Assembly (NCBI GenBank): GCA_037443945.1
Contig: JBBINH010000004.1
Span: forward strand, 64,976 to 128,975
Reading direction: 5' to 3'
Origin: Caldilineales bacterium
GTDB lineage: Bacteria; Chloroflexota; Anaerolineae; J102
Length of the DNA: 64,000 nt
In this document: positions 1-64,000 of the stretch, one piece after another
Numbering within the stretch: position 1 is the first letter of the stretch
Layout of the letters: the number at the start of each line of letters is the position of its first letter
Notes under the pieces: generated by a model
The model's database searches: none
Told to the model about the DNA's origin: nothing
The model's input: the letters and a program-made list of their open reading frames with translations, nothing else
Program-made: the position numbers and the translations under genes

Positions 1-927
1 TGGTGGCCCTTGAATCTGCACCGCTTCATCGCCAATATCGTCTTCGGCGGTTTCATCACCGGGCTGGTGGCCGCCTATATGTACCTGACGTCCAAGGACC
101 CCAAGGAGCGGGCCTTCTACGACTGGATGGGGTTCATCGGTAACCTCATCGGCACCGCGACCTTTATCATCCTTATCGCTCCGGGCTACATCTACGGCCG
201 GGAGATCTACGCCTACGACGCTTCCCTGGGCATCTACATGATGTCCGACCGCCTGTCCATGTTCTTCGAGATGCAGGGAATCCTGGTGGGGCTGCTTTTC
301 CTGGCCGCCAACTACTACATGTGGCTGAGCATCCGGCGGGTTGAGGGGAGCGAGCGGTTTGCGCTGCCCATGAAGCTAGGCTTTGCCCTGGTCTTTCTGG
401 GCAATGCCATCTGGGTGACTCCCCGCCATTTCTTCGCCACCATGATCCTCGAACCGGGAATGCTACCACCGGGCATGACCGAGGAGGCCTTTATCGCCCA
501 GATGGAGCTGCCGGCTCATCTGGGGTTTATGGCCCTTATGCCGTCTAAGAACACCGCGGCCGCTTGGACGGCTCTGGTCACCCTGATAAACTATGTGTTC
601 TACCGCATCGCCCTGCGACGGGGTCGGATCACGTGGGGGGAGATTGAGACACCTGCACAATATGCCCTGATTCTGCTGGCCTTCGCCGCCATTTGGACCA
701 TGGGACTGATGGGCGCGGTGCGCTCTCTCATCCGCAAGAGCTTCCACGTCTACAACGCCATCCCGGATCTGTCCGGCGAGGCCTTCACCCCCACCCTGGC
801 CCAGTCCACTCTGATCGTTACCGTTGTCTCTTTGATCTTCTTCCTGCTCATCACACTTATCATCTGGCTCAGCCACAAACTGGGTAAACCGGAGCGGAAA
901 GTTGTTCTGCAGGAGGTGCATGGATGA
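1..927 (+). CDS. Polytopic integral membrane protein, 5'-truncated at window edge (no stop upstream; frame continues to nt 1). Possibly a respiratory quinol-oxidase-type subunit; function uncertain.
   Basis: Open frame runs from nt 1. Multiple hydrophobic helices. 4-bp overlap with the downstream diheme cytochrome c gene suggests a co-translated respiratory module. Confidence 0.5.
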   Translation, partial: WWPLNLHRFIANIVFGGFITGLVAAYMYLTSKDPKERAFYDWMGFIGNLIGTATFIILIAPGYIYGREIYAYDASLGIYMMSDRLSMFFEMQGILVGLLFLAANYYMWLSIRRVEGSERFALPMKLGFALVFLGNAIWVTPRHFFATMILEPGMLPPGMTEEAFIAQMELPAHLGFMALMPSKNTAAAWTALVTLINYVFYRIALRRGRITWGEIETPAQYALILLAFAAIWTMGLMGAVRSLIRKSFHVYNAIPDLSGEAFTPTLAQSTLIVTVVSLIFFLLITLIIWLSHKLGKPERKVVLQEVHG

Positions 928-2132
928 CTCTTTGGCAGAATCTCCGTTGGAAACTGGTTGTGACCGCGGTGCTGGCCATTGTCGTTTATTTCGTCAGTGG
1001 CTTGATCGGTTTCCCAACCATCTTTCGTTTCTACTTCATGGGCTATGTGCTCATCGCCCTGCCCTTCTTCGTGTTCCTGGATCTACGCTTTGGCACCCAG
1101 GCGCGGCATGGCGGCCTGGCCATCCTGGCCGTATTCCTCATCGCCTCGGCGATCCTGGCCCTGGTCGGCCGGCTCTTGCCTCAGTACACCCCCGAAGTGG
1201 AACAGGAGAAAATCGCCCGTATCCAGCGCTCATTTCTGGATCGGCAGAAGCCGCAGCGCATCGAGGCCTTACGCCAGGAAGCAGAGGCGCTGGGGCTTGT
1301 GGTCGTCGAGCCGGGTCAGGTTGCCCAGGCGCCGGCCGGCGGTGAAGGCACCGCAGTAGCGCCGGGCTCCGGGGAGGGCACAGAAGCTGCCGCTCCCTCG
1401 CCCGAGCTCATCGAGCGCGGCAAGGTGGCCTACGATGACTGGGAGTGTTATAACTGTCACAAGATCGGCGGCAAAGGCGGTGTCAAACGACGCGGCCCCG
1501 AATTGGATAACATCGGCAACCTTATGTCGCCCGACGCCATCCGCATCAAGATCCTGCATCCCACCTTCTCGTTGTCCGAAGGGTTCGAGGAGGAGTACGA
1601 CAAGGTCACCATGCCCGATGACTACAATGAGCGGCTAAGCGACGAGGAGGTCACCGCTCTGGTGGCTTACCTCTCCTCCTTAACAGACACGACGGTCCAG
1701 ACCCCCAAACCCTTCTTTCCAGGCACCGTCAAGGAAGATCGAGGACCTTTCTACGAGATCCCCCTGGAGTATCAGAAAACCATGCCGCCCGGTTGGTGGA
1801 CCGATCCCAAGATCATCGAGGAAGGCAAGGCCATTTACGAGGGCCAGGTCTATCCCGATGTGGTGTGTGCGGCTTGTCACGGCCGGGACGGGGTTCCTAT
1901 CCTGACAGGGGCGGCCGATTTTCGCAATCCGGACTTGGTGGAGGGTTGGTCGGATGCCTTCTGGTACTGGCGCATTGCCAAAGGGGTGCCCGGCACGGCC
2001 ATGACCGCTTGGGAGGAGAAACTAACACCGGAAGAAATCTTCAAAGTCATGGCCTATGTGAACACCTTCGCCTATCAAGGCAAACCCACAGACCACCACG
2101 AGATGTTCTATCCCCCCAAGGCTCAGCGGTAA
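924..2132 (+). CDS. Membrane-anchored diheme c-type cytochrome (CcoP/FixP-like architecture: N-terminal TM helices + two class-I cytochrome c domains).
   Basis: Two CxxCH heme-binding motifs (CYNCH and CAACH). Second domain has a CcoP-like motif ...CAACHGRDG...AW...EI..V..YV. N-terminal ~90 aa is hydrophobic. Confidence 0.7.
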   Translation: MTLWQNLRWKLVVTAVLAIVVYFVSGLIGFPTIFRFYFMGYVLIALPFFVFLDLRFGTQARHGGLAILAVFLIASAILALVGRLLPQYTPEVEQEKIARIQRSFLDRQKPQRIEALRQEAEALGLVVVEPGQVAQAPAGGEGTAVAPGSGEGTEAAAPSPELIERGKVAYDDWECYNCHKIGGKGGVKRRGPELDNIGNLMSPDAIRIKILHPTFSLSEGFEEEYDKVTMPDDYNERLSDEEVTALVAYLSSLTDTTVQTPKPFFPGTVKEDRGPFYEIPLEYQKTMPPGWWTDPKIIEEGKAIYEGQVYPDVVCAACHGRDGVPILTGAADFRNPDLVEGWSDAFWYWRIAKGVPGTAMTAWEEKLTPEEIFKVMAYVNTFAYQGKPTDHHEMFYPPKAQR

Positions 2133-2134
2133 AG

Positions 2135-2785
2135 ATGCCCGATTTGGATGAGCTCCTGCGCGCTTCTGCCGCCTTACATCACCACCTGTGCCCCCGTCAG
2201 GTCCTGGGGGTGCGTATGGGGTTGCTGGGCGGTGACCGGCTAGGCCTCGAGGTGCCTCGCGCGGACAAACGGATCCTGGCCCTGGTCGAGACGGATGGCT
2301 GTGCCGCCGATGGGTTGGCCGTCGCCACCGGCTGTTGGGTGGGTCGGCGCACTTTGCGGGTTATCGATTTCGGCAAGGTAGCCGCCACCCTGGTCGATAC
2401 CCGCACCGGCCGCGCCGTGCGCGTGGCGCCCAGGGCCGGGATCCGGGAGCGGGCCCGGGCCTATGCGCCGGAAGCCCTCAATCGCTGGCAGGCGCAACTG
2501 TTGGGTTATCAGCGCATGCCCGAGGTGGAACTCCTGGTCGTCCAGGAAGTTCGTCTGCTCTTCTCCCTGGCGAAATTCTTGAGCAAGAACGGTTATCGGG
2601 TGAACTGTCAGATCTGCGGGGAGGAGATCATCAACGAACGGGAAGTGCGACGGGATGGGCTGACGGTGTGCCGCGCCTGCGCCGGCCAGCGTTACTATCA
2701 GCCGGTGGGCGAAGCTGAGGCTGCCCACCGGCTGCACCTGGAAGACCCGGTCGAGAGTCCAGGACCGATAGAAGTGCCGGTATAG
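2135..2785 (+). CDS. FmdE-family protein (formylmethanofuran dehydrogenase subunit E-like domain) with C-terminal CxxC...CxxC zinc ribbon.
   Basis: Motif HHHLCPRQVLGVRMG is typical of the FmdE domain. C-terminal NCQICGEE...CRAC zinc ribbon. ATG at 2135 lies 3 nt after the upstream stop; the longer ORF from 1793 is an in-frame upstream extension overlapping the previous gene. Confidence 0.6.
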   Translation: MPDLDELLRASAALHHHLCPRQVLGVRMGLLGGDRLGLEVPRADKRILALVETDGCAADGLAVATGCWVGRRTLRVIDFGKVAATLVDTRTGRAVRVAPRAGIRERARAYAPEALNRWQAQLLGYQRMPEVELLVVQEVRLLFSLAKFLSKNGYRVNCQICGEEIINEREVRRDGLTVCRACAGQRYYQPVGEAEAAHRLHLEDPVESPGPIEVPV

Positions 2786-2793
2786 GAGGGAGA

Positions 2794-3279
2794 ATGGTGA
2801 GATGGCTGCATGAACACGGTGAAGCTCGCCGGCGATGGATATTCGGAATGCTGGCCGTGGTGAGCGTTCTGATGCTCGCAGCTCAAGTATGGGCCACCCG
2901 AAAGGAGGCGTCGGCTCGCGAGTGGTCTGAGTTGTCCGAAGCGCGAGTTACACGAGAAGAAAAAGGAGCCGACGCCTCAGAGGGGGCGGTCTGCCGGTTC
3001 TCCGGACCGGCCCGGATGCAGCTGGCGCCGACCTCTCCCGGTACCCAAGTCGAAGCCTGGGTGGACGGAGAGAAGGTGGCCGAGACGGAGGTAGTCGGTC
3101 AGGGCGAGGAAAGCCTCTACTCCTTGATCCTAGACCGCCGCTACGCGGGCAAGACCGTGGTCTTCCGCTTTTCCGCTTATCCTCACCTCGGTGAGGCGGG
3201 ACGGGCCACCTGCGTGTTGGGTCAGGAGCAAGCCCTGACCCTGAGTGCCGAATCCCATCGCGGTTGTGGAGGTGGGTAG
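2794..3279 (+). CDS. Hypothetical signal-anchored protein.
   Basis: N-terminal hydrophobic segment (IFGMLAVVSVLMLAAQVWA). No recognisable catalytic motif. Tightly packed between the FmdE-like and Mrp genes. Confidence 0.4.
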   Translation: MVRWLHEHGEARRRWIFGMLAVVSVLMLAAQVWATRKEASAREWSELSEARVTREEKGADASEGAVCRFSGPARMQLAPTSPGTQVEAWVDGEKVAETEVVGQGEESLYSLILDRRYAGKTVVFRFSAYPHLGEAGRATCVLGQEQALTLSAESHRGCGGG

Positions 3280-4058
3280 TGAGTACCATCCGACACGCCA
3301 TCGCCGTAGCCAGCGGTAAGGGTGGTGTGGGCAAGAGCACCGTGGCGGTGAACCTAGCCGTGGCCCTGGCCGAGACCGGCGCCAAAGTGGGCCTGTTGGA
3401 CGGCGACATCTACGGCCCTTCCATCCCGGTGATGACGGGCTTGGCGGGACAGCATCCCCATTCACCCGACGGGGATCGGGTATTGCCGCTGATCAGTCAC
3501 GGGATCAAGTTGATGTCCATGGGCTTTCTCGTCGAGGAAGCCGAGTCCCTGGCCTTCCGGGGCCCTGTTGTCCACCAGGTGCTGCAGGAGTTCCTGCAAG
3601 ACGTAGAGTGGGACGACCTGGACTACCTGATCGTAGACCTGCCCCCCGGCACCGGCGATGCGGTGATCACCCTTATCCACTCCCTGCCTTTGAGCGGGGT
3701 CATCATCGTGAGTACTCCGCAGAACCTGGCCGTGGTCTCCGTCGTGCGTTGCGTGGCCCTGTTTCGGGAACGTGAAATCCCCATTCTGGGCGTCATCGAG
3801 AACATGAGCCAATCGATTTGCCCTCATTGCGGGGAGATACTCGACATCTTCGGTTCCGGGCACAAGGTCCGGGATATGTGCGCTTATTGGGAGATCCCGT
3901 TTTTGGGCGGTATACCCCTCGATCCGCGGGTGCGCGAGAGCGGGGACATGGGGATACCCGTAGTATTGCGCTTACCGAACTCCCCTGCGGGCCGGGCGCT
4001 GACGCGCATCGCCCAGACGTTAGAGGCCTGGCTCCCTATAGCCCACCGAGAGAGGTAA
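3279..4058 (+). CDS. Mrp/NBP35 (ApbC-like) family P-loop ATPase, Fe-S cluster carrier type (paralog 1).
   Basis: Deviant Walker A SGKGGVGKST and C-terminal CPHCG motif. GTG start preceded by GGAGGT. Confidence 0.8.
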   Translation: MSTIRHAIAVASGKGGVGKSTVAVNLAVALAETGAKVGLLDGDIYGPSIPVMTGLAGQHPHSPDGDRVLPLISHGIKLMSMGFLVEEAESLAFRGPVVHQVLQEFLQDVEWDDLDYLIVDLPPGTGDAVITLIHSLPLSGVIIVSTPQNLAVVSVVRCVALFREREIPILGVIENMSQSICPHCGEILDIFGSGHKVRDMCAYWEIPFLGGIPLDPRVRESGDMGIPVVLRLPNSPAGRALTRIAQTLEAWLPIAHRER

Positions 4059-4233
4059 CCAACCATGCCCACCGTCGGAATTCCCCTGCCGATGAGACCG
4101 ATCATGGCCTGCGGTTGTCTTGTCCGGTCAGGTGTTGGGCATTGACCCACCCGATCGGAAAAGCGTTTGTTGATAACTCCTACGACGGTTATAGCGTTGC
4201 GTTTATCCTGATTTTTTCGAAAAGGAGGCATTC

Positions 4234-6255
4234 ATGCTGAACATCCAAGTTCTCAACACCCATGTGTCCCAACGCCAGGGATTTGCATCGCAGAGCACCG
4301 TCCTGCCGGACACCTTCGTCCGCTGGCAGCTGGAAGCCCGGCACAAGATACATCAGGCCATCGCTAACGGCGGGCATCCCCGCCGGAACCCGGCCCACCT
4401 GCCGGTGATGATCACCTTCGAGGCCGAGGGCAGCTTTCCCATTCGCGTTGTCAGCAAGGGCGCCGGCTTCACCCCCCGAGACGAGAAGCTGCAGCCCTAC
4501 ATCGATCTGCTGGAAGAAACCATCGTCCGCTGCGAGGGCCGACCCTGGGAGGAGACCCTTTCCGACCGTGTGGCCGCCGTCCGGGCATTGCTCGATCATC
4601 CGGAGGACATCGATCTCCGCCGACTGGGCTTCTTGGAGATCTTCGGTAGCGGCACCTACCGCAACCTCCAACGCGACCCGCGCGTGGTGCTCCACTACAC
4701 CGGCGACGGCCCCGATTATCCCTCCTTCCAGATCAACGGCTATGTCGAGCTTTTGGATCAGGATGACCCCCGCTACCGCTACATCGCCCTGGCCCGCTTC
4801 ATTTTCGAGAGGGCACCCTTCCACCTGCCCCAGCCCGGTTACGCGGCCGGCTACCTGGTGTGGGTACACGAGGTCGCTGACAAGACGCCGTTCTCCCTAA
4901 TGACACAGCCCAACTTGTACAACATACCCCGCGCAACACCCAATCTGCAGCACGCAGTACGCAATACTCCCGCCGCCTCAGTGGAGCCGGCGCAAGAGGC
5001 TGTCACCTTAGCCGGTCCGGAGCAAGCAGACCCGCAGGAGGATGCGGTCACCTTTCGCGAGATATTGGTTCCCCTTGACAATTCCAAGTACAGCACCTGG
5101 GCCATGGAGATCGCACTCCAGATCGCCGGCGTGTACGGCTCCAAGGTCGTGGGCAACCACGTCTACGCCGCCCGCCTGCACGACAAACGTTTTCGCGATA
5201 TGGAACCGGGCCTACCCGAAGAGTACCAGGAACCGACCATCTTGGCCCACCAGCGGGAGCTGCATGACACGCTCATCGAGAAAGGGCTCAAGCTGATTTC
5301 CGACTCCTACCTGGAAGTTCTCAAAGCCCGGTGCCAGGAGGCCGGCCTGCGCTTCGAGGGCAAGACGCCTGAGGGCAAGAACTACGCCGAGTTGGTCCGG
5401 GACATTGAAACGAGCAGGTACGACCTGGTGGTGATGGGCGCGCGAGGCATGGGAGAAGTCTGGCGTCGAGGGAAGCGACGGGATCAGGTGCTGGGGAGCG
5501 TGTGTGAGCGCGTGGTGCGTCGGGTGAACCGTGACGTGCTGGTGGTGAAAGACGATCGCCCGCTGGGCGGTACCTTCGTGGTGGGGGTAGACGGCAGCGA
5601 TCGGGGCTTCGCCGCCCTGCGGGTGGCTCTGGCCCTGGCGGAGGCCACCGGCGCACGGGTGCAGGTGGTAGCCGTCTACGACCCCTTCCTGCACAAGGCG
5701 GTGTTCAACGAGCTGGAAGAGGTGCTGACCGAAGAGGCCAAACAGGTCTTCGACACCGAAGCCCAAAAGAAGCTCCACGACGAGTTGGTGGACAGCGGTA
5801 TCGCCCGGCTTTATGTGGAACACTTGCAGACGGCGCAACGCATCGCCGCAGAGTTGGGGGCGGAGATAGAGACACACCTGCTGGCAGGCAACCCGTATGC
5901 GGCCTTGTTGCGCCACATGGAAGAAGTGAAACCCACCCTGCTGCTCATTGGACGCACGGGGCTTCACGCCGACGAGCGCTTGGACATCGGCTCCAACGCC
6001 GAGAACCTGCTGCGGTTGGCTCCATGCCACGTGTTGCTGGTAGGGCGCATCTTCACCCCGACGTGGGCGGAAACGCGGCGGGTCGTTGAGGAAGGGCTGG
6101 CCTGGACACCCGAAGCGCTGGCGCGACTGGAGCGGGTGCCCGACTTCGTGCGGGGGATGGTGCGCAAGGCCATCGAGACCTACGCGCGGGAGCACGGGCT
6201 CGATGTGGTGACGGAAGAGACCGTCGTCGAAGCACGCCGGCGATTTGGCATGTGA
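4234..6255 (+). CDS. Multidomain protein: unknown N-terminal domain (~230 aa) + two universal stress protein (UspA) domains + C-terminal PCP_red (protochlorophyllide reductase BchB/ChlB C-terminal-type) domain.
   Basis: Usp-like blocks (ILVPLDNS...LVVMGARGMG...VLVVKD and FVVGVDGS...LLLIGRTG...HVLLVGR). C-terminus LAWTPEALARLERVPDFVRGMVRKAIETYAREHGLDVVTEETV matches the W(T)xEA..L..VP.FVRG.VR...E.YAR..G consensus of the BchB C-terminal domain. AAGGAGG RBS 5 nt upstream of ATG. Confidence 0.7.
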   Translation: MLNIQVLNTHVSQRQGFASQSTVLPDTFVRWQLEARHKIHQAIANGGHPRRNPAHLPVMITFEAEGSFPIRVVSKGAGFTPRDEKLQPYIDLLEETIVRCEGRPWEETLSDRVAAVRALLDHPEDIDLRRLGFLEIFGSGTYRNLQRDPRVVLHYTGDGPDYPSFQINGYVELLDQDDPRYRYIALARFIFERAPFHLPQPGYAAGYLVWVHEVADKTPFSLMTQPNLYNIPRATPNLQHAVRNTPAASVEPAQEAVTLAGPEQADPQEDAVTFREILVPLDNSKYSTWAMEIALQIAGVYGSKVVGNHVYAARLHDKRFRDMEPGLPEEYQEPTILAHQRELHDTLIEKGLKLISDSYLEVLKARCQEAGLRFEGKTPEGKNYAELVRDIETSRYDLVVMGARGMGEVWRRGKRRDQVLGSVCERVVRRVNRDVLVVKDDRPLGGTFVVGVDGSDRGFAALRVALALAEATGARVQVVAVYDPFLHKAVFNELEEVLTEEAKQVFDTEAQKKLHDELVDSGIARLYVEHLQTAQRIAAELGAEIETHLLAGNPYAALLRHMEEVKPTLLLIGRTGLHADERLDIGSNAENLLRLAPCHVLLVGRIFTPTWAETRRVVEEGLAWTPEALARLERVPDFVRGMVRKAIETYAREHGLDVVTEETVVEARRRFGM

Positions 6256-7133
6256 AAATGAAAACCTACCACGAGATCACCGGTGATGGCGGCTCGGACA
6301 TCCTGGGGCAGGTGAGGGCCCTGAAGGAACGGCTGGAGGCCCGCCTGAGCCGGATAGAAAACGTGATCGCCGTGATGAGCGGCAAAGGCGGTGTGGGCAA
6401 GAGCACGATCACCGCCAGCCTGGCGACCCTTCTCGCCGATCGGGGCTACACCGTCGGCGCGGTGGATGCCGATCTGAACGGCCCGGCTCTTGCCCGGATG
6501 CTGGGCGTGCACGGCCGGCAGGTGCGGCTCACCGCCGACGGCGTGGCGCCCGCCATCGGTGCGGCCGGCGTCCGCGTTATCTCCATGGACTTCTTCCTGC
6601 CTGACGAGGCTACCCCGGTCGCATGGAACCACCCCGGCGGGCTGGCGGCCGATACCACCGTCTGGCGCGGGACCATGGAGGCCACGGTGCTACGGGAGTT
6701 TCTGATGGACACTACCTGGGGGGAGTTGGACTTTCTCTTCCTGGACTTGCCTCCGGGGAGCGACCGTTTCGCCGCCGTGGCCGGCCTGCTGCCCCGGCTG
6801 GCGGGGGTAATCGTGGTCACCGTGCCCAGCCTGGTCTCCCAGGCGGTGGTGAAGAAAGCCATTACCGCCGCCCAGGAGCGGGGCGATCCCCTGCTGGGAG
6901 TGGTGGAAAACATGGCGGGCTATGTCTGCCCGGTCTGCGGCACGGTGAGCCCGCTGTTCCCCGGTGATGGGGTCCAGGAGATGGGGTTGCCACTGCTGGG
7001 CCGCATCCCCTTCGATCCACGCCTGGCGGAGGGGGCCGATGTCGGCCTACCTTTCGCCCTCACCCATCCCGATACGCCGGCTGCTCAAGCCCTGGCAGAA
7101 CTGACTACGGCCGTCGAAGGAGCGCTGTCATGA
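6252..7133 (+). CDS. Mrp/NBP35 (ApbC-like) family P-loop ATPase (paralog 2).
   Basis: SGKGGVGKST Walker A and CPVCG C-terminal motif. Start overlaps the stop of the upstream gene; the true start may be ATG at 6258. Confidence 0.8.
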   Translation: MKMKTYHEITGDGGSDILGQVRALKERLEARLSRIENVIAVMSGKGGVGKSTITASLATLLADRGYTVGAVDADLNGPALARMLGVHGRQVRLTADGVAPAIGAAGVRVISMDFFLPDEATPVAWNHPGGLAADTTVWRGTMEATVLREFLMDTTWGELDFLFLDLPPGSDRFAAVAGLLPRLAGVIVVTVPSLVSQAVVKKAITAAQERGDPLLGVVENMAGYVCPVCGTVSPLFPGDGVQEMGLPLLGRIPFDPRLAEGADVGLPFALTHPDTPAAQALAELTTAVEGALS

Positions 7134-7564
7134 AGTTCCTCTGTGTTCCCTGTGACGAACCCATGCAGGTGGTGGAAAGCGGTTCCCCGGATGAAACGGG
7201 GAGCTTGCGCGTTCTCTTCCGCTGTCCCCGTTGCGATCACACCACCGCCATGCTGACCAACGCCGGTGAGACGCAACTGGTGCGCTCCCTGGGGGTGCGT
7301 ATCGGTGGCAAGCCGGTGGATTCTGCGGGGCGACTGGAAAACCTGCGTGCCGGGTTGACCCGAATCCGGACCGATGCCCTGCAGACCGAGGAAGAAGCCG
7401 AACCGGTGTGGACGCCGGCAGCGCTCCAACGCCTGAACGCGACGCCCTCCTTCGTCCGGCCCATGATCCGCCAGGCCTACACCGACTATGCCCGGCAACA
7501 CGGCCTGCGCGAAATCACCCCGGAGGTGATGGATGCGGCCCGACAGGCGTTGGGGATGGGCTGA
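7130..7564 (+). CDS. Small protein: N-terminal Cys4 zinc ribbon + C-terminal PCP_red domain.
   Basis: CVPC...CPRC motif. C-terminus VWTPAALQRLNATPSFVRPMIRQAYTDYARQHGLREITPEV is a PCP_red domain. ATGA overlap with upstream Mrp stop indicates translational coupling. Confidence 0.65.
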   Translation: MKFLCVPCDEPMQVVESGSPDETGSLRVLFRCPRCDHTTAMLTNAGETQLVRSLGVRIGGKPVDSAGRLENLRAGLTRIRTDALQTEEEAEPVWTPAALQRLNATPSFVRPMIRQAYTDYARQHGLREITPEVMDAARQALGMG

Positions 7565-7641
7565 TCGAACGCACGTGATCCCGTCACCATAAGCGGTTCT
7601 TATCCGGGCACTCCACCTCGATGAGGAAGAAGTGACTCAGG

Positions 7642-8103
7642 ATGGAAGCCTCTTCGGAGAACAAAGGGTCTGCTTTGGAGGCGACCTTAGGGGCCCGACG
7701 GTTCCGCCAGGCCGGCTGGACGTACCTGCTGGCCGGTACGGCCGTCATCCTCTTCACCCTGACCGCTGGCCTGGTGCCTCCCAGCCGCCTGCCTCGTCTA
7801 TTCCTGCTGCTGCCCGGTCTCGGTTTCGTGATCCTGTTCGGCGCCCTTATCATCCTGGCCCCCCGGCTTTGGCGCCGGCCGTGGACGGTCGGCTTCAGCC
7901 GGTGGCTGGCGCGTCTGTTGGCCCTCACCAACGCCGGCCGAACCTGCCTTTTCCTCCTCAATGCTGCCGGACTCAACGTCCACGTTTTCCGCTCATCCGG
8001 ACCGGCTTTTTTCATGGTACGCACGGACCCGGAGCCGCTCTTCCTGGTCAACGCCGGCCTCACCGGTCTCATTGCGGTGATGCTGGCCCGCGCCGGCCGG
8101 TGA
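7642..8103 (+). CDS. Hypothetical integral membrane protein (about 4 TM helices).
   Basis: Hydrophobic segments throughout. Same strand, between the PCP_red protein and the radical SAM gene. Confidence 0.45.
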   Translation: MEASSENKGSALEATLGARRFRQAGWTYLLAGTAVILFTLTAGLVPPSRLPRLFLLLPGLGFVILFGALIILAPRLWRRPWTVGFSRWLARLLALTNAGRTCLFLLNAAGLNVHVFRSSGPAFFMVRTDPEPLFLVNAGLTGLIAVMLARAGR

Positions 8104-8143
8104 AGCCCTCTTCGTAAGCCCAAGAAGTCCGGGAGGTCGAGAA

Positions 8144-9448
8144 ATGCCACAGGACGATACGCACCATAGAACACGCAGTATGCGATTTACCCCCTCCATC
8201 ATCTCCTGGAACCTGACCCGGCTGTGCAACGAGCGCTGCCGGCACTGCTACCTGAACGCCGGCCCTTACGCCGACCGCTCCGACGAGTTCTCCACCGATG
8301 AGTGCCTAGAGGTGCTGGCCCAGCTCCGGGAGTTGGCGCCGGGAGCGTTGATCATCTTCACCGGTGGGGAGCCCCTGCTACGGGAGGACATCTACGACCT
8401 GGTGCGGGCGGCCCGTGAGGCGGGTTTCACCGTGGTGGTGGGTACCAACGGCATCCGCCTCACGCCGGAGCGGCTGGCCCGACTGCGGAAGGCCGGGGTG
8501 CAGGGGGTGGCCCTCAGCCTGGACTCGCTGCGCCCGGAAGTGCATGATGCCTTTCGAGGGCGACAAGGGGCATGGCAGGCGACCGTCGCCAGCATCGAAC
8601 ACCTGCGAGAGGATGGGCTGCCCTTCGTGCTCCAGACCACCGTCAGCCGTGCCAACTTGAAGGAGCTCCCCGACCTGGTGGCCTTCGCTGCCGCGAAGAA
8701 GGCACGCACCCACAACCTCTACTTTCTGGTCCCCACCGGCCGCGGTCAGACTTTCACCAGCGACATCACGCCCCACGAGTACGAGGCGTTGTTGCAGGAC
8801 ATCCGCCGCTGGCAGGAGGTCTACGCCGACCGCTTGCTTCTCTCGGCCAAGTGCGCGCCCCATTACCAGCGCGTGTTGTGGGAGTACGATCCCGATTCCC
8901 CCTACCTGCGCGCCTTCGACCAGGGGGCCGGCGGCTGCCCGGCGGCGATGCATTACCTGGGTATCCGCCCCAACGGCGATGTGACCCCTTGCCCTTACCT
9001 ACCGGTCTACGGCGGCAACCTGCGCCGGCAGTCTCTGGCGGCTATTTGGCACGAGTCGGAACTGTTCCGCCGCCTGCGGCAGCGCCACGCCTTGGCCGAC
9101 CGCTGCGGCGTCTGCGAGTTTCGCCTTCTGTGCGGGGGATGCCGGGCCCGCGCCTATGGTGTCACCGGAGATGTGATGGGGCCGGATCCCTGGTGTGAGT
9201 ACGAGCCGGGCGCCCGGGGCGGCCAATGGATCACCCCGGACGGAGCCGTAGCCTACGGCCTTGCCGTGGAGGGCGAGTTGACCTGGACACCGGAGGCGCA
9301 GCGGCTGCTGGAGGTTATCCCCTCCTTTGTGCGGGGACGCGTCCGGCACAGCGTAGAGGCTTACGCCCGTCAACATGCCTTATCCCTGGTCACCATCGAG
9401 GTGATGCAACAGGCCCGGAAGAAACGGGCCCTCCTGCCGGACTCATGA
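8144..9448 (+). CDS. Radical SAM enzyme with SPASM-type auxiliary cluster domain (AhbC/AhbD/NirJ-like) fused to a C-terminal PCP_red domain.
   Basis: CNERCRHCY radical SAM CxxxCxxC motif in a IISWNLTRLC context resembling tetrapyrrole-modifying rSAMs. Downstream Cys-rich SPASM region (CPAAMHY...CPYLP...CGVCEFRLLCGGCRARAY). C-terminus LTWTPEAQRLLEVIPSFVRGRVRHSVEAYARQHALSLVTIEV is a PCP_red domain. GGGAGG RBS 7 nt upstream of ATG 8144. Confidence 0.8.
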   Translation: MPQDDTHHRTRSMRFTPSIISWNLTRLCNERCRHCYLNAGPYADRSDEFSTDECLEVLAQLRELAPGALIIFTGGEPLLREDIYDLVRAAREAGFTVVVGTNGIRLTPERLARLRKAGVQGVALSLDSLRPEVHDAFRGRQGAWQATVASIEHLREDGLPFVLQTTVSRANLKELPDLVAFAAAKKARTHNLYFLVPTGRGQTFTSDITPHEYEALLQDIRRWQEVYADRLLLSAKCAPHYQRVLWEYDPDSPYLRAFDQGAGGCPAAMHYLGIRPNGDVTPCPYLPVYGGNLRRQSLAAIWHESELFRRLRQRHALADRCGVCEFRLLCGGCRARAYGVTGDVMGPDPWCEYEPGARGGQWITPDGAVAYGLAVEGELTWTPEAQRLLEVIPSFVRGRVRHSVEAYARQHALSLVTIEVMQQARKKRALLPDS

Positions 9449-9596
9449 ACAACAACTCGGCTCTTGGCTGCCATCTATCGACCCGGCTGCCCGCCCCTGA
9501 GCGCTGAGAGCACATCTGCCTCCTTCGCGAGGACACTCTATCGGCCAACCGTCGTTAGAGACGACCGGCATATGGCCTGACCGGCCTCCGACCTAT

Positions 9597-9628
9597 TTGA
9601 CAAAAGCCCAAATTGTGGTATCTATAAT
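9597..9628 (+). promoter_or_regulatory. Consensus-like sigma70 promoter (TTGACA ... TATAAT) in an AT-richer intergenic patch.
   Basis: TTGACA at 9597-9602. TATCTA (16-bp spacer, preceded by TGG) or TATAAT at 9623-9628 (20-bp spacer). No annotated + strand gene for ~460 nt downstream. Confidence 0.3.
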
Positions 9629-9697
9629 TGAGGGCACAACAACGGGACTCATACTACGCGCTACGAAGCCCTCACCGGACCCCCGGCGGCCCGCTTG

Positions 9698-9814
9698 GAC
9701 TCGGTTCTATCTTTTGTTGGTGAGAACGTTTGAACGTTAGAACGTTTGAACGTTAGAACGTTTGAACGTTATGCCTGCCTACCCCTCTTGCGCCAACACA
9801 CTCCGGAACCATCT
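9698..9814 (+). mobile_element. MITE-like nonautonomous element, copy 1 (about 117 bp), with imperfect right end and internal 8-bp tandem repeat.
   Basis: Left terminus GACTCGGTTC. Shares more than 90% of its sequence with copies at 31931-32024 (inverted) and 45307-45408. Flanked by CCCGCTTG on both sides (9690-9697 and ~9815-9822) consistent with an 8-bp TSD; the right TIR is degraded (GGAACCATCT instead of GGAACCGAGTC). Confidence 0.6.
9724..9771 (+). repeat. Tandem repeat (GAACGTTT/GAACGTTA)x6 inside MITE copy 1; copy number varies between MITE copies (6, 3 and 4 units).
   Basis: Perfect alternation gaacgttt gaacgtta x3 at 9724-9771. Same array with 3 units in copy 2 and 4 units in copy 3. 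AACGTT core is palindromic. Confidence 0.85.
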
Positions 9815-10091
9815 CCCCGCTTGCTTGATCGATCGGCATTGCCAACGTTATGTTACCGAGCGCGCGTTATGAAGACGGCAAAACCGAGAGCGGCCGGACG
9901 GCATTTCAGGCTCAGGCGCATCGGGCATGGTAGCATCACCCGGTCGCCCCTACCGCCTTACCGTTATGTTCATGGTCCAGACCGAGTTGGACCGATTCGG
10001 AAGACGTAGGTCTGGGATCTCGAATCGGTTTGGCGGTGGAAGAGGGGCCTACCGATCACCCAGATGCACTCCTGCAAGAGACACCGAGTTT

Positions 10092-12647
10092 ATGAAAAGC
10101 CTTTATCCCAAAATTATGCTGCTCGTCGGTGGTGCTTTTGCGGTCGTCATGACGGCTATTGTGGCCTTCGTCTACGTCTCAGGGAGCCGGCAGATCGAGC
10201 AAGAGGGGTTGGCACGGGCAGAAACCTTGAATCGCATGGCCTTCGAAGTCCTCTACGCCTCCATGCGCCAAGGAGGTGGTCGCGAGGGCAATCGCCGGGT
10301 CATCGCCCGGCTGCAGGAGACGGGAGCTTTCACCACCCTGCGGGTGGTGAAGGGCGAGCCGGTGGTCCGGCAGTTCGGTGCGGAGCCGGAGGAGTTACCT
10401 CGGGATGCGTTGGAGCGTCGCGCTCTGGCCGGCGAGGAAGTACGAGAGGTTCGCCGGGAAGGAGGCTATCGCATCGTACGCTACGTTACCCCCCTGCGGG
10501 TGCAGGTGGAATGCCAGCGCTGTCATCAGGCCCAGATCGGTGAGATCAACGGGGTGATCTCCACCGAGATTTCGTTGCAGGCCTACGAAAGCACCCTCCG
10601 GCAACGACGAGACGTGTTGCTCCTGACCCTAGGGGGCGGATTGCTGATTCTGGGTCTGCTGACCTTTTATGCCTTGCAGCGCCTGGTCATCCGTCCTTTG
10701 CAGACGATCCAACGAGGTGCCACGGCCATTGCCCAGGGGGCGCTCGACCACCGTCTGGAGGTGCGCACCGGTGACGAGCTCGAGGTCCTGGCCAGGGAGT
10801 TCAATACCATGGCCGCACGCTTGCAGGAATCCTACGTCGTTCTGGAACAGAAGGTGGCCGAGCGCACGCAGGAGCTGGTTGCCCTCAACCAAGTGGCCGA
10901 AGCCGTCAACCGTTCGTTGGACCTGAAGGAAACGTTGCCCGAGGTTCTGGAACAAGTGATGGCGCTGATAGGAGCGGAGGCAGCGGATATCCGAGTGATC
11001 GAGAACGGTACCTTGTGCGTGCGGACCAGCCGGGGGCTCTCTCCCGCCTTTCTGGAACAGGACGCTCGGGTGCCGGTGGGTCACTGCCTATGCGGTATGG
11101 CTGCACTGACGGGCCGCGCCATGATGGCCGAGGACCTGCACAGGGAGCACCCCGAAGCGGAGTGTTGCCTGGCGGCGGGATTTCGTTCCAGCCTCAGCGT
11201 ACCGGTGGCGGCCAAGGGGCAGATGGTGGGGGTGATCCACCTGGCCAGCTCCCAACCCTACGCCTTCAACGCTCGGCAAGAGGCCATCCTCACGGCAGTG
11301 GGTCAGCATGTCGGATTAGCCATCGAGAAAGTACGCCTCTACGAAGGGGAACGCTCGCAGCGTCAGGTGGCCGAGATTCTGCGTCGGGCATCCCAAACCT
11401 TGAGCGCCAGTCTGAATCTGGACACGGTCTTGCACACCCTTCTCGAACAACTGGGGCAGGTTCTGATCGTAGACGCGGGGCTTATCCTGCTTTGTGAGGG
11501 CGATCACCTGCGGGTGGCGGCGGTGCGTGGCCGGCCTGAACTGAGGATGGAACGGCTGTTGGGCTATCAAATCCCGTTGTCCGCCAATCGGGATTTCTAC
11601 CGGGTCATTCAGGAGAAACGCGTGCTGACTTTCTGTCAGCCCGGCCGACGGCCTCCCTTTGCCGATGGTTTCCAACCCATCGAAGAGGTCGATTGGTGTC
11701 TGGTAGTCCCGTTGTTGCGTGGGAGCGAAGTCATGGGGTTGCTGGCCGTGGAACAACTGAACCACTGTTACGACAAGGAAGAAGAACCTCAGATTGCCAT
11801 GGCCTTTGCCAACCATGCGGTCATGGCCATCGAAAACGCCCGCCTGTACGCCGAGATCAAGACGCTGAACGAGGAACTGGAGGCGCGGGTAGAACGCCGG
11901 ACGCAAGAGCTGAACGAGGCAAGGGAAGTTCTGGCACGCCAGGCGAAACAACTCCGCCACCTGCTGAACAAGACCATTCGTATCCAGGAAGAGGAACGGG
12001 ATCGCATCGCTCAGGACATCCACGACGGGATCTCCCAGTTGATTATGGGTGCCCTCTACGAAACCCAGGCCGCCAAGGTCTCTCTGGCGGAGCGCCCCGA
12101 AGTGGCGCGAAAAAAACTGCAGAGCGCCCAGGAGATCTTGAAACAGCTCAAAACGGAAATGCAGCGCATCATTTACGACCTACACCCCGCCGTGCTCAGC
12201 ACTTCCGGGCTGGTGCCGGCACTGGAGGCCTGGATCGCTGACTACCAGGTCCACACCGGAGTTTCCTGTGCTTTTACCATCTCCGGTTCGGTCCGGCGCC
12301 TGACACCTGAGCGAGAGCGAGCGGTATACCGTATTGTTCAGGAGGCGCTCCACAACATAGCCCAACACGCCCAGGCCCATCAAGCGTGGGTGATGCTGAC
12401 ATTCACCCCGGAAACGCTGCGTATCACTATTGATGACGATGGATGCGGCTTTGACCGCTTGGCGGTGCTGAACGACTCACGCAATCACCTGGGGCTGGTG
12501 AGCATGCAGGAACGCGCTCAGAGCATCGGCGGTGAGTTGGAAATCTATTCTCGGCCGGGATATGGCACCCGCATTCTCGTCCAGGTGCCGGCTAACGACC
12601 ATTCGGAAGGCGAGGGAAATGGAGCGGATTCGGATCCTTATTGCTGA
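10092..12647 (+). CDS. Sensor histidine kinase: TM anchor + HAMP + three GAF domains + HisKA_3 (NarL-type) dimerisation/phosphoacceptor + HATPase_c.
   Basis: HAMP-like segment after TM. H-box IAQDIHDGISQ. ATP-binding blocks (QEALHNIAQHA, DDDGCGFD, GLVSMQERA). Start chosen at ATG 10092 (MKSLYPK..., hydrophobic N-terminus). Confidence 0.8.
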   Translation: MKSLYPKIMLLVGGAFAVVMTAIVAFVYVSGSRQIEQEGLARAETLNRMAFEVLYASMRQGGGREGNRRVIARLQETGAFTTLRVVKGEPVVRQFGAEPEELPRDALERRALAGEEVREVRREGGYRIVRYVTPLRVQVECQRCHQAQIGEINGVISTEISLQAYESTLRQRRDVLLLTLGGGLLILGLLTFYALQRLVIRPLQTIQRGATAIAQGALDHRLEVRTGDELEVLAREFNTMAARLQESYVVLEQKVAERTQELVALNQVAEAVNRSLDLKETLPEVLEQVMALIGAEAADIRVIENGTLCVRTSRGLSPAFLEQDARVPVGHCLCGMAALTGRAMMAEDLHREHPEAECCLAAGFRSSLSVPVAAKGQMVGVIHLASSQPYAFNARQEAILTAVGQHVGLAIEKVRLYEGERSQRQVAEILRRASQTLSASLNLDTVLHTLLEQLGQVLIVDAGLILLCEGDHLRVAAVRGRPELRMERLLGYQIPLSANRDFYRVIQEKRVLTFCQPGRRPPFADGFQPIEEVDWCLVVPLLRGSEVMGLLAVEQLNHCYDKEEEPQIAMAFANHAVMAIENARLYAEIKTLNEELEARVERRTQELNEAREVLARQAKQLRHLLNKTIRIQEEERDRIAQDIHDGISQLIMGALYETQAAKVSLAERPEVARKKLQSAQEILKQLKTEMQRIIYDLHPAVLSTSGLVPALEAWIADYQVHTGVSCAFTISGSVRRLTPERERAVYRIVQEALHNIAQHAQAHQAWVMLTFTPETLRITIDDDGCGFDRLAVLNDSRNHLGLVSMQERAQSIGGELEIYSRPGYGTRILVQVPANDHSEGEGNGADSDPYC

Positions 12648-13260
12648 CGATCATCCTATTGTGCGCCAGGGTATTCGTAGCCTGCTGACCCAGTACGATG
12701 ACCTAGAGGTGGTCGGTGAGGCTGGCACCGGACCGGCCGTGCTGCAACAGGCGGCGCGGCTCAAACCGGATGTTATTCTGTTGGATGTACGCATGACCGG
12801 CGCCAACGGCATCGAAATCGCGCGCCAACTACGCCGGGAACACCCGGAAATCCGCATCATCATCCTGACCACGTACGATGATGAAAAGTATCTCTACGGG
12901 GCACTTCAGGTGGGTGCTCAAGCCTATCTCTTGAAAGATGTTTCCCTGGAGACGCTTCCCGCCGCGATCCGGGCAGTCTATCAGGGGGAACGGCTTCTGA
13001 GCCCCCTGTTGGTGGACAAAGTGTTGCGCGAATTTCAGAGCCTGGCCATCGAAAAGCTCCGCCGCGATGCCGGCTTGTCCGAGGAAGAGCTGCGCATCCT
13101 GCGGGCTATGGCCGAGGGCGCGAACAATAAAGAGATCGCCGAGGAGTTCTTCTGGAGCGAGGTGACCGTCAAGAAAAAGGTGCAGGAAATCCTGGTGAAG
13201 CTCAACGCCGAGAACCGCACCCAGGCCGTAGCCCAGGCCATTCGCCAGGGTTTGATCTAG
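12619..13260 (+). CDS. NarL/FixJ-family response regulator (REC + LuxR-type HTH).
   Basis: ILIADDHPIVRQG...LLDVRMTG receiver motifs. C-terminal LuxR HTH (NKEIAEEFFWSEVTVKKKV). Overlaps the 3' end of the kinase gene. Confidence 0.85.
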   Translation: MERIRILIADDHPIVRQGIRSLLTQYDDLEVVGEAGTGPAVLQQAARLKPDVILLDVRMTGANGIEIARQLRREHPEIRIIILTTYDDEKYLYGALQVGAQAYLLKDVSLETLPAAIRAVYQGERLLSPLLVDKVLREFQSLAIEKLRRDAGLSEEELRILRAMAEGANNKEIAEEFFWSEVTVKKKVQEILVKLNAENRTQAVAQAIRQGLI

Positions 13261-13562
13261 CCGATGGCCGATGACCAATAGGACCTGCCATCGGCAGCGT
13301 AAATTTCGCGGTGCGTACACGATATGCCAGGGGCCTGAGTCCTGTCGTCGGGGCGCCCGGGGACAGACTTTCGACTGCGCTTTCGTGCCCCACGACAAGG
13401 CCAAAGTAACCGCCTATCTGCCCTAGAGAAGGCTGATGAGTGAGGACGAGGGGCCGTTTTCCTGTGGAAAATGCCCCTAATCCGTCAGGAAAACGACGGA
13501 TCGGTCGGGTCGGTCACGGTGCCGTTCTGGTCTCCCGGCGAGACGTTCTCTCACCGAAACGC

Positions 13563-15194
13563 TTACTCAATGACAACGGTACAGAAACGGGTCGGCTCGC
13601 GATCATCGGACAGAGGAGCGCCGGTTTCGTCCTGCAGGCGAATGGTAACACGACCGGCAGCTGCATCCACCGTCACTAGACCGTAGGCATAAGCATCAAG
13701 CCGCCGACAGTCCACACCGACCAGGTCAAGGCCACGGTGAAACTGCGCCACCAGCTCCGGACCGCCGCTGTGCTCCAACCGACGGCCGAGGGTGGTAGCG
13801 GCAATGGGGCCGGTCACGGCCTCGTAGGCGATGGGAGTGGGGTCGGTGAAACGGTCGATGGCCACTTCGTTCATCAGACTGGCGTGAGCATCGGTGGTCA
13901 GGAAGATGACACCGGCCATCTCCCGGCTGCGGATGAAGGTGAGAATTTCGTTGCGCTCGGCGGCATAGCCCTCCCAACGGTCGTAGGGCCAGAAGTAGTA
14001 CTGCTGGATGGGGACCGAGCTGATGACGAAACGGAAACGGGCTGTCGAGGCGAGCAGGGCTTGTTTGAAAAGTTCCTTCTGCCGATCGCCCAACAGGGTA
14101 CGATTCGGATTGACGATGGCCTCGCGGCAGCCGGGTGGCGGTGTGGCCGGCAGTCCCAACTGCAGGCGGCTAAGTGCCGGCAGCGTGGGCGCCGGGTCGA
14201 GATTGCCGTTCGCATCGCGACAAGACGCCACGGCGGCCGCGCTGCGACACGAACGGGTATCCAGGACGATGAGTTCCACCAGATTGCCCCACCGGAACAG
14301 GCGGAACAACGGCGCCCCTGCGCAGCCGTCGGCCGGGGGCAGCGTCTCGGTGTGGAGGGGCATGTACTCGAGAAAAGCCTGTCGCGCGGCGGCATAACGC
14401 GCGCGGTCGACGGTCTGGCCGGCGTAATCGTTGACGACCTCATGGTCATCCCAGATGGCGTAGATGGGCACGGCGGCCAGCAAGTCGGTCAAAGCCGTAT
14501 AACGGCGGTGGAGACGATACGTCTGCCGATACTCGGCTAAGGTTTGGGCCGGTCTACCGCCGCGGGCCGGCGAATCGGCGTAGATCGTATCGCCCAGATA
14601 GATGAAGAAATCGGGCTGCTCGCGACGGACGGCCTCCAGTACCTCGAAGGCATTGTAGGCGGGACGTCCATCCACGAGCGTGCCGTCGCTGTCGCCGCTG
14701 TAGGCGAAGCGCACGGCGGCGGTCCGATCGGGAGCCGGCGCCGTGCGCAGCATCCCGATCGGGCTGGCATCGGCGCCCTGACGCCAACGGAAGAAATAAC
14801 GCGTGTCCGCAGTCAGATCGTCCACCCGCGCCTGGGCTGTGAAGTCCGTAGCCGGCCCGACCATGACCGCCCGACGCGCCACCACGCTGTTGAAAAAGGG
14901 ATCGGTGGCGATTTCGAGGGTCAATGGCGTCTCGCCGTCGGTGCGCGTCCAGAACTGCGCCGCCGTGGCGGTGACATCGCCCACGGCCACTCCGTCGGGA
15001 AAGCCGACGAGGGCCGGGGCGCGGCCCATCAGGGGAAAGTAGTAGCGGAACGGCCTCCCCTCGGCGTTGCCCGTCATGATGGCGACGATCAGCCATGGCA
15101 CCGGCAACGCAAGCCGTATCACCGTCTGGCTATAGCGCCGGATCGCGGAATCGGCACGGTGTCGGAGCGGAGCGAAGAGTTGGCTCATGCGCAA
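13563..15194 (-). CDS. phoD: PhoD-like alkaline phosphatase/phosphodiesterase (metallophosphatase).
   Basis: N-terminal PhoD-type beta domain (GVAVGDVTATAAQFWTRT...FFRWR). Metallophosphatase motifs (YSGDSDGT, FFIYLGDTIYAD, WDDHEVVND). Confidence 0.7.
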   Translation of the reverse strand: MRMSQLFAPLRHRADSAIRRYSQTVIRLALPVPWLIVAIMTGNAEGRPFRYYFPLMGRAPALVGFPDGVAVGDVTATAAQFWTRTDGETPLTLEIATDPFFNSVVARRAVMVGPATDFTAQARVDDLTADTRYFFRWRQGADASPIGMLRTAPAPDRTAAVRFAYSGDSDGTLVDGRPAYNAFEVLEAVRREQPDFFIYLGDTIYADSPARGGRPAQTLAEYRQTYRLHRRYTALTDLLAAVPIYAIWDDHEVVNDYAGQTVDRARYAAARQAFLEYMPLHTETLPPADGCAGAPLFRLFRWGNLVELIVLDTRSCRSAAAVASCRDANGNLDPAPTLPALSRLQLGLPATPPPGCREAIVNPNRTLLGDRQKELFKQALLASTARFRFVISSVPIQQYYFWPYDRWEGYAAERNEILTFIRSREMAGVIFLTTDAHASLMNEVAIDRFTDPTPIAYEAVTGPIAATTLGRRLEHSGGPELVAQFHRGLDLVGVDCRRLDAYAYGLVTVDAAAGRVTIRLQDETGAPLSDDREPTRFCTVVIE

Positions 15195-15365
15195 CAGGGG
15201 GAAGCGGCAACAGAACGGGGAATTTGGGGGCTTCTTTCCGCGTGCAAATCGGGACGATTATGATCGAGATCATATTGGTGAAATCTCGAACATGCTTTAC
15301 TGGAGATGTCTCACCTCCCAGTGCGGCACCCCTCTCATCGGTGCACCTCCTTTCAGTGTGTGTGG

Positions 15366-15403
15366 AGAGATCCCCGGCAACAAAAACGCCGGGGATTCTC
15401 TTT
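15366..15403 (+). terminator. GC-rich hairpin (13-bp stem, A-rich loop) followed by TTT in the add/phoD intergenic region; possible terminator for add.
   Basis: agagatccccggc-aacaaaaac-gccggggattctct followed by tttaacc. Lies downstream of add (minus strand) and upstream of phoD. Confidence 0.3.
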
Positions 15404-15520
15404 AACCTCTCCGCACCTTGCGAAGATGAGAACGGGCTCGATAGAGGTTTCACGCGGGTGATTCCAGGGGAGGGGATGAAGACCTTTGGGGGCGGTTCAG
15501 ACGGTTGTCTTGGCCCGGTA

Positions 15521-16555
15521 TCAACGCATCCCCGCTTGTTCCTGAGAAGGCCGGTCGCGACGTCGTGCTTGCGCACGCAGCGTTTCCTTTTCTTCGGCGG
15601 AGAGAAAGGCCACGGTCAGGGCATTGGCCTGGGCCTGGCGGATGTGCGCCGGCGTGAGGCCGGCGGCCGGCGCCGCCACCCGGTATTCATAGGGCAGGTC
15701 GATGGCGCTGATGCCGGGGTCGTCCGAGTTGATGGTGGCCAACAGGCCACGCTCCAGCCACGAACGCAAGGGGTGAGAGGCGTAATCGGGCACGGTTGAG
15801 GTCTGCACGTTGCTGGTCAGATTGGCTTCGATGCCGATGCCATGGGTGGCCATGTACTCGAGCAGGGCCGGGTCTTGACCGGCCGTGACGGCATGGCCGA
15901 TGCGCTCGGCGCCCAGGTCGCGGATCGCCTGCCAGATGCTGGCAGGCCCGGCCGCTTCGCCGGCGTGGACGGTGATATGCCAGCCGACATCCCGCGCGCG
16001 GCGGAAATGGTCCACAAAGAGTGTACCCGGCCAGTTGGCTTCATCGCCGGCCAGATCGAGGGCCACCAGGCGGTCGCGCTGGCTGAGAAGCGCCTCCAGC
16101 TCACGCCATCCGCTTTCAGGGCCGAAATGCCGACTGATAATGCCGATCAAGTTGACCCGCACGCCCGTCGCGCGGGCAGCCGCTTCGACGCCATCGCACA
16201 CGGCTTCGACCACGCCCGTGGGGTCCAGGTTGTGGCTGCGGGCCATAAAAACGGGGCTAAAACGCAGCTCGATGTAGGCGATGCCCTCCCGATGGGCGTC
16301 TTCAACGTTCTCATAGGCGACGCGGCGGCAGGCTTCGTAATCCACGAGCACACCGGTCATCCAGCGAAACTTTTCCAGAAAGGCCATGACACCGGGCTGC
16401 GGCGTCGTCACCTGGACGTGGGGGCGCAGGCTTTCCAGATCCCAGGCCGGCAGGGGCAGGTTGTGCTGGCGGCCCAGGTCGAGGATGGTCTGCAGTCGCA
16501 CCGAACCGTCGAGATGGCGGTGCAGGTCGATCAAGGGGAGGGTGGGATCGATCAC
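15521..16555 (-). CDS. add: Adenosine deaminase.
   Basis: Signature HRHLDGS near N-terminus. Overall adenosine/AMP deaminase family pattern. Confidence 0.8.
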
Positions 16556-17892
16556 GGGCGGGCCTCCACAGGAGAATCCACGAACAGGAAAAGCAAATCG
16601 TTGACGTTGGTGCGGGTGGGGCCGGTCTTAAGCAGGGCGCCGACGGCGGCGAGATAAGGATAGGCATCGTGACGACGCAGATGGTCCCAGGCATCCAGAC
16701 CGAGAGCGGCCCCGCGCGCCAGGGTAGTGCCGTCTACCACTCCGCCGGCGGCATCGGTCGGCCCGTCGCTACCGTCGGTAGCCAGGGCCACCAGGGTGAT
16801 GCCGGTGGTGCCGCTGAGGGCGATAGCCCCGGCCAGGGCCAGCTCCTGGTTGCGGCCGCCGCGCCCGGGTTGAGGCCCCAGGGTGACCGTCGTCTCACCA
16901 CCCAGGATGAGACAAGCCGGGGGCGGCACCGGACGATGGTGGGCCTGAGCCTCGCGGGCCAGAGCGACGGCAACACGGGCGACTTCGCGTGCTTCGCCTT
17001 CGAGAAAGGTGGTCAGGATAAGGCTGTGGTAGCCCTGACGGGTGGCGGCGGCGGCAGCGGCGGCGGCCGCCAGGGCGTTATCGCCGACGATGGCGATGCG
17101 GCTGCGGGCGAAGAGGGGGTCGCCGGGTTTGGGCGTATCGGCCACGGCGCCGGCCAGGCCGGCCTGGAGATGGTCGCGCACCGCAGTCGGCAGGTGATCG
17201 GCTAGGGCATAGCGCGTGATGACATCCCAGGCATCGGCCCAGGTGGTCGGATCGGCCACGGTTGGGCCGGAGGCGATGACATCGAGGGGATTGCCCACCA
17301 CATCGGAGAGGACCAGAGTGAGCAGGGTGGCCGGAGCCACAGCCGCCGCCAGACGGCCGCCTTTGAGGAGCGAGAGGTGCTTGCGTAAGGTGTTGATTTC
17401 CTGGATGGTGGCGCCGGAGGCCAACAGCAGCTCCGTGGTCCTCTGCAGATCGGCAGGGCTAATGCCTGCCGGAAGCGCCTCAAGCAGGGCCGAGCCCCCG
17501 CCGGACAGCAGGCAAATGACCAGATCGCGAGGACCGGCCTGATGGGCCAGGTGGAGCAGGGTGGCGCCGGCGGCCAGGCCGGCGGCGTCGGGTACGGGAT
17601 GACCGGCCTCAAGGACACGCACGCGACGGGTGGGGACACCGTGGCCGTATTTGACCACCACACAGCCTCCGCTAAGGTGCTCGCCGAGCACGCTCTCGAC
17701 GGCCTGGGCCATAGGCGCGGCGGCCTTGCCGGCGCCGATGACGACGATGCGGTCGAAATCGGCGTAGGCATAGTAGTGGTCGGCGGCCCAGAAGCCGGTC
17801 TCATCCCCGCGCAGGCAGGCGCGCACGGCGGCATAGGGGTCTACGGCGGCCAGTGCCGCAGCCAAGACGGCGTTTAGCGATGGGCTTGGCAT
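16552..17892 (-). CDS. Glycerate 2-kinase (MOFRL family).
   Basis: Glycine-rich nucleotide loops ([18 protein letters not shown]) and MOFRL C-terminal region. 4-bp overlap with add. Confidence 0.7.
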
Positions 17893-18009
17893 AGGACGGA
17901 GTGTATCAGAAAGGAGCCGGGGCGCGAAAACGTGCCCGCCGGGGCCGACCGACTCGAATGGGGAGGCGGGAGCGCAAGCGGGGGCGCCGGTTCTGTATCC
18001 TGATCACCT

Positions 18010-18900
18010 CTATACACCCGGGACGCCAACGGCCAGGCGCGCGACCAATCCGTCCCGCAACGGGCCGGTCACCGTCGCCATCTGGTTCTGCCAGCCATCG
18101 CGAAAGACGCCGTCGCGTTCCAGCGACAGTCGGCCCAGATTGTTCAAACTGTTGCCGTACTGCGGATCGGCATAGACTTGCCGACAAATCGCTTCGGGCA
18201 AGGCCAGTTGCGAGGTGTACACAACATGGCGGGCCTCGGTGGCCTGAGCGAGCGATGGATAGACCTCAAAGTGCACATGCGGCCAGCGTCCGGAGTAGCA
18301 GCCGGGGAAGATCGTCTGAAAAACGACCATGCCGTTGGCGTCGGCAGCCTGTACACCGCGCAGGTAGTCTTCACCTTCCACCCCCTCGCTATACATCGAA
18401 TACCGTCCCTGCGCATCACAATGCCAGGCGTATAAGGCGTAACCGGCCAGGGGAGCGCAATCGCCGCCGGCGCGCACCAGTTTCAGTTCCAGTCGGAGTG
18501 GAATACCGGCGGCGGTATGGCCCGTACCGAGACTGGTGCGAATGTCCTGGCGCACGACGCCCGATCGCATCAGCACGTTGAGACCGGCGCCCTGTGAGCC
18601 GTTGCCGGGGAAGGGGCCTGCGGTTTCCGGTGGAATCGGTGAGACGCATTCCGCAGCCGCTGCCGTGGTCGGGTTGGTTGCCGTGGCGGTTGCACGGGCG
18701 GTCGTGGCCGTCGGCGGCCTGGTCGGTGTTGCCATCGGGCCGGCCGCGTTATCCGGAGTCGTTGCGGGCACGGTCGTTGGCCCAACGGTCGCTCGGCCTG
18801 CCTGACCGGCAAAGGGCGTACAACCGGCCAGAAAACCGACAAGCCCTGCCAGTCCTAACTGCAAAAGCCGGCGTCGGGTGAGAAGCGATTGCTGCAACAT
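18010..18900 (-). CDS. Secreted (Tat signal, lipoprotein-like Cys) intradiol ring-cleavage dioxygenase family protein.
   Basis: Twin-arginine motif TRRRLLQLGLAG followed by Cys. Dioxygenase core (YAWHCDAQGRYS...GRWPHVHFEV). Start chosen at ATG 18898-18900; the longer ORF to 19011 is possible. Confidence 0.6.
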   Translation of the reverse strand: MLQQSLLTRRRLLQLGLAGLVGFLAGCTPFAGQAGRATVGPTTVPATTPDNAAGPMATPTRPPTATTARATATATNPTTAAAAECVSPIPPETAGPFPGNGSQGAGLNVLMRSGVVRQDIRTSLGTGHTAAGIPLRLELKLVRAGGDCAPLAGYALYAWHCDAQGRYSMYSEGVEGEDYLRGVQAADANGMVVFQTIFPGCYSGRWPHVHFEVYPSLAQATEARHVVYTSQLALPEAICRQVYADPQYGNSLNNLGRLSLERDGVFRDGWQNQMATVTGPLRDGLVARLAVGVPGV

Positions 18901-19189
18901 GGCCAAATCCGCCTGAAGGCCAAGATCGAAGCGATCGCGCCGTTCTTGTTCCATAGAGCACCTCCTTCTATCAGGGCGTGGTAGGCGGTAGTATAGCGAA
19001 TCTTGGGTCAAAGTGTGAGGGGCATGAGTGCGACCGGGCTTGGGGCGGTTCTGGAACCGTTCATCGGCTTATGGGGCCCGGCCGGCCCATAGTCCGTCCG
19101 TTCGCCGGCCGAGGACAAAAAATTCCGTAGCTCCGATCCGCACGGGCCGAAGCTACGGAAGCGTGTGCTGCGGCACGGTCGGGGACAGG

Positions 19190-19624
19190 CTATTGCCCGG
19201 ATGCCGGCGGCTCGCCCTTGCTCTCCAGGCGGGTGATGATTTCATCCAGCTCGCGGTTGAGCACCTTCAAGCCTTTGACCAGGTTTTCGCGCAGATCGGC
19301 CGTCACTTTACCTGTGCGCACGGCTTCGACGGCCTTGGCCGCGCGTTCCTCAAGCTGTTTGGCCGTTTCCGAAGCGCGGGCTTTGGCCAGGGCTTCGTTG
19401 ACTTCCTGGACGATGTTGCTAAAGCCTTCGCGCACTTCGTTTTCCACCTGATGCCACTGCGGACTGTTGATGGCCGTCTGGATGGTAGTCGCCAGTTTCT
19501 GGCCAAGGGTGGTCAGTTCCTCTAACACGGAGGCAGCAGGGCCGCCGGTTTTGGCGCCGGCCGCGCCGGGTTCCGGTGGCGTTCCGGTTTCGGGAGTCGG
19601 GGTGGTTTCCGGTTCGGTACTCAT
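19190..19624 (-). CDS. Hypothetical protein (Pro/Thr/Glu-rich N-terminus, helical charged C-terminal region).
   Basis: ORF with start MSTEPETT. No recognisable motif. Real coding status uncertain. Confidence 0.35.
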   Translation of the reverse strand: MSTEPETTPTPETGTPPEPGAAGAKTGGPAASVLEELTTLGQKLATTIQTAINSPQWHQVENEVREGFSNIVQEVNEALAKARASETAKQLEERAAKAVEAVRTGKVTADLRENLVKGLKVLNRELDEIITRLESKGEPPASGQ

Positions 19625-19729
19625 GGTCTCAAACCTCCGCTGAGAAAGGAAGGGATAATACGATACATTCAGTATAGCACGCACGGCCCCGATCGAGGAA
19701 GCGGTTATGCGAGGCTCTGTCCGGCGCCG

Positions 19730-20527
19730 TCACCCTGTCGGCCGGTTCGATATCGGTTCCTGCGACGATCTGTGGGTATGACACACGCCGCAGGCCTCGC
19801 AGAGGTCTTCGGCCTGGGTACCCGTCAGGAGGCCGCGAGCAGCCCGCCAGGCGACCAGTTTGGCCGCCTCCTCCCGCGGAAGCGGAGCTTCGCTGCCCAG
19901 TTCGACCAGAGCCTTGGTGATCAGAGCAGCGTGTTCCAGGCGTTCCAGCTTGAGATACGCATCGAGGGCGCTTTTGCCCACGGTCACGCTGCCATGACGT
20001 TGCAGGATCAGGGCATCGTACGATTCGATCAAACCGGCAATGACCTGCGCGCCTTCGGCCGAGGCCGGTGTGGCATAGGCCGTTGTCGGGATCAACCCCA
20101 GACCCATGATCACCTCCGGCAGCACGCAGCGGGCCAGGGAAATCCCGGCAATGGACAGGGCAATGGCCATGGGCGGATGGGCGTGAACCACGCTGCGGAT
20201 ATCGGGCCGTCGTCGATAGGCCTCCAGATGGAGCAGGATCTCGCTGGACACGCGCAGATGCCGGGTAGGGCCGTAGCGCGCAATGGGTTCACCGCGGCCA
20301 TCCACGAGCAGAAGTTGCTCAGGCCGCAGCAGACCCTTGGAGAAACCGCTGGGCGTGACCAGGTAACGGTCGCTGTCCAGCCGCACACTCACGTTGCCGT
20401 CGGTGGCGGCGATGTAGTTTTTCTCCCACATCAGGCGACAGACCTGGACGATTTCCTGTCGCCATTCTTGTTCGCTGCGGGGTCGTTCTATCTCGCCGGA
20501 AGTGCCGCTATGGCGGATGAGGGTCAT
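19730..20527 (-). CDS. Class II aldolase/adducin-family protein.
   Basis: Class II aldolase fold motifs (NVSVR, HAHPP). Confidence 0.65.
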   Translation of the reverse strand: MTLIRHSGTSGEIERPRSEQEWRQEIVQVCRLMWEKNYIAATDGNVSVRLDSDRYLVTPSGFSKGLLRPEQLLLVDGRGEPIARYGPTRHLRVSSEILLHLEAYRRRPDIRSVVHAHPPMAIALSIAGISLARCVLPEVIMGLGLIPTTAYATPASAEGAQVIAGLIESYDALILQRHGSVTVGKSALDAYLKLERLEHAALITKALVELGSEAPLPREEAAKLVAWRAARGLLTGTQAEDLCEACGVCHTHRSSQEPISNRPTG

Positions 20528-20560
20528 CTGCGCTCACCTCCCATGGGGAAGAAAGAATCG

Positions 20561-21922
20561 TCACACGATGTCAATGCCGTGCCGGTGGGCCTGTCGTCGA
20601 ATGGCGAGGAGCAGGCCGCCGGTCAGCGCCATGCCTATACTGCCGAGGACGAAGACGATGGCAAAGTTCGTCCATTGGGCCACGTAGCCGCTGGCAAAGG
20701 CGCCGAGGATGGACCCTAAACTGACTGCGGTGTTATAGGCGCCCACGGCCGTCCCTTCGTTTCCTTTGGGCGCCAGATGGGCTACGGCCGCATTCCCGCC
20801 GACGGCAATGCCGGCCCAACTAAAACCGCTGATCCCCTGCAATACGAACAGGGCCAGTTCGGCCGTCCACCCGCGCAAGGCCAGGATGGAAACCAAAGCA
20901 AAACCGCCGAATACCCCCACCCGTAGCCCCACGGCCAGCACCTGAATGCTCATGCTCCCACTCCGGCCGGCGCGACGACCCATCCACCGATAGGAGAGGG
21001 TCGCCGCCAGGCTGTTGATCAACCCCATGATGAACACGCTCACCGTCGTACTGCCCAGCTCCTGACGTTGCCATACGGCGAAAACGGTGTAGGCGAATAC
21101 CGAAGAGGTGAACAAAACTAGGGTGGCGAGGTAGTAGGCGATCAACGGCTCGCGCAGCATCCGTAGCCACCAACGTGGTGGCATGCGCCCGGCATGGAGG
21201 CTATTCCACGGATGGAGCAACGCAACCAGCAGCCGGGATATGTCTTGGGGTCGAGTGGCGCTCAACCGTACGCGCAGAGAATGGGGCTTGGGGGCATAGA
21301 GGCGGGAAGTCCACCGCCAGGCCATCACCACACTGAGCATGCCCACCAGACCGCTAAACCACCACAGCGAACGTTGGGCCAGGGCGTTGCCCACAAGCGC
21401 GGTGACATACCCTATCCAAATCAGGCCCAGTACCCGTCCTGCCACCACGCCCCAACCGCCGATCTGATTGAAGCGACCGAAGGCCTCTTTCCACTCCTCC
21501 TTGGGGATCAGGTCCATGATCAGCGTGCTGCTCACCGGTGTACCGGCCACGCTCCAGACGCCGAGCAGGACGGTCAGCAACACGAATTGAGAGACATCGC
21601 GGCTGAAGCCCATCAACAAGGTGGGTAGGGCAAAGCCTAAAAAACCGAACGCCAGATAGAACTTGCGTGGACCGATGCGGTCGCTCAACCAGCCCCAGGC
21701 CAGGGCAGCCGGTGCGCTCACGGCGCTGCCCAGGGCACTGATGAGCCCCACCTGGGCTACGGTACCGCCCAGGACTTCGGTAATGAACAACGGCGGCAGG
21801 CTGAGGGTGCTGCCGGTAGCCATACGCTGGGGGACGACGCTGTAGAACCAGCGTCGCGCCGTTGGCGTCGGTTTACGGATGAGCGCAGAGGAAGTGGACA
21901 AGGGAAACCCCGCCAAAAACAC
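20561..21922 (-). CDS. MFS transporter.
   Basis: 12-14 predicted TM segments. MFS-like loop motifs. Confidence 0.7.
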   Translation of the reverse strand: MFLAGFPLSTSSALIRKPTPTARRWFYSVVPQRMATGSTLSLPPLFITEVLGGTVAQVGLISALGSAVSAPAALAWGWLSDRIGPRKFYLAFGFLGFALPTLLMGFSRDVSQFVLLTVLLGVWSVAGTPVSSTLIMDLIPKEEWKEAFGRFNQIGGWGVVAGRVLGLIWIGYVTALVGNALAQRSLWWFSGLVGMLSVVMAWRWTSRLYAPKPHSLRVRLSATRPQDISRLLVALLHPWNSLHAGRMPPRWWLRMLREPLIAYYLATLVLFTSSVFAYTVFAVWQRQELGSTTVSVFIMGLINSLAATLSYRWMGRRAGRSGSMSIQVLAVGLRVGVFGGFALVSILALRGWTAELALFVLQGISGFSWAGIAVGGNAAVAHLAPKGNEGTAVGAYNTAVSLGSILGAFASGYVAQWTNFAIVFVLGSIGMALTGGLLLAIRRQAHRHGIDIV

Positions 21923-21990
21923 GTGGGTAGCAGGTAGCCGGAAACCCGATGACAGGCGCAGGCGTCTTGTCGGGTTCCACCGGCAGCGCT

Positions 21991-23259
21991 TCAGGTGACA
22001 AGAGGACGGACATGACGATAGGGTTCATAGCGTTTCTCGGCGACAATGGTCGCCAGGGCCATAGCAGTCTCATAAAGGTCCGTGAAGGAGGTGTACAGAG
22101 GCGCCACGCCGAAACGGATGGTATCGGGTGGCCGAAAATCGGGCAGGATTCCGAACTCGCGGATCAGGGCCAGATTGATGGCCAGCCCTTCGGCATGTCC
22201 CAGGGCAACGTGCGAACCGCGGCGGTCGGGGTCGCGCGGGGACTGCAGCCGAAAGCCCAACGGAGCCAACATCTCTTCCCAGAGGGCGACGAAATAAGTC
22301 GTTTGCCGGACCGATTTGGCACGCACGGCCTCCATCCCCACCTCGAGCAGCAAATCCACACCGGGTTCGATCAGGGAGAGACTGACGATGCTCGGGGTCC
22401 CGGTCAGAAACCGGCGCAGCCCTGGGGCCGGACGATAGCTGAGGGCAAAATCGAACACGGAGGCGCTGCCCATCCATCCGCTGATGGGGTTGGCAAGCCA
22501 CGGCTGAAGGTCACGGTGGATGTACAGAAAAGCCGGCGCGCCGGGCCCGCCGTTGAGGTATTTGTAGGTGCAGCCGACGGCCAGATCGGCCCCGGCAGCC
22601 GTCAGATCGAGGGGTAGGGCGCCCACCGAGTGGCTGAGATCCCATAGGATGAGGGCACCTGCGGCATGGGCCGCCTGGGTCAGCTCGGCCAGGTCGTAGG
22701 TGTAACCGCTCTTGAAGGCCGTATGAGAGAGCACCACCAGGGCGACATCCGTATCCAGCCGTTCCCGGAGGCCTGCCACCGGACCGTGGATGCCGTCCGG
22801 CGAAGGCACGATCTCCAGCCGGTGTCGTCCTCCCAGCAGGCGGATGATGCCTTCCAAGATATACAAGTCGGAAGGGAACTGGAGATCGTCGCTAAGGATG
22901 CGATGGCGGTCGGGCCGGTATTGCAGCGCCGCCACCACGAGTTTGAAGAGATTGACCGAGGTGGAGTCGGCCACGATGACCTCATCGGCTTGCGCGCCGA
23001 TGAGCCGGGCAATCTTGGCGCCTACCCGTTCCGGCGCTTCCAACCAGCCTTCGTTCCAACCCCGGATCAGGCGCTCACCCCACTGTTGGCCTACCACGGC
23101 CGTCGCCAGCTCTGCGGTCGCGCGCGGCAGGCGTCCCAACGAATTGCCGTCCAGATAAATCAGGTCGGGTTCGGCGATGACAAAACGGTCGCGCAGGCCG
23201 CGTAGGGGGTCGGCGGCATCCAGCGCCAGAGCGACATCACGCTGCCCAAGGCGAGTCAT
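21991..23259 (-). CDS. kynU: Kynureninase.
   Basis: N-terminal YLDGNSLG and PLP-fold pattern characteristic of kynureninase. Confidence 0.8.
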   Translation of the reverse strand: MTRLGQRDVALALDAADPLRGLRDRFVIAEPDLIYLDGNSLGRLPRATAELATAVVGQQWGERLIRGWNEGWLEAPERVGAKIARLIGAQADEVIVADSTSVNLFKLVVAALQYRPDRHRILSDDLQFPSDLYILEGIIRLLGGRHRLEIVPSPDGIHGPVAGLRERLDTDVALVVLSHTAFKSGYTYDLAELTQAAHAAGALILWDLSHSVGALPLDLTAAGADLAVGCTYKYLNGGPGAPAFLYIHRDLQPWLANPISGWMGSASVFDFALSYRPAPGLRRFLTGTPSIVSLSLIEPGVDLLLEVGMEAVRAKSVRQTTYFVALWEEMLAPLGFRLQSPRDPDRRGSHVALGHAEGLAINLALIREFGILPDFRPPDTIRFGVAPLYTSFTDLYETAMALATIVAEKRYEPYRHVRPLVT

Positions 23260-23885
23260 GGCAGAGTACGAAGGGCGGCTCGCACCGGACTGCCGTCACC
23301 GCCGGCGATCTTGAGAGGGAGGGCCACCAGTTCGTAAAGACCGTCGCTTACCCCGGCCAGATAGAGCCCTTCGAGGATGGCAATGCCATGCCGTCGCAGG
23401 GCATGATGGCCGGGCAGCGCTTTGCTGGTCATGGCGTCCATCGAGGGTGCCTCGCTGCCGAAAAGCCGAACGCCATACCGGGCCAGATGGGCGGCCAGCG
23501 CAGGAGATGGGTAGATGTACGTCTCGGGAAAGATGCCGGGGTCAGGAGGACCGACGGCCGTCCGCACGAGCAACCGCGGGGCCGCACGCAGGTCGACATG
23601 GGCCAGATCGGAGGGTTCCAGGGGGCCGGCCGTCTTGGTCACCGTGACGACCTGGGCCGGGCCCCAAAACGGCTCCAGATCGAGGGCGGCGATATCGGGA
23701 CCGGTGGGGTCGAAATGAACAGGCGCATCCACGTGGGTGCCGGTGTGGGCGCTCATCACCAGGGTGCTCAGGTTAACGGCATCGCCTGCCGCCAGACTGA
23801 GGATGACTTCGCGGCGGAAAGGAGTGTCCCCCGGCCACACGGCCAGGGTCGGTGAGAGGGTGTGGCTGATATCGAAAACGGTCAT
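23256..23885 (-). CDS. kynB: Kynurenine formamidase / cyclase-family arylformamidase.
   Basis: Cyclase-family motif HTGTHVDAPVH. ATGA overlap with downstream oxidoreductase stop and 4-bp overlap with kynU. The long ORF to 24209 is an arginine-rich N-terminal extension judged spurious. Confidence 0.7.
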   Translation of the reverse strand: MTVFDISHTLSPTLAVWPGDTPFRREVILSLAAGDAVNLSTLVMSAHTGTHVDAPVHFDPTGPDIAALDLEPFWGPAQVVTVTKTAGPLEPSDLAHVDLRAAPRLLVRTAVGPPDPGIFPETYIYPSPALAAHLARYGVRLFGSEAPSMDAMTSKALPGHHALRRHGIAILEGLYLAGVSDGLYELVALPLKIAGGDGSPVRAALRTLP

Positions 23886-24889
23886 GAAGTGATGGCGCGC
23901 AGTTCGATGGGATGACCGTCGGCAGCGGCGCGATAAAGGGCCAGGGCGGTTTGCACATGGCCACGCGAGGCCGCCAGCGAGACGTGGGGTGGTTTGCCGT
24001 CGAGGATGGCGGCATGCATGTCTTCGACCTCCGCCAGATACCAGTTCTCGGCGGGAAACGTCAGGATTTGCGGTTCGCCTTCGGCCGGATACCAGGCCAT
24101 CTCGATGGGGATATCGTCGTAGCCGGGGATAAAGGGCCGATTGAAGACCAGGCGGCCTTCGGTACCGATGATCTCGGCCATGGTGTAGAAGGGCACCCGG
24201 AACGAGCAACCGATCTGGGCCACGGCTCCGCTTGCGTAGTGCATCTGTCCGGCGAAGACTTCATCGACGCCGGTGTCGCCGATCTGGGCCCGTCCCCACA
24301 CCTGTTGGGGCAGCATGCCGAGCATGAACTGGGCGAAGCTGATAGGATAGACGCCGATATCCCATAAACTGCCGCCGCCTTTGTCCGGGTCCAACCGAAT
24401 GTTATGGGGTCGGTCGCTGATACGAAAGCTGAAGTAACCGCGCACCAGGGTGATCTCGCCAAGACGGCCCTCGCGCACCCAGGCCTGGGCCAGTTTGGTC
24501 TGCGGGAGATGGAGGTACATAAAGGCTTCGGCCAGGATACGGTTGTGGGCCTGGGCGGCTGCGGCCATGCGGTCCACTTCGGCCAGCGTGAGGGCCAGCG
24601 GCTTTTCGCAAAGGACATGCTTGCCGGCTTCCAGCGCTCGTATCGTCCACTCGCAATGGAGATGATTGGGCAGGCTGATGTAAACGGCATCCACGGCATC
24701 GCTGTTCAGCATCGCCTCGTAGCTGCCGAAATGGTGGGGGATATTCCAACCGCGGGCATAGGCGGCAGCTGTCTCTGGCTTGCGGCTGGCCACGGCGACA
24801 AGTTGACCTCGCGCCGAAGCGCGAATGGCAGGGATCAAACGGCGGTTGATACGGGCCGTCGAAAGCAGGCCCCAGCGTACAGAAGTCAT
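23882..24889 (-). CDS. Gfo/Idh/MocA-family NAD(P)-dependent oxidoreductase.
   Basis: N-terminal Rossmann VRWGLLSTARI...EKP motif. Confidence 0.75.
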   Translation of the reverse strand: MTSVRWGLLSTARINRRLIPAIRASARGQLVAVASRKPETAAAYARGWNIPHHFGSYEAMLNSDAVDAVYISLPNHLHCEWTIRALEAGKHVLCEKPLALTLAEVDRMAAAAQAHNRILAEAFMYLHLPQTKLAQAWVREGRLGEITLVRGYFSFRISDRPHNIRLDPDKGGGSLWDIGVYPISFAQFMLGMLPQQVWGRAQIGDTGVDEVFAGQMHYASGAVAQIGCSFRVPFYTMAEIIGTEGRLVFNRPFIPGYDDIPIEMAWYPAEGEPQILTFPAENWYLAEVEDMHAAILDGKPPHVSLAASRGHVQTALALYRAAADGHPIELRAITS

Positions 24890-25079
24890 GGCAGTAATCC
24901 GGTGTTGAAGATGAATGGGGCAAGTGTACCACGGAGCGGCCGGGGAGGCCACTTTGGCCAATCCCTTGCCTCCTTAAGACGGTTCCGGACGGCGGTTCGG
25001 TAGGACAGGTAGGCTAACTGCCCTTGTATCGACTTTTTGGGTATAATAGGGCGTATCTTCCCAGCCGTATGAGGGTTTT

Positions 25080-26120
25080 TTGGCTTCCGATCCTGTGGCC
25101 GTGACGACTCCATCGCCTCTTTCCCGCCTCGGGTTGGCGCCGGGTACGGTCCTGCGCGAGCGCTACGAGATTCTGGAACGGATCGGGCAGGGCGGTATGG
25201 GCGCCGTATACAAGGCTGCGGATAAACGGCTTGTCGGTCGTCTGTGTGCGGTTAAAGAAATCTTGCCGGGTCTGACCGTTTATGCCGAGGAGCTGACCGC
25301 CTATCAGGAGCAGTTCTACCAGGAGGCCAGCCTGCTGGCACAGCTCGATCATCCCAATCTGCCCAAGGTCAGCGATTACTTTTCGGAGGATGGTCGTGAG
25401 TACCTGGTGATGGATTACGTGCCCGGCCGTGATCTGCGTGAGATCATCGAGGAGGCCCGGGTGCGCGGCGTTTTTCTGGACGAAAGTCAGGTTTTGGCAT
25501 GGGCACGACAGCTCTGCGACACCCTGGCCTATCTCCATAGTCGCAACCCAGTCATCCTCCATCGCGATATCAAGCCGGCCAACCTCAAGCTGACGCCGAG
25601 TGGGCATATCAAATTGGTGGATTTCGGGCTGGTCAAGGTTCTCAGCGGGGATGAAAATCGTACGGTTACGGTGGTCCAGGGACGAGGCACGGTGGCCTAT
25701 ACGCCGCTGGAGCAATACGGCGGCGATGCCAGCCATACCGACGTGCGCAGCGATATCTATGCCCTGGGCGCGACGCTTTACCACCTGCTCACCCTGCGGG
25801 CCCCGCTCGATGCCCGGCACCGGTTTCTGCATCCGGGCAGTCTACCCCCTCCGCGCACGATCAACCCGGCCATTTCGCCTGCGACCGAACAGGCCATTAT
25901 GGCGGCGATGGCCATGCATCCCGATGACCGTCCCGGTTCGATCGAGGATTTCGCCGATCGGCTTTTTGGCCGTTATGATACCGTTACCGTAGGCCAGGTG
26001 TTTGTGCCGCGTGAACCGACCTGGGGCGAAGCCGTGGCGGCCAACAAGCTCCTGGTTGGCATTACCATCCTCTTGTTGCTGCTTGCTTTTATCCTCAGCC
26101 TCGGCGGGTCGTTATCATGA
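25080..26120 (+). CDS. Ser/Thr protein kinase with C-terminal transmembrane anchor.
   Basis: [11 protein letters not shown]...[18 protein letters not shown]-like motifs. C-terminal hydrophobic helix. Confidence 0.8.
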
Positions 26121-26773
26121 GCATGCAACCGGAAGTCGCTATGGTGATCCTCCTCGATAGCGAGGGCGAAGGTCGGCGCTGGGCTTTGGACCGCGAACGC
26201 CTGGAGATCGGCCGCGATCCAAGCTGTGACATTCTGCTACCCGACCGTGTGGTCTCCCGGCATCACGCCATCATCGAGCGTTGCGAAGAGGGCTATGTGC
26301 TTAGGGATAACGGCTCGAAAAACGGCACCTTTGTCAATGGCGAACCGGTGAACGATGGTCATCTGTTGCGAGATGGTGATGAAATCCAAATCGCCTTGCG
26401 TTTTCGCCTGATTTTTGTGGCAGCCGGGGCAACGGCGCCCTTGAGTCCGCCACCGACGGAAGCCGGCAGCGGCGGTCTGCGCCTAGATGACACCCGACGC
26501 ACGGTCGAGCTGCGCGGCAAAGTGCTTGATCCACCGCTTTCGGCGGCCCAATATCGGTTGTTATCGTTGTTGATGCAGGCCAACGGGGCCGTGGTCGATC
26601 GCGATCAGATCGTAAGAAGTGTATGGCCGGATGTCGAAAGCGCCGGTGTAACCGAACAGGCCATCGATGCGTTGGTGCGCCGTCTGCGCGAGCGTCTGGC
26701 CGAGCTGGAACCCAACCATCAGTACATCATCACCGTGCGCGGGCATGGCTTTCGTTTTGAAAATCCGGCCTGA
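26117..26773 (+). CDS. FHA domain protein fused to an OmpR/PhoB-type winged-helix DNA-binding domain.
   Basis: FHA motif (RHHAIIER...[10 protein letters not shown]). C-terminal trans_reg_C-like segment ([12 protein letters not shown]...[11 protein letters not shown]). ATGA overlap with the kinase gene. Confidence 0.7.
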
Positions 26774-26856
26774 TCGGGGGCGCCCGCCCTCCTTGAAAGG
26801 CCCCAAGCGTGTGTCTGGCGAGCTCCCTGCACTCTTGCGCCTGCGTTGCCTCCGAC

Positions 26857-28032
26857 ATGACTTCGCTCGCTTTGTATCTCCATATCCCCTTTTGTCGGCG
26901 TAAATGTCCCTACTGCGATTTCAACACCTACGCCGGTCGTGAGGGGCGCTACGCAGCCTATGCGCAGGCCCTGGCCACCGATCTGGCCCGCGAGGGCTTG
27001 CGCCGGGGGCGCCCGGAAGTGCGCACGGTTTTCGTCGGCGGCGGCACTCCCACGGTGTTGGCGCCGGCGCAGTTGGAGAGGATTTGGTCGGGTTTGCAGC
27101 AGGGCTTTCGTCTGTTGCCCCAGGCCGAGATCACGGTAGAGGCCAATCCGGGTACGGTTGACCGCGAACGTTTCCAGGTCTTACGGCGGTTGGGCGTCAA
27201 CCGGCTGAGTCTAGGGGTGCAGTCGTTCGACGCCGACGAGCTGCGCTTTTTGGGCCGCATCCACGATGTCGACGACGCCGTCGTCGCCGTGAATTTGGCC
27301 CGCCGTGTGGGTTTCACCAATATCAATCTCGACCTGATATTCGGCCTGCCCAACCAGAATCCCCAGACCTGGGCGCGCAACCTGGAACGGGCGCTTGCCC
27401 TGGCGCCGGAGCATCTTTCCCTGTATAGCCTCACCGTAGAAGAGGGCACGCCGCTGGCGACATGGGTGGCCCAGGGGCGGGTGCCTGCGCCCGATCCTGA
27501 CCTGGCAGCCGAGCTGTACGAACTGGCCTGTGAGCGGTTGGAAAGGGCGGGCTATCATCACTACGAGATCTCGAACTGGGCCCGGGGTCCGTTGGAAGCC
27601 GACGGTTTGCCCCGGTTTGCCTCGCGCCACAATCTGGTCTATTGGCGGAACGAGGCCTATCTCGGTTTCGGCCCGGGCGCCCACAGCCATGAGAACGGCC
27701 GGCGTTGGGCCATCATCTCGGCACCGGAGGACTACATGCGCAGCGTCACCGTCGGTCCACCTCCGTGCGCGTTTGAGGAAATCCTCTCACCGGCCCTGGT
27801 CATGGGCGAAACGATGATGTTGGGCTTGCGTCTGGTCGAGGTGGGTGTCTCTCGCGAGGTGTTTCGACAGCGTTTTGGTTGCGATATCGCCGAAGTCTAC
27901 GGACAGGTTCTGGCCGAGTTCGGCGCACGCGGTTTGTTGGAGGTGACACCGGAGCGGGTACGGCTCAGCCGTCGGGGCTGGTTACTGGGGAATCGGGTGT
28001 TTGCCGCCTTCCTACCGGATGAAACGGAATGA
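26857..28032 (+). CDS. hemW: Radical SAM heme chaperone HemW (HemN-like coproporphyrinogen oxidase family).
   Basis: LYLHIPFCRRKCPYCDF radical SAM motif at N-terminus and HemN C-terminal domain. Confidence 0.8.
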   Translation: MTSLALYLHIPFCRRKCPYCDFNTYAGREGRYAAYAQALATDLAREGLRRGRPEVRTVFVGGGTPTVLAPAQLERIWSGLQQGFRLLPQAEITVEANPGTVDRERFQVLRRLGVNRLSLGVQSFDADELRFLGRIHDVDDAVVAVNLARRVGFTNINLDLIFGLPNQNPQTWARNLERALALAPEHLSLYSLTVEEGTPLATWVAQGRVPAPDPDLAAELYELACERLERAGYHHYEISNWARGPLEADGLPRFASRHNLVYWRNEAYLGFGPGAHSHENGRRWAIISAPEDYMRSVTVGPPPCAFEEILSPALVMGETMMLGLRLVEVGVSREVFRQRFGCDIAEVYGQVLAEFGARGLLEVTPERVRLSRRGWLLGNRVFAAFLPDETE

Positions 28033-28168
28033 CGCGGCCGGTTTGCAGCGGGTTGGCACCGGCGACCGGATGCGGTTATGATCCGGAGGCGTTCTTCGTC
28101 GGGCGGCATTGCCGGTCCGGGTTTTCGGTCCCTATCGCCCCGGTTTTCTCGGCTTCCGGAGGGATGCC

Positions 28169-29362
28169 ATGATTTTCGATCTCGTCTTTGAAGGCGGCGG
28201 TGCCAAAGGTATGAGCTTTGTCGGGGCCCTGGAGGCCTTCCAGGCACGCGGGCTGCGCTATGGTCGTTTGATGGGCACTTCGGCCGGCGCCATTATCGCC
28301 ACTTCGCTGGCCGCAGGCTACACCATCTCCGAAATCTACGAGGCCCTCAACGAGACGACGGCAGACGGTCAACCGGTGTTTGCCACGTTTCTGGCGCCGC
28401 CGCGCCCCTTCACCGAATCGGAGCTGGAGGCCAGCTCGCTACGCCGTTTTCTGGCCAGGGTGAACGTGCCCTTCCTGCCCGATTTCCTGGAACAACGGCT
28501 GGACGAGGCGATCGTGCGGGTTCTGGCGGGCGAACGATGGCGCGGGCTGTTGGCCTTTATCGAGCGCGGGGGCTGGTATTCGGCCGACCCCTTTGTGGCC
28601 TGGTTGCAACGCCGCCTCGATCAAGGCGAGTACAACGGGCATCCGCGGCGTTTCAGCGGCATGACACTGGCAGAGTTTTACCGGGCCACCGGTTACGATC
28701 TCACCCTCATCGCTGCCGATATCACTGCGAACAGGATGTTGGTGCTCAACCACCGCACGGCGCCCGATCTGCCGGTGGTATGGGCCGCGCGGATGTCCAT
28801 GAGCGTACCGCTGCTTTGGGAAGAGGTGCTATGGCAACGGGAATGGGGGTTGTATCGCGGTTGCGATCTGAGCGGACATGCCATTGTGGACGGCGGACTT
28901 TTGTCCAACTTTCCCATCGAGTTGTTCCTTTCGCAGGCGCCTCAGGTGACGGCCGTCATGGGAACGGGGCAGGGGCATGAGGTCCTGGGCTTTCTGATCG
29001 ACGAGGATCTGCCGGTTCCGGGTGCACCACCGCGTTTGCCCGCCGATGGGGATGGATTGAACCTAACGGAGCTGAACACGGTGCAGCGGCTGAAGCGTCT
29101 TGTGGATACGGCCATTCAGGCCCACGATAAGGCCGTGATCGAGGCCTTCGCCCATCTCGTTGTACGTCTGCCGGCACAGGGCTATGGCACAACCGAATTT
29201 GCCATGCCTCCGGAACGACGCCATGCCCTGATTGCTGCCGCCCGCGCGGTAACCCAGGCCTATTTGGATCGGCGCCTGGGTCCCATCGCCGGTGGGGAGG
29301 TCGAACCGTTGGACCCGGAAACCCTGGCTACAAAGCAGGCGCTGCGATGGTTGACCGAATGA
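28169..29362 (+). CDS. Patatin-like phospholipase.
   Basis: GGGAKG oxyanion motif and GTSAG serine lipase motif near the N-terminus. Confidence 0.75.
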   Translation: MIFDLVFEGGGAKGMSFVGALEAFQARGLRYGRLMGTSAGAIIATSLAAGYTISEIYEALNETTADGQPVFATFLAPPRPFTESELEASSLRRFLARVNVPFLPDFLEQRLDEAIVRVLAGERWRGLLAFIERGGWYSADPFVAWLQRRLDQGEYNGHPRRFSGMTLAEFYRATGYDLTLIAADITANRMLVLNHRTAPDLPVVWAARMSMSVPLLWEEVLWQREWGLYRGCDLSGHAIVDGGLLSNFPIELFLSQAPQVTAVMGTGQGHEVLGFLIDEDLPVPGAPPRLPADGDGLNLTELNTVQRLKRLVDTAIQAHDKAVIEAFAHLVVRLPAQGYGTTEFAMPPERRHALIAAARAVTQAYLDRRLGPIAGGEVEPLDPETLATKQALRWLTE

Positions 29363-29401
29363 AGCGGCCGGCCATCCGGCCGACATTCCTCCACAAGGAG
29401 G

Positions 29402-30670
29402 TTATTCCCCGGCATAGGCCCGCCGGACCTCTTCGGCAATGATGCGGATGCCGGCGGCGACGGTGTGTTCCTCTTGGGCATAGCTCACGCGCAGGCATTC
29501 GTGTTTATGGCGCCATTCCTCGCGCAGGCCCGGGAAGAAATAATGCCCCGGTACGACGATCACCCGTCGTTGTTTCAGTCGTTCGTACAAGGCCGCTGCT
29601 GGAATCGGTAGATCGGGGAACCACAACCAGAGGAAAAAGGCCCCTTCGGGTTTGTGCACGTAACAGGGCACGGCCTCACGGCCGGTACCCATGGCCTGAT
29701 ACACCTGCTCGACGGCATGGCGGGCCTTGTCGGCATAAAAAGGCCGGATAACCTTTTCGCTCAGGCGGATGATTTCGCCCGAACGCACCCACTCCAGCGC
29801 CAAAACGGCACCGGTATTGCCGGGGGCCAGACTGAAGATGGCGTTCAAGGAGGCAATAGCCTGGGCGATCTCAGGGCGGGCAATGACGATACCGGTGCGG
29901 GCGCCGGGGAGGCCCAGCTTCGATAGACTCATGCAGAGCACGATGTGTTCGTCCCAAATCGGTTGCACTGCGCTGAAGAGGATGGCCGGAAAAGGCGCAC
30001 CGTAGGCGTTGTCGATGATGAAGGGGATATCGGCCTCGCGTGCCAGCGCACTCAGGTGCTGCACCTCCTCATCGGTAAGCACGTTGCCGGTCGGATTTGT
30101 GGGCCGCGAGACGCATATGGCGCCGATGTCGGGTCCTAATGTCAAACCCTCGAAATGGACACGGTATTTGAACAGGCGGCCGTCAAGATACTCGATATCA
30201 GGCCGATGGGCGACGAACAAATCCGGCTGCAGACCCACGTCGGCATATCCGATGTACTCCGGGGCCAGCGGTAACAGAATGCGTTTGTGACTGCCGTCGG
30301 GATACCGACCCCCGAACAGGTTGAACAGATAGAAGAAGGCGGTTTGGCTGCCGTTGGTCAGAGCGATGTGTTCGGGGCCGATAGGCCAACCGTACTCGCG
30401 GCGCAGCAGGGCAGCCAGCTCACGGATGAAAGCGATCTCACCCTGTGGCGGGCTGTAGTTACCCACCATGCGTTCAAAGCTTTCTTCATCTTCGAGGATG
30501 GCCATCATGCGTTGGCGCAAGGCCATTTGCACGGTCGGTATGGCGGCCGGATTTCCGCCTCCGAGCATCATCGTCGGTTCGTCTCCGGCCAGCGCATGTC
30601 CCAAGTCGTCCATCAACTGGAGGATGCCGGTGGGTGTGGTGAACTGGTGACCGAAGCTGGAGAGCTGCAT
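29402..30670 (-). CDS. avtA: Valine-pyruvate aminotransferase-like class I/II aminotransferase.
   Basis: N-terminus ...[10 protein letters not shown]...[16 protein letters not shown] closely follows the AvtA pattern. Start at ATG 30668-30670. Confidence 0.7.
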
Positions 30671-30901
30671 GGAGTTATTCGGGAGAGAGGGGAGAGGGGG
30701 ATGAATCGGTCGGTATCTGAAGTTGAGCCGCAGGAAGTATACCATTATCCGGGGTATTGCGCATTCCGGCGCCGGACGCGGCGGGTCCACGCCTCGCCCG
30801 GCGCCGCTTTGCGGGGTGGGACCTACTGCGGGTGGCGCCGATTTGCATGCTTGGCCGTACGCGTGGCTTGGGGGTGCGACGCGTGGCGATTCCAACCGCC
30901 T

Positions 30902-31783
30902 CTATTCGAGCGCCAACGCCCGCACCAGGTTCTCGACCGCGTTCTCGTCATCAGGACGTGGCACATCGGCATACACCTCCCACGTCTCCTCATGCGAGAC
31001 GGTCGCCCCGCGTGCAAGCACTTGCAGAGGGCCCAGCGTCTCCAGCTCCAGGCAACGGTGATCGGCGTAGCATTCGCTGGAGCTGCCCTCATCCACATAG
31101 GTCGCCCGCGCATCGTAGCTTGCACGCTTGACAAAAAGAAAGCCGTTCCACCAATAGGCCAGCCAACCGCGCGGATTGGGAAAGCCGATCTTGAACGGTG
31201 AGCTCATGCGCGCCGTGACCAGCAGGTAGCGATTGCCCCAACGCAGCCATGGACTCCCGATATCGGTGTATGGCCAGATGGCCAACCGGCGATTGGGCAA
31301 AACGCCCGTCTGGGCCTGCGATTGCGGCAGAATCGCCACCCCTCCCGTTTGGAGTTGGGTGATGGCCCAAGGAGCACAAGAAACAGGCCATGGCCCCAGA
31401 TGGCTCAAGGTGTGGGTGACGAAGACCCGGGGAGATTCGTCTACCAGGCGCACCGTTATCGTCTTGCGAATGCCGGTGGCATCCTCCCAACGCGAGATGC
31501 ACACACCGCCGGGCACTTCCGCGATCTCTACCGGGTCATCCTCGGGCAGATACGTGCGATCGGGTTCTTCCGGCGCGTGCCAGAGCCGATGACCCCCGTA
31601 CAGACGATAGCGTCGTCCATCGGGCAGGGGAAGGGTCTCATCGGGGAGCTCGGCGAAGAGATTGCTGCCCCCGTGCGGGATGAGGGCCAGCACGCGTGGC
31701 CCTGCCGACCGCATCACCAGCAGACGCAAGGCCGCGTTTTCCAGAATCAGGCAAGGTTGACCGAGAAAGGAAACCGTATCCAT
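30902..31783 (-). CDS. Hypothetical protein.
   Basis: Long ORF, no recognised motif. MITE copy 2 lies 150 bp beyond its 5' end. Confidence 0.4.
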   Translation of the reverse strand: MDTVSFLGQPCLILENAALRLLVMRSAGPRVLALIPHGGSNLFAELPDETLPLPDGRRYRLYGGHRLWHAPEEPDRTYLPEDDPVEIAEVPGGVCISRWEDATGIRKTITVRLVDESPRVFVTHTLSHLGPWPVSCAPWAITQLQTGGVAILPQSQAQTGVLPNRRLAIWPYTDIGSPWLRWGNRYLLVTARMSSPFKIGFPNPRGWLAYWWNGFLFVKRASYDARATYVDEGSSSECYADHRCLELETLGPLQVLARGATVSHEETWEVYADVPRPDDENAVENLVRALALE

Positions 31784-31930
31784 GCTTCGGACCAGACGTT
31801 AAGACAATCAGGCAGCATCCGGTGGACGGCTCAAAGTTCCTGGCAACCCATGATGACATCATCTGTACGTAAGTCTCCCTTCAGATGGCTCACCCATCCT
31901 ACCACAGCCGTGCTTGCCGTCAAGTTTCGA

Positions 31931-32024
31931 GACTCGGTTCCGGAGTGTGTTGGCGCAAGAGGGGCAGGCAGGCATAACGTTCTAACGTTCAAACGTTCTC
32001 TCCGACAAAAGATAGAACCGAGTC
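31931..32024 (-). mobile_element. MITE-like element, copy 2 (94 bp, inverted orientation) with perfect 8-bp target-site duplication AGTTTCGA.
   Basis: TIRs GACTCGGTTC / GAACCGAGTC. AGTTTCGA at 31923-31930 and 32025-32032 directly flanks the element. Internal array has 3 GAACGTTN units. Confidence 0.8.
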
Positions 32025-32212
32025 AGTTTCGATGCCATCCCGAGGAGACAGCACAGCAAGCCTCGAAAAGATTGTGCAACGGTCCCGATGCTGCCGTTGG
32101 CAAGCTGGATCGCAGATCGAAGGTCGGTTTTGCGCTTTGATATGTTCGTTGTCGTCACAACCGGCCTCCTGGTCATATGGCCGATCGCTTCCCCGACGCC
32201 TATTGGTTATAA

Positions 32213-33022
32213 TTGGCAATGTTGCGGCCGTGGGTGCATAGGCGGATGCGATCTGGGTTGTTGCTACGATTGCATTCCTACGCTATGAGTGTTGCGGATA
32301 CCCGGCAACGTTTGGCATTGTGGTCGGTAATTCCCTACGGGACCCGAGGCATCCACCGGGTCGGCGATTATCTGATCATCGGTTTGGAAACGGCGCCGGC
32401 CGATCTCGCTCACAGTCATCTGATCGACGAGTGGGCGACCTGTCTGGCCGAAGTTTGCCGACACGATGATCTTGCTCTGCGCGCCCATCTGGGCGATGGC
32501 CTGACAACCGGCGGTCTTGCCACCCTGGCCCTGGCCGCATTGCAAGGGGAACTGTTCTTGCCCCAGGTCGAGAGATGTTGGGTCCCTTTGGCCGAGCTGT
32601 TGAGCACCGCTCCCGAGCATCTACGCGCAGCCGTGGCGGTGCGCTTGCCGTGTGGTGACGAGGCCTACGGCAGCGCCTTTATCGTTACGCCCACCGTGCG
32701 GGGCATCACCACCGCCCTGCAGGCCGTAGCCGCCTCCATCCGGCTCGACCGAAAACAGCGCCTGGTCAAGGCGGTCGGCTTGGCCCTGTTACCTCGCTGC
32801 GGTTCGATCGTCGTCACGGCCTTGGCCGAGACGGTGTTGCGCGGTCAGGCCGTCACGGTGGCAGCCATTGCCCAGGCGGCCCAGGCCGTTCAGGCCCAAA
32901 CCCAGGAGGTGCTGGGCCCCGGTATCCCTTCATCCGCCTTTCCCGTCTCGATGACGGCCCACCTGGTGCGCAAGGCCTTGGACCGGGCGGCGGCGCGAGC
33001 CCTGGCCATGTTGGCGGCCTGA
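32213..33022 (+). CDS. Hypothetical protein (Ala/Leu-rich).
   Basis: ORF only; start uncertain (alternative start near 32285). Confidence 0.3.
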   Translation: MAMLRPWVHRRMRSGLLLRLHSYAMSVADTRQRLALWSVIPYGTRGIHRVGDYLIIGLETAPADLAHSHLIDEWATCLAEVCRHDDLALRAHLGDGLTTGGLATLALAALQGELFLPQVERCWVPLAELLSTAPEHLRAAVAVRLPCGDEAYGSAFIVTPTVRGITTALQAVAASIRLDRKQRLVKAVGLALLPRCGSIVVTALAETVLRGQAVTVAAIAQAAQAVQAQTQEVLGPGIPSSAFPVSMTAHLVRKALDRAAARALAMLAA

Positions 33023-33034
33023 GGCGACCTGACC

Positions 33035-33319
33035 ATGATCCGCGTGACCGTGCGCGTGGGGGAACCGCTAAGGCGAGCTTTGGGGCGCACCCGGCTCGAT
33101 CTAAGCCTGGCGCCCGGCACCACGCTGGCCGATCTGTTGGAGCATCTGGCGACGACGTATCCTGACTTTACCCGACGTTATCGTGGGGATGACCTGGGCC
33201 ATCCCTATCCGTATCGACTGTTCCTCAACCGTCAGGCTATAGGCACGGCCGAGGCCGCCTCGCGAATCCTAGCCGATGGCGATCAGGTGCACATTCTGAT
33301 CCCGGTAGGGGGTGGTTGA
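33035..33319 (+). CDS. MoaD/ThiS-family ubiquitin-like small sulfur-carrier-type protein (C-terminal Gly-Gly).
   Basis: 94 aa, ends ...ILIPVGGG. Beta-grasp-like pattern. Confidence 0.5.
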   Translation: MIRVTVRVGEPLRRALGRTRLDLSLAPGTTLADLLEHLATTYPDFTRRYRGDDLGHPYPYRLFLNRQAIGTAEAASRILADGDQVHILIPVGGG

Positions 33320-33918
33320 TGGGCGGAGCGGTGCTGCCGCGGTCGTTCTATGCGCGTTCGGCCGTGCTCGTGGCGCCGGACTTGCTGGGTTGTGTGCTCG
33401 TGCGGCGGCTGGCCGGGCGACGGCTGGCCGGGCGCATCGTTGAAACCGAGGCTTATCTCGGCGCCGAGGACGCCGCCTCCCATGCCTACCGCGGCCCTAC
33501 CCTGCGCAACCGGACCATGTTCGGCCCGCCCGGCCATGCCTATGTCTATTTCATCTACGGCAACCACTTCTGTCTCAACGTCGTGACCGGTGCCGTCGGT
33601 GAGGGCCAGGCCGTACTGATCCGGGCTCTGGAGCCCCTCGATGGCATCGAGGTGATGCAGGTACAGCGCCGCCGCACCGCCGTCATCGAGCTGACCAACG
33701 GTCCCGGCAAGCTCTGTCAGGCTCTGGCCATTGACCGCCGTCTGGACGGCCATGACCTCACCTTGGGCGAGACGCTCTGGCTGGAGGCAGGACCAGAGCC
33801 CGTCGGCCCCGTCCTCTCCGGGCCACGCGTGGGCGTGCGCGGGGATGCTGAGGCCCTCACCGCACCTTGGCGGTTTTACCTGGACGGCAATCCCTTTGTC
33901 TCGCGCCGAAGGGCGTAA
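33319..33918 (+). CDS. mpg: DNA-3-methyladenine glycosylase (Mpg/AAG family).
   Basis: ETEAYLG...DAASHAYRG...GHAYVYFIYGNHFCLNVV motifs. ATG overlaps upstream stop (TGATG). Confidence 0.8.
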   Translation: MGGAVLPRSFYARSAVLVAPDLLGCVLVRRLAGRRLAGRIVETEAYLGAEDAASHAYRGPTLRNRTMFGPPGHAYVYFIYGNHFCLNVVTGAVGEGQAVLIRALEPLDGIEVMQVQRRRTAVIELTNGPGKLCQALAIDRRLDGHDLTLGETLWLEAGPEPVGPVLSGPRVGVRGDAEALTAPWRFYLDGNPFVSRRRA

Positions 33919-33960
33919 CGCCTTCCGCCATGGCCGCAACCGAGCCCAATAGGGGCCGGG

Positions 33961-35289
33961 TCAATCTGCCAATCGTCGGCGCAAGAACAGCAGCAAAACG
34001 ACCATCTCGACAAGCGTGGCCAGCGAATTGGCCAGGGCCAGACCGCCGTGGGCAAGGGGGCGAATGAGGAGCAGGCTGAGGACGATGTTCAGCGCCATGG
34101 TCGCTACCCCGACAAGGACGGGTGTCAGGGTGTCCTTGAGGGCATAAAAGGCGCGGGCCACAATCTCGACCACGACATGCCCGATCAGACCCGGTGCAAA
34201 AAAGGCCAGGGCAAAGCCGGTGAGGGCTACGGCATTGGCATCGAAGGCCCCGCGGCGGAAGAAAAGCACGATCAGGGGTTCGCGCAGCCAGAAGAGAACC
34301 AGCGCCGCCGGCACACTCGCCGCCAGAAGCAGGCCCAAGATGCCCTTCAGGGTTGTCCGCATCGCCGCGCGTTGGCCCAAGGCGGCCTGATGGGCGAAGG
34401 TAGGAAAGGCAGCCGTGGCCACCGATTGCGCCAGAACGCCTTGAGGCAGGAGCATGAGCAACCAGGCGTAATTGAGCGCGCTGATCGAGCCGGGCGGCAG
34501 GTGGGAGGCCAGGAACACATTGACCAGAAAGTTGAGCTGGACAACGGCCAAACCCAGCACGCGCGGGGCCATCAGCCGCAAGACCTCGCGCACGCCGGGG
34601 TCGGTCAGGCTGAGGGTCGGCCGGCCCCGCATACCGACCCGACGCAGACCGGGGATCTGCACCAGGAGATGGCCGAGGGCGCCCCCAACCACGCCGATCA
34701 CCAACCCCCGGATCCCCAGGACCGGCGCCAGCAGCCAGGCCGCCAGGATGATGGCCAGATTATAGACCACCGGCGCCAGCGCCGGCAGCAGAAAGTGCTG
34801 AAAGCTCTGCAGGATGCCCATCACCAGACCGCTCAGGCCGAAAACGACCGTGCCGATCAGCATCCCGCGCAAAAGCTCGACGGTGAGCTGCTGTTGTGCC
34901 GGGCTGAAACCGGGTGCAATCAGATGGGCCACCAGAGGACGGGCCAGGAGGGCTGCCAGCAAAGCCAGCAGCGTCAGTGTCATCACCAGCAGGGTGGCCA
35001 CTTTGGCGGCCAGGTCCCAGGCAGCCGCCGTGCGACCATGGGCCAGGCGTTCGCCAAAGGTCGGGATAAAGGCCGAGGCCAGAGCGCCTCCCGCCACCAG
35101 GTTGAAAAGCAAGTCGGGCAGCCGAAAAGCAGCCAGATAGGCATCCAACTCGGCGCCGGCGCCGAAACGGGCGCCGATGATCATCTCCCGCACCAGCCCC
35201 AGACCGCGGCTTAGGATGAACAAACTCATGACCACGCCCGTGGCGCGGGCAATGCGCACGAGCGAAGAGGCAGACGAGGAGGCAGTCAT
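33961..35289 (-). CDS. murJ: MurJ/MviN-family lipid II flippase-like polytopic membrane protein.
   Basis: N-terminus ILSRGLGLVREMIIGARFGAGAELDAYLAAFRLPDLLFNLVAGGALASAFIPTF matches the MurJ signature. 442 aa is somewhat short for MurJ. Confidence 0.6.
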   Translation of the reverse strand: MTASSSASSLVRIARATGVVMSLFILSRGLGLVREMIIGARFGAGAELDAYLAAFRLPDLLFNLVAGGALASAFIPTFGERLAHGRTAAAWDLAAKVATLLVMTLTLLALLAALLARPLVAHLIAPGFSPAQQQLTVELLRGMLIGTVVFGLSGLVMGILQSFQHFLLPALAPVVYNLAIILAAWLLAPVLGIRGLVIGVVGGALGHLLVQIPGLRRVGMRGRPTLSLTDPGVREVLRLMAPRVLGLAVVQLNFLVNVFLASHLPPGSISALNYAWLLMLLPQGVLAQSVATAAFPTFAHQAALGQRAAMRTTLKGILGLLLAASVPAALVLFWLREPLIVLFFRRGAFDANAVALTGFALAFFAPGLIGHVVVEIVARAFYALKDTLTPVLVGVATMALNIVLSLLLIRPLAHGGLALANSLATLVEMVVLLLFLRRRLAD

Positions 35290-35448
35290 AGGTCTGTAGT
35301 GTGGGGGATGAACCCAGGTCCTGTCAAAAAGGCAGGTGCCATGCTCCCCGATAGGATTTGCCTGCGCGTCTCGGTTGAATCCGGTTGGCTATGTTACACT
35401 CCGGGATGTCCGTTCCCTTTTCGCCTCGCTTTCCTTTGGCTTCGCCCT

Positions 35449-36000
35449 ATGCATAACGACATTGCCGAGATCCTGATTACCGAAGAACAGCTCCAGCGCC
35501 GCGTGCGCGAGCTGGCCGCCGAGATTTCGGCCGCCTACGCCGATAAGGAGCCGCTGCTTGTGGCCGTTCTCAAGGGAGGTGTGGTCTTTATGGCCGATCT
35601 CATGCGCCATCTGACCATTCATCATGCCATCGACTTTATGGCCACGTCGAGCTACGGCGCTGCCACCGAGAGCTCCGGGGTTGTCCGCATCCTCAAAGAC
35701 CTGGAGGAACCGATCGAGGGATTGGATGTGCTGGTGGTAGAGGACATCGTCGACAGCGGCAACACCCTGGACTATCTCCGGCGTCTGTTGTTGGCCCGCA
35801 ACCCGGCCAGCCTGCGCATCGTGGCCCTTCTCAGCAAACCCAGCCGTCGTTGCGTGGACGTGCCCATTGACTGGATCGGTTTTGAGATCCCCGACCGCTT
35901 TGTCGTGGGTTACGGTCTCGATTTCGCCGAACGGTATCGCAATCTGCCTTTCATTGCCGTACTCAAACCCGAAGCCTATGCCCGTGGCCCCGCCGGCTAG
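35449..36000 (+). CDS. hpt: Hypoxanthine-guanine phosphoribosyltransferase.
   Basis: PRPP-binding motif VLVVEDIVDSGNTL. Start at ATG 35449. Confidence 0.85.
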   Translation: MHNDIAEILITEEQLQRRVRELAAEISAAYADKEPLLVAVLKGGVVFMADLMRHLTIHHAIDFMATSSYGAATESSGVVRILKDLEEPIEGLDVLVVEDIVDSGNTLDYLRRLLLARNPASLRIVALLSKPSRRCVDVPIDWIGFEIPDRFVVGYGLDFAERYRNLPFIAVLKPEAYARGPAG

Positions 36001-36091
36001 GCCGTGCTGAGGGTCATAAGCTATTCGGTCGACACGTAGGCAGTTTACCCGCTTGGCGTCTCTGTGTCGGGGGGTGCCGATGCATCCATCC

Positions 36092-38206
36092 TCAAGGCGT
36101 CTCCGCGGGGAACAGACGCAGCGCCGGATCGCCCAGGAGCGCAAAGGTGAGGAGGACATCTCGCTGTCCCCCCTGTCCGGGGTCGAGGCGGTGCAACGCT
36201 GCCCGCCAGGCCTCGCCAAGGGTGGCCTCATGAAAGAGATGATGGCCGAAAAGCGCCTGCGCCAGCACCTCCTGATCGCCGGGATAGGTTTCGGCCGTAG
36301 GCACCAAGGCCGCCACGATGCCGCTCGTGGGGCTCAGGACCAGCGCTTCGCCCAGGGATTGGCGTTGCGGATGGATGAAGTAGCCGCTGAGACAGGCCCA
36401 CATCAGCACAAGCCCGAGCCGATCTCCGGCCCGCAACTGCGCTACATCTTCCGTATGCAGGATGCCCTCTTGCGCCCATAAGTCGAGGGCGCCGTGTCCC
36501 ACGTAATTCAGCAGCCGTCGGCCTTCGTTTAGACTTTGTCGCAGAGCGACGCGCACATCGGCATCCACACCTATCGTCAGCGTCGTCGGGTGAAAGGCCT
36601 CCGGTAGGAGGGAAAGGAGACGGGCGTTGAAGTCGCGGAAGAAGGGGTCGTCATCATCGCTCACGAAGAGCATCTGCCGACGCCATGGGCCCGGCGGCAG
36701 CGCCTGCTCGTAGGTGAGCGTCTTGGCGACCATGGTGGCCACATCGGCCGGACTTTGCGCCGGAAAGCGGCCCACGGCCAGGTCGGGCCGTTCGTCGCCG
36801 TCCAGGTCGGCCAAGGCGGCGTCGCCTGCCGTTGCTCCTATGACTTGGGTGTGTACGGTGGCCGTCGGCACCAGGTTCTTGTAAGGTCCTTGCAGGTAGT
36901 CATAGGGATCATAACTGGCATCGCCTACCAGGAGTACAAAACGGGGCGTCGGCGGTGGCCATTCGGCTACGGCTTGGCGCAAAAAGGCCCTGATAGCCGC
37001 CGCCGTGAGGTGCCCGGCGCCGAACGCATCGGCAATTTGATCGGTGGTGACAAGCGCAGTGCGCAACCCCTGCTGTTGCCGCCAACGCAGGAGCGGTTCT
37101 ACCGCCGCCGTCAGGGAGGGATGGGCAATGGTGATATAATCGGCCCCGTCTGGGACGGCGGGAAGAGGCGCTATCGGCCGAATCGTGCGCGGGGACAACA
37201 ACGCCCCGGCGGTGGCCGCCCAATAGTGACCGGGGGTCTGGCTCGTCCGGCCAAAACGCAGCCGATAGCTCCCACCCATCTTGCTTACGAGGCCATCCGT
37301 CAGACGGCGTGGGGGCGTGGCGGCTACATCCCACAGCTCGATATCGGGGCCGGAAAACCCGCCGATCTCGACCACCGGCGCCGTGGTGACAAAGGCAATG
37401 GTGTCGTCTGTCGCCACCAGGCTACGGGTGTAGGTGATGACCACCCGGTTGAGATACATCAGTTCGACCGGCGCTCCGGTGTCGCCCGGCGCCGTCAGAC
37501 TCAGGATGTTCGAGCCTTCGCGCAGGGTGCCGGCGGGAACGGAGAGAACCAGGCGGCGGCGGCCGCGGCCATCCCAGGTCTCCTCGGCCAGAAAACGCCC
37601 GTTGAGGGCCAAACGCAGCCGATGGTCAGGCGCAACGGCCGCCTGGCTGGCCGACCACAGCTCGATGGCGAGCTGAGCCGGTTCGCTCGTCGGTCGGGAG
37701 AGCACGACTTCTGCGCTCAACTCGGCCGGCGCCAGCAGCCGATCACCCACCCAGGGGTCGCCCTCGGCGATGGCGGGCAGATAGGTGCGCCGGAACACGG
37801 CTTCCACGACGGCCAGCCCTGTCGTCGTCGCCGGCCCGCCGCGCGGCGGGGCCGGTTCGACCATCGCCACCTGACCCTGGGTCCGGCCGAGTCGATAAAC
37901 CGCCGGGCCTGCGGCCGGCACGCGACCGGGAAAACGCAACTCCCGGTTGCGGCCATGGCCGATGAGCGCAAAGGGCACCGGCCGGTTGCCGTCGTTCAGA
38001 GACAAAGCCTCGGCCTCCAGCCGGACCAAGTCCCAGCCGAAGGGCAGCAGATCGCGGCGCTCGAGGCGATAGAGCCCGTCCCGTTCGAGCACAAGGACCA
38101 AACCTTCGGCGGCCGGCGATGCCGGTGTGGGCCGGGCGCAGGCAACGGTTACCAGGCCGATGAGCAGGCTCCACACGATGCCGAGACGCCTGTAGACGGT
38201 GTTCAC
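36092..38206 (-). CDS. Secreted peptidase C25 (gingipain-type cysteine peptidase) family protein, paralog 1.
   Basis: N-terminal signal peptide. Catalytic-dyad context LLNYVGHGALDLW...(33 aa)...MWACLSGYF reproduces the gingipain His/Cys spacing. GTG start at 38204-38206 forms a GTGA overlap with the upstream gene stop; the longer ORF reaches 38242. Confidence 0.7.
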   Translation of the reverse strand: MNTVYRRLGIVWSLLIGLVTVACARPTPASPAAEGLVLVLERDGLYRLERRDLLPFGWDLVRLEAEALSLNDGNRPVPFALIGHGRNRELRFPGRVPAAGPAVYRLGRTQGQVAMVEPAPPRGGPATTTGLAVVEAVFRRTYLPAIAEGDPWVGDRLLAPAELSAEVVLSRPTSEPAQLAIELWSASQAAVAPDHRLRLALNGRFLAEETWDGRGRRRLVLSVPAGTLREGSNILSLTAPGDTGAPVELMYLNRVVITYTRSLVATDDTIAFVTTAPVVEIGGFSGPDIELWDVAATPPRRLTDGLVSKMGGSYRLRFGRTSQTPGHYWAATAGALLSPRTIRPIAPLPAVPDGADYITIAHPSLTAAVEPLLRWRQQQGLRTALVTTDQIADAFGAGHLTAAAIRAFLRQAVAEWPPPTPRFVLLVGDASYDPYDYLQGPYKNLVPTATVHTQVIGATAGDAALADLDGDERPDLAVGRFPAQSPADVATMVAKTLTYEQALPPGPWRRQMLFVSDDDDPFFRDFNARLLSLLPEAFHPTTLTIGVDADVRVALRQSLNEGRRLLNYVGHGALDLWAQEGILHTEDVAQLRAGDRLGLVLMWACLSGYFIHPQRQSLGEALVLSPTSGIVAALVPTAETYPGDQEVLAQALFGHHLFHEATLGEAWRAALHRLDPGQGGQRDVLLTFALLGDPALRLFPAETP

Positions 38207-39261
38207 GGCCCGTCTCTCCGGAGCGTGCGGCGATAGAACCATCCGCCGATGGCGATCAAAGCGCCGGCCACAGCCAAGGCGGCCAGACCGATGCGCACAA
38301 AAAGACCGGCTTCGCTTCCGTTCCGGTGCGAGGACGCCGCCGTTGTGGGCGGCAGACGCACGCCGAAGGCGTTGGGCGACGGGATCGATGTCACCCTCTC
38401 CGATGTGACGGTTATGGGCAACGAGACCGTTGCGGTCACGTCGGCGGCAAGCGTTGGCGCCGGCATCGCCGTGGGGGGCCGAGGTGAGGGCATCGGCGCC
38501 TCGACCCCGGCCGCAGGGGTGGACTCGACCACCGTCGGCGCCGTTGCGCCCGCACCGGGCATGGCCGTCGGTACGGGTGCGACCGTTGGCGGCACCGTGG
38601 GCGTGTCCCCAGGTCTATCCGCAGGGGGTGGCAGGGTCGAAGCCGATGTCGGCGTGGAGAGGAGCGATGGCGTGGCCGTTGATGGGGTTGGATCGGAGGT
38701 TACCGGTGTGGGTGTGGGCGTAGGCAGCGGGGTGGCCGTGGGTGAGGGTGTGGGCGTGGGTGTCGCCGTGGGCGAGGGTGTGGCCGTCGCCGTAGGGGAG
38801 ATGCGCACCGTCGGCGAAGGGGTCGGTGTGAGGGTAGGGAGAAGGGGGGTGAAGGTTGGCGTGGGTGTGGGGGGAGTAGCTCCGGGCAAGGATACCATCA
38901 CCGGGGGATGCGAAGTGAGTCGGCCGTAGCCGTCCATGTCGTCAAGCCGATACCAGTACGTATGGCCCGGCAGCACGGTGTTATCCTCGAAGCGATAATA
39001 GGCGCCTGTGACCACGTCCCCACGGGCCGGGATTTGATGGACCTGTTGCCAGGGCCCGTTTTCGTTCTCCGCGCGTTGGACCAGGAACAGCAGATTGTCG
39101 GGTTCGGTGGCCGTCTCCCACTCGATGAGAATACGCCTCGCTTCCGGCTGCGCCGTGGCTCGGAAGTAGAGCAGGGTCACACTGGCCTGGACCATGGCGG
39201 TCAGGGTCAGGTTCAAGCAAAACAGGCCGACGAGAACGGCAAGGCGCCGACCATACCTCAT
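38203..39261 (-). CDS. Pro/Thr-rich cell-surface protein: signal peptide, small beta (FN3-like) domain, long PT-rich linker, C-terminal TM helix with basic tail.
   Basis: N-terminal hydrophobic leader. More than 100 aa of PTPTPSPTATP low complexity. C-terminal LFVRIGLAALAVAGALIAIGGWFYRRTLRR anchor. Sandwiched in-operon between two C25 peptidase paralogs. Confidence 0.5.
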   Translation of the reverse strand: MRYGRRLAVLVGLFCLNLTLTAMVQASVTLLYFRATAQPEARRILIEWETATEPDNLLFLVQRAENENGPWQQVHQIPARGDVVTGAYYRFEDNTVLPGHTYWYRLDDMDGYGRLTSHPPVMVSLPGATPPTPTPTFTPLLPTLTPTPSPTVRISPTATATPSPTATPTPTPSPTATPLPTPTPTPVTSDPTPSTATPSLLSTPTSASTLPPPADRPGDTPTVPPTVAPVPTAMPGAGATAPTVVESTPAAGVEAPMPSPRPPTAMPAPTLAADVTATVSLPITVTSERVTSIPSPNAFGVRLPPTTAASSHRNGSEAGLFVRIGLAALAVAGALIAIGGWFYRRTLRRDGP

Positions 39262-39263
39262 GG

Positions 39264-41546
39264 CTAACGCAGGACAAGAGGCCAATAGAGGGCATCGGCC
39301 GGACCGGGCAGGCGCAAGGCCGGGTCGCCGAAGAGGGTCATGGTGTCGATCAGATAATGAGGGCCGCCGTGCTCCTGGTAGTAGGCCTGCTGTGCCGCCA
39401 GGAGGGCCTCACCCAGGGTGCGCCCGGCGTCGTCGAAGAGCGCCGCCATCAGCAATTGCCGAAAACGGTGCTGGTCGAGAGTCCAACCCAGCCCGGAGGG
39501 CGAAATGGCGGCAATGGCGCCGCCATCGGCCCGGCGCTGCATGACCTCGGCCAGGGCAAACAAACCGGGTTGAGGATGGGCAAAGTAGCCGTCCAAGCAA
39601 TTGAAGGTGAGGACAACCGGTAACCGCGGCGCATGAGGACTCAGTTGGGCTACATCAGCGGTCGTCCAGATCGATTCGTGGGCCCAGCGATTGGGCGCAC
39701 CGTGTCCAGCGTATTGGACCATAAACACGCCCGCGTTCAGGGCCGCGGCGATGGCCTGGCGCGCGGCGTCGCCGCTGGTCACCGTGCTCCCCAGATAAAC
39801 CCGTTGCGGGATCAGGTCGACCGGGACATGCGCGGCGATGATGGCATCGCTCAAGGCCGGAAAAGCGCCTGCCTCATCCTCGTTATCGGCCACGAACAAG
39901 ATACGGCGTTGCCAGAGCTCCCGGCGGCGGTCACCGTCGTAGGTCTCGATTTTGGCCACGACGGCTTCGGCTTCGGCCAGGGTATTGACGGCAATGCGGC
40001 CCACGGCCACATCGGGTAAACCGTCACCGTTGGCATCGCCGTAGCGGCTGTCGGCAGGCACCTCGCCCTGCCAGGGATCCACCCAAGCCAGGAAAGGCGG
40101 GACATGCTGCGGTTGGGGCGGGTAGAGGGCCGGATTGTAGCCCTTGAAGTTCCAATGGCCGTCGCCGAAGAGCACAAGATAGCGCGGTTTGGGTTCGGGC
40201 CAGTGGGTTTGGGCCCAGGCCAGCAGCGCCGGTATCGCCCGGGGATGGTTGATGCCGTCATGGAACTCGTCCACGGCATCGGCCCAGAGGACTACCCGCG
40301 CCGAACGACCCTGTCGCTCATGCCAGGCGGCCAGCCGTTGCGCCGCCGGGGCCAGTTCATCGGAGGTGACGATGACCACCTCATATCCCCTGTCCGGCGT
40401 CCGCAATCCGGTAGGCGGCCGCAGGCGCAGAGTGGCCGGCTGCCGGAACGTGGCCTCGTCCTGAAGCCAGTAGCGGGCACCGGCCCCGGCCCGGCTGCGA
40501 AAGCGCAGACCCTGGCCCACCGCGCCCGTCTCCGGCCGCGCACCCACCAGACGTTGCGGCCGGGTCGGATCGGTGATCTCCCAAATGGCGACCCGATGGG
40601 CCCGGTCCCAGCCATCGCTGGCGTACTCCTGAGGGCCATCCTGTTCGGTGGCGAAGGACAGCCACTCCTCCCAGGCGCGGAACAGGCGTCGGTACTCAAG
40701 CTGCCAATAGTTGACATAAAGCCAATCGGCCGATGTGGGCGGCAGGTTGAAGGCGCTGATGCTCACCTCGTTACGACCATGGGCGAACAGCGAGGCCGAA
40801 ACGGGCATGGTAAAGACGCGGGTCGTTTTGCCGGCCCAGGTGTAATCGCCCACCGGAGCGGTGCCAACGGCGATGCTCGTGCGGCGGTTGACCGCCGCGC
40901 GGCTGCTCAGTTCGACCGTGAGTCGAAAACGGCCTTGGGTGGCAGGGTAAGGCACGGTATAGGGCAATGTCACGGTGACTCCCTGGCCCACGCCCACCGG
41001 CCGCAGCTCGGCCCACAGCCAGGTATCGTAGGTGACCGGCGTGGCCGTGTGATAGGTGTACCAATAGCGGTTTTCCTCGGCCCGCACCACGGCGGCGAAA
41101 TCGGTTGGCGGCGCGCCATCACCCAGTGGGGTTGCCTCGATCTCGGTGATCCGTGGACCGGCCGCGGCGCCGATGTCGAGCCAGTAGACCCGTTCGTCGG
41201 TGTACTTTTCCACCATCGGATCCGCGCGCAAACGCTCGCCGAAGAACTCGATGCTATCGCCGGGATCAAAATGGCCGTCCGCCTCGCCGAGCACGCGTAT
41301 AGCGACCGGCTGACCCAGGCTGCTGAGGGCAAAAGTGCGGGGATCCACGGTCTCCACCGCCACCCCGGCCGTCCTCAGGTCCTCAGGGGTAAGGCGGTAG
41401 ATGCCGTCGGCCACGATGCCGATGCGCACGCGGATGACGGGCGTGGTCGCGTCGGCGGCCGATGCCTGTTGCGCCGTAGCCGGCAGGGTGAGAATAGGAC
41501 TGAACAGAAGGCCGATGAGCAGCGAGGCAACGATGGTGCTTCGCAT
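39264..41546 (-). CDS. Secreted peptidase C25 (gingipain-type) family protein, paralog 2.
   Basis: Signal peptide. MVQYAGHGAPNRW...(33 aa)...LTFNCLDGYF His/Cys dyad context. N-terminal domain similar to paralog 1. Confidence 0.7.
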   Translation of the reverse strand: MRSTIVASLLIGLLFSPILTLPATAQQASAADATTPVIRVRIGIVADGIYRLTPEDLRTAGVAVETVDPRTFALSSLGQPVAIRVLGEADGHFDPGDSIEFFGERLRADPMVEKYTDERVYWLDIGAAAGPRITEIEATPLGDGAPPTDFAAVVRAEENRYWYTYHTATPVTYDTWLWAELRPVGVGQGVTVTLPYTVPYPATQGRFRLTVELSSRAAVNRRTSIAVGTAPVGDYTWAGKTTRVFTMPVSASLFAHGRNEVSISAFNLPPTSADWLYVNYWQLEYRRLFRAWEEWLSFATEQDGPQEYASDGWDRAHRVAIWEITDPTRPQRLVGARPETGAVGQGLRFRSRAGAGARYWLQDEATFRQPATLRLRPPTGLRTPDRGYEVVIVTSDELAPAAQRLAAWHERQGRSARVVLWADAVDEFHDGINHPRAIPALLAWAQTHWPEPKPRYLVLFGDGHWNFKGYNPALYPPQPQHVPPFLAWVDPWQGEVPADSRYGDANGDGLPDVAVGRIAVNTLAEAEAVVAKIETYDGDRRRELWQRRILFVADNEDEAGAFPALSDAIIAAHVPVDLIPQRVYLGSTVTSGDAARQAIAAALNAGVFMVQYAGHGAPNRWAHESIWTTADVAQLSPHAPRLPVVLTFNCLDGYFAHPQPGLFALAEVMQRRADGGAIAAISPSGLGWTLDQHRFRQLLMAALFDDAGRTLGEALLAAQQAYYQEHGGPHYLIDTMTLFGDPALRLPGPADALYWPLVLR

Positions 41547-41629
41547 AATGAACGATTGCGCTATTGGCGAGAGGGTAGCCCAGGAGCTGCTTGTTGACCC
41601 GGACTGCCGCGGCTTTGGGGCAGGCGGCT

Positions 41630-43450
41630 TTAGCCTGCCGTGGCAGCATGGGCCAGAGCACGCGCCTGCTCGATGTAAGCCAGGCTCTGGTGACGAAAGT
41701 AGGTGTTGTAGAGGAGGGCATAGTGCCCACCGCGGGCCAGTAGGGCCGCATGGTGACCTTCTTCGACGATGCGACCCTTTTCCAGGACGATGATGCGGTC
41801 GGCCGCTTTGACGGTGGAAAGCCGATGGGCGATGACGATGCTCGTCGCCCGCGCGAGCATCAGGGTCACGGCTTCCTGGATCTGACGCTCGGTAAAGGGG
41901 TCGATGCTGGCCGTCGCCTCGTCAAGGATAAAAATGGCCGGTTGCTGGACGAGCACCCGCATCAGCGCCACCAGCTGGCGTTGGCCCAGCGAGAGCCATG
42001 CCCCGCGCTCACCGACTTCGGTTTGCAACCCTTGGGGCAGGGCCTCCAGCCATTCGCCATCGCCGATCTGACGGGCCAGGGCCATGATCTCGGCATCGCT
42101 GACCTCCGGCCGGGCATAACGGATGTTATCGGCTACCGTGCCCGCAAAAAGGAAGGGTGTTTGCGGGACGATCCCCAGGCAACGGCGATAGGCTGCCAGA
42201 TCAAAGGAGCGGATGTCGTGCCCATCGATGAGGATGCGACCTTCCTGAAACTCGTAGAACCGGGCCAACAGTTTGATGACGGAAGACTTGCCGGCGCCGG
42301 TATGGCCCACCAGGGCCACACTTTCGCCGGCACGGATGTGCAGATTGAAATCGTCGAGAACCTGTTCCTGCTCGCTGTAGCGAAAGCAAACGTGTTCAAA
42401 GCGGATGTCCCCGCGCAGGTGGCCGGGTCGGCGATGCTCGCGTTGGACGACGGCGGGCTCGGCCTCGATAAGGGCGAAGATACGTTCCGCCGCCGCCAGA
42501 CCGGCCTGCACCTGGGCCGAAAACGCCGCCAGGTTGAGGACGGGGAAGAAGAAACGCTCCAGGCTGCCGAGGAAGAGATACCAGGCGCCGGCGGTCACAA
42601 CCCCCGCCACCACGCTACGGCCGCCTGCCCATACGAACAAGGCCACGATGATACCGGACAGAGCATTGAGGATGGGGAAGACGCTGGCCAGCACCAACCC
42701 CCGGCGGACATTGACGGCATAGGAACGACGGTTGGCCGCGTCGAAATCGGCGTAGATGGCGCTCTCCTGCCGATAGTTTTTGGCCACGGCGATCCCGCTG
42801 ATGCTTTCCTTGATCCTGGCATTGACCACGGCCATGGCCTGCATCCCGCGGCGGGTCACCCGGCGCATCAGCCGCCGCAGGCTGCTGGCCGTGATGAAGA
42901 TGAGCGGGATGGTGGCAAAGAGATAGAGGCTAAGCTGCAGGTCAATGGCGATCAGCAAGCCTGCCAGCAGCAGGGCCTCGATGAGATGGGAGAGGGTGTC
43001 GGTGAGGAGCACGACAACATCGCCGAAGTCTTTGCTATCGGAGGTGATGCGCGAAACGATGCGACCGGAGGCATAGCGGTCGTAGAACGAGAGGTCATGG
43101 CGCACGGCCGCCGCCACGGCGGTGGTGCGGAGTTCGAAGACCACCTGGGCCAAGACGCGCGTGCTCAGCCGTCGCCGCCACCAATTCGTCGCCCAACTCA
43201 GGATACCGGAAGCCAGGACGGCCACCATGATCAGGGCGATCACCGGCGTTGTCGATCGCTTCTGGATCAGGTCCACCCCCCAGGCGACGATGACGGGCAA
43301 GGCGGCACCCGTCACGGCGATGGTGAGGAGAAGCAGGGCGATGAGCAGCAGCGACCGCCGGTGGGGTCGGAAGTAGCGCCACATGCCTCGGATCAGCGTG
43401 CGGTCGTCATACTGGCGGTCGTAGGCTTCGACATCGAGATGGCCGAACAT
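41630..43450 (-). CDS. ABC transporter, fused permease/ATP-binding (type I exporter half-transporter).
   Basis: 6-TM N-terminal domain. Walker A GHTGAGKSS, signature LSLGQRQ, Walker B ILDEATASID. Confidence 0.8.
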   Translation of the reverse strand: MFGHLDVEAYDRQYDDRTLIRGMWRYFRPHRRSLLLIALLLLTIAVTGAALPVIVAWGVDLIQKRSTTPVIALIMVAVLASGILSWATNWWRRRLSTRVLAQVVFELRTTAVAAAVRHDLSFYDRYASGRIVSRITSDSKDFGDVVVLLTDTLSHLIEALLLAGLLIAIDLQLSLYLFATIPLIFITASSLRRLMRRVTRRGMQAMAVVNARIKESISGIAVAKNYRQESAIYADFDAANRRSYAVNVRRGLVLASVFPILNALSGIIVALFVWAGGRSVVAGVVTAGAWYLFLGSLERFFFPVLNLAAFSAQVQAGLAAAERIFALIEAEPAVVQREHRRPGHLRGDIRFEHVCFRYSEQEQVLDDFNLHIRAGESVALVGHTGAGKSSVIKLLARFYEFQEGRILIDGHDIRSFDLAAYRRCLGIVPQTPFLFAGTVADNIRYARPEVSDAEIMALARQIGDGEWLEALPQGLQTEVGERGAWLSLGQRQLVALMRVLVQQPAIFILDEATASIDPFTERQIQEAVTLMLARATSIVIAHRLSTVKAADRIIVLEKGRIVEEGHHAALLARGGHYALLYNTYFRHQSLAYIEQARALAHAATAG

Positions 43451-43453
43451 GGG

Positions 43454-45250
43454 CTATTCCGCAAAAAGACGACGATAGGCGGGCGAAGTCCGCAAGAGGG
43501 TTTCGTGGTCCCCCATGGCAGCGATGCGTCCTTTGCGCAGGACGATGATCCGATCGGCCCAGCGGATTTGCGAGAGGCGGTGGGTGATGATCAACGTCGT
43601 GCGCCCGCGTGCGGCGGCGTAGATGGCCTGTTGGATTTTGTCTTCGGTAGCGCTGTCAATGGAGCTGGTCGCGTCATCGAGGATGAGGATGCGCGGATCG
43701 GTCAGAAAGGCGCGGGCCAGGGCCAGGCGCTGGCGCTGACCACCCGAGAGGGTGACCCCACGCTCGCCGACGACGGTGTCGTAGCCGTCTTTGAAGGCCA
43801 TAATGAAGTCATGCGCCTGGGCGGCGCGGGCGGCGGCTTCGATCGCCGCTCGCGTGGCGTCGGGTTTGCCAAAGGCGATATTTTCGGCAATGGTGCGCGA
43901 GAAGAGGAAGATATCCTGCTCGATCACGGCAATCTGGCGGCGCAGGGCCTCCAGGTTCCAATCGCGCACGTCCACACCGTCGATGCATACCCGCCCGGCG
44001 CCCACGTCGTAGGTGCGATTGACCAGTTTGACCAGGGTGGTTTTACCGGCGCCGGTCTGGCCGACAATGGCCACGGTCTGGCCCGGCGCCACGGTAAAGG
44101 AAATATCATGGAGCACCGGTTCGCCGTCTTCTTCGTAAGCGAAGGTCACGCCCTCGAAGGCAATATGACCGACCATCGGTTGCGCATAGCCGGTCGGGTT
44201 CTGGTCCAGATGGGTTTCACGGTTGATCAGGTCGAGGATGCGCCGGGCAGCGGCCAGACCCGACGAGACCTGCGAATAGGCGAAAAGGGAAACAAAGGTC
44301 GGAAAGTTCAGCATCTGCAAAAGGCCGAAGTAGGCGACCACATCACCGACGGTCAGCCATCCCCGATGCAACAGGAACAAAGCATGGCCCAGGCCGGCGG
44401 CCGCAGCCATGCCCAAAAACAGTAAGGGCAGAAAACGGGCTTCGACATTGCCCTGCCGCACCAGAGCACGACGAAAGGCTCCGGCGGCCTCGGCGAAGCG
44501 GCGGACCTCGGCCTCTTCCTGGACCGCCGCCTTGACCGTCTCAATGCCGTCCAGGACCTCGGCCAGGCGGGCGTTCATCCGACCGAAACGGGCCCGCACC
44601 TCATCGGTGATAGGGCGCAATTCGCGCAGATAGTGGGCCAGGGCCAGCACATAGAACACGATATACACGGCCGGTGTGATAACCAGGGCCGGATGGTAGC
44701 GCAGGGCCAGGAACAACGGCATGAACAAGAAAAAGCCCGAGCCGACAACCAGGTTGAGGCCGGGGTTGAACATCAGGTTGATCTCGCGCACGTCGTTGGT
44801 GGCGCGGGCCATGGTATCGCCTATCGGCTGCAGACTATGAAAGGTCATGCTCTTGCCCAACAGGCTGACATACAGCTCCTGGCGGATATCCCGTTCCAGG
44901 CGTTGACCGATCATCTCGGCACCGCCGTTGCGTCCGAATTGCAGCACGCTGCGGGCCAATTGCGTGGCGATGATCCACAACGCCGCCCGTCCGATGGCCG
45001 GGATATCCGGCGGCCTTTGCAGGACGGCATTGAAAGCCAGGCCGGTGTAGATCGGGATGGCTGCGGCCAGGGCGGCATTGCTGAAAGCGCCGATAAGCAT
45101 CACCACCCCCCATGGCCAGTGGCGCAGGCTATGGAAGAGCAACCAGCGCACGGCCCCGCGACGGTCGCTGCGATAGGGCAGGTGGAGGGTGAACTCGGCC
45201 GAAGCGGTGGCAGGGGTCATGGCAGCGTTACCGGATAAACCCGTTATCAT
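43454..45250 (-). CDS. ABC transporter, fused permease/ATP-binding (partner half-transporter; likely heterodimeric exporter).
   Basis: Walker [10 protein letters not shown], signature LSGGQRQ, Walker [12 protein letters not shown]. 4-nt gap to the downstream paralog. Confidence 0.8.
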
Positions 45251-45306
45251 CGTAAGAACGACCGCATGCCCATTGTACTGCCTGGACCGGGGAAGGCGAA
45301 ACCGCA

Positions 45307-45408
45307 GACTCGGTTCTATCTTTTGTTGGTGAGAACGTTTGAACGTTAGAACGTTAGAACGTTATGCCTGCCTGCCGCTCTTGCGCCAACACACTCCGGA
45401 ACCGAGTC
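45307..45408 (+). mobile_element. MITE-like element, copy 3 (102 bp) with perfect 8-bp target-site duplication AAACCGCA.
   Basis: TIRs GACTCGGTTC / GAACCGAGTC. AAACCGCA at 45299-45306 and 45409-45416. Internal array has 4 GAACGTTN units. Confidence 0.8.
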
Positions 45409-45661
45409 AAACCGCAGGATAGGCCCGGCGACGGGGCCAGGCCGTGCCTGCTCATCGGGCTGTGCTTGCCGGCTTAGGTCCGTGGCGATCGGCGGCGGGC
45501 CATAACGTGTCGCCGATGCTATCTTGAGTCTCCGGCAAAAACCCGAACCTGACCAACCCCCCAACCAGGCGCCAAGGCAGTTGCACAGGATGCGATCCGA
45601 TCCCCAGGGAGCTTCGTCCCGATCGAGTTGGGCCGGGCCTGATCGCAACAGCCCTAAGGCT

Positions 45662-47014
45662 TTATGACCGCTCCTCCACCACGAAGGTCGGTACCGTGGA
45701 ACCGCCGCCGGCCGTGACGTTGAGCAAAGCCACGGTCGAAAGGCGGGTCAAACAGCTTGACATAAACTCGCCGTCAAAGCAGAACGGCGCCGTGTCGAAA
45801 AGACGGGGGATGAGTTGGAGTCGACCGTCCACCAGGCCGGGATACGGCTCGGTGGGGATGGTGATGCGCTCTTGCACGATGTACGGCTCGGTCAGCGCCG
45901 TTTGCACGGCCGCGGCCCAGGCGCTATCGTCCACCTCCCAGCCCAGGACGATGCCTTTGCCACCGTATTCGTCGTTGGGCTTGAGGACAAGCTGCGCGCG
46001 ATGGGCGAGGACGAAGGGGATCAGATCGACCTGTTCGCCGTTGTATTCGGTATAACGCTCGGTCACGAGACGGGTCCAGGGCACATGGGCGCGAATGGCG
46101 GCGTTTTCCTCGGCGCTAAACAGGTGGCGATGGCGTTCATCGCTCAACACGGCCAGACTGGCTTTCTTATAGAGCAGTTTACAGGCCGGGGGATTGACCA
46201 TGCAGACGGCCCGGTCGCGCACGGCGCGCAGGATGGGCTGATCCAGACCGCCCCAACGTACCAACTCGGAGGTGAGCACGCGTTTGTAGATGAGATCGAC
46301 GGCAAAATCGCCGATATAGAGCCTGCCGTTCCGGTACTCCGCCGCACGCGGATCGGCGATGATGCACTCCAGCCCGTGGCTGCGAAAATAATCGGCAAAA
46401 AGAACGAACTCGGAATAGGTGGGCACCTCGCTCCAATCGAGGATGGCCACCCGCGGACGCTCACGCCGGCCCCGCCATTGCCGATAACTGTCGAGCAACG
46501 CATGAAGGGTATCGGCGCGCGCGGGCAAAGGTCGCACCTGATAGCGCTTCATGAACTCGCCCATGACCGGCAGCCCCAGAAAAACCTCCGAGAGGACATC
46601 GTTATAAGCCGCCGCCGCCGGCGTTTCGGCATTGTACTCGGTCACCTTCAGGGTCAAGGTGGCAGGGTCGAAGAAGGTGTCGAGACGGGCCAGAGGCGTC
46701 GGACTGCGATAACCGGGGTCTAGTCCGACCAGTTCCTCTTCCCACTCCAACAAACCGAACTGGCGTCGGAAGTCCGGATCGGCCAGGGCAAGGCGGTGGA
46801 TGCGGGCGAAGGCCGCCAGGAGACGGGCCACCCGCTGCTGAAGATAGCGGAAGTGCTCCGGGGTCAGGAAGCGCGGGCGCAGGACGGTGCACAGAGGCCG
46901 ATTGCCGAAGAAAAGACCGTAGCGTTGTTGCTGCTCGTCCAGTTGCGCCTGCGAGGCCTGGGCCAGCTCTTCGTCGAGCCGATCGTGGTAGAAGCGAATG
47001 GCGTCGTCTAGCAT
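45662..47014 (-). CDS. Circularly permuted ATP-grasp type 2 / glutathionylspermidine-synthetase-like amidoligase family protein.
   Basis: 450 aa. Sequence pattern and size consistent with the CP-ATP-grasp family. Last gene of a 4-gene minus-strand operon. Confidence 0.6.
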   Translation of the reverse strand: MLDDAIRFYHDRLDEELAQASQAQLDEQQQRYGLFFGNRPLCTVLRPRFLTPEHFRYLQQRVARLLAAFARIHRLALADPDFRRQFGLLEWEEELVGLDPGYRSPTPLARLDTFFDPATLTLKVTEYNAETPAAAAYNDVLSEVFLGLPVMGEFMKRYQVRPLPARADTLHALLDSYRQWRGRRERPRVAILDWSEVPTYSEFVLFADYFRSHGLECIIADPRAAEYRNGRLYIGDFAVDLIYKRVLTSELVRWGGLDQPILRAVRDRAVCMVNPPACKLLYKKASLAVLSDERHRHLFSAEENAAIRAHVPWTRLVTERYTEYNGEQVDLIPFVLAHRAQLVLKPNDEYGGKGIVLGWEVDDSAWAAAVQTALTEPYIVQERITIPTEPYPGLVDGRLQLIPRLFDTAPFCFDGEFMSSCLTRLSTVALLNVTAGGGSTVPTFVVEERS

Positions 47015-47035
47015 AGGTTGGCGACGGGGATGAAC

Positions 47036-47977
47036 TCACGCGGGCGCGCGACCGGCCGTGAACAGGGCGTCCCAGCGCAAATGGTGCACCTGCGGCCGCG
47101 GGTTTTTGGCCAGCCGGATGGCCATATCGGCCATATGCTTGACCGCCCACTCGAAATAAAACGGCGTCAAAGAATTGATATCCATATCCGGTGCCGGATT
47201 CATGAAATCGATGGCATAAGGAACACCACCGCGAATCGCCCATTCCACCGAGTTCATATCATAACCCAGCGCCCGCACGAGTTTGAGTGAATCTGCAACA
47301 ATACGCGCGCCTAATTCGGGTGTCAGATGCTCATGCTCGACGATGTATCTGCGCTCACGCGGGTCATATTTGATCGGCATGACCTCCTCTTGGCCCAGGC
47401 AAATACAGCGCACATAATGCTCCCATTCGATATATTCTTGCAAAATCATCGTGCGCAGACCGGTATGATTGTAATAGTAAATTAGCTCGTCTTTGCTATG
47501 ACAGATGAAAACGTCTTTCCAACCGCCGCCATGAGCATCTTTGAGCACGCAGGGTAAACCGACATAGGCGATAATTCCATCCCAATCAAGAGGATATTTG
47601 AGATTGCGTAAACTCTCTGTGTGAACAATTCCTGGAACATAATCTTTATTCGGCAAAACGACCGTTTTTGGCGAAGCAACTCCTAGTTTGGTTGCCAACG
47701 ACGCACCAAAAAACTTATCGTCCGCCGTCCACATGAAGGGATTATTAACGACAGTGACTCCTTGCAAAACGGCATGTTTCAAAAACGAGCGATAATAGGG
47801 GACTTCGTGCGAAATACGGTCGATGATGACGGCATAGGGCACGGGTTCATCCATCATGGTCCCGCCCAACATGACCATTTCGGCAATAACCCCTTCCTCG
47901 CGTCGATTGACTTCCTCGATAAAAGCCGGTGGAAACGACCATTCCCGTCCGACTAAAAGTCCTATTTTCAGCGTCAT
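47036..47977 (-). CDS. ATP-grasp ligase (RimK/glutathione-synthetase-like), markedly lower GC than surroundings.
   Basis: ATP-grasp motifs (LPCVLKDAHGGGWKDVF; ILQEYIEWEHYVRCICLG). Strong RBS CAGGAGG 6 nt before ATG 47975-47977. Local GC visibly near 50% versus 65-68% in flanks. Confidence 0.7.
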   Translation of the reverse strand: MTLKIGLLVGREWSFPPAFIEEVNRREEGVIAEMVMLGGTMMDEPVPYAVIIDRISHEVPYYRSFLKHAVLQGVTVVNNPFMWTADDKFFGASLATKLGVASPKTVVLPNKDYVPGIVHTESLRNLKYPLDWDGIIAYVGLPCVLKDAHGGGWKDVFICHSKDELIYYYNHTGLRTMILQEYIEWEHYVRCICLGQEEVMPIKYDPRERRYIVEHEHLTPELGARIVADSLKLVRALGYDMNSVEWAIRGGVPYAIDFMNPAPDMDINSLTPFYFEWAVKHMADMAIRLAKNPRPQVHHLRWDALFTAGRAPA

Positions 47978-48012
47978 AGCCACCCTCCTGTACAGACGAT
48001 GCAAGCCATCCT

Positions 48013-48729
48013 TCAATCATGACCGCTCAGGTACAGCCGGATCATCTGCTGCCACCAGGGCCAGTCGTGGGCCCATCCCTTCCAGATGCGCAGCGCATGC
48101 CAGATACCCTTGTCCCACAGCAACTGCGAGAAACGTTCGGTATCCCCGCGGCGAGGTTCGGTCTCGCTGGTGGTCAGGATGATGTCCATCCGGCGCATGG
48201 CGGCCAGACGATGGGGATCGTGCTCGTTGGCGATAAAATCAACGGGATTGTGAAAATAGACATTGTCATCATAGTGGCCGTCCAGCCATTCGCGGATGTC
48301 GTACACGCCGTTCATGGCCAGCACGCGGCCGACGAGTTCGGGGTAACGAAAGGAAAAATTGACGGCATGATAGGCGCCGAAACTGGCCCCGGTGACGATG
48401 AGGAAGGGGTTGGGATTTTGTTGGGTGAAAGGGATCACCTCGTGGCGCAGGTACTGGTCGTATTGCACATGCCGCCAGGCGCGATCACCGGGCCATTTCC
48501 AGCGAGCATACCAGCTCTCTTCGTCCACACTGTCCACACAAAACACCTGCAGCCAGCCACGTTCGATCGGGTCGGCCATGACGGCGATCATGCCCCGGTC
48601 TTCCCATTCGTAAAACCGCCCTTTGGAGGTCGGGAAAACGAGCAAGCGGGCGCCGGCGTGCCCGAAGACGAGCATTTCCATATCCCGGCCCAGCGCCGGA
48701 CTGTACCAGCGATGGTACTCGCGCTTCAT
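48013..48729 (-). CDS. Esterase-family alpha/beta hydrolase.
   Basis: GASFG nucleophile-elbow (GxSxG) motif. Putative-esterase family pattern. Confidence 0.55.
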   Translation of the reverse strand: MKREYHRWYSPALGRDMEMLVFGHAGARLLVFPTSKGRFYEWEDRGMIAVMADPIERGWLQVFCVDSVDEESWYARWKWPGDRAWRHVQYDQYLRHEVIPFTQQNPNPFLIVTGASFGAYHAVNFSFRYPELVGRVLAMNGVYDIREWLDGHYDDNVYFHNPVDFIANEHDPHRLAAMRRMDIILTTSETEPRRGDTERFSQLLWDKGIWHALRIWKGWAHDWPWWQQMIRLYLSGHD

Positions 48730-49523
48730 GGTCGCAAAGAAGCCGCAGTGGGAAGGGTCGGGCGGCTATGGCGCCCACGCCATGCCTCGGCGGCCTGCAA
48801 AAAGCCCCGGAAGAGCTGCCGACTGACGGGGTCGCGCGCCACAAATTCCTCCGGATGCCATTGTACGGCCACGGCGAACTGACCGTTAGGCGTCTCAATG
48901 CCCTCGATCAGGCCGTCCGGGGCAAAGGAACTCGGTCGCAGGATGGGGGCCAGGGTCTTGATGCCCTGATGGTGCATGCTGTTGACCGGGAGTTCGGTCC
49001 GGCCCAGCAGATGGCCCAGCCGCGAATCTGCTTCGATGCGGACGGTATGGCTGATGCGGTCGCGAGAGTACTCGCCGTGATAGGGGTAGTAATCATGCTT
49101 GATGGCACCGGGGTGCTGGGCCAAGACGTCCTGATACAGAGTGCCGCCGGCAGCGACATTGAGCACCTGCAGACCCCGACACACCCCCAAAATGGGCTTG
49201 TGGTCGGCCAAAGCCCAGCGCACCAGCGTCACCTCCACCAGGTCACGTTCCGGATCGATGCGGCCGCACAATTCGGTCTTGGTCTCGCCGTACATGGCCG
49301 GGTCCATATCGACCCCACCCGGCAGGAAAATCCCGTCGAGTTGTTCGTAGATGGCGCGTAGAGTGTCCAGGTCATCGGCCAGAAGCGGGATGACCCAGGG
49401 CAAGGCGCCCTGCGAGGTCAGGGAGGTGATGTAGGTATGACCCATGATCCAGCAGCGCGGGGCTACGCCGGGGATGGGTTCCTGGTTTTGGGTGGTAATG
49501 CCGATAACCGGACGGGATGACAT
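48726..49523 (-). CDS. Class I glutamine amidotransferase-like peptidase C26 (PuuD-type gamma-glutamyl hydrolase).
   Basis: GVCRGLQ catalytic Cys motif and HHQ. 4-bp overlaps with the downstream esterase gene. Confidence 0.75.
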   Translation of the reverse strand: MSSRPVIGITTQNQEPIPGVAPRCWIMGHTYITSLTSQGALPWVIPLLADDLDTLRAIYEQLDGIFLPGGVDMDPAMYGETKTELCGRIDPERDLVEVTLVRWALADHKPILGVCRGLQVLNVAAGGTLYQDVLAQHPGAIKHDYYPYHGEYSRDRISHTVRIEADSRLGHLLGRTELPVNSMHHQGIKTLAPILRPSSFAPDGLIEGIETPNGQFAVAVQWHPEEFVARDPVSRQLFRGFLQAAEAWRGRHSRPTLPTAASLRP

Positions 49524-49729
49524 GGAGGCATTCCGGGGACGATGCGGGGTTTTGTACGGGGAGGATGGTCAGGAGGGTGCCGCTCCGAACCTCCGCGGTG
49601 AAAAGCTAGCCAAGTCTAGCATTGCCGGGGCGGAGAGTCAAAAGCGGTTTGTTTGATGAGGCCGACACGGGTTCGGCGCCCTCCCCCAGAGGTGATTGCA
49701 CCGGCCGCAGAGGCGGCCATCGCCAGCCC

Positions 49730-51376
49730 TTATCGCCGCGCCAGCATCGTCTCCACCAATTTCTCCTCCCGCGCCGGAAACAGCCGCGCTGCCACCTCGA
49801 CAAGCAGACCGTAGATCGCTGCCCCGTACACCACGGCCAAAAGCAGGAACACCCACCACGCTTCCGGCGTCAGGAGTCGCCCCAGCCCCAGCAACAGCAT
49901 TATCGGCGCCGTCAGCAGCGGCATGCCCAGGAGCGCACTGAAAACGGTGAAAAAGCTGGCCTTGGCCTCATTGAGCGGTGCTTGCCCGCGTTCCAGGTCC
50001 ATGTAGTACGGGAAAAGCAGCCCGGTGAGATGGGTGAGACCGTTACAGACAAGTTGCAGCGGCACGATGGCGCCCATCGCATAGCCGAGCACGGCGGCAT
50101 CCCGCCGCGCCAACCAGGCGACAAGCACGGCAACCAGCAGCAGAACGACGGCCACGGCCAGATTGAGCAGACCGTTGCTGAGCAAAATCAGCCGCCGCGG
50201 GACCGGCGCCAGCAGCAGCGCTGCAATGCCCACATGGTCGTAGGTGCATAGCTGATTGTGCCCTATCAGGGTCACAAAAAAGGCCGTCAACCCCGCCAGG
50301 CCCAATCCGACACTCCAGCTCGGAAACGGCAGTTGTCCGCCAAAATAGGCCACCAAACCCAGCACAACGGGCAGGAAAAACAGTCGCGCCGTGATCGGGC
50401 TGCGCACAAAGTTGAGCCAGTCCTTGTAGAGAAGCATGAGGAGATCCCCCAACCAGGGCCGATGTCGTCCCAACGCCGAGGCCCAGCCGCCGATGCGGCT
50501 CGGCCTGACCGGCGAACGCCGTCGCACGGCCAGGCGCCACAGCTCGCCGAAGAAAAGCCGCCGCATGAGGCGCAAATGCAATCCCAAACCGGCGACGAGC
50601 AGGGCCGCCAGGGCCATCGTCCACCCCAGCCAGACCTCCCAAGCGCTTCGGCGCACGGCCACAAAGGCCTGCGCCAGCCAACCCGAAGGGACCCAGCGCA
50701 ACCGACGCAGCAGATCGAGCTGCGCCAAAAGCGCCTGCGGCTCGGGAAGGGGCTCATTGCGCAACATGCCCACCTGCAAGGAAAGTTGCCCGTAGATGAC
50801 GGGCAAAACCGGCACCAGGCCGATCACCACCATCAACAGGCGCAGACGTCGGTCTGCTGCCGCCAGGGCCAACGCATCATCCACGATGGCTTTGAGCACA
50901 ACCACAACGCCGAAGAACAGCAACACCGACACCGTCATCGGCACAACCTGCCCGATCGCCCGCATGTAGCCGACCATAGCGGCCAGCAGAAAAAAGCCCG
51001 TACTCAAAGCAGCCAACCCGATGCTGTTGAGCAACAGACTTCCCACGACCAAATCCCGAAAAGCCACGGGCAAATGAAAGAGTCGGGTCAGGTCCAGGGG
51101 TTCGGTGATCTGCTGATGAGAGGCCGGTGTTATCAGCCAGATGAGCAACAGAAAGGTAAAGGCCAGGGCCAGGATGTGCCCGCCGCCGACGGCGTCGGTT
51201 AGCCGCAGGCCCACACCCATGATGACGGCGATAACCAAAAGCCCCGGCAAAAGCAACAAGCCCAAAAACAGCACGCCCACTACACGGCCTGTGTCCTGGA
51301 CTGTGCCCCGGCGCAGCGAATTGCGCAGCAGGCAACCTTGCAACCAGAGCAGGGTACGCAGTTCGTGGCTCATCAT
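49730..51376 (-). CDS. Polytopic membrane protein, probable ABC-2-type permease partner of the upstream ATPase.
   Basis: 548 aa, many TM segments. Follows the ABC ATPase with a 4-nt gap. Confidence 0.5.
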   Translation of the reverse strand: MMSHELRTLLWLQGCLLRNSLRRGTVQDTGRVVGVLFLGLLLLPGLLVIAVIMGVGLRLTDAVGGGHILALAFTFLLLIWLITPASHQQITEPLDLTRLFHLPVAFRDLVVGSLLLNSIGLAALSTGFFLLAAMVGYMRAIGQVVPMTVSVLLFFGVVVVLKAIVDDALALAAADRRLRLLMVVIGLVPVLPVIYGQLSLQVGMLRNEPLPEPQALLAQLDLLRRLRWVPSGWLAQAFVAVRRSAWEVWLGWTMALAALLVAGLGLHLRLMRRLFFGELWRLAVRRRSPVRPSRIGGWASALGRHRPWLGDLLMLLYKDWLNFVRSPITARLFFLPVVLGLVAYFGGQLPFPSWSVGLGLAGLTAFFVTLIGHNQLCTYDHVGIAALLLAPVPRRLILLSNGLLNLAVAVVLLLVAVLVAWLARRDAAVLGYAMGAIVPLQLVCNGLTHLTGLLFPYYMDLERGQAPLNEAKASFFTVFSALLGMPLLTAPIMLLLGLGRLLTPEAWWVFLLLAVVYGAAIYGLLVEVAARLFPAREEKLVETMLARR

Positions 51377-51380
51377 CGCC

Positions 51381-52151
51381 TCATAGCCAATCCAGATGGT
51401 CGCCCTGGTTCACCTCGGCCTGCACAAGCCGCAGGAACACCTCCTCCAGGCTGGCCCGATCGTGGGTGGCCGCCTGACGGCGCAGGGCCTCCAGATCACC
51501 CTGGGCGATAAGCCGGCCGTGGTCGATGATGGCCACCTCATCGCAGAGCTTCTCTACCAACTCCATGATATGGGTCGAAAAGAACACCGTCGTCTTCTGC
51601 TGGCGCACCAGCGACAGCAACAGGTCCTTGATGGCCCGCGCCGAAATGGCATCCACGCCCTCGAAGGGTTCGTCCAGGAAAAGGACGGGCGGATTGGGCA
51701 ACAGAGCCGCGGCCAACGCCAGTTTTTTCTTCATCCCGGTAGAATAGTCCACCGCCAGGTCGTGACGACGGTCGGCCAGGTCCAGGCGTTCGAGCAGCCG
51801 CTGGCGACGACGGGCGATGGTGGCCTCGTCCAGGTGGTGCAGCCGTCCTACCAGTTCCAGATACTCATCGGCGGTCAGGCGTTCGTACAGGCCCAGGTTT
51901 TCGGGCACAACGCCGATGCGCCGCTTGACCTCAAGCGGCATCCGCACCACATCGTAACCGGCCACCAGGGCCGTGCCCGCCGTCGGTCGCATCAGCCCTG
52001 TCAGCATCTTCAGTGTGGTCGTTTTCCCGGCGCCGTTAGGCCCCAAAAAGCCGAACATGACCCCCGCCGGCACGGCGAGATCGAGATGGTCAACGGCCAG
52101 CACATGGCCAAAGCGCTTGACCAGACCGTAGGTTTGGATGATGGGGGTCAT
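51381..52151 (-). CDS. ABC transporter ATP-binding protein.
   Basis: Walker [10 protein letters not shown], signature motif, Walker B LFLDEP. Confidence 0.85.
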   Translation of the reverse strand: MTPIIQTYGLVKRFGHVLAVDHLDLAVPAGVMFGFLGPNGAGKTTTLKMLTGLMRPTAGTALVAGYDVVRMPLEVKRRIGVVPENLGLYERLTADEYLELVGRLHHLDEATIARRRQRLLERLDLADRRHDLAVDYSTGMKKKLALAAALLPNPPVLFLDEPFEGVDAISARAIKDLLLSLVRQQKTTVFFSTHIMELVEKLCDEVAIIDHGRLIAQGDLEALRRQAATHDRASLEEVFLRLVQAEVNQGDHLDWL

Positions 52152-52180
52152 GGTCGGGCAGGTGGTCGTCCCCGGCTTCC

Positions 52181-53182
52181 TCAGGGACCCGGCGTTGCCT
52201 CCGGCGTGGTTGCAGGCGTCGGCGTCGGCGTAGCGATAAAATCGCTCATCGCTTTGTTGACAAAATCATCCAGATTGAAACCGGCAATTTGTACGTAATA
52301 GGGCGATTCTGAGTATTTGGCGTAGTAATTGTTTGTTTCGGGATCTTTGGCACCGATCTGCAAGACGTGCGTCTTGCTCTCTCCTGCGGCCGGTCGCACC
52401 GTGATCGTGACGGTGGTAGCCGGTGGATTCAGACCCCAGGCCGTCAGGGTTGCGGCATCGGCCGTGATCCCCAACGGACGGGTCAGGTTCAATCCCGCCA
52501 GGCGACCGACCAGGGATTGCACGGCAAACGTGTCCAGCGTCTGTTCCGGACCGAGGCCGGCCAGTTTCCAGGCATCGCCCTCTTTCGTGAATTCGAGCAC
52601 ACCCTGGGCGTTTTCGATGCGAACGGCGGCGATATCGGTGCCGGGAATGCTCACGTACTGGCTGTCGATGTAGCTGATGGGCTCGACGGTGGCATCAAAA
52701 GCGGCCAGATTGGCGGCGAGATAGACGCGGTCCTGGCCCTGGAGCCGGAAATGGGTGGCGCCGGCACGCGGGGCCGTGCCCAGATAGAGGGTATAGCGTT
52801 CCCCGCGCACGGTCTCCAGGTCCAGACGACGCACGAAGGCATCTTCGGCCACCTGCAAACGGGCGTGGCTGGCCGCGGTTTCGGCCACCAGCCGACCGGT
52901 TTTCAGACCGACCAGTTTTTCCAGCAGGGGATTGATGCGGTCGGCCTGCACCGGATAGTCCCCCGCTTCGGGCAAAACCCAGCCCTCGCCCCGACGGGCC
53001 AGCTTGAGCTGTTTGCCGGCGTTATCGGCAATCGTCAAGGCCAGGATATCGGCGGTCGTCAGACCGGGAAAGACGGGTTCGCTCGTGGCCTGCGAAGGTC
53101 GCGGCCAATAGACCAGGACCACCAGGCCCAATTGGACGATCAACACGGCGATGAGGAGGGGGATAAGACGGCGACGCAACAT
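52181..53182 (-). CDS. DUF4340-like accessory protein of GldG-type ABC systems (N-terminal TM anchor, C-terminal PT-rich tail).
   Basis: Signal-anchor. Position immediately after the GldF/GldG fusion. Confidence 0.5.
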   Translation of the reverse strand: MLRRRLIPLLIAVLIVQLGLVVLVYWPRPSQATSEPVFPGLTTADILALTIADNAGKQLKLARRGEGWVLPEAGDYPVQADRINPLLEKLVGLKTGRLVAETAASHARLQVAEDAFVRRLDLETVRGERYTLYLGTAPRAGATHFRLQGQDRVYLAANLAAFDATVEPISYIDSQYVSIPGTDIAAVRIENAQGVLEFTKEGDAWKLAGLGPEQTLDTFAVQSLVGRLAGLNLTRPLGITADAATLTAWGLNPPATTVTITVRPAAGESKTHVLQIGAKDPETNNYYAKYSESPYYVQIAGFNLDDFVNKAMSDFIATPTPTPATTPEATPGP

Positions 53183-53185
53183 GGC

Positions 53186-56074
53186 TCAACCCTCCTTTCC
53201 TTCCGCCACGGCCAGCCGGGTCGGCGGCAAGAGGGGCATCGGTTTTTCATGACGGCGACGGGTGTTCCAGATCACGCCGATGGCGACGAGGATAACCAGG
53301 GCGAGGACATAATTGGCGATCTCCCAAAAGCGGCGGTCGCTTTCCGAAAGCGGCCGCAACACGCGCGCCTGCGTCCCCCGAGCGCGGATGCCGAGGAGGT
53401 TCAAGTCCTGAACCGACCAGTCCACGGCGTTCTGGAAGAGCTGCAGGCTGTGGAGGGGGCTTTCGGGATTGAAGGTGGAGCTGATCTGGAAGACCACGTC
53501 GTTGAGGAACTCGTTGCTGGCGATGATCACGAGCCGGGCCGATTCCGGCGATTGATCGATGGTCGTGGCCTGCAGGACGGCCACGTCCGGGGTCGTACCA
53601 TCGCCTGTATCTTCCGGCGCCGTCAGGGTCTTGCCTTTGAAGGCACTGGTGAAAACACCCTGCACGGCAACGGCCAGAGGCCGCGAACCGGTTTGCCCTT
53701 CGATGGGGAAGCCCAAACCGGGATACGTGACGGGGTCGGGCTGGGGATTGGCATTGGCCGTAACCCACGATTGGGGGCTGGACGAGAGCAGCACCGTGGC
53801 CTTGAGATCGGGCCGGATCGAGATGGGGGAAGCCCAACTCAGGGTAATCGCAGGCAGATTGGCGGTGATGGGATGATCACCGGCCATGCCGTCGCGACGG
53901 ATCGCCACAAACGGTGGGTAATTCAGGGCCTGGATCTCCTGGATCTGGACTCCACCCACGTTGCGGATAACCGGCACAGGGAAGGGTTCGTTTTGGGGAT
54001 CCATCACCAGTGTGTTCTCCACGGTGATCCCATAGCTCGCCAGCAGGGGTTCGATGCCGTTTTGGACCGGCGAGAGGGTCAGTTGGCCGGTGAAGGTATC
54101 TTGTCCGAGGAGATAGCGGCCGGAAGCGGCGACGATAGCACCTCCCCGCATGAGGAATTGGTCGATGGCGAAACGCTGGATATCGGTCAGGTTTTGCGGC
54201 GCCACCAGCACCAGCGTATCAATGCCGGCTGGGACCTGGCCGTTGCCGAGATCGACATCGCGCACTTCGTACTCGCGAGCCAATTGTTCACGGATGGTGC
54301 GATACGTGCTCAACGGCGGTTGCATCCGGCCGAACATATCGGGTTGGGGCGTTTCCGGCGGTGCCCAGAAGCCGATCACCTTGAGAAAGCCGGTCGCACT
54401 GCGCTTGAGACCGGCCTCGATGGCCGTCCGCACCTCGGCTTCACTGGCGCCGGCGCCGGGGTAGATGATCTGAACCTTGTCGCCTGCCTCGAGGACCAGG
54501 TGCAAAAAGTAGGTATCGGTTGCAAAGAGCGAGGCGGCAAACGGTCGCAGCCCGTAGGTCTCGAAGAGCGATTGCGGCGTTACGGGACTGCCGGAAGCCG
54601 TGGGATCCACCTGATTGAACAGGAGCTTGCCCCGGGCCTTGCCGGCCATTTCGTTCGCCACCCGCGCCACCGTGGTCGGTACGTCGCGTAGGTCCGGCGG
54701 CAGGGTGGCCGGTGTGGTATACAGGGTAAGTCGGGCCGGTTCGTCCAGCGCCGCCAGGATGGCATCGGTGCTCTGGAAACCCTGGACGACCTTGTTGATC
54801 ACGCGGGTCAGGTCGTACTCCAGATTGCGCAGCCGCACATCCAGGGTGCCGTCCCCGCGCGGATTGACTTCGATCAGGTCCTGGAAGTTGATGACCTCGC
54901 TTTGATCGCCATAGCGGATGAGGATATCGAAATAGGCGTTGACGATGGTATCCTCGTAGCGACCGGCCACCCGGAAGGGTGTGGGCCGGATGCCGTAGGT
55001 CTGGTTGGCCTCTTCTTCCAGTTCGGGATTTCGGGTTGGGTCGACGACTTCGGCCCGTACCCGGCCGCGGCCGGCGATTTCGTACTCGCGCAACATGTCG
55101 CCGACGGTGGGGACAAGCGGTGCCAGCAGCGGATGGGTTTTTTCGCTGATGTAGGCGCGAATGAGCAGGGGTTCGGTCAGCCCGGCCAGGACATCGCGGG
55201 TGGGCTGCGAGAGACTGTACTCGCGACCCTGGGTCAGATCCAGCCGCAATCCGTTCAGGGGGGCCAGCCAAAGGTTGAGGACGATGAGGTTGAGGCCGAT
55301 GAGCAAGGTGGTCAGACCGATCCGACGCCGATAGGCCAGGGTGTTCTCGCCTTCGCTCCAGCGCTTGCTGTCCACGGAAACGGCATTGAGGACCAGGAAC
55401 AGGGCGGTCAGGGCCAGGTAGTAGATCAGGTCGCGCAGATCGATGACCCCGCGCAAAATGCTCTCAAACCGACTGCCGGAGCCCAATCCGCGCAGGACCT
55501 GGGCCACGGCAGGCGGGGCGGCATTGACCACGGCCGGCGTACCGAGAAGATAGAAAATCCCCGCCACCAGGATGGCCAGGATGAGGGCCACCAGCGAGTT
55601 GTCGGTGCGGGAGGAGACGAACAAGCCGATGGCTGCATAGGCGGCGGCCAGGAGCAAGGAGGCCAGATAGCCGCCGATGACCGGGCCCCAATCGAGATTC
55701 CCCAACAGCGAGACCGTGATGGGAATGAACAGGGTAAGGCCCAGGGCCACGGCCACCATGGTCATGACGGCCAGGAATTTGCCGATAACGAGTTGCCATG
55801 CCTCAACCGGCAGGGTGAGGAGGATTTCAAGCGTGCCCGTCTCCTCCTCGTCACTCCACTGGCGCATCGTCAAAGCCCCTACCAGGAAGATGAGCAGGAG
55901 CGGCAGACTGCGGAACAGGGGCCGCACATCGGCGATGCCGCGGGCAAAAAAGGCATTGGCCCAAAACAGCGAGAACAGGGCCAGCGCCAGAAAAACGCCG
56001 ATGAAAATCAACGCCATCGGCGAACCGAAATAGGCAGCGATTTCTTTGCGGGTAAGGGACAAAGCCTGCTTCAT
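53186..56074 (-). CDS. Fusion of ABC-2 family permease (GldF-like) and GldG-like auxiliary component.
   Basis: N-terminal ~250 aa has six TM helices with the ABC-2 permease pattern. Large extracytoplasmic region and C-terminal TM helix as in GldG. Confidence 0.7.
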   Translation of the reverse strand: MKQALSLTRKEIAAYFGSPMALIFIGVFLALALFSLFWANAFFARGIADVRPLFRSLPLLLIFLVGALTMRQWSDEEETGTLEILLTLPVEAWQLVIGKFLAVMTMVAVALGLTLFIPITVSLLGNLDWGPVIGGYLASLLLAAAYAAIGLFVSSRTDNSLVALILAILVAGIFYLLGTPAVVNAAPPAVAQVLRGLGSGSRFESILRGVIDLRDLIYYLALTALFLVLNAVSVDSKRWSEGENTLAYRRRIGLTTLLIGLNLIVLNLWLAPLNGLRLDLTQGREYSLSQPTRDVLAGLTEPLLIRAYISEKTHPLLAPLVPTVGDMLREYEIAGRGRVRAEVVDPTRNPELEEEANQTYGIRPTPFRVAGRYEDTIVNAYFDILIRYGDQSEVINFQDLIEVNPRGDGTLDVRLRNLEYDLTRVINKVVQGFQSTDAILAALDEPARLTLYTTPATLPPDLRDVPTTVARVANEMAGKARGKLLFNQVDPTASGSPVTPQSLFETYGLRPFAASLFATDTYFLHLVLEAGDKVQIIYPGAGASEAEVRTAIEAGLKRSATGFLKVIGFWAPPETPQPDMFGRMQPPLSTYRTIREQLAREYEVRDVDLGNGQVPAGIDTLVLVAPQNLTDIQRFAIDQFLMRGGAIVAASGRYLLGQDTFTGQLTLSPVQNGIEPLLASYGITVENTLVMDPQNEPFPVPVIRNVGGVQIQEIQALNYPPFVAIRRDGMAGDHPITANLPAITLSWASPISIRPDLKATVLLSSSPQSWVTANANPQPDPVTYPGLGFPIEGQTGSRPLAVAVQGVFTSAFKGKTLTAPEDTGDGTTPDVAVLQATTIDQSPESARLVIIASNEFLNDVVFQISSTFNPESPLHSLQLFQNAVDWSVQDLNLLGIRARGTQARVLRPLSESDRRFWEIANYVLALVILVAIGVIWNTRRRHEKPMPLLPPTRLAVAEGKEG

Positions 56075-56119
56075 GGCCAGCCAGGGGAGAAGGGAAGATG
56101 AGCAAGCATTCAGGACCGC

Positions 56120-57055
56120 TTAGGAAAGCCCAGGAGAACTTGCCAACTCATTGAAGACGGCTTCCAGGGTGCGTGTTTCGCGACGCAGTTCGCGCACCGG
56201 CCATCCCTGAGCCTGGGCGAGACGGTAAATGGCCCAGGTGAGATCGCGACCGTCGGCCTGGCGGGCAAAGACGCGATAGGCCGGAAACCCATCGACCGAA
56301 CGCTCGGCGCGCACCTCGCCGATTCCGTCCAGCTCGCGCAGGGCCTTGGCAACGCCATCCGTCGCCTCTTGCAAGACGAGGACGGCGCTGCTCGTCGCCG
56401 CCAGCTCGGTCAGGCGAGCATCGGCCCGCACGCGACCGTTCATCAGGATAATGACCCGATCGCAGACCTGTTCCACTTCGGGCAGAATGTGGGTCGAGAG
56501 TAGAACGGTGCTGTGTTGGGCTAACTGCCGGATCAGGTTGCGGATCTCGATGATCTGGGTGGGGTCGAGACCGACGGTCGGCTCATCCAGGATGAGCAGC
56601 CGGGGCCGATGGAGGATGGCCTGGGCCAGGCCCACGCGTTGGCGATAGCCCTTGCTCAATTCCCCGATACGCCGGGTGAGGTGGGTTTCCAGGCCGGTGG
56701 CATAGACGGCGGCGGAAATACAGGCCCTTTGCTCTTCCGGCGGGATGCGCCGCAGATCGGCCATGAGCTTAAGATAGCCCTGCACCGACAGCTCATGATA
56801 CAAGGGCGCATTCTCGGGCAGATAACCGATAAGCGCCTGGACCTCATGGCGTTGGCTCAACACATCGCATCCGGCAATGGTGGCCGTGCCCTCGTCGGGC
56901 TGCAGATAGCCGGTGAGGATTTTCATCAACGTCGTCTTACCGGCCCCGTTGGGCCCCAACAGACCGACGATCTCGCCGCGTTGGATGGTGAACGAGACAT
57001 CGTCCAATGCCTGAATCTCGCCGTAGGCTTTCGAGAGATGGGAGACGACGATCAC
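56120..57055 (-). CDS. ABC transporter ATP-binding protein (GldA-like).
   Basis: Walker [18 protein letters not shown] signature, ILDEP Walker B. GTG start with GGAGGA RBS 5 nt upstream. Confidence 0.85.
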
Positions 57056-57319
57056 AGCTGTCCTCCAAAAATCAGCCCCGCCTCCGGAATGCCGGGCATC
57101 GGTAAGGGCAGGGCTTGATACACAACCAGGTAAAGGCAAGCCCTTCGATTGTACATAACCCGGACGGAATAGGCAAAGCCAATACGCCCAAACCGGCAGA
57201 CCTGCAGCTCCTTCAGGGTGTTCACGGCTGCTCGGTCACACCGCAAAACCAGGCCGGCACGGCTGCCCGGCTCCATTCTGCCACGCCGTTCCAACCCGGT
57301 GATGGTTACGGCGAGAGGA

Positions 57320-57844
57320 CTACGATGCCAGCGCCTTGACCAGCTCGCGGTTGAAGGCGGGGATATCCGGCACCACGCGACCCCAGACGATGTTGCCGTC
57401 GCGGAAGGCGGCCTCATCCACCCAGGTGGCCCCGGCGTTGATGAGGTCGTCTTTGATGCCCAGCGAACCCGTGGCACGGTGTCCGGCCACAATGCGGGCA
57501 GAAATGCCCACAAGGCCGGCATGACAGATCATGCCTACGATTTTGCCCTGCTCGTAGAGGCCTCGGACCAGAGACGTGACCGCTTCGTAGCGGCGCAGTT
57601 TATCGGGCGCCCAGCCGCCGGGAATGACGACGGCATCGAACCGATCCGGGTCGACATCGGCGGCCGCCACCTCGGCCGCGGCTGTCAGGCCACCGCTTTT
57701 GCTGCGATAGACCTCGCCCGCCTTCAGCCCCACCACGGTCACCTGCGCGCCCTCCTCCAGCAAGCGCATGTAAACCGCCCAAAATTCCAGGTCCTCAAAC
57801 TCGGGACCGACCAAAAAGGCAATCCGTTTGCCGGTTAGCAGCAT
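57320..57844 (-). CDS. DJ-1/PfpI-family protein.
   Basis: Nucleophile-elbow ICHAG and overall PfpI pattern. Confidence 0.8.
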   Translation of the reverse strand: MLLTGKRIAFLVGPEFEDLEFWAVYMRLLEEGAQVTVVGLKAGEVYRSKSGGLTAAAEVAAADVDPDRFDAVVIPGGWAPDKLRRYEAVTSLVRGLYEQGKIVGMICHAGLVGISARIVAGHRATGSLGIKDDLINAGATWVDEAAFRDGNIVWGRVVPDIPAFNRELVKALAS

Positions 57845-57893
57845 GATGACCTCCTGAGTTGACGAGGGAACGAAGGGATATTACCATGGTCGC

Positions 57894-58127
57894 ATGAAAA
57901 TCAAAACCTCGATCACCCTTTCCGCCGACCTGCTCAGGGCCGTGGATGCCCACGCCGAGCAAACCGGCCAGAACCGCTCCGAATTCATCGAGACGGCCGT
58001 GCGCGCTTTTGTGCAGCAACTGGAACGGGCCGAACAACACACCGCCGACCTGATCCGCATCAACCGGCATGCCGAAGCCCTCAACCGCGCTACCCTGGCG
58101 GCCTTGGGCCAGGAGGAGATCGGGTGA
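57894..58127 (+). CDS. Ribbon-helix-helix (CopG/MazE-like) antitoxin.
   Basis: 77 aa; N-terminal beta-strand TSITLSADLLRAVD typical of RHH. Immediately precedes and overlaps the toxin gene. Confidence 0.6.
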   Translation: MKIKTSITLSADLLRAVDAHAEQTGQNRSEFIETAVRAFVQQLERAEQHTADLIRINRHAEALNRATLAALGQEEIG

Positions 58128-58441
58128 AACGGGGGGAAATCTACCGGCTGCAGCGCCAGGGACGACGGCCGACCTTATTCGTGATCCTCAGCCGTCAGGC
58201 GGTGTGCGATTCGGCCTATGCCACCGTCATCTGTGCACCGATCCTGGATACCTACATCGGTCTGCACACCCAGGTGCCGTTGCACGCGGAAAAAGGAACG
58301 ACGCCCTGGGGATGCATTCATCTGGATGCCCTGGTCAGTCTGCCCAAGGCCTGGCTGACCGACTGCGTGGCCGTGCTCACACCGGCCAAACTGGCCGAGG
58401 TCGAACGGGCACTGCGCTTGGCCCTGGATTTGCCGGATTAG
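58124..58441 (+). CDS. mazF: MazF/PemK-family endoribonuclease toxin.
   Basis: RGEIY...RPTLFVILS...TVICAPI pattern. 4-bp overlap with the antitoxin. Confidence 0.7.
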   Translation: MKRGEIYRLQRQGRRPTLFVILSRQAVCDSAYATVICAPILDTYIGLHTQVPLHAEKGTTPWGCIHLDALVSLPKAWLTDCVAVLTPAKLAEVERALRLALDLPD

Positions 58442-59070
58442 ACCTCGGTGCACGAGGGGCAACCCTCGACATCCTGAACCACGGCCAGGGTTGCGGCCGT
58501 TATCCGAGCCGGGTCCGTCTCGCGAAAACCGACGGCGCCACAACGACGACAGGCATACCAGCCCATCGTCAGCGCTGCCCAGGGCAGGGCCGGTGCCAGG
58601 TCGATGACCTCGACATCCAGGTGCCAGCGCGCATTCGTGATCAACCGGCGACAGCCGGCCGCGCGTAACCGGGCCACATAATGGCGATAGTGGCGACAGT
58701 GGCGCATCAGCAACACGGCCACGGTGACCCCGGATGGAATGGGCGTCAGGCGGGCATCGGTACACACCACCTCCAGATTGGCAGGCAGTGGTTCCGTGGC
58801 CAACGCCAGGACCTCAGGCCGTCGTTCCCAGGCGATCACACGCCGGGCTATGGCGGCCATCCGGCGCGCCAGGCGTAGGTCGCCGGCGCCGATGTCCAGC
58901 ACCACATCCTCCGGCCCGATGGCGGCCAACACGGCCTGATAGGTGACCTCATCATAGGGCGCCCAGGCCGCCTCCCAGGGATCGAGGAGGGGCGCGCCGG
59001 CGACCGTCGTCTCCGGGCTTAGGCCATGCGCGCCATGCGGAAGAGCCACAGGGCCAGAAACACCCCCCAT
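58438..59070 (-). CDS. Class I SAM-dependent methyltransferase-like protein.
   Basis: Motif I VVLDIGAGDLRLARR. Start ambiguous: ORF start at 59070 overlaps sdhD-like gene by ~50 nt; a GTG near 59004 avoids the overlap. Confidence 0.45.
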   Translation of the reverse strand: MGGVSGPVALPHGAHGLSPETTVAGAPLLDPWEAAWAPYDEVTYQAVLAAIGPEDVVLDIGAGDLRLARRMAAIARRVIAWERRPEVLALATEPLPANLEVVCTDARLTPIPSGVTVAVLLMRHCRHYRHYVARLRAAGCRRLITNARWHLDVEVIDLAPALPWAALTMGWYACRRCGAVGFRETDPARITAATLAVVQDVEGCPSCTEV

Positions 59071-59393
59071 CCCACGATAATAACGCCGACGACGGTCAGG
59101 ACTTGCGTGACAAGCCCTTTCTGTCGTTCGTTCAACGGCAGGTCGAACAGGATGGCGCGCACACCCACCATGGCATGATACGTCACCACCACCAGGAACA
59201 GGATCTCGATGGTGACCACCAGCGGGTTACCGATGTAGTCCAGCACCTGTTCGTAGGTGCGCAGCCCTCCCTCCACCACGAAATGATGGACGATCATGTG
59301 CAGCGAGAGCAAGATGACCAACAAAACCCCGGTGATGGCCTGCCCGATCCATGTCCCCGATCGGCGTTTTTCTTCGATGCTGCGCATAGTCAC
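59019..59393 (-). CDS. sdhD: Succinate dehydrogenase-type hydrophobic membrane anchor subunit (SdhD-like).
   Basis: 124 aa, three TM helices. Immediately follows the SdhC-like gene (2-nt spacing). Confidence 0.55.
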   Translation of the reverse strand: MTMRSIEEKRRSGTWIGQAITGVLLVILLSLHMIVHHFVVEGGLRTYEQVLDYIGNPLVVTIEILFLVVVTYHAMVGVRAILFDLPLNERQKGLVTQVLTVVGVIIVGWGVFLALWLFRMARMA

Positions 59394-59394
59394 C

Positions 59395-59793
59395 TCACTT
59401 GCTGAAGACCAGCCAGCCGCTATAAACCAGGAGAAGCAAGGCCACGGCCATCAAAGTCCAGAAAAGGCCTTTGTGCGATTGCGTGCCGAAACCCAGGCCG
59501 ATGATCGTCACCCGCAGGCCGTTGAGCATGTGGATAAGAATGCCGGCGATCAAGACGACATCCAGAGCCAACACCCAGGGTGCCTTCATGGTCTGGATCA
59601 GGCTATCCCAGCCGGCTGGTCCGCGCAGCAGATTGCCGATCACCACCATGTGCAGCAACAGATACACCACCAGACCGATACCGGTAATGCGCATCAGCAC
59701 AAAGGCCAGAAACCCGGCCGAACGTTTGAGGGGATTGAACCACGCCTGCACGACGCGGGCAACGGGTGATTTGTGGGGCATGGGCATGGCCAT
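59395..59793 (-). CDS. sdhC: Succinate dehydrogenase-type cytochrome b subunit (SdhC-like).
   Basis: Three TM helices with MRITG / His-containing segments. Start set at first Met after the sdhB stop (alternative starts 59781-59793). Confidence 0.6.
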   Translation of the reverse strand: MAMPMPHKSPVARVVQAWFNPLKRSAGFLAFVLMRITGIGLVVYLLLHMVVIGNLLRGPAGWDSLIQTMKAPWVLALDVVLIAGILIHMLNGLRVTIIGLGFGTQSHKGLFWTLMAVALLLLVYSGWLVFSK

Positions 59794-59803
59794 AGGGCTT
59801 TGC

Positions 59804-60568
59804 TTATCCTCCCTTGAAGAAACGCTTGACCTTGGCGACCACCAACTCACGACGCAAGGCCATGATTTTGTGGCCCGGATTCACATCGCTGGGACACACG
59901 GCGCTGCACTCCATGGCGCTGTGGCAACGCCAAACCCCGTTATCGTGGTCCACATCGGCAAAGACCTCGGCCGGGCTGCGCTCGCCTGTTACCAGGGCCC
60001 GATAGGCAGCGGCCAATCCGGCCGGACCGATGAACGCCGGGTTGGTATTGGCCACCGGACAGGCCGACAGACAGAGATTGCATTCAATGCAGTCTTCGTA
60101 ACGGCTAAACCGCTCGACCCCGGGGGGCGTTTCGGCCTCGGGGTTGAACTCGCTGGCCCGCACCAGCCGCATGCCGGCCGGCGCAAAATGCCCGGCAAAC
60201 GGCGTCATATCCACAACCAGGTCGGCGATCGGCGGCGCCGCTGCCAGCGGTTCCACCACGACCACATCGCCGCCCTGCTCGAGCAACCGGGCCACGCAGC
60301 CCAACTGTTCGCGGCCGTTGATGCGCATGCCGCACGTGCCGCAAGAGGCATGATGACAGGAATGGCGATAGAGCAAGGTGCCGTCCTGGGTTGCCCGGAT
60401 CTCCTCCAGCGCATCCAGCACCGTGGTCACGGCATTGGCCTGAACTTGAAAGGTGTCATAGCGCGGGGGATCGATGGTGCCCGGTTTGTAACGCCAAACC
60501 TTGAGTGTAATCGTTTTATTTTGGCCAAAAAGCCCGTTGTTATTCATAACAACATGCTCTTTTCGCAC
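59804..60568 (-). CDS. sdhB: Succinate dehydrogenase/fumarate reductase iron-sulfur subunit (SdhB/FrdB family).
   Basis: 2Fe-2S motif CHHASCGTCGMRING...C, 4Fe-4S CIECNLCLSACP, 3Fe-4S CHSAMECSAVCP. Confidence 0.85.
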   Translation of the reverse strand: MRKEHVVMNNNGLFGQNKTITLKVWRYKPGTIDPPRYDTFQVQANAVTTVLDALEEIRATQDGTLLYRHSCHHASCGTCGMRINGREQLGCVARLLEQGGDVVVVEPLAAAPPIADLVVDMTPFAGHFAPAGMRLVRASEFNPEAETPPGVERFSRYEDCIECNLCLSACPVANTNPAFIGPAGLAAAYRALVTGERSPAEVFADVDHDNGVWRCHSAMECSAVCPSDVNPGHKIMALRRELVVAKVKRFFKGG

Positions 60569-60668
60569 TGATTGTAACTATACTGTCCAATACAGACTCA
60601 TCGGCTTGTGAGTCGCAAAAATGGATGATTTTAAGCGATTCGCAAATCGCCTGCTTGGCTATTGCGTT

Positions 60669-61835
60669 TTACTGATAATAAGCCCAATAAGGCAATAAAA
60701 CGACGTCTTTCGTCCGACACGGGGCATCAATGCCCAATTTGGCACAGACCACATCGGCCGTGGCCTCGGCCATGGCGCGCATGGTCGTGCCTTTGCCGCC
60801 GGAGATGGTAACCAGACCTTCGACCCCATCGCGCACCTTGTGGTCGAAGCACTTGAACGTGCGGGGCAGGGCGCGGCCTTCCTGGGCGCTGCCTTCGGCG
60901 ATCAACGGCCGGGCCGCCGACCAGGCCGCCCGCATGGGGGCATGGCGCACCGCCGGGATCAGCTCGCCGCCCTTCTCAAACATCAGCCGGACATGGTCTT
61001 CGGGCAGGCCTAACCGGTCCGGGTCCTCAACCGTCCACGATGTCGTGCCGATGACCGATAGCCCCCGCTGGGGCACGATGATGTCTCCGTCCGAGGGCTT
61101 GTTGAGGCGGTTGATGACCATGTTGCACCAGCGCCCGCGCACGGCGACCATCACGCCCGGCGTCGGCTTGACAGGCACGCGTGCCCCTGCCATCTCGCTG
61201 ACCTTTTCGGCCCAGGCGCCTGTGGCATTGACCACGATGTCGGCTTTGATGTCGTATTCCTGGCCTGTCACGTGGGAACGCACCCGCACGCCGGTCACGA
61301 TCCCGGCCGTGCGCAACATGCCGATAACCTCGGTATAGGGACGGATGTCGGCGCCGTTGTGTTTGGCCGTGGCAAAAAAGCGCATGGGCAACCGCCAGCA
61401 GTCCATCGTCGCATCGGGGACCTGCACCCCCAGTTTGACCTGGGGATTGATATGGGGCTCCAGGCGTTTGACCTGTTGGGCCGTCAGCACCCGGGTGGGA
61501 ATATGGCAGGCTTCGCAGCCGGCCAGGAATTTCTCCAGGTAAGCCACGTCGTCATCGGTAATGGCCACGAACAGGCCGTCGTTCTCCTCAAACGAACCGG
61601 GCGCGATCTTGCGCAGGATCCGGTTCTCTTCGATGCATTCGATGGCCGACTCTTGATCGTTGACGGCGTAGCGACCGCCGCTATGCAACAGACCGTGATG
61701 CCGACCCGCCGTCCCCGATGTCAGTTCGCCACGCTCCACCAAGGTGACTTTCAGACCGCGCAGGGTCAGGTCGTGGACCAGAGCCGCTCCGGTGGAACCA
61801 CCGCCGATAACCACCACATGGAATTGGGTTGCCAT
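60669..61835 (-). CDS. glpA: Glycerol-3-phosphate dehydrogenase flavoprotein, GlpA-like (lacks C-terminal BFD-like domain).
   Basis: VVIGGGSTGAA FAD motif. Extended colinear similarity to E. coli GlpA (GRHHGLLHSGGRYAVNDQESAIECIEENRIL; RLNKPSDGDIIVP; VTISGGKGTTMR). Confidence 0.8.
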   Translation of the reverse strand: MATQFHVVVIGGGSTGAALVHDLTLRGLKVTLVERGELTSGTAGRHHGLLHSGGRYAVNDQESAIECIEENRILRKIAPGSFEENDGLFVAITDDDVAYLEKFLAGCEACHIPTRVLTAQQVKRLEPHINPQVKLGVQVPDATMDCWRLPMRFFATAKHNGADIRPYTEVIGMLRTAGIVTGVRVRSHVTGQEYDIKADIVVNATGAWAEKVSEMAGARVPVKPTPGVMVAVRGRWCNMVINRLNKPSDGDIIVPQRGLSVIGTTSWTVEDPDRLGLPEDHVRLMFEKGGELIPAVRHAPMRAAWSAARPLIAEGSAQEGRALPRTFKCFDHKVRDGVEGLVTISGGKGTTMRAMAEATADVVCAKLGIDAPCRTKDVVLLPYWAYYQ

Positions 61836-61897
61836 AGCTCAAGAGAAAAGGGGGATCGGCATCGGCCGACGCCGATCCCCACGGCGTGGAAAACGCT

Positions 61898-63391
61898 TTA
61901 TTCGTCCAGCCAGTTCATCGAGCGTTGTACGGCCTTTAGCCAGCCCTTGTACAGGCGGCTGCGGGTCTCCTCGTCCATCTTCGGCTCGTAGACCTTGTCC
62001 ACCTGCCAGTTCTGGCGCAGGTCTTCCAGGTTGTTCCAATAGCCGACGGCCAGACCGGCGGCGTAGGCGGCACCTAGGGCCGTGGTCTCGGCCACCTTCG
62101 GCCGCACGACGGGCACGTTGAGGATGTCGGACTGGAACTGCATCAACGTGTCGTTGTAGACCATACCGCCATCCACCTTCAGCGCCGTCAACTTGACGCC
62201 GGAGTCTTTCTCCATGGCATCCAGCACCTCGCGGGTCTGATAGGCGGTGGCTTCCAGGGCTGCCCGGCAGATGTGATACTTGTTGATGTAGCGGGTCAGG
62301 CCGATGATAAGGCCGCGCGCCGAGGACTGCCAGTAGGGAGCAAACAGACCGGAGAAGGCGGGGACGAAGTAGATGCCGCCGCTATCCGGTACCTGCTTGG
62401 CGTAGTCCTCGATGTGTTTGGAGAAATCGAAGAAGTCCAGATTATCGCGCAGCCATTGCACCAGGGCGCCGGTAATGGCGATGGAGCCTTCCAGGCAGTA
62501 GACGGCCGGTGCATCGCCCATCTTGTAGCCCAGGGTGGTGAGCAAACCGCTCTTGCTGGGCACGGGCGAGGTGCCGGTGTTGAGGAGCATGAAGCAGCCG
62601 GTGCCATAGGTGTTCTTGGCTTCGCCGACACCGAAGCAGGTCTGGCCGACGAGCGCCGCTTGCTGATCGCCCAGGTCACCGCAGACCGGCACGCCGTTCC
62701 AGTAGCCGTAAATCTTGGGGTCGCTGGAGGGGCGAATTTCCGGCAACATCTGCCGCGGGATGCCCAGAATCCCCAGGATCTCCTCGTCCCAATCCAGGGT
62801 TTCCAGGTTCATGAGCATCGTGCGGCTGGCGTTGGAGACATCGGTGACATGGGCGCCACCGTTGGGCCCACCGGTCAGGTTCCAAATGACCCAGGTGTCG
62901 ATGTTGCCGAAGAGCGCGTCCCCGCGTTCGGCCGCCGCACGGACGCCCTCGACGTTATCGAGGATCCATTTGATCTTGGGGCCCGAGAAGTAGGTGGCCA
63001 GCGGCAAGCCGACCTTGGGGCGGAAGCGATCCTGGCCGCCCTCCTTGGCCAGCTCATTGCAGATTTTGTCGGTGCGGGTGTCCTGCCAGACGATGGCGTT
63101 GTAGTAGGGCTTGCCCGTGTTCTTGTTCCAGACGATGGTGGTCTCCCGCTGGTTGGTGACCCCGATAGCGGCCAGCTCGGCTGGGGTCAGACCGGCCCGA
63201 CGCAGCGCGACCTGCATCACCTCGTTAGTGCGGTCCATGATTTCCATCGGGTTGTGTTCAACCCAGCCGGCTTGAGGATAGATTTGCTCGTGTTCGAGCT
63301 GATGAATGCCGACCACATTGCCGCCATGGTCGAAGATCATAAAGCGGGTACTGGTTGTCCCCTGATCGACTGCAGCAACGTATTTAGCCAT
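61898..63391 (-). CDS. glpK: Glycerol kinase.
   Basis: N-terminus [21 protein letters not shown] and FGGY-family pattern throughout. Confidence 0.9.
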
Positions 63392-63469
63392 GGTTTGAAC
63401 TCCTTTGTTCAGAGAAGGGCTAATGAGCGTGAATACAACGAAGACGCCGGGAACGGCCTTGCCCCGACG

Positions 63470-63991
63470 CTATTCCTTGTTTTTGTTGGCGAAGCAATCG
63501 GCAGCGCAGCGGAAGAGCAAATAGGACGACGTTGCACCGGGATCCTGGTGGCCGATGCTGCGTTCACCCAGATAGCTGGCCCGGCCTTTGGTTGCCAACA
63601 TGGGGATGGTGGCTTTCATGCCTTCTTCGGCTGCCTGCGCGGCCTGTTGCAGGGCGACGGCAAAGGGCTGCCCGGCTTCCAGGGCGCGGCGAAGGGCCTG
63701 GCAGGCCGGGGTCAGCGCATCGACCATGGTCTTCTCGCCGATGGTGGCTTTGCCGCGCTGCTGCACTCCGGCGAGACCGGCCTCCAACGCCGCCAGGAAT
63801 TCCAACGGTGAGAGTTCCATCTTGCCGTCGGTCGTGGCGCCGGCCCGCATGAAGAAGGTGCCGTAAAGGGGACCGCCGGCTCCACCGACCGTCGCCACCA
63901 GGGTCATTCCCGTCATCTTGAGGATGGCACCGATGTCCTTTTCGGCCACGGTCGGCATCTTGGCCAACACGGCGGCAAAACCGCGATCCAT
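63470..63991 (-). CDS. dhaL: Dihydroxyacetone kinase subunit L (DhaL); N-terminus may extend beyond window end.
   Basis: GGAGGPLYG ADP-binding motif and helical DhaL pattern. ATG at 63989-63991 but no upstream stop within the window. Confidence 0.7.
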   Translation of the reverse strand: MDRGFAAVLAKMPTVAEKDIGAILKMTGMTLVATVGGAGGPLYGTFFMRAGATTDGKMELSPLEFLAALEAGLAGVQQRGKATIGEKTMVDALTPACQALRRALEAGQPFAVALQQAAQAAEEGMKATIPMLATKGRASYLGERSIGHQDPGATSSYLLFRCAADCFANKNKE

Positions 63992-64000
63992 ATTGGCGCC

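Follow-up and report, generated by a model that had tools for sequence, protein, structure and literature searches.

In DPOR, an enzyme of chlorophyll biosynthesis, the PCP_red domain ends a catalytic core subunit (BchB/ChlB) and covers the bound tetrapyrrole as a lid without a redox centre of its own. USP domains often serve membrane systems as regulatory subunits that bind nucleotides, peptides are the substrates of most SPASM enzymes, and Mrp proteins share the P-loop NTPase class of the metallochaperone NTPases. The enzymes AhbD and NirJ act on haem-type propionates (PMC7242693). In the DNA analysed here (the window, a 64,000-nt stretch of a Chloroflexota genome), PCP_red instead ends a USP protein, a zinc-ribbon protein and a radical SAM enzyme, and the catalytic core was absent from the cluster proteins and from the Pfam-annotated parts of the window. 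This helper set is widespread and undescribed: the original prediction had suspected a new architecture, and full-text literature searches found no published account of the gene set. The set probably prepares or delivers haem. Tentatively, we interpret positions 1–9448 as the downstream part of a respiratory operon of approximately 15 genes, in which the first two genes would encode an oxidase and the module would be a cytoplasmic haem tailoring and hand-off set for terminal oxidases.

The ten ORFs of positions 1–9448 were confirmed to lie on the plus strand with near-touching or overlapping junctions, although the first is the 3' fragment of a larger gene cut at the window edge:

1..927, plus strand: cytochrome bd-like oxidase subunit I (CydA-like, OR-N type; PF01654), last 305 codons of a 484-aa protein
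924..2132, plus strand: membrane-anchored dihaem cytochrome c, 402 aa (PF00034 and PF13442 matches)
2135..2785, plus strand: FmdE-like protein with a C-terminal C4 zinc finger (PF02663, E 1.1e-28; zf-dskA_traR, E 5.6e-6)
2794..3279, plus strand: 161-aa protein with one predicted N-terminal TM segment
3279..4058, plus strand: Mrp/NBP35/ApbC-type P-loop ATPase 1, 259 aa (PF10609, E 1.8e-92)
4234..6255, plus strand: 673-aa hub protein with PNPOx-like split barrel, tandem ATP-type USP and PCP_red (Usp, E 2.2e-38; PCP_red, E 4.7e-18)
6252..7133, plus strand: Mrp/NBP35-type ATPase 2, 293 aa from GTG 6252 or 291 aa from ATG 6258 (PF10609, E 9.8e-68)
7130..7564, plus strand: Cys4 zinc-ribbon protein ending in PCP_red, 144 aa (PCP_red, E 4e-15)
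7642..8103, plus strand: 153-aa membrane protein with approximately three predicted hydrophobic segments
8144..9448, plus strand: radical SAM-SPASM-PCP_red enzyme of the AhbD/NirJ2 clade, 434 aa (Radical_SAM, E 6.5e-31; SPASM, E 2.9e-11; PCP_red, E 1e-15)

Five genes are connected to a neighbour by a stop codon that overlaps or directly adjoins the next start. Overlaps measured 4 nt at 924/927, 6252/6255 and 7130/7133 and 1 nt at 3279, the downstream start being GTG at 3279 and at 6252/6255; gaps were 2 nt at 2132/2135 and 8 nt at 2785/2794. The public annotation starts Mrp ATPase 2 at ATG 6258, not at GTG 6252. Three wider intervals interrupt the cluster (175 nt between 4058 and 4234, as well as 77 nt and 40 nt), so the layout alone falls short of a single transcript. 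Just 5' of the window, molybdoenzyme, TorD-like chaperone and cytochrome c genes were seen in locus L001. These respiratory genes and the truncated bd-like oxidase gene are key context that lay beyond the view of the original prediction.

The full-length CydA-like gene (L001, 5240–6694) encodes a protein with approximately nine predicted TM helices. It scored 62.1 bits against PF01654 (Cyt_bd_oxida_I; cut-off 26.2 bits), with a match spanning only the first ~250 aa. The alignment with Geobacillus CydA (5DOQ_A) covered the first ~160 aa, and His22 faces a His of CydA. The protein has no Cys and thus no haem c site. The 402-aa cytochrome c has CxxCH motifs at aa 175 and aa 315 and three predicted N-terminal hydrophobic segments, and many related loci likewise have a cytochrome c gene after the CydA-like one. 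Together the two would tentatively form the enzyme: a cytochrome bd-like oxidase subunit of the OR-N type, predicted to lack the quinol site, and a membrane-anchored dihaem cytochrome c. The proposed link to cytochrome c is real and reaches further, to the bd-like oxidase.

That three unrelated proteins carry PCP_red C-termini was borne out by PF08369, a 45-position profile with a curated cut-off of 32.5 bits:

6103..6237, plus strand: PCP_red module 1, aa 624–668 of the 673-aa protein (65.4 bits, E 4.7e-18, positions 1–45 of 45)
7409..7543, plus strand: PCP_red module 2, aa 94–138 of the 144-aa protein (56.0 bits, E 4e-15, whole profile)
9284..9418, plus strand: PCP_red module 3, aa 381–425 of the 434-aa protein (57.9 bits, E 1e-15, whole profile)

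The modules are 51–56% identical to one another and 36–49% identical to solved ChlB/BchB C-termini; module 2 aligned with the ChlB C-terminus 2XDQ_B at E 8.9e-7. Alternatively, the module may serve protein-protein contacts only.

The hub protein contains two further regions:

4291..4908, plus strand: N-terminal PNPOx-like split beta-barrel domain, aa 20–225 of the 673-aa protein
5056..6048, plus strand: tandem USP domains, aa ~275–605 of the 673-aa protein (two matches to Pfam Usp)

Its AF2 model resembles the tandem USPs Rv2623 and TTHA0350, and the fold of the USP part is that of ATP-binding tandem USPs. Gly-rich nucleotide-site residues are invariant in the USP domains (G402, G405, G407, G421; G573, G576, G586). 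The split-barrel fold is common to FMN binders and to the haem binders HupZ, HutZ and KtzT. Between phyla, the USP-USP-PCP_red core retains 45–50% identity, and its helical inserts contain many His, Met, Tyr and Arg residues that are invariant. USP-PCP_red proteins have 400–900 aa and 1–5 PCP_red copies.

Searches of a genome set with one representative per species gave at least 585 matching stretches confirmed by tblastn. In addition, 234 clusters (50% identity) reached E ≤ 1e-30. The conserved core consists of the tandem-USP-PCP_red protein and the AhbD/NirJ2-like radical SAM-SPASM-PCP_red enzyme, often with an Mrp ATPase beside the Cys4 zinc-ribbon-PCP_red protein. Neighbourhoods were surveyed in 84 loci (59 non-Nitrospirota, 25 Nitrospirota), with a distance of 10 kb for oxidase genes. 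The core is conserved in many phyla. The adjacent gene pair of Mrp and then zinc-ribbon-PCP_red was found in 28–29 of the 84 loci. Genes for the USP-PCP_red protein and the radical SAM enzyme adjoin each other in 53 of the 84.

The core set shows a strong link to operons for terminal oxidases, of the bd-like as well as the aa3 type. A bd-like or aa3-type oxidase gene lay within 10 kb in 38 of the 59 non-Nitrospirota loci, representing at least 10 phylum-level groups; in the whole survey, 20 loci had a CydA-like gene and 20 had COX1. Further oxidase-linked cases are L005, L087, L088 and L089. In L003, a 46% identical relative, the order is the same as here: CydA-like, cytochrome c, USP-PCP_red, Mrp, zinc-ribbon-PCP_red and radical SAM-PCP_red. 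In loci of Poribacteria and Acidobacteria, the module's neighbours include COX1/2/3/4, CtaA, CtaB and SCO1. USP-PCP_red adjoins the oxidase in Ktedonobacteria- and Dormibacterota-type loci, but there a radical SAM gene is absent within 10 kb. The 25 Nitrospirota loci had no oxidase gene within 10 kb; their neighbours are metK, ahcY and arg genes.

The radical SAM enzyme (motif CNERCRHC) matched the NCBIfam models for AhbD (298 bits) and NirJ2 (288 bits) over their full length, and PqqE at 144 bits. Seven orthologues from other lineages gave the same ranking, with AhbD/NirJ2 scores of 288–347 bits over all eight lineages. The equivalog cut-offs are 500 bits each, well above the scores of 298 and 288 bits, so any substrate named for the enzyme is a candidate.

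Mrp ATPase 1 has the motifs GKGGVGKS and CPHC, and Mrp ATPase 2 carries CPVC. ATPase 1 matched the MrpORP and ApbC models below their equivalog cut-offs, covering only positions 2–248 of 365 in MrpORP. In at least 30 of the 33 members of the ATPase 2 family, Walker A and CxxC are kept; the N-terminal MKFLCxxC and the second CPxC of the zinc-ribbon-PCP_red protein are invariant in all 28 family members.

Pfam and NCBIfam agreed with the families originally named (Mrp, FmdE, cytochrome c, radical SAM near AhbD/NirJ), and the proposed role in tetrapyrrole or metallocofactor processing is plausible. We favour haem because of the oxidase context, the AhbD/NirJ2 ranking, the COX, CtaA, CtaB and SCO1 neighbours and the split-barrel fold. 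The radical SAM enzyme would perform AhbD/NirJ-type side-chain chemistry on an iron tetrapyrrole, converting coprohaem to haem b or making a related, possibly new modification. By analogy with DPOR, PCP_red may be a common tetrapyrrole lid or docking handle, and sharing one handle would let enzyme, carrier and chaperone hand on a common cargo or attach to a common partner. The USP protein, which is abundant and ATP-binding and in this lineage has a flavin- or haem-type split barrel, may carry the cargo to the oxidase or control its access. By analogy with HypB/HypA, the pair of Mrp and zinc-ribbon protein may load Fe-S clusters (or metal) onto the radical SAM enzyme, which would have three cluster sites. 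A chaperone role for the pair is suggested by the invariant Cys4 of the zinc-ribbon protein and the retained Walker A and CxxC of Mrp. Against the haem reading weigh the radical SAM scores under the equivalog cut-offs, the absence of haem-biosynthesis genes next to the module in all annotated loci, the 25 Nitrospirota loci with no oxidase gene within 10 kb, the Ktedonobacteria- and Dormibacterota-type loci with no radical SAM gene within 10 kb, and the Cu- or Mo-related neighbours of some loci.

A syntenic pair from the module is expressed in Nitrospira marina, in which orthology was assigned from synteny (with L039) and protein lengths, not from sequence. A 699-aa UspA-family protein reached 97–132 spectral counts, on a level with MetK; the radical SAM-SPASM protein, of 460 aa, had 18–44 (PMC8115632 Data Set 3). 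Both were abundant under oxic growth and did not rise at low oxygen (PMC8115632 Data Set 3), whereas four short USPs measured there responded to oxygen limitation (PMC8115632).

One alternative is that the radical SAM enzyme is the organism's ordinary oxygen-independent haem b synthase, AhbD, which decarboxylates coprohaem in the coproporphyrin-dependent pathway, with the PCP_red proteins as helpers and the placement by oxidases reflecting haem demand. AhbD is known to take the place of ChdC in some organisms with the coproporphyrin pathway (PMC7242693; PMC13564367), and the top full-length hits in all eight lineages, as well as the housekeeping surroundings in Nitrospirota, fit this reading. 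It nevertheless seems unlikely to us: every score is far under the equivalog cut-offs, the N. marina enzyme is abundant in full oxygen without a low-oxygen increase, and haem-biosynthesis genes (hemH, hemY, chdC and others) adjoin the module in none of the annotated loci. It also leaves unexplained the large USP protein with up to five PCP_red domains and the Mrp/zinc-ribbon pair.

Equally doubtful is a regulatory or energy-sensing module, in which the tandem USP protein senses ATP or other nucleotides, docks via PCP_red onto respiratory complexes or partner proteins and tunes the assembly or activity of the oxidase without tetrapyrrole chemistry. In fold, the USP protein also matches TeaD and the C-terminal, USP-like domains of cation-chloride cotransporters (KCC/NKCC type). 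No other member of the module is as conserved as USP-PCP_red or stands alone beside oxidase genes as often, its abundance in N. marina suits a stoichiometric partner, and two-component genes often adjoin. Such a module does not account for the co-conserved AhbD-like enzyme and the Fe-S carrier pair with the same PCP_red, and the N. marina protein, unlike the four short USPs, is unresponsive to oxygen limitation.

Trafficking of a Cu, Mo or Fe-S cofactor is somewhat less probable still. The Mrp/zinc-ribbon pair would then be a HypB/HypA- or CooC-like metallochaperone, PCP_red would target it to metalloenzyme precursors and the radical SAM enzyme would build or repair a metal centre. The metallochaperone P-loop class of Mrp, its partial MrpORP matches and the invariant Cys4 and N-terminus of the zinc-ribbon protein are consistent with this, as are CopC, CopD-like, SCO1 and cupredoxin genes near some loci and FmdE and the upstream molybdoenzyme in the window's own locus. 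In L006, the module is set among ModABC, TOBE, MoaA/C/D/E and MobB and an arsenite-oxidase-like enzyme. These Cu and Mo contexts differ by lineage, whereas the AhbD-like enzyme is constant. Both Mrp proteins matched MrpORP, but at 281 and 233, far under the cut-off of 450, and over the ATPase part of the model only; Pfam and NCBIfam found no NifB-, NifX- or ORP-type cofactor-binding domain in the cluster proteins.

A peptide or protein maturase, in which the SPASM enzyme cross-links or modifies a peptide or an oxidase subunit recognised by PCP_red in the manner of RRE/PqqD, is quite improbable. The mostly peptide-modifying SPASM family and the RRE-like behaviour of PCP_red as a mobile fusion domain speak for it; against it, no conserved short precursor ORF lies beside the radical SAM gene across loci, the enzyme has no N-terminal RRE, and peptide-maturase models scored 140–160 bits versus ~300 for AhbD/NirJ2. 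The original proposal of a minimal DPOR/nitrogenase-like reductase, in which an Mrp heterodimer stands in for BchL and PCP_red proteins hold the tetrapyrrole, draws on genuine PCP_red domains and on Mrp ATPases whose CxxC could bridge a 4Fe-4S cluster, and is very improbable: Oxidored_nitro (the BchN/BchB/NifD/NifK-type core) and NifH/BchL were absent from the ten proteins and the Pfam-annotated ~12–33 kb and 33–57 kb, the Mrp proteins met NifH and BchL models over the P-loop only (21.8 bits; cut-off 25), a second Mrp copy is confined to the closest relatives while many loci lack Mrp altogether, and PCP_red is a redox-free lid in a set whose radical SAM enzyme already supplies the chemistry.

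The FmdE-like protein, the second Mrp and the 161-aa and 153-aa proteins are lineage-specific additions. FmdE had been linked to the system; the family assignment stands (best solved relative, 2GVI), but among 86 loci the gene is limited to L001, L002 and L007, outside the conserved core. The 161-aa protein is limited to L001, L002 and L008 of these 86 and matched nothing in Pfam or NCBIfam even at a threshold of E 1. The extra Mrp copy, ATPase 1, is likewise found in L001, L002 and L008 only, other loci having one Mrp or none. The 153-aa protein, with no family match in Pfam or NCBIfam, recurs in L002 and L066 only and showed no detectable relationship to the similarly placed CopD-like protein of Nitrospirota and Poribacteria.

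Two regulatory genes lie downstream of the cluster, with coordinates determined by alignment:

10092..12647, plus strand: sensor histidine kinase with HAMP, three GAF, HisKA_3 and HATPase_c domains and a periplasmic CxxCH domain (Pfam)
12619..13260, plus strand: NarL/GerE-type response regulator, 213 aa (Response_reg and GerE)

The kinase has a CQRCH motif and weak matches to Tll0287-like and Mcp40H-20 sensors. From its adjacency alone, it is a possible regulator of the cluster. Two-component genes of differing types also adjoin the module in L003, L006 and L088.

The ORF listing and a check of the gene junctions found ten plus-strand genes at window positions 1–9448, as predicted. Stop and start codons overlapped at 924/927, 3279, 6252/6255 and 7130/7133, and short gaps of 2 nt and 8 nt were found at 2132/2135 and 2785/2794. 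Wider gaps of 175, 77 and 40 nt lay before positions 4234, 7642 and 8144. The original prediction had read the tight junctions as co-translation of the whole cluster; given the overlaps together with these three larger gaps, translational coupling is plausible only for part of it. Rfam gave no match in window positions 1–14000 at E ≤ 0.1, and the signals in a promoter and terminator scan were no higher than the shuffle expectation.

The window was 99.8% identical to contigs of two public Chloroflexota-type assemblies that reach further upstream (L001, GCA_037441015.1, and L002; L-numbers denote related loci in other genomes). From these, the first 'gene' of the window was found to be the last 305 codons of a gene for a 484-aa Cyt_bd_oxida_I protein (PF01654: 62.1 bits, cut-off 26.2). 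The CydA-profile match was limited to the first ~250 residues, ending at approximately residue 248. The protein aligned with Geobacillus CydA (5DOQ_A) over ~160 residues with His22 opposite a CydA histidine, and we take this aligned residue, following the literature, to be a ligand of the active-site haem. It contained no cysteine, hence no haem c motif, and approximately nine transmembrane segments were predicted. Cytochrome c genes were located on both sides of the CydA-like gene, and the cluster cytochrome c, originally named as dihaem, had two CxxCH motifs. Judged by its sequence, the CydA-like subunit is consistent with membership of the OR-N family, the cytochrome bd-like oxygen reductases that have no quinol site (Murali et al., bioRxiv 10.1101/2021.01.16.426971): it retains the N-terminal four-helix region and the aligned histidine, and genes for cytochrome c and for an alternative electron-donor enzyme accompany its own. 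The term 'radical SAM' was absent from the full text of that paper, so the accessory genes are apparently unmentioned there.

Upstream of the window, genes were found for a molybdopterin oxidoreductase, a four-cluster Fe-S subunit, a TorD/DmsD-like chaperone and another dihaem cytochrome c. The closest solved relatives of the molybdoenzyme were formate dehydrogenase, polysulfide/thiosulfate-reductase-type enzymes and acetylene hydratase, and on these grounds an Nxr/Nar type was rejected. Because gene 1 is CydA-like and donor-enzyme and cytochrome c genes lie upstream of it, the cluster is the tail of a respiratory operon, in the order donor enzyme, cytochrome c, bd-like oxidase, cytochrome c, accessory genes. 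The FmdE-like assignment of one cluster protein was confirmed (PF02663: 100.3 bits, cut-off 22.9); this protein carries a C4 zinc finger and has the solved relatives 2GVI, 2GLZ and 3D00.

Three accessory proteins had been predicted to end in PCP_red, the C-terminal module of the BchB/ChlB subunit of the chlorophyll-synthesis reductase DPOR. In a profile-HMM search all three C-termini matched the same 45-aa BchB/ChlB profile (PF08369) over its full length and above the curated cut-off of 32.5 bits.

PCP_red modules of the cluster proteins
673-aa universal stress protein (USP): aa 624–668, E 4.7e-18, 65.4 bits
144-aa zinc-ribbon protein: aa 94–138, E 4e-15, 56.0 bits
434-aa radical SAM protein: aa 381–425, E 1e-15, 57.9 bits

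The modules shared 51–56% identity with each other and 36–49% with the C-termini of solved ChlB/BchB chains and stand-alone 2KRU. In DPOR, a helix of the PCP_red region covers the bound tetrapyrrole (PMC4071322). In contrast to BchB/ChlB, the modules of the cluster are separate from any nitrogenase-like core. Across the cluster and its related loci, the fusion partners of PCP_red are USP, zinc-ribbon, radical SAM, PNPOx-like and rubredoxin-like domains; the module occurs in up to five repeats per protein, and also alone or in tandem. Since it joins so many unrelated domains or occurs alone or in tandem, PCP_red apparently behaves as a common binding or docking handle. NMR structures exist of ~62-aa stand-alone PCP_red proteins (PDB 2KRU and 2L09), one of which is Asr4154 of Nostoc; a literature search found no paper on either entry.

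A USP-USP-PCP_red core with 45–50% identity was present across many phyla, with variable N-terminal domains and one to five PCP_red repeats. Scanning one genome per species gave at least 585 confirmed USP-PCP_red stretches; with HMMER, searched exhaustively, 234 clusters (50% identity) reached E ≤ 1e-30. Eighty loci with 10-kb flanks were retained from the stretches, belonging to Nitrospirota (including Manganitrophaceae), Nitrospinota, Poribacteria, Methylomirabilota, Dormibacterota, Latescibacterota, Fibrobacterota, SAR324, Tectomicrobia, Rhodothermales, Rhodocyclales and Chloroflexota, among others. Two methods served to survey the neighbourhoods at 84 non-redundant loci: HMMs made from proteins of the window, and an unbiased clustering of all proteins against all.

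Neighbours of USP-PCP_red at the surveyed loci
AhbD-like radical SAM-SPASM-PCP_red, usually the next gene: 53 of 84
Mrp ATPase: 29 of 84
Mrp followed directly by zinc-ribbon-PCP_red: 28 of 84
All four genes together: 15 of 84, in at least six phylum-level groups
CopD-like membrane protein of 150–185 aa adjoining the radical SAM gene: 29 of 84, mostly Nitrospirota and Poribacteria

The expected co-occurrence of PCP_red, Mrp and radical SAM genes was thus recovered, whereas FmdE and the second Mrp were lineage-specific. Among the surveyed loci, FmdE was found only at L001, L002 and L007, the 161-aa protein and the second Mrp only at L001, L002 and L008, and the 153-aa protein only at L001, L002 and L066. 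The CopD-like protein carried the motif HWLHLLSAxVWIGG (for example L039 13546–14070, L058 16437–16892 and L060 15257–15811, with 26 more loci) and matched the CopD model weakly, at 27–29 bits and below the cut-off. The 153-aa membrane protein showed no similarity to this family and was rejected as a member.

Terminal-oxidase genes were frequent in these neighbourhoods. A CydA-like gene was located within 10 kb at 20 loci and COX1, of A-type haem-copper oxidases, at 20 loci, with both at two; 38 of the 59 non-Nitrospirota loci, from at least ten phylum-level groups, had a terminal-oxidase gene within this distance. By a rough estimate, a genome with a few oxidase genes would have one inside a given 20-kb stretch in only a few per cent of cases.

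Gene content of individual loci with oxidase genes
L003 (Chloroflexota, 46% identity): cupredoxin, CydA-like, cytochrome c, USP-PCP_red, one Mrp, zinc-ribbon-PCP_red, radical SAM-PCP_red, CopC
L005 (Fibrobacterota): CydA-like, four cytochrome c genes, radical SAM-PCP_red, 1128-aa USP protein with several PCP_red modules
L058 (Poribacteria): COX2, COX1, CtaA, CtaB, COX3, COX3, COX4, SCO1, USP-PCP_red, Mrp, zinc-ribbon-PCP_red, CopD-like, radical SAM-PCP_red
L088 (Acidobacteriota): aa3 operon with CtaA and CtaB, head-to-head (opposite strand) with cytochrome c and USP-PCP_red
L088, 12309–14417: haem-oxygenase-like/CADD-family protein, 94-aa PCP_red protein and Mrp, beside the aa3 operon and USP-PCP_red
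L087 and L089 (Ktedonobacteria type) and L064 (Dormibacterota): five-repeat USP-PCP_red, then CydA-like, Rieske, cytochrome b, second CydA-like

At L088, the 5.6 kb downstream showed no radical SAM gene. At L064, a large-subunit catalase with Catalase_C (7631–9736) lies directly upstream of the five-repeat USP-PCP_red and the two CydA-like genes; it is presumably of the haem d-carrying HPII type. None of the 25 Nitrospirota loci had an oxidase gene nearby. Their neighbours were argH/G/F/D, a desaturase, ahcY and metK, and a haem-biosynthesis operon was rejected on these grounds. Nitrospira genomes have many bd-like paralogues elsewhere (PMC8115632). We consider it probable that the PCP_red genes form not a DPOR-like reductase but a conserved module accessory to respiratory terminal oxidases.

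For the mechanism, we tentatively favour a combination of four parts, which jointly have somewhat less than an even chance of being correct on the basis of genomic evidence and one proteome. The radical SAM enzyme would perform AhbD/NirJ-type tailoring of an iron tetrapyrrole, PCP_red would be the common lid or docking handle, the USP protein may be an ATP-binding carrier or gatekeeper, and Mrp with the zinc-ribbon protein would load Fe-S clusters. Its weaknesses are radical SAM scores under the equivalog cut-offs, hem genes adjacent at none of the annotated loci, Nitrospirota loci without a nearby oxidase gene, and some loci that suggest copper or molybdenum instead of haem.

The radical SAM-SPASM assignment held, with CNERCRHC (Cx3Cx2C) at aa 28 and a SPASM match at E 2.9e-11. 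AhbD and NirJ2 were the best NCBIfam models for the protein here and in seven other lineages, with full-length matches of 288–347 bits. The AhbD model (TIGR04545) scored 298.1 bits here and 288–329 in the seven orthologues, below its equivalog cut-off of 500; peptide-modifying SPASM families reached ~140–160 bits. AhbD, the haem b synthase, and NirJ perform radical SAM chemistry on haem-type propionate side chains (PMC7242693). Because AhbD and NirJ2 rank first, yet with scores below the 500-bit cut-offs, the protein is placed, by profile comparison, in a putative distinct subfamily within the haem-propionate-remodelling clade. Plain AhbD function is unlikely. The Cx3Cx2C core, the SPASM domain and the alignment across the full model length are common to AhbD, NirJ and NirJ2, but the cluster enzyme differs from them in its C-terminal PCP_red, in its scores (288–347 bits against cut-offs of 500), in its position beside terminal-oxidase operons and not ahb, nir or hem genes, and in its co-conservation with USP-PCP_red and often with Mrp and zinc-ribbon-PCP_red.

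The 673-aa protein matched Usp in two stretches (E 2.2e-38) with invariant Gly-rich nucleotide-site residues, and a fold search with its full model returned USPs only, 3CIS and 3AB8 among the matches. It resembles the tandem ATP-binding USPs Rv2623 and TTHA0350 in its fold and its nucleotide-site glycines, from which ATP binding is predicted. An ATP-sensing regulatory module is a reading that likewise has only a small chance of being right. From the known tandem ATP-binding USPs the protein differs in several ways: both USP domains contain extended helical insertions in which His, Met, Tyr and Arg residues are invariant, one to five C-terminal PCP_red modules are fused to them, and the Nitrospira marina counterpart, identified by synteny and length, is constitutive and not stress-induced.

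In the N. marina proteome (PMC8115632, Data Set 3), AhcY, MetK, a 699-aa UspA-family protein, a 460-aa radical SAM-SPASM protein and EngA have near-consecutive identifiers; one of the five near-consecutive genes has no entry in that data set. The gene order and the near-equal lengths are those of the Nitrospirales locus L039, and orthology was assigned by synteny and length only. Spectral counts of the 699-aa protein were 112–132 at atmospheric O2 and 97–132 at low O2, akin to MetK, those of the 460-aa protein were 38–44 and 18–32, and neither changed significantly (PMC8115632). The four oxygen-responsive USPs of the same study are short, two of them having 288 and 293 aa in its data. Provided that the orthology holds, an aerobic organism makes the USP and radical SAM pair abundantly and constitutively, and this speaks against a role purely as hypoxic back-up; a hypoxia-specific role was rejected.

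Both Mrp/NBP35 ATPases were verified as members of the Mrp/NBP35/ApbC family of Fe-S carriers (PF10609: E 1.8e-92 and 9.8e-68; motifs CPHC and CPVC). The deviant Walker A motif GKGGVGKS and the CxxC motif were kept in at least 30 of 33 family members, and the MKFLCxxC...CPxC pattern of the zinc-ribbon-PCP_red protein was invariant in 28 of 28. Against the model of MrpORP, which belongs to the orange-protein (ORP) complex of Desulfovibrio, the Mrp proteins scored 281 and 233 bits (cut-off 450), matching only positions 1–248 of 365, and Pfam showed no ORP/NifX-type domain among the ten cluster proteins. The arrangement of Mrp and zinc-ribbon-PCP_red recalls pairs of an NTPase and a zinc-ribbon metallochaperone, to which it may be analogous. 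As in the HypB/HypA, CooC and UreG pairs, the gene of a CxxC P-loop ATPase adjoins a small Cys4 zinc-ribbon gene, but here the ATPase is a typical Mrp (PF10609) and its partner ends in PCP_red.

Trafficking of copper, molybdenum or Fe-S clusters by the whole set is quite unlikely. Besides Nitrospirota, an exception to the link with oxidase genes is L006 (CAZVLQ010000017.1, 1–22214). There, USP-PCP_red, a 71-aa PCP_red protein, radical SAM-PCP_red and a 318-aa protein with three PCP_red modules are interspersed with TOBE, ModABC, MoaA/C/D/E, MobB, MoCF, two cupredoxins and an arsenite-oxidase-like large subunit, and no oxidase gene lies within 10 kb. A 498-aa protein of this locus was rejected as a divergent CydA, as it had one hydrophobic segment, no match to the CydA HMM and an outer-membrane-barrel-like sequence.

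A more specific idea, which we regard as speculative and rather improbable, is that the O2-reducing site of OR-N bd-like and some A-type oxidases holds a non-standard haem, made or inserted by the PCP_red-tagged set. The AhbD/NirJ-like enzyme would yield a side-chain-modified or chlorin-type (d-like) haem, and PCP_red would be a general tetrapyrrole lid, common with or ancestral to that of DPOR. If true, this would identify a cofactor-maturation pathway for uncharacterised terminal oxidases of Nitrospira, Nitrospina, Methylomirabilis and related groups.

A peptide maturase, the usual role of the SPASM families that scored lower here, is very unlikely: no conserved small ORF adjoined the radical SAM gene across the annotated loci, and the radical SAM core begins at approximately aa 20, with no N-terminal RRE recognition domain of the kind that RiPP maturases use. 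The DPOR- or nitrogenase-like reductase first proposed, with Mrp in the BchL role, can practically be set aside despite its PCP_red modules, as no Oxidored_nitro domain (BchN/BchB, NifD/K-like) was found among the ten proteins or in the Pfam-annotated parts of the window, and Mrp1 met Fer4_NifH only at aa 17–45 (21.8 bits, cut-off 25). A BchN/BchB core was likewise absent from the Pfam-annotated genes at ~12–33 kb and 33–57 kb of the window and from the cluster, as was a NifH/BchL-type Fe protein from the cluster and the annotated parts of the window; the BchL, NifH and CfbC models matched Mrp in the P-loop only (E 1e-5 to 4e-3).

All domain families of the accessory module are already known; apparently new is their combination in a set of PCP_red-tagged proteins (USP, radical SAM and Mrp/zinc-ribbon) associated with bd-like and aa3 oxidases, of which a full-text literature search found no description. 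The nearest known kind are tetrapyrrole radical SAM and oxidase-maturation systems. OR-N bd-like oxidases, which presumably serve as terminal oxidases in nitrite oxidisers of global importance and in several little-studied phyla, are described as uncharacterised (bioRxiv 10.1101/2021.01.16.426971 and reviews), and the set is therefore relevant to specialists in bioenergetics and in tetrapyrroles. As a helper set that is conserved and abundantly expressed, and that includes a radical SAM enzyme of the haem type together with a domain known as a tetrapyrrole lid, it offers concrete candidates for OR-N cofactor synthesis or assembly and might allow these oxidases to be expressed heterologously. 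The C-terminal domain of BchB proves to be mobile, with uses well beyond chlorophyll synthesis, and this mobility is relevant to the origin of the substrate-capping element of DPOR.

Downstream of the cluster, a GAF/HisKA_3 histidine kinase has a CQRCH haem c motif in its periplasmic part (window 10092–10800), with weak Tll0287-like and Mcp40H-20 sensor matches below the cut-off (E 9e-4 and 2e-4). The kinase may sense redox state or gas through haem c, and its general architecture is like that of DosS/DosR. The spacer between the radical SAM and kinase genes contains ~125 extra bases (9698–9822) that are absent from L001 and L002; this segment contains ~3.5 tandem copies of the 16-nt unit GAACGTTTGAACGTTA, with the short direct repeat CCGCTTG at its edges. 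A second haem-related radical SAM gene of the window (26857–28032, plus strand) encodes a 391-aa HemW/HemN-like protein with Radical_SAM and HemN_C domains and adjoins Ser/Thr kinase and FHA-domain regulator genes. On the minus strand at 36092–41546, two large Peptidase_C25 (gingipain-like) genes, for proteins of 760 aa and ~704–716 aa, are close neighbours; ABC-transporter ATPase and permease genes flank the gene of the 760-aa protein on its far side.

Follow-up and report, generated by a model that had tools for sequence, protein, structure and literature searches.

This locus raises two linked questions: which reaction is catalyzed by a radical SAM-SPASM enzyme with a PCP_red domain at its C-terminus, and what that domain, which is shared with the BchB/ChlB subunits, does there. 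The gene lies on the + strand at 8144..9448 of the window, by which we mean the whole 64,000-nucleotide stretch of Caldilineales bacterium DNA that was analyzed, and is an intact ORF of 434 aa; public assemblies contain a called protein (P0001) identical in sequence to its product. Pfam placed the Radical_SAM core (PF04055) in residues 23-181 (8210..8686, + strand; E 6.5e-31, 108 bits), SPASM in residues 265-324 (E 2.9e-11, 43.9 bits), and PCP_red (PF08369) in residues 381-425 (9284..9418, + strand; E 1e-15, 57.9 bits, cut-off 32.5), where the match covers the whole model (positions 1-45) and a three-helix unit is predicted. All three matches exceeded the Pfam gathering scores, which bears out the architecture proposed in an earlier, sequence-only reading of this DNA. 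Judged by Cys spacing, the SPASM region encloses the Pfam match and runs from C237 to C351 (8852..9196, + strand) with eight Cys: C237, C265, C283, C321, C324, C330, C333, and C351. All eight were invariant among 26 aligned homologues, as were Cys28, Cys32, and Cys35 of the CX3CX2C motif (context IISWNLTRLCNERCRHCY, nt 8225-8248). By homology, the enzyme would use one [4Fe-4S] cluster for SAM cleavage and house two auxiliary [4Fe-4S] clusters in its full SPASM domain.

The AF2 model of the 434-aa protein (pLDDT 87.9) matched rSAM-SPASM structures. Alignment and pLDDT both delimited a poorly conserved linker ahead of PCP_red (residues 356-380; 9209..9283, + strand), variable in length and sequence, in which residues 361-380 had a pLDDT of about 58-64. 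Translation may in fact begin at Met13 (nt 8180), since homologues start approximately 13 residues downstream of the ORF start and residues 1-11 were modeled with a pLDDT <50. A scan of 3900-10100 returned 0 promoter-like sites, and terminator-like sites did not exceed the shuffled expectation.

Against NCBIfam, the protein scored best on AhbD (TIGR04545, 298.1 bits), followed by NirJ2 (TIGR04055, 288 bits) and TIGR04053 (268 bits), with lower scores for NirJ (TIGR04051, 173.8 bits), AhbC (153 bits), and PqqE (144 bits). The cut-offs of 500 bits for the AhbD equivalog, 500 for NirJ2, 395 for TIGR04053, and 515 for NirJ were all missed. At 298.1 bits against 500, the protein is therefore not an AhbD equivalog by the NCBI criterion and belongs instead to an AhbD-like sister clade; with scores this far under the AhbD and NirJ2 cut-offs, the clade is separate and its reaction could differ. 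Neighbor-joining united the fused proteins in one clade (bootstrap 79/100), and the candidate sister group of that clade had a bootstrap of 0/100. AhbD (EC 1.3.98.6; Methanosarcina barkeri, Desulfovibrio vulgaris) has the CX3CX2C motif and eight-Cys SPASM in common with the protein, at equal spacing: the arrangement found here, CX27CX17CX37CX2CX5CX2CX17C, fits the full SPASM motif of AhbD from methanogens and sulfate reducers, CX20-33CX17CX36-37CX2CX5CX2CX17-35C (PMC10452713). The alignment to TIGR04545 covers the full length of the model, with residues 19-355 of the protein on model positions 1-339. What the protein has in addition to AhbD is the linker of approximately 25 residues and PCP_red; the NirJ2 and TIGR04053 families likewise have no PCP_red. 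Among the best 150 representatives at 50% identity, all ten of the unfused neighbors that were classified scored best on AhbD or NirJ2. One of them, P0211, passes the NirJ2 cut-off (533 vs. 500) and is a bona fide member of this AhbD-type paralogue family of Firmicutes, and another, P0184, is an AhbD-AhbB fusion. Together, the top scores, the Cys spacing, and the unfused neighbors agree with the AhbD/NirJ-like core of the sequence-only reading, and the core is very probably an AhbD-family tetrapyrrole enzyme.

A SPASM protein of this kind might instead act on a peptide or protein, either as a RiPP maturase or as an anSME-like modifier of a neighboring molybdoenzyme or of cytochromes. The nearest solved folds are indeed SkfB, PqqE, SuiB, and anSME, in a comparison for which an AhbD structure is lacking, and the lineage of the window has upstream genes for a molybdopterin oxidoreductase and a NarJ-like chaperone, as read from the related locus of P0274, which supplied the context upstream of the window. 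That molybdoenzyme fits no curated family (best model Fdh-alpha, 257 bits, cut-off 666), and we rejected it as a target of the radical SAM enzyme because it and the chaperone are confined to Chloroflexota loci. Moreover, every peptide-maturase NCBIfam model scored ≤144 bits as opposed to 298 for AhbD, none of the ten classified sequence-space neighbors was a maturase, and unbiased clustering of neighboring genes gave no conserved small precursor-like ORF. We consider a peptide or protein substrate very improbable. The protein thus groups apart from peptide-modifying SPASM enzymes and its tail matches the PCP_red profile, the reverse of what the sequence-only reading had named as evidence against itself.

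Searches with phmmer linked the PCP_red segment to the C-termini of BchB/ChlB, subunits of dark-operative protochlorophyllide reductase, DPOR (2xdq_B residues 451-507, E 6e-9; 3aek_B residues 470-521), and it also matched the stand-alone NMR structures 2kru and 2l09. Over about 50 gap-free residues, BchB/ChlB and the stand-alone PF08369 proteins have the pattern WT.EA...L..IP.FVR....E.YAR in common with it. The AF2 model placed its helices at 383-390, 394-410, and 418-429; W381, A385, P393, and E405 were invariant in the 26-homologue alignment, and the domain contained no conserved Cys or His suggestive of a ligand. The sequence-only reading had assumed contact between the C-terminal domain of BchB and the propionate of protochlorophyllide (Pchlide), an assumption for which we found no support in the literature covered: the documented in-trans contact with Pchlide is made by a BchB helix at residues 398-420 (PMC12022308), whereas PCP_red occupies residues 470-521 / 476-532. 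The two settings also differ in that the domain sits here on a radical SAM enzyme and there on a nitrogenase-like subunit, and in that unrelated proteins of one operon carry several copies of it here.

The fusion is real, is common in many uncultured bacteria, and is unstudied. It was present in 119 of the 120 nearest protein clusters, with hosts in Chloroflexota, Nitrospirota, Nitrospinota, anammox bacteria, Poribacteria, Gemmatimonadota, and Acidobacteriota, and a single radical SAM protein carried up to three PCP_red copies in the fetched loci and up to four among other representatives. Literature searches on PCP_red, on PF08369, and on PCP_red with radical SAM returned nothing relevant to the fusion, and nothing emerged when AhbD or coproheme was combined with anammox, Nitrospira, and similar names. 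The description of the combination as undescribed therefore held for the literature searched, in which we found no paper on it, but not for the sequence databases, where the family is large and widespread and where one member, P0088, is annotated by JGI as an "AdoMet-dependent heme synthase".

To describe the genes that accompany the fusion, we counted neighbors within 10 kb of the gene at 86 rSAM loci. The most constant was a gene for a USP-PCP_red protein, found at 61 of the 86 loci on the same strand with a median gap of -4 nt. In the window, this gene (4234..6255, + strand) encodes 673 aa with a weak PNPOx-like N-terminus, two Usp domains, and a C-terminal PCP_red (Pfam: 132 bits for Usp, 65.4 for PCP_red, and 20 for PNPOx_N, the last below the gathering cut-off); homologous partners of the USP-(PCP_red)1-3 type carry a rubrerythrin-type, rubredoxin-like knuckle between PCP_red copies. 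It is followed by a gene for an Mrp/NBP35-type P-loop ATPase of the Fe-S cluster carrier family with a CPVC motif (6258..7133, + strand; ParA/NUBPL 228.7 bits, with NCBIfam scores of 232.7 bits for MrpORP and 146 bits for ApbC, both below cut-off), present at 40 loci, and by a gene for a 144-aa protein that combines a Cys4 motif (CxxC...CxxC) with PCP_red (7130..7564, + strand; PCP_red 56 bits), homologues of which adjoin the rSAM gene at 39 loci. Together with the rSAM gene, these three partners make up a conserved module in which the genes are mostly adjacent and share a strand, and in L043 and L045 the Mrp and Cys4-PCP_red parts form a single ORF. Three PCP_red genes thus lie inside the window, and the domain occurs three to eight times per operon. 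The copies are specific to their hosts: 86 of 88 nearest neighbors of the rSAM class from other loci were also borne on rSAM proteins, and 36 of 36 nearest neighbors of the Cys4 class were also borne on Cys4 proteins.

Directly upstream of the rSAM gene, a called gene (7642..8103, + strand) encodes a predicted membrane protein of 153 aa with no Pfam or NCBIfam match and with homologues at five loci only, so that its membership in the module is uncertain; jackhmmer gave no link between it and the CopD-like neighbor of Nitrospirales and Poribacteria. Farther upstream, all on the + strand, lie a respiratory group, made up of the 3' end of a bd-like oxidase gene (10..927), a di-heme cytochrome c gene (924..2132), and a called gene for an FmdE plus zinc finger protein (2135..2785), and a gene for a second Mrp/ApbC-type ATPase of 259 aa (3279..4058; Pfam ParA/NUBPL 309.6 bits, NCBIfam MrpORP 281 and ApbC 274 bits, below cut-offs). 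The module is also often found beside heme-copper oxidase genes.

The neighborhoods bear directly on which route to heme the enzyme would serve. It could be the AhbD of the classical siroheme-dependent (AHB) pathway with nothing more than an extra tail, as its best models, AhbD and NirJ2, and the AhbD-AhbB fusion P0184 among its close unfused relatives might suggest. Within 10 kb, however, none of the 86 loci had an AhbA/B-like ORF or another AhbC/NirJ-like rSAM gene, and the USP-, Cys4-, and Mrp-type partners are a further difference from AhbD. Two apparent second radical SAM genes were set aside, one in L048 that is HpnH (hopanoid synthesis) rather than AhbC, and a duplicate in L047 that is a mirror-image assembly artefact. 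No nir genes were apparent among the recurrent neighbor clusters inspected. The hosts, moreover, do not include the archaea or sulfate reducers in which AhbD and the AHB pathway have been described, and genes of the HemY family, part of the coproporphyrin or protoporphyrin routes, lie nearby at five of the 86 loci (203-237 bits on TIGR00562, cut-off 97.85). We regard a place in the AHB pathway as improbable.

In L004, L006, and L010 a HemY-family gene immediately precedes the rSAM gene, in L091 one immediately follows it, and in L015 one lies 4.4 kb upstream. In L015 a gene for heme o synthase (CtaB) also lies directly downstream (272 bits vs. 210), and CtaB is found within 10 kb at six further loci (7/86 altogether). 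In the window, the scanned ORFs contained no further heme-synthesis gene except HemW. According to reviews, AhbD or an AhbD-like enzyme takes the coproheme step in some coproporphyrin-pathway organisms. On the basis of sequence and context, we favor, with modest confidence, the reading that the enzyme is an oxygen-independent coproheme decarboxylase, and its role is most likely the ordinary last step of heme synthesis and not new chemistry. The enzyme would convert both propionates of coproheme (iron-coproporphyrin III) to vinyl groups by oxidative decarboxylation without oxygen, yielding heme b as the final step of the HemY-type (coproporphyrin-dependent) route, in which it may replace ChdC/HemQ or work alongside it. 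ChdC carries out the reaction proposed here, from coproheme to heme b, at the same point in the pathway, but with an unrelated fold and chemistry: it uses H2O2, and the enzyme here would use a SAM-derived radical without oxygen. The heme b could then pass to heme proteins encoded nearby, namely the bd-like oxidase, cytochromes, and, via heme o synthase, heme-copper oxidase.

The respiratory neighbors admit a different interpretation, in which the enzyme performs another, undescribed modification of heme or an iron tetrapyrrole and, with its PCP_red, USP, and Mrp partners, forms a maturation system for adjacent bd-like (OR-N/OR-C type) oxidases and cytochrome c-EB_dh proteins. Genes for the former occur within 10 kb of the rSAM gene at 23 of the 86 loci and genes for the latter at 28, often directly adjacent, and these loci span Chloroflexota, Gemmatimonadota, Acidobacteriota, Binatia, Rhodothermales, and one anammox genome. 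Both are commoner near the rSAM gene than HemY or CtaB, which could mean a dedicated cofactor role and not housekeeping heme b. A new modification would also be consistent with the distinctness of the clade and its scores well under the AhbD and NirJ2 cut-offs, and with a partner set (USP, Cys4 knuckle, Mrp, ferredoxin, and CopD-like membrane protein) that is more elaborate than any reported for AhbD. Yet the bd-like gene is absent within 10 kb in about 30 Nitrospirales and six to eight Nitrospinaceae loci, the HemY and heme o synthase genes adjacent to it elsewhere suggest ordinary heme b, and both the Cys motif and the closest relatives match AhbD and NirJ2. Simple co-regulation would explain the presence of an oxygen-independent heme gene among respiratory operons. 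In proteobacteria, hemN adjoins cbb3 oxidase genes. A new modification of this kind appears unlikely, and the new tetrapyrrole-modifying activity raised by the sequence-only reading is not needed to explain the data.

What, then, would the PCP_red tail contribute to a coproheme decarboxylase? From the sharing of the domain among operon partners and its paralogue-specific conservation, PCP_red may be a docking module, an interpretation that we hold tentatively; that it serves tetrapyrrole binding or hand-off is rather doubtful. As a three-helix unit on a flexible linker, the tail would act in docking or assembly rather than as a cap over the tetrapyrrole, and the PCP_red paralogue classes carried by the operon partners, USP-(PCP_red)n and Cys4-knuckle-PCP_red, sometimes with an Mrp fusion, could bring to the enzyme an ATP-sensing regulator, a small metal or redox centre, and an Fe-S cluster carrier. 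A bolder version, to which we assign a low probability, is an undescribed machine of several proteins joined by PCP_red as their shared connector, which would produce heme b or a modified heme independently of oxygen and hand it over directly. Its parts would be the AhbD-like rSAM enzyme, the USP-(PCP_red)n protein with its rubredoxin-like knuckle, the Cys4-PCP_red protein, and the Mrp-type ATPase, with the CopD-like membrane protein as an extra part in some phyla, and its recipients would be bd-like oxidases and the NxrC/EB_dh-type heme proteins of nitrite oxidisers, anammox bacteria, and their relatives. If such a machine exists, the PCP_red of DPOR would be a borrowed copy of a general docking or hand-off domain of tetrapyrrole enzymes.

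If the enzyme is an ordinary coproheme decarboxylase, the result is a useful annotation fix, to an AhbD-like heme synthase with accessory proteins, and introduces no new principle. In the literature covered, an AhbD-like coproheme enzyme outside organisms with the siroheme pathway was not described as characterized, and the fused clade offers a concrete and widespread candidate in ecologically important groups that are mostly uncultured or slow-growing: Nitrospira, Nitrospina, anammox bacteria, Poribacteria, Gemmatimonadota, Vicinamibacteria, and Anaerolineae-like Chloroflexota. The clade further provides a first functional handle on PCP_red, a domain whose structures have been solved and which recurs here in conserved, non-interchangeable operon classes.

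The rSAM gene is an uninterrupted ORF (434 aa; window 8144-9448, forward strand) whose product, identical to record P0001 in public assemblies, carries three Pfam domains above their gathering scores: Radical_SAM (residues 23-181, E = 6.5e-31), SPASM (residues 265-324, E = 2.9e-11) and, as a C-terminal tail, PCP_red (residues 381-425, E = 1e-15, 57.9 bits against a cut-off of 32.5). The tail also matched two NMR structures of stand-alone PCP_red and, in solved BchB/ChlB chains, the very C-terminal end. C28-X3-C32-X2-C35 lies in the context IISWNLTRLCNERCRHCY, and eight more Cys follow in the C-terminal half. The fusion proposed from sequence alone is real, far beyond chance. The nearest named homologues come from MAGs of Anaerolineae, Caldilineae, and other Chloroflexota. 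Contig DAOUAH010000018.1 of MAG GCA_034433475.1 matches the window at 99.8% identity, apart from ~125 nt of intergenic sequence downstream of the rSAM gene (window 9698-9822) that it lacks.

The fusion is also conserved. It had been called undescribed, which stands for the literature searched, where no paper dealt with PCP_red beyond DPOR, but not for sequence databases: Radical_SAM, SPASM, and PCP_red occurred together in 119 of the 120 nearest 90%-identity clusters (down to ~49% identity), the sole exception being a partial sequence. Scanning one genome per species yielded 80 loci, with hosts among Anaerolineales, Vicinamibacteria and other Acidobacteriota, Poribacteria, Gemmatimonadota, Methylomirabilota, Nitrospinaceae, Nitrospirales, Planctomycetota (including the anammox genera Brocadia, Scalindua, and Anammoxibacter), and others. 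Databases name the fused proteins "radical SAM protein", apart from one "heme b synthase" and one "AdoMet-dependent heme synthase". In some rSAM-SPASM proteins, notably those of anammox bacteria and other Planctomycetota, PCP_red is present not once but in two to four tandem copies (loci L020, L026, L033, L042, L046; proteins P0126, P0128, P0131, P0141, P0148, P0191).

The top NCBIfam models for the protein were AhbD (298 bits), NirJ2 (288), and TIGR04053 (268); the NirJ, AhbC, PqqE, and peptide maturase models reached at most 174 bits, and the protein scored below the cut-off of every model compared, AhbD and NirJ2 included. Its SPASM Cys are spaced CX27CX17CX37CX2CX5CX2CX17C, an exact fit to the full SPASM motif that Fix et al. 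defined for the AhbD enzymes from methanogens and sulfate reducers, where it binds two auxiliary [4Fe-4S] clusters (PMC10452713). All eleven cluster Cys were invariant in an alignment of 26 diverse homologues. We ran the core only (residues 1-360) against 1.84 billion 50%-identity representatives and kept the best 150 matches, 33 of which carried PCP_red by our own HMM, some in two to four tandem copies. A neighbor-joining tree placed the fused proteins in one clade (bootstrap 79/100) that also embeds four unfused, possibly truncated sequences; no sister group to it gained support. Among ten unfused representatives drawn from throughout the remaining tree, AhbD or NirJ2 was the best model for every one (one exceeded the NirJ2 cut-off and one was an AhbD-AhbB fusion), and none was a peptide maturase. 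The AlphaFold2 model (mean pLDDT 87.9, pTM 0.80) matched the rSAM-SPASM structures SkfB, PqqE, SuiB, and anSME, there being no AhbD structure for comparison. Together, the model ranking, Cys spacing, and unfused neighbours uphold the earlier placement of the core among AhbD/NirJ-type enzymes, and its AhbD-like assignment is well supported. A role as a peptide or protein maturase is disfavoured by the model scores, the sequence neighbours, and the lack of a precursor gene among the clustered gene neighbours. By the NCBI cut-off the protein is not an AhbD equivalog, yet most likely works like AhbD; the exact reaction we infer would be an oxygen-independent, AhbD-like decarboxylation of coproheme.

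Across the window and the near-identical contig, the rSAM gene is the last of fifteen genes on one strand. In order, these encode an unclassified molybdopterin oxidoreductase (895 aa, matched best by the Fdh-alpha model of NCBIfam at 257 bits, with the cut-off at 666), a four-cluster Fe-S subunit (198 aa), a hypothetical protein (192 aa), a NarJ-like chaperone, a cytochrome c, a bd-like oxidase, a di-heme cytochrome c, an FmdE plus zinc finger protein, another hypothetical protein, an Mrp ATPase, a PNPOx-like/Usp/Usp/PCP_red protein, a second Mrp ATPase, a Cys4-PCP_red protein, a membrane protein, and the rSAM enzyme; genes 11, 13, and 15 thus give the cluster three PCP_red genes. The upstream part of the cluster, through the FmdE gene (window 10-2785 and L092 1-9046, the latter supplying the 5.8 kb ahead of the window start), resembles the NXR accessory gene sets of Nitrospina, Nitrospira, and Kuenenia (PMC3578206), but has a short-type beta subunit. 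Immediately downstream of the module, a HAMP/GAF/GAF/HisKA_3 sensor kinase and a NarL-type response regulator (9927-13260, forward strand) possibly regulate the cluster. Elsewhere in the window, the sole other heme-related gene among the ORFs scanned encodes a HemW-type radical SAM heme chaperone (26809-28032, forward strand, ~17 kb from the rSAM gene; TIGR00539, 312 bits against a cut-off of 205). Two PorU-like genes (sub-cut-off matches to type IX secretion sortase models) and GldA/GldF/GldG-like ABC transporter genes lie on the reverse strand (36092-41546 and 53186-57139), names unexpected for a Chloroflexota-like genome.

We surveyed neighbours within 10 kb at 86 non-redundant loci, using queries from the window's cluster and unbiased all-against-all clustering. 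USP-(PCP_red)1-3 was found at 61 loci (same strand, median gap -4 nt), Mrp ATPase at 40, Cys4-PCP_red at 39, cytochrome c-EB_dh at 28, bd-like oxidase at 23, heme-copper oxidase subunit I at 18, ferredoxin at 9, heme o synthase at 7, and HemY at 5. At L043 and L045, the Mrp ATPase, Cys4 knuckle, and PCP_red form a single uninterrupted ORF, a fusion that hints at joint action of Mrp and the small PCP_red protein. A conserved four-helix membrane protein (~170-190 aa) adjoins the rSAM gene at 36 loci of only two phyla, immediately downstream in Nitrospirales (L051-L081, L090) and immediately upstream in Poribacteria (L017-L044); its similarity to CopD/DUF4149 is weak and below the Pfam cut-off (23.7 bits against 32.1). 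Small heme-binding membrane proteins of about this size include the HemJ-type protoporphyrinogen dehydrogenases. A GNAT-family acetyltransferase gene (~280-310 aa), with no obvious part in heme synthesis, recurs at 13 loci of Acidobacteriota-like genomes (L004 11765-12616, L006 9416-10279, L010 9320-10165, L015 6228-7106, and nine others). The L047 contig mirrors itself around the rSAM gene: each strand carries the same genes, in opposite order, and this symmetry is most likely an artefact of assembly.

Links to heme synthesis came from HemY-family neighbours (TIGR00562, 203-237 bits against a cut-off of 97.85) in three different arrangements: immediately upstream of the rSAM gene (L004 from Sulfidibacter corallicola, L006, L010), immediately downstream (L091), or 4.4 kb upstream (L015). 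At L015, heme o synthase directly follows the rSAM gene (272 bits against a cut-off of 210). None of the 86 loci had an AhbA/B-like gene or second AhbC/NirJ-like rSAM within 10 kb, which argues against the classical siroheme route; AhbD of that pathway is disfavoured by this lack of AhbA/B/C and by the host taxa. Frequent synteny with bd-like oxidase and EB_dh genes, together with the distance of the fused clade from AhbD, would fit a new heme modification dedicated to those oxidases and cytochromes, but this idea is weakened by Nitrospirales and Nitrospinaceae loci lacking such neighbours and by loci where the rSAM gene adjoins HemY or CtaB. The simplest reading is that the fused clade is an AhbD-like coproheme decarboxylase, whose frequent position beside respiratory heme-protein operons would reflect co-regulation or local supply. 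In proteobacteria, hemN offers a precedent by lying beside cbb3 oxidase genes. For Bacillaceae, the oxygen-independent enzyme is still termed unknown in the CgoN paper (PMC10965808).

In the AlphaFold2 model, the PCP_red tail forms three helices (383-390, 394-410, 418-429) after a low-confidence linker. W381, A385, P393, and E405 were invariant and F395, R397, and A408 nearly so among the 26 homologues, with no conserved Cys or His in the domain. The sequence-only reading held that PCP_red contacts the protochlorophyllide propionate in DPOR. We could not substantiate this: the in-trans Pchlide-contacting element described by cryo-EM is a long BchB helix at residues 398-420 (PMC12022308), whereas PCP_red aligns by sequence to R. 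capsulatus BchB at residues 470-521 and to the R. sphaeroides chain at 476-532.

Comparison of 270 PCP_red domains from the surveyed loci, with nearest neighbours taken from another locus, showed grouping by host protein and position. The nearest neighbour was likewise rSAM-borne for 86 of 88 rSAM-borne domains and of the same host class for all 36 Cys4-protein domains, and copies one, two, and three of USP proteins formed three separate classes. Identity was 0.47-0.69 inside classes versus 0.27-0.39 between most of them. Judged by sequence, these classes are ancient paralogues that are not interchangeable, the pattern expected if each contacts specific partners. The USP-USP-PCP_red proteins with three PCP_red copies (L079 7731-9863, L021 4321-6294, L013 353-2602) have a USP part very strongly conserved across phyla and carry a rubrerythrin-type rubredoxin-like knuckle (CxxCG...CPxC) between PCP_red copies 1 and 2 (PF21349: 29.6 bits as an isolated segment against a GA of 26.5; 24.4 bits in the whole protein), paralleling the window's separate Cys4-PCP_red gene. 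Given the host-specific classes and this parallel, we favour PCP_red as a docking or assembly module, with tetrapyrrole binding or hand-off a live alternative. In AhbD chemistry, the SAM cluster needs a reductant and the substrate electron needs an acceptor. The docking role we infer for the tail would bring together a USP regulator that binds nucleotides, a small metal centre that is possibly an electron carrier, and an Mrp-type Fe-S carrier for the three-cluster enzyme. The interest lies less in the rSAM enzyme than in the unexplored network of PCP_red partners.

Follow-up and report, generated by a model that had tools for sequence, protein, structure and literature searches.

Bacterial MITEs such as Correia, Nezha, Chunjie and MITEPsy are ~100 bp long, non-coding and intergenic, with terminal inverted repeats (TIRs) and target-site duplications of fixed length, and they show hairpin potential, presence/absence polymorphism and ends in common with full-length insertion sequences (PMC10969869, PMC3184786). 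The element described here, from a 64-kb stretch of Caldilineales DNA (64,000 nucleotides, the window below), is like them in all these respects; it differs in sequence, in host phylum, and in an internal array of 8-bp units whose number depends on the copy. BOX elements of Streptococcus pneumoniae resemble this MITE: they are short, lie between genes, and have conserved end modules around internal units that vary in number. The BOX internal unit is ~45 bp long versus 8 bp in the MITE, and we know of no clear target-site duplications and no transposase for BOX.

The IS256 family makes 8-9 bp duplications, has a conserved subterminal end motif and transposes by copy-out/paste-in via circles (PMC7780238; PMC3189936), and the motif in IS256-family ends is TGTAAA (PMC7780238). 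The presumed parent of the MITE, a clade of full-length elements described below, is like IS256, ISCth4 and ISPsy17 in its length of 1.5 kb, single ORF, PF00872 domain and 8-bp duplications. Also alike are ends of ~25-30 bp that start with GA and contain a subterminal motif, and IRR-(7-9 bp)-IRL junctions in six contigs may correspond to the circles or tandem dimers of IS256. The ISH6 elements of haloarchaea are ~1.45 kb long and have an 8-bp duplication. Two reviews of MITEs make no mention of IS256 (PMC10969869, PMC3184786), and the Chloroflexi do not appear in the 2024 review of prokaryotic MITEs.

The small size, lack of coding capacity, TIRs, 8-bp target-site duplications and near-identical copies support classification of the element as a MITE, a non-autonomous derivative of an insertion sequence. 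It was originally predicted to be a novel family; this is correct for the sub-family only, and the kind of element is ordinary. It is a textbook MITE that alters no concept of the field, and it provides a clean, recently mobile example for the Chloroflexota, the phylum that the 2024 review leaves out.

Copies of the element and their alleles

The window contains three near-identical elements, as the original prediction stated; we re-read them at all three sites and aligned them (Table 1). An nhmmer search with a three-copy profile gave no fourth copy in the window, and no other dispersed repeats of similar length and identity were found within the 64 kb. The 26-nt right-end core and the motif GAACGTTW GAACGTT are confined to these elements within the window (shuffles expect 0). 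Within the window there are five exact occurrences of the 10-mer GACTCGGTTC, each at an element end; by our own arithmetic, the chance expectation for this 10-mer is ~0.1 in 64 kb on both strands.

Table 1. Window positions of the three MITE copies, their parts and their flanking duplications.
Feature	Position	Strand	Description
Copy 1	9698-9815	+	118 bp; six GAACGTTW units
Copy 1, left arm	9698-9723		26 nt
Copy 1, array	9724-9771		
Copy 1, right arm	9772-9815		44 nt
Copy 1, left target-site duplication	9690-9697		CCCGCTTG
Copy 1, right target-site duplication	9816-9823		CCCGCTTG
Copy 2	31931-32024	-	94 bp; three units; perfect 10-bp termini
Copy 2, array	31975-31998		
Copy 2, target-site duplications	31923-31930 and 32025-32032		AGTTTCGA
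Copy 3	45307-45408	+	102 bp; four units; perfect 10-bp termini
Copy 3, array	45333-45364		
Copy 3, target-site duplications	45299-45306 and 45409-45416		AAACCGCA

In each element an array of n 8-nt units separates a left arm of 26 nt from a right arm of 44 nt (n = 6 in copy 1, 3 in copy 2 and 4 in copy 3), and the copy lengths (118, 94 and 102 bp) differ by exact multiples of 8. These unit counts agree with those first given, both by alignment and by TRF (5.9, 3.1 and 4.1 units of 8 bp). Over the 70 nt outside the array, identity between copies is 91-96%. The array of copy 1 consists of three repeats of GAACGTTT GAACGTTA, a 16-bp period with 100% identity (TRF), and the arrays of copies 2 and 3 consist of GAACGTTT followed by two or three GAACGTTA units.

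The termini common to the copies are GACTCGGTTC...GAACCGAGTC, with an altered right terminus in copy 1. The TIRs had been described as 10 bp long. This holds for the perfect part, seen in copies 2 and 3, but the true repeats are imperfect and extend to ~25 bp, with the form GACTCGGTTC-N7-TGTTGG(T/C)G. The left end reads GACTCGGTTC TATCTTT TGTTGGTG and the right end, in reverse complement, GACTCGGTTC CGGAGTG TGTTGGCG. The target-site duplications are all perfect 8-mers and differ in each copy (CCCGCTTG, AGTTTCGA and AAACCGCA); the joint chance of three perfect 8-bp flanking duplications is ~(4^-8)^3. The perfect termini and duplications claimed for copies 2 and 3 are present as described.

Copy 1 has CCCGCTTG on both sides, and the degraded right TIR noted for it is real: the terminus is GAACCATCTC in place of GAACCGAGTC. 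Its final five bases are ATCTC versus GAGTC, three clustered substitutions in the 9811-9827 region of the window. The right end of the copy and of its flank had been placed at 9814 and 9822, one base short: the 26-nt core (...GGAACC) stops at 9810 and five terminal bases follow it, which puts the end of copy 1 at 9815. Judged from the sequence of its tip, copy 1 is probably immobile now.

Homologous loci of related populations were retrieved by exact-protein look-up. The refuting condition named with the original prediction, a lack of empty-site alleles, fails at copy 1. In Logan SRR11582144 (L001) and GCA_037441015.1 (L135) the copy is precisely missing and the sequence reads ...GGCCCGCTTGATCGATCGG, with one CCCGCTTG and flanks ~99% identical to the window. 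As both loci may represent a single population, the empty allele is documented for one population at least. The filled allele occurs in the window and in a contig of SRR11582170 (L002) that stops 27 nt inside the element; since the contig enters copy 1, the SRR11582170 population has the filled allele.

An identical copy 2 (n = 3) is found in GCA_034433475.1 and GCA_037441015.1, and the contigs of SRR11582144 and SRR11582170 break 29 nt inside it. Copy 3 (n = 4) is also present in GCA_037441015.1 (L132), and the corresponding SRR11582144 contig (L133) breaks inside it. Copy 1, being polymorphic, is therefore a recent insertion and the youngest of the three; copies 2 and 3 are older and are fixed in the relatives sampled. 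Because copy 1 is polymorphic and its flanks differ by ~1%, it was inserted after the populations split, and a source of transposase was recently at hand. New copies of the unit have arisen elsewhere, each with an 8-bp duplication, and at least one of these insertions is recent. Polymorphic insertions of this type are usable as strain markers.

The contig breaks 27-29 nt inside the element, found in short-read assemblies of two samples, are expected for a multi-copy repeat, and such elements would explain recurrent contig breaks in Chloroflexota MAG assemblies. A separate break affects the contigs L139 and L140 (Logan SRR11582144 and SRR11582154), which both start at exactly the same point, equivalent to window position ~727, in a cytochrome bd-like gene upstream of 924-2132. 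An NCBI relative reads through this point and no element end lies there; strain variation is one possibility.

Unit number is constant at each locus (copy 2 has n = 3 in three full alleles and copy 3 has n = 4 in two). The internal microsatellite had been said to evolve faster than the element. This is true between copies, but at any one locus n is equal in every strain sampled, so the array changes more slowly than strains diverge, or its changes are tied to transposition. An extra CTTG follows the right duplication of copy 1 at 9824-9827 and is absent from both empty alleles. This difference can be slippage between lineages (GCTTGCTTG versus GCTTG), and the altered tip together with the CTTG could result from slippage or from repair after abortive cleavage.

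Insertion sequences with matching ends and their transposase

The original prediction called for a full-length insertion sequence with the same TIRs. We scanned metagenomes with the end motif GACTCGGTTC-N7-TGTTGGCG, which gave at least 120 loci, and sought partner ends with a looser pattern in inverted orientation. At 43 of these loci an inverted partner end lies 1504-1597 bp away (median 1525 bp), so that elements of the kind sought do exist. Other loci have a partner end 156-482 bp away, and at 36 loci the element runs past the contig end. Exact 8-bp duplications flank six of the 40 full-length copies for which both flanks are available, as well as a 3.5-kb pair (L096); a 1522-bp copy in a 130-kb contig (L137, 9892-11413) also has AACTTGTG on each side. 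The remaining 34 of 40 have no recognisable duplication and flanks that look random, which may be due to chimeric assembly of repeat flanks.

The consensus IRL is GACTCGGTTC tAaAgTg TGTTGGTgag and the consensus IRR is GACTCGGTTC tA.cTTg TGTTGGCGagttt. Conservation at positions 1-10 and 18-25 of the searched end is partly by construction, and the partner ends are the more independent evidence. The MITE ends are mosaics of the two consensus sequences and match them also at positions that the search pattern left free; since both ends are mosaic, the comparison does not settle which is IRL and which is IRR. One retrieved end (L015) runs on as GAGAACG, exactly like the left arm of the MITE. The nearest retrieved ends have 4-6 mismatches in 32 nt relative to the MITE ends, so the direct parent lies outside the sample, and the internal sequence of the MITE is absent from the 128 loci that were examined. 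The ends of the MITE are nevertheless those of an insertion sequence clade that encodes a Mutator/IS256-type DDE enzyme and makes duplications of equal length.

The left-end 20-mer of the MITE has only three matches in representative genome contigs. Two of them, in Nitrososphaerales and Alicyclobacillus, have none of the remaining element sequence and seem to be chance matches. The third is a 274-bp element in an Anaerolinea sp. MAG (DYEI01000308.1; L005, 195-468) that shares the bipartite ends and is flanked on each side by the direct repeat GCCCGGCAG, an 8-9 bp duplication. No match was found in any Caldilineales species representative among the genome contigs scanned; either the representative of the host species lacks the element, or that species is outside the collection. 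Two matches in viral contigs have no partner end and are also attributed to chance, and plasmid BLAST matches consist just of simple tandem-repeat-like sequence.

Other short elements with the family ends are found at L097 428-583, L087 8695-9082, L104 9689-10076 and L109 5948-6429. The short derivatives (156-482 bp, including the Anaerolinea element) have unrelated internal sequences, and a flanking direct repeat was seen in the Anaerolinea element only. The same ends around unrelated interiors indicate that the clade has made several independent MITE-like derivatives. Six contigs (L023, L042, L071, L099, L114 and L121) contain IRR-(7-9 bp, mostly 8)-IRL junctions, for example at 1612/1621 in L042 and 1650/1659 in L099, and in three of the six the start of the second copy equals that of the first. 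These could equally be circle junctions, tandem dimers or tandem or adjacent insertions, or the result of a preference for insertion beside the end of another copy.

The full-length elements have one conserved ORF of ~427 aa, disrupted in some copies, whose product starts MNIIERG...W.W+.CP.CG. Invariant in alignments are C28, C31, C62, C65, D170, D233 and E353. The N-terminus contains a four-cysteine zinc motif (CxxC...CxxC), and the protein also has a Mutator/IS256-type DDE domain, with a D-63-D-120-E spacing that resembles the spacing in IS256. All 20 tested members match Pfam PF00872 (Transposase_mut) at E <= 0.01; two of the scores are 23.9 and 26.9 bits, above the gathering score of 21. 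All 20 also match the NCBIfam IS256 model NF033543 weakly, at 31.5-33.8 bits, below its cut-off of 150. The best equivalog match, again in 20 of 20, is the NCBIfam ISH6 model NF041731 (29-36 bits versus a cut-off of 240, E down to 1e-11). Models matched by the N-terminus are IS256_N_4Cys and, weakly, the zinc-binding models of IS1/IS1595 and ISL3.

The relatives have the features by which the IS256 family is recognised (8-9 bp target-site duplication, 1.2-1.5 kb, single ORF, 20-40-bp ends starting GA or GG), with an 8-bp duplication, a length of 1504-1597 bp, one ~427-aa ORF and ends starting GA. They differ from IS256 in the subterminal motif (TGTTGG(C/T)G, not TGTAAA), in the N-terminal CxxC...CxxC module and in score (30-36 bits versus 150), and from haloarchaeal ISH6 in having bacterial Chloroflexota hosts, other ends and ~36 bits versus a cut-off of 240. 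The clade scores far under the cut-off of every NCBIfam transposase model that it matched. As it falls below both the IS256 and the ISH6 cut-offs, we file it as IS256-superfamily-like and as a member of neither family. We tentatively suggest, with somewhat less than even confidence, that the MITE and its 1.5-kb relatives form an undescribed Chloroflexota-associated clade between IS256 and ISH6, marked by the four-cysteine module and the GACTCGGTTC...TGTTGGCG bipartite end.

A sequence search of the PDB gave no transposase match, and the clade transposase has no detectable sequence match to the protein of the ISCth4 structure. An AlphaFold model has a mean pLDDT of 61.5, and Foldseek gives it weak matches to RNase-H-fold transposases and integrases (E >= 0.015); ISCth4 is absent from the top 50 Foldseek matches of this low-confidence model.

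The MITE points to an insertion sequence clade that is abundant in sediment, soil and digester metagenomes and whose transposases are mostly unnamed in public records, or are called 'hypothetical' or 'transposase-like'. At least 1623 relatives occur among 90%-identity clusters, mostly on contigs of ~1.5-2 kb and with the JGI name 'transposase-like protein'. Three named NCBI members, one from a Chloroflexi MAG and two from Anaerolineae MAGs, are annotated as 'hypothetical protein'; entries with this name include P0155 (OQB23988.1) and P0200/P0202 (HQE92900.1, HQH39064.1 and others). Among 1.84 billion representatives at 50% identity, a profile of the clade matched 548 at E <= 1e-3, with about ten full-length proteins among the matches listed. 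With just 548 representatives the clade is compact and seems too small to hold most of IS256. Naming the clade would allow better annotation of Chloroflexota MAGs.

Proposed mobilisation of the element and alternative readings

We consider it very probable that this MITE of Caldilineales (Chloroflexota) consists of two ~25-bp IS256-superfamily ends around ~45-70 bp of non-coding sequence and is mobilised in trans. The mobiliser is likely the IS256-like transposase of a 1.5-kb insertion sequence with matching ends. The original prediction expected a cognate transposase with an 8-bp duplication elsewhere in the genome. At the level of the family such an enzyme is found, encoded by the 1.5-kb elements, but none is encoded in the 64-kb window, where tblastn with 35 long ORFs of the full-length elements (a few wrong-frame) gave no significant match; none was found either in 10 kb of further sequence of a relative.

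The ~427-aa Mutator/IS256-type DDE transposase of a full-length 1.5-kb relative would bind the MITE ends in trans. It may recognise the terminal GACTCGGTTC and the subterminal TGTTGG(C/T)G, comparable to TGTAAA in IS256-family ends, and staggered cuts 8 bp apart at insertion would produce the 8-bp duplications. The route is probably copy-out/paste-in via a circular intermediate, by analogy with IS256 and ISCth4; given the lack of a structural match and the poor model, this is an analogy and not a result. By such a route the donor copies would stay in place, and an empty site would reflect the ancestral allele, not an excision.

Descent from this insertion sequence clade would also be compatible with an orphan or fossil MITE, in a host lineage that has no active transposase and retains the copies as immobile relics. 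The null transposase searches described above fit this, as do the fixation of copies 2 and 3 with identical sequence in every relative, the damaged terminus of copy 1, and the lack of the left-end 20-mer in the Caldilineales species representatives scanned. However, MAGs and short-read assemblies routinely lose copies of insertion sequences, which makes the absence weak evidence, and the polymorphism of copy 1 at ~1% flank divergence argues for a recent source of transposase. We regard the fossil as rather unlikely. Mobilisation by another superfamily that makes 8-bp duplications (IS1595, ISL3, IS6, IS66 or ISH6 proper), with only a coincidental similarity of the ends, is extremely improbable. 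An 8-bp duplication is not specific to one family, and the N-terminal zinc-binding matches to IS1/IS1595 and ISL3 are weak, but both MITE ends fit the ~25-bp bipartite end of the clade at unconstrained positions too, the L015 end continues with GAGAACG as the MITE does, and these ends also delimit the 43 full-length elements, all of which have the same protein.

It is also conceivable, at a very low probability, that the element is retained by host selection as a structured sequence (REP-like, a regulatory hairpin, a terminator or a binding array) with a functional AACGTT array and incidental mobility. In its favour, two copies have RNA folds whose stability exceeds that of shuffled sequences (z about -4.5 to -4.8), each copy lies between genes and near a gene start, and AACGTT palindromes spaced 8 bp apart could be a binding array. 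The fold of copy 2 has a z of only -2.4, however, and the stability comes from inverted ends and a self-complementary repeat, as in any MITE. The orientation of the copies relative to neighbouring genes is inconsistent (+, -, +), the interior is absent from the 128 loci whereas the ends are widespread, and the duplications and the empty site show transposition. Rfam gave no matches at the gathering score in the whole window, and no promoter-like sites were found inside the three elements. ARAGORN found no tRNA or tmRNA genes within the window. A weak stem of five pairs where copy 3 begins on its left side (45300-45315) is the sole terminator-like match that touches an element; two terminator-like sites were found in that region versus 0.5 expected.

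For the MITE mobilised in trans, which remains our preferred reading, the length of the GAACGTTW array most likely changes by replication slippage. AACGTT is palindromic, so the array contributes to the element's potential hairpin. A less likely extension of the new-clade suggestion is that the AACGTT array is a putative functional module for protein binding or structure that tunes mobilisation or the expression of neighbouring genes.

Gene neighbourhoods in the window

All three copies (94-118 bp) are intergenic, as originally reported, and have no coding capacity. The insertions lie 86-280 bp upstream of a sensor kinase, an ABC exporter and a divergent gene pair. Copy 2 occupies the divergent gap between a mutarotase-like gene (30902-31783, -) and an ORF that starts at 32213 (+), and copy 3 lies upstream of the ABC exporter gene (43454-45250, -) and downstream of an ATP-grasp gene (45662-47014, -). 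Effects of the insertions on the expression of downstream genes are possible and putative.

The window also contains other gene clusters. One, at 3264-9448, encodes two CbiA/ParA-like P-loop proteins, a double-Usp protein, a small protein and a radical SAM/SPASM enzyme (AhbD/NirJ-like); in three of the products a PCP_red domain (PF08369) forms the C-terminal end or the whole protein. A 46-nt stretch is 80% identical between the genes of the two P-loop paralogues (3295-3340 versus 6361-6406). At 36092-41546, downstream of the ABC exporter pair, there are two adjacent large Peptidase_C25 (gingipain-like) genes. The next ORF (38203-39285) would be a third such gene, provided that it corresponds to the Peptidase_C25 gene of 704 aa called at the end of L132; this ORF in the window contains a degenerate GGTGTG / 18-30-bp tandem repeat at 38705-38787.
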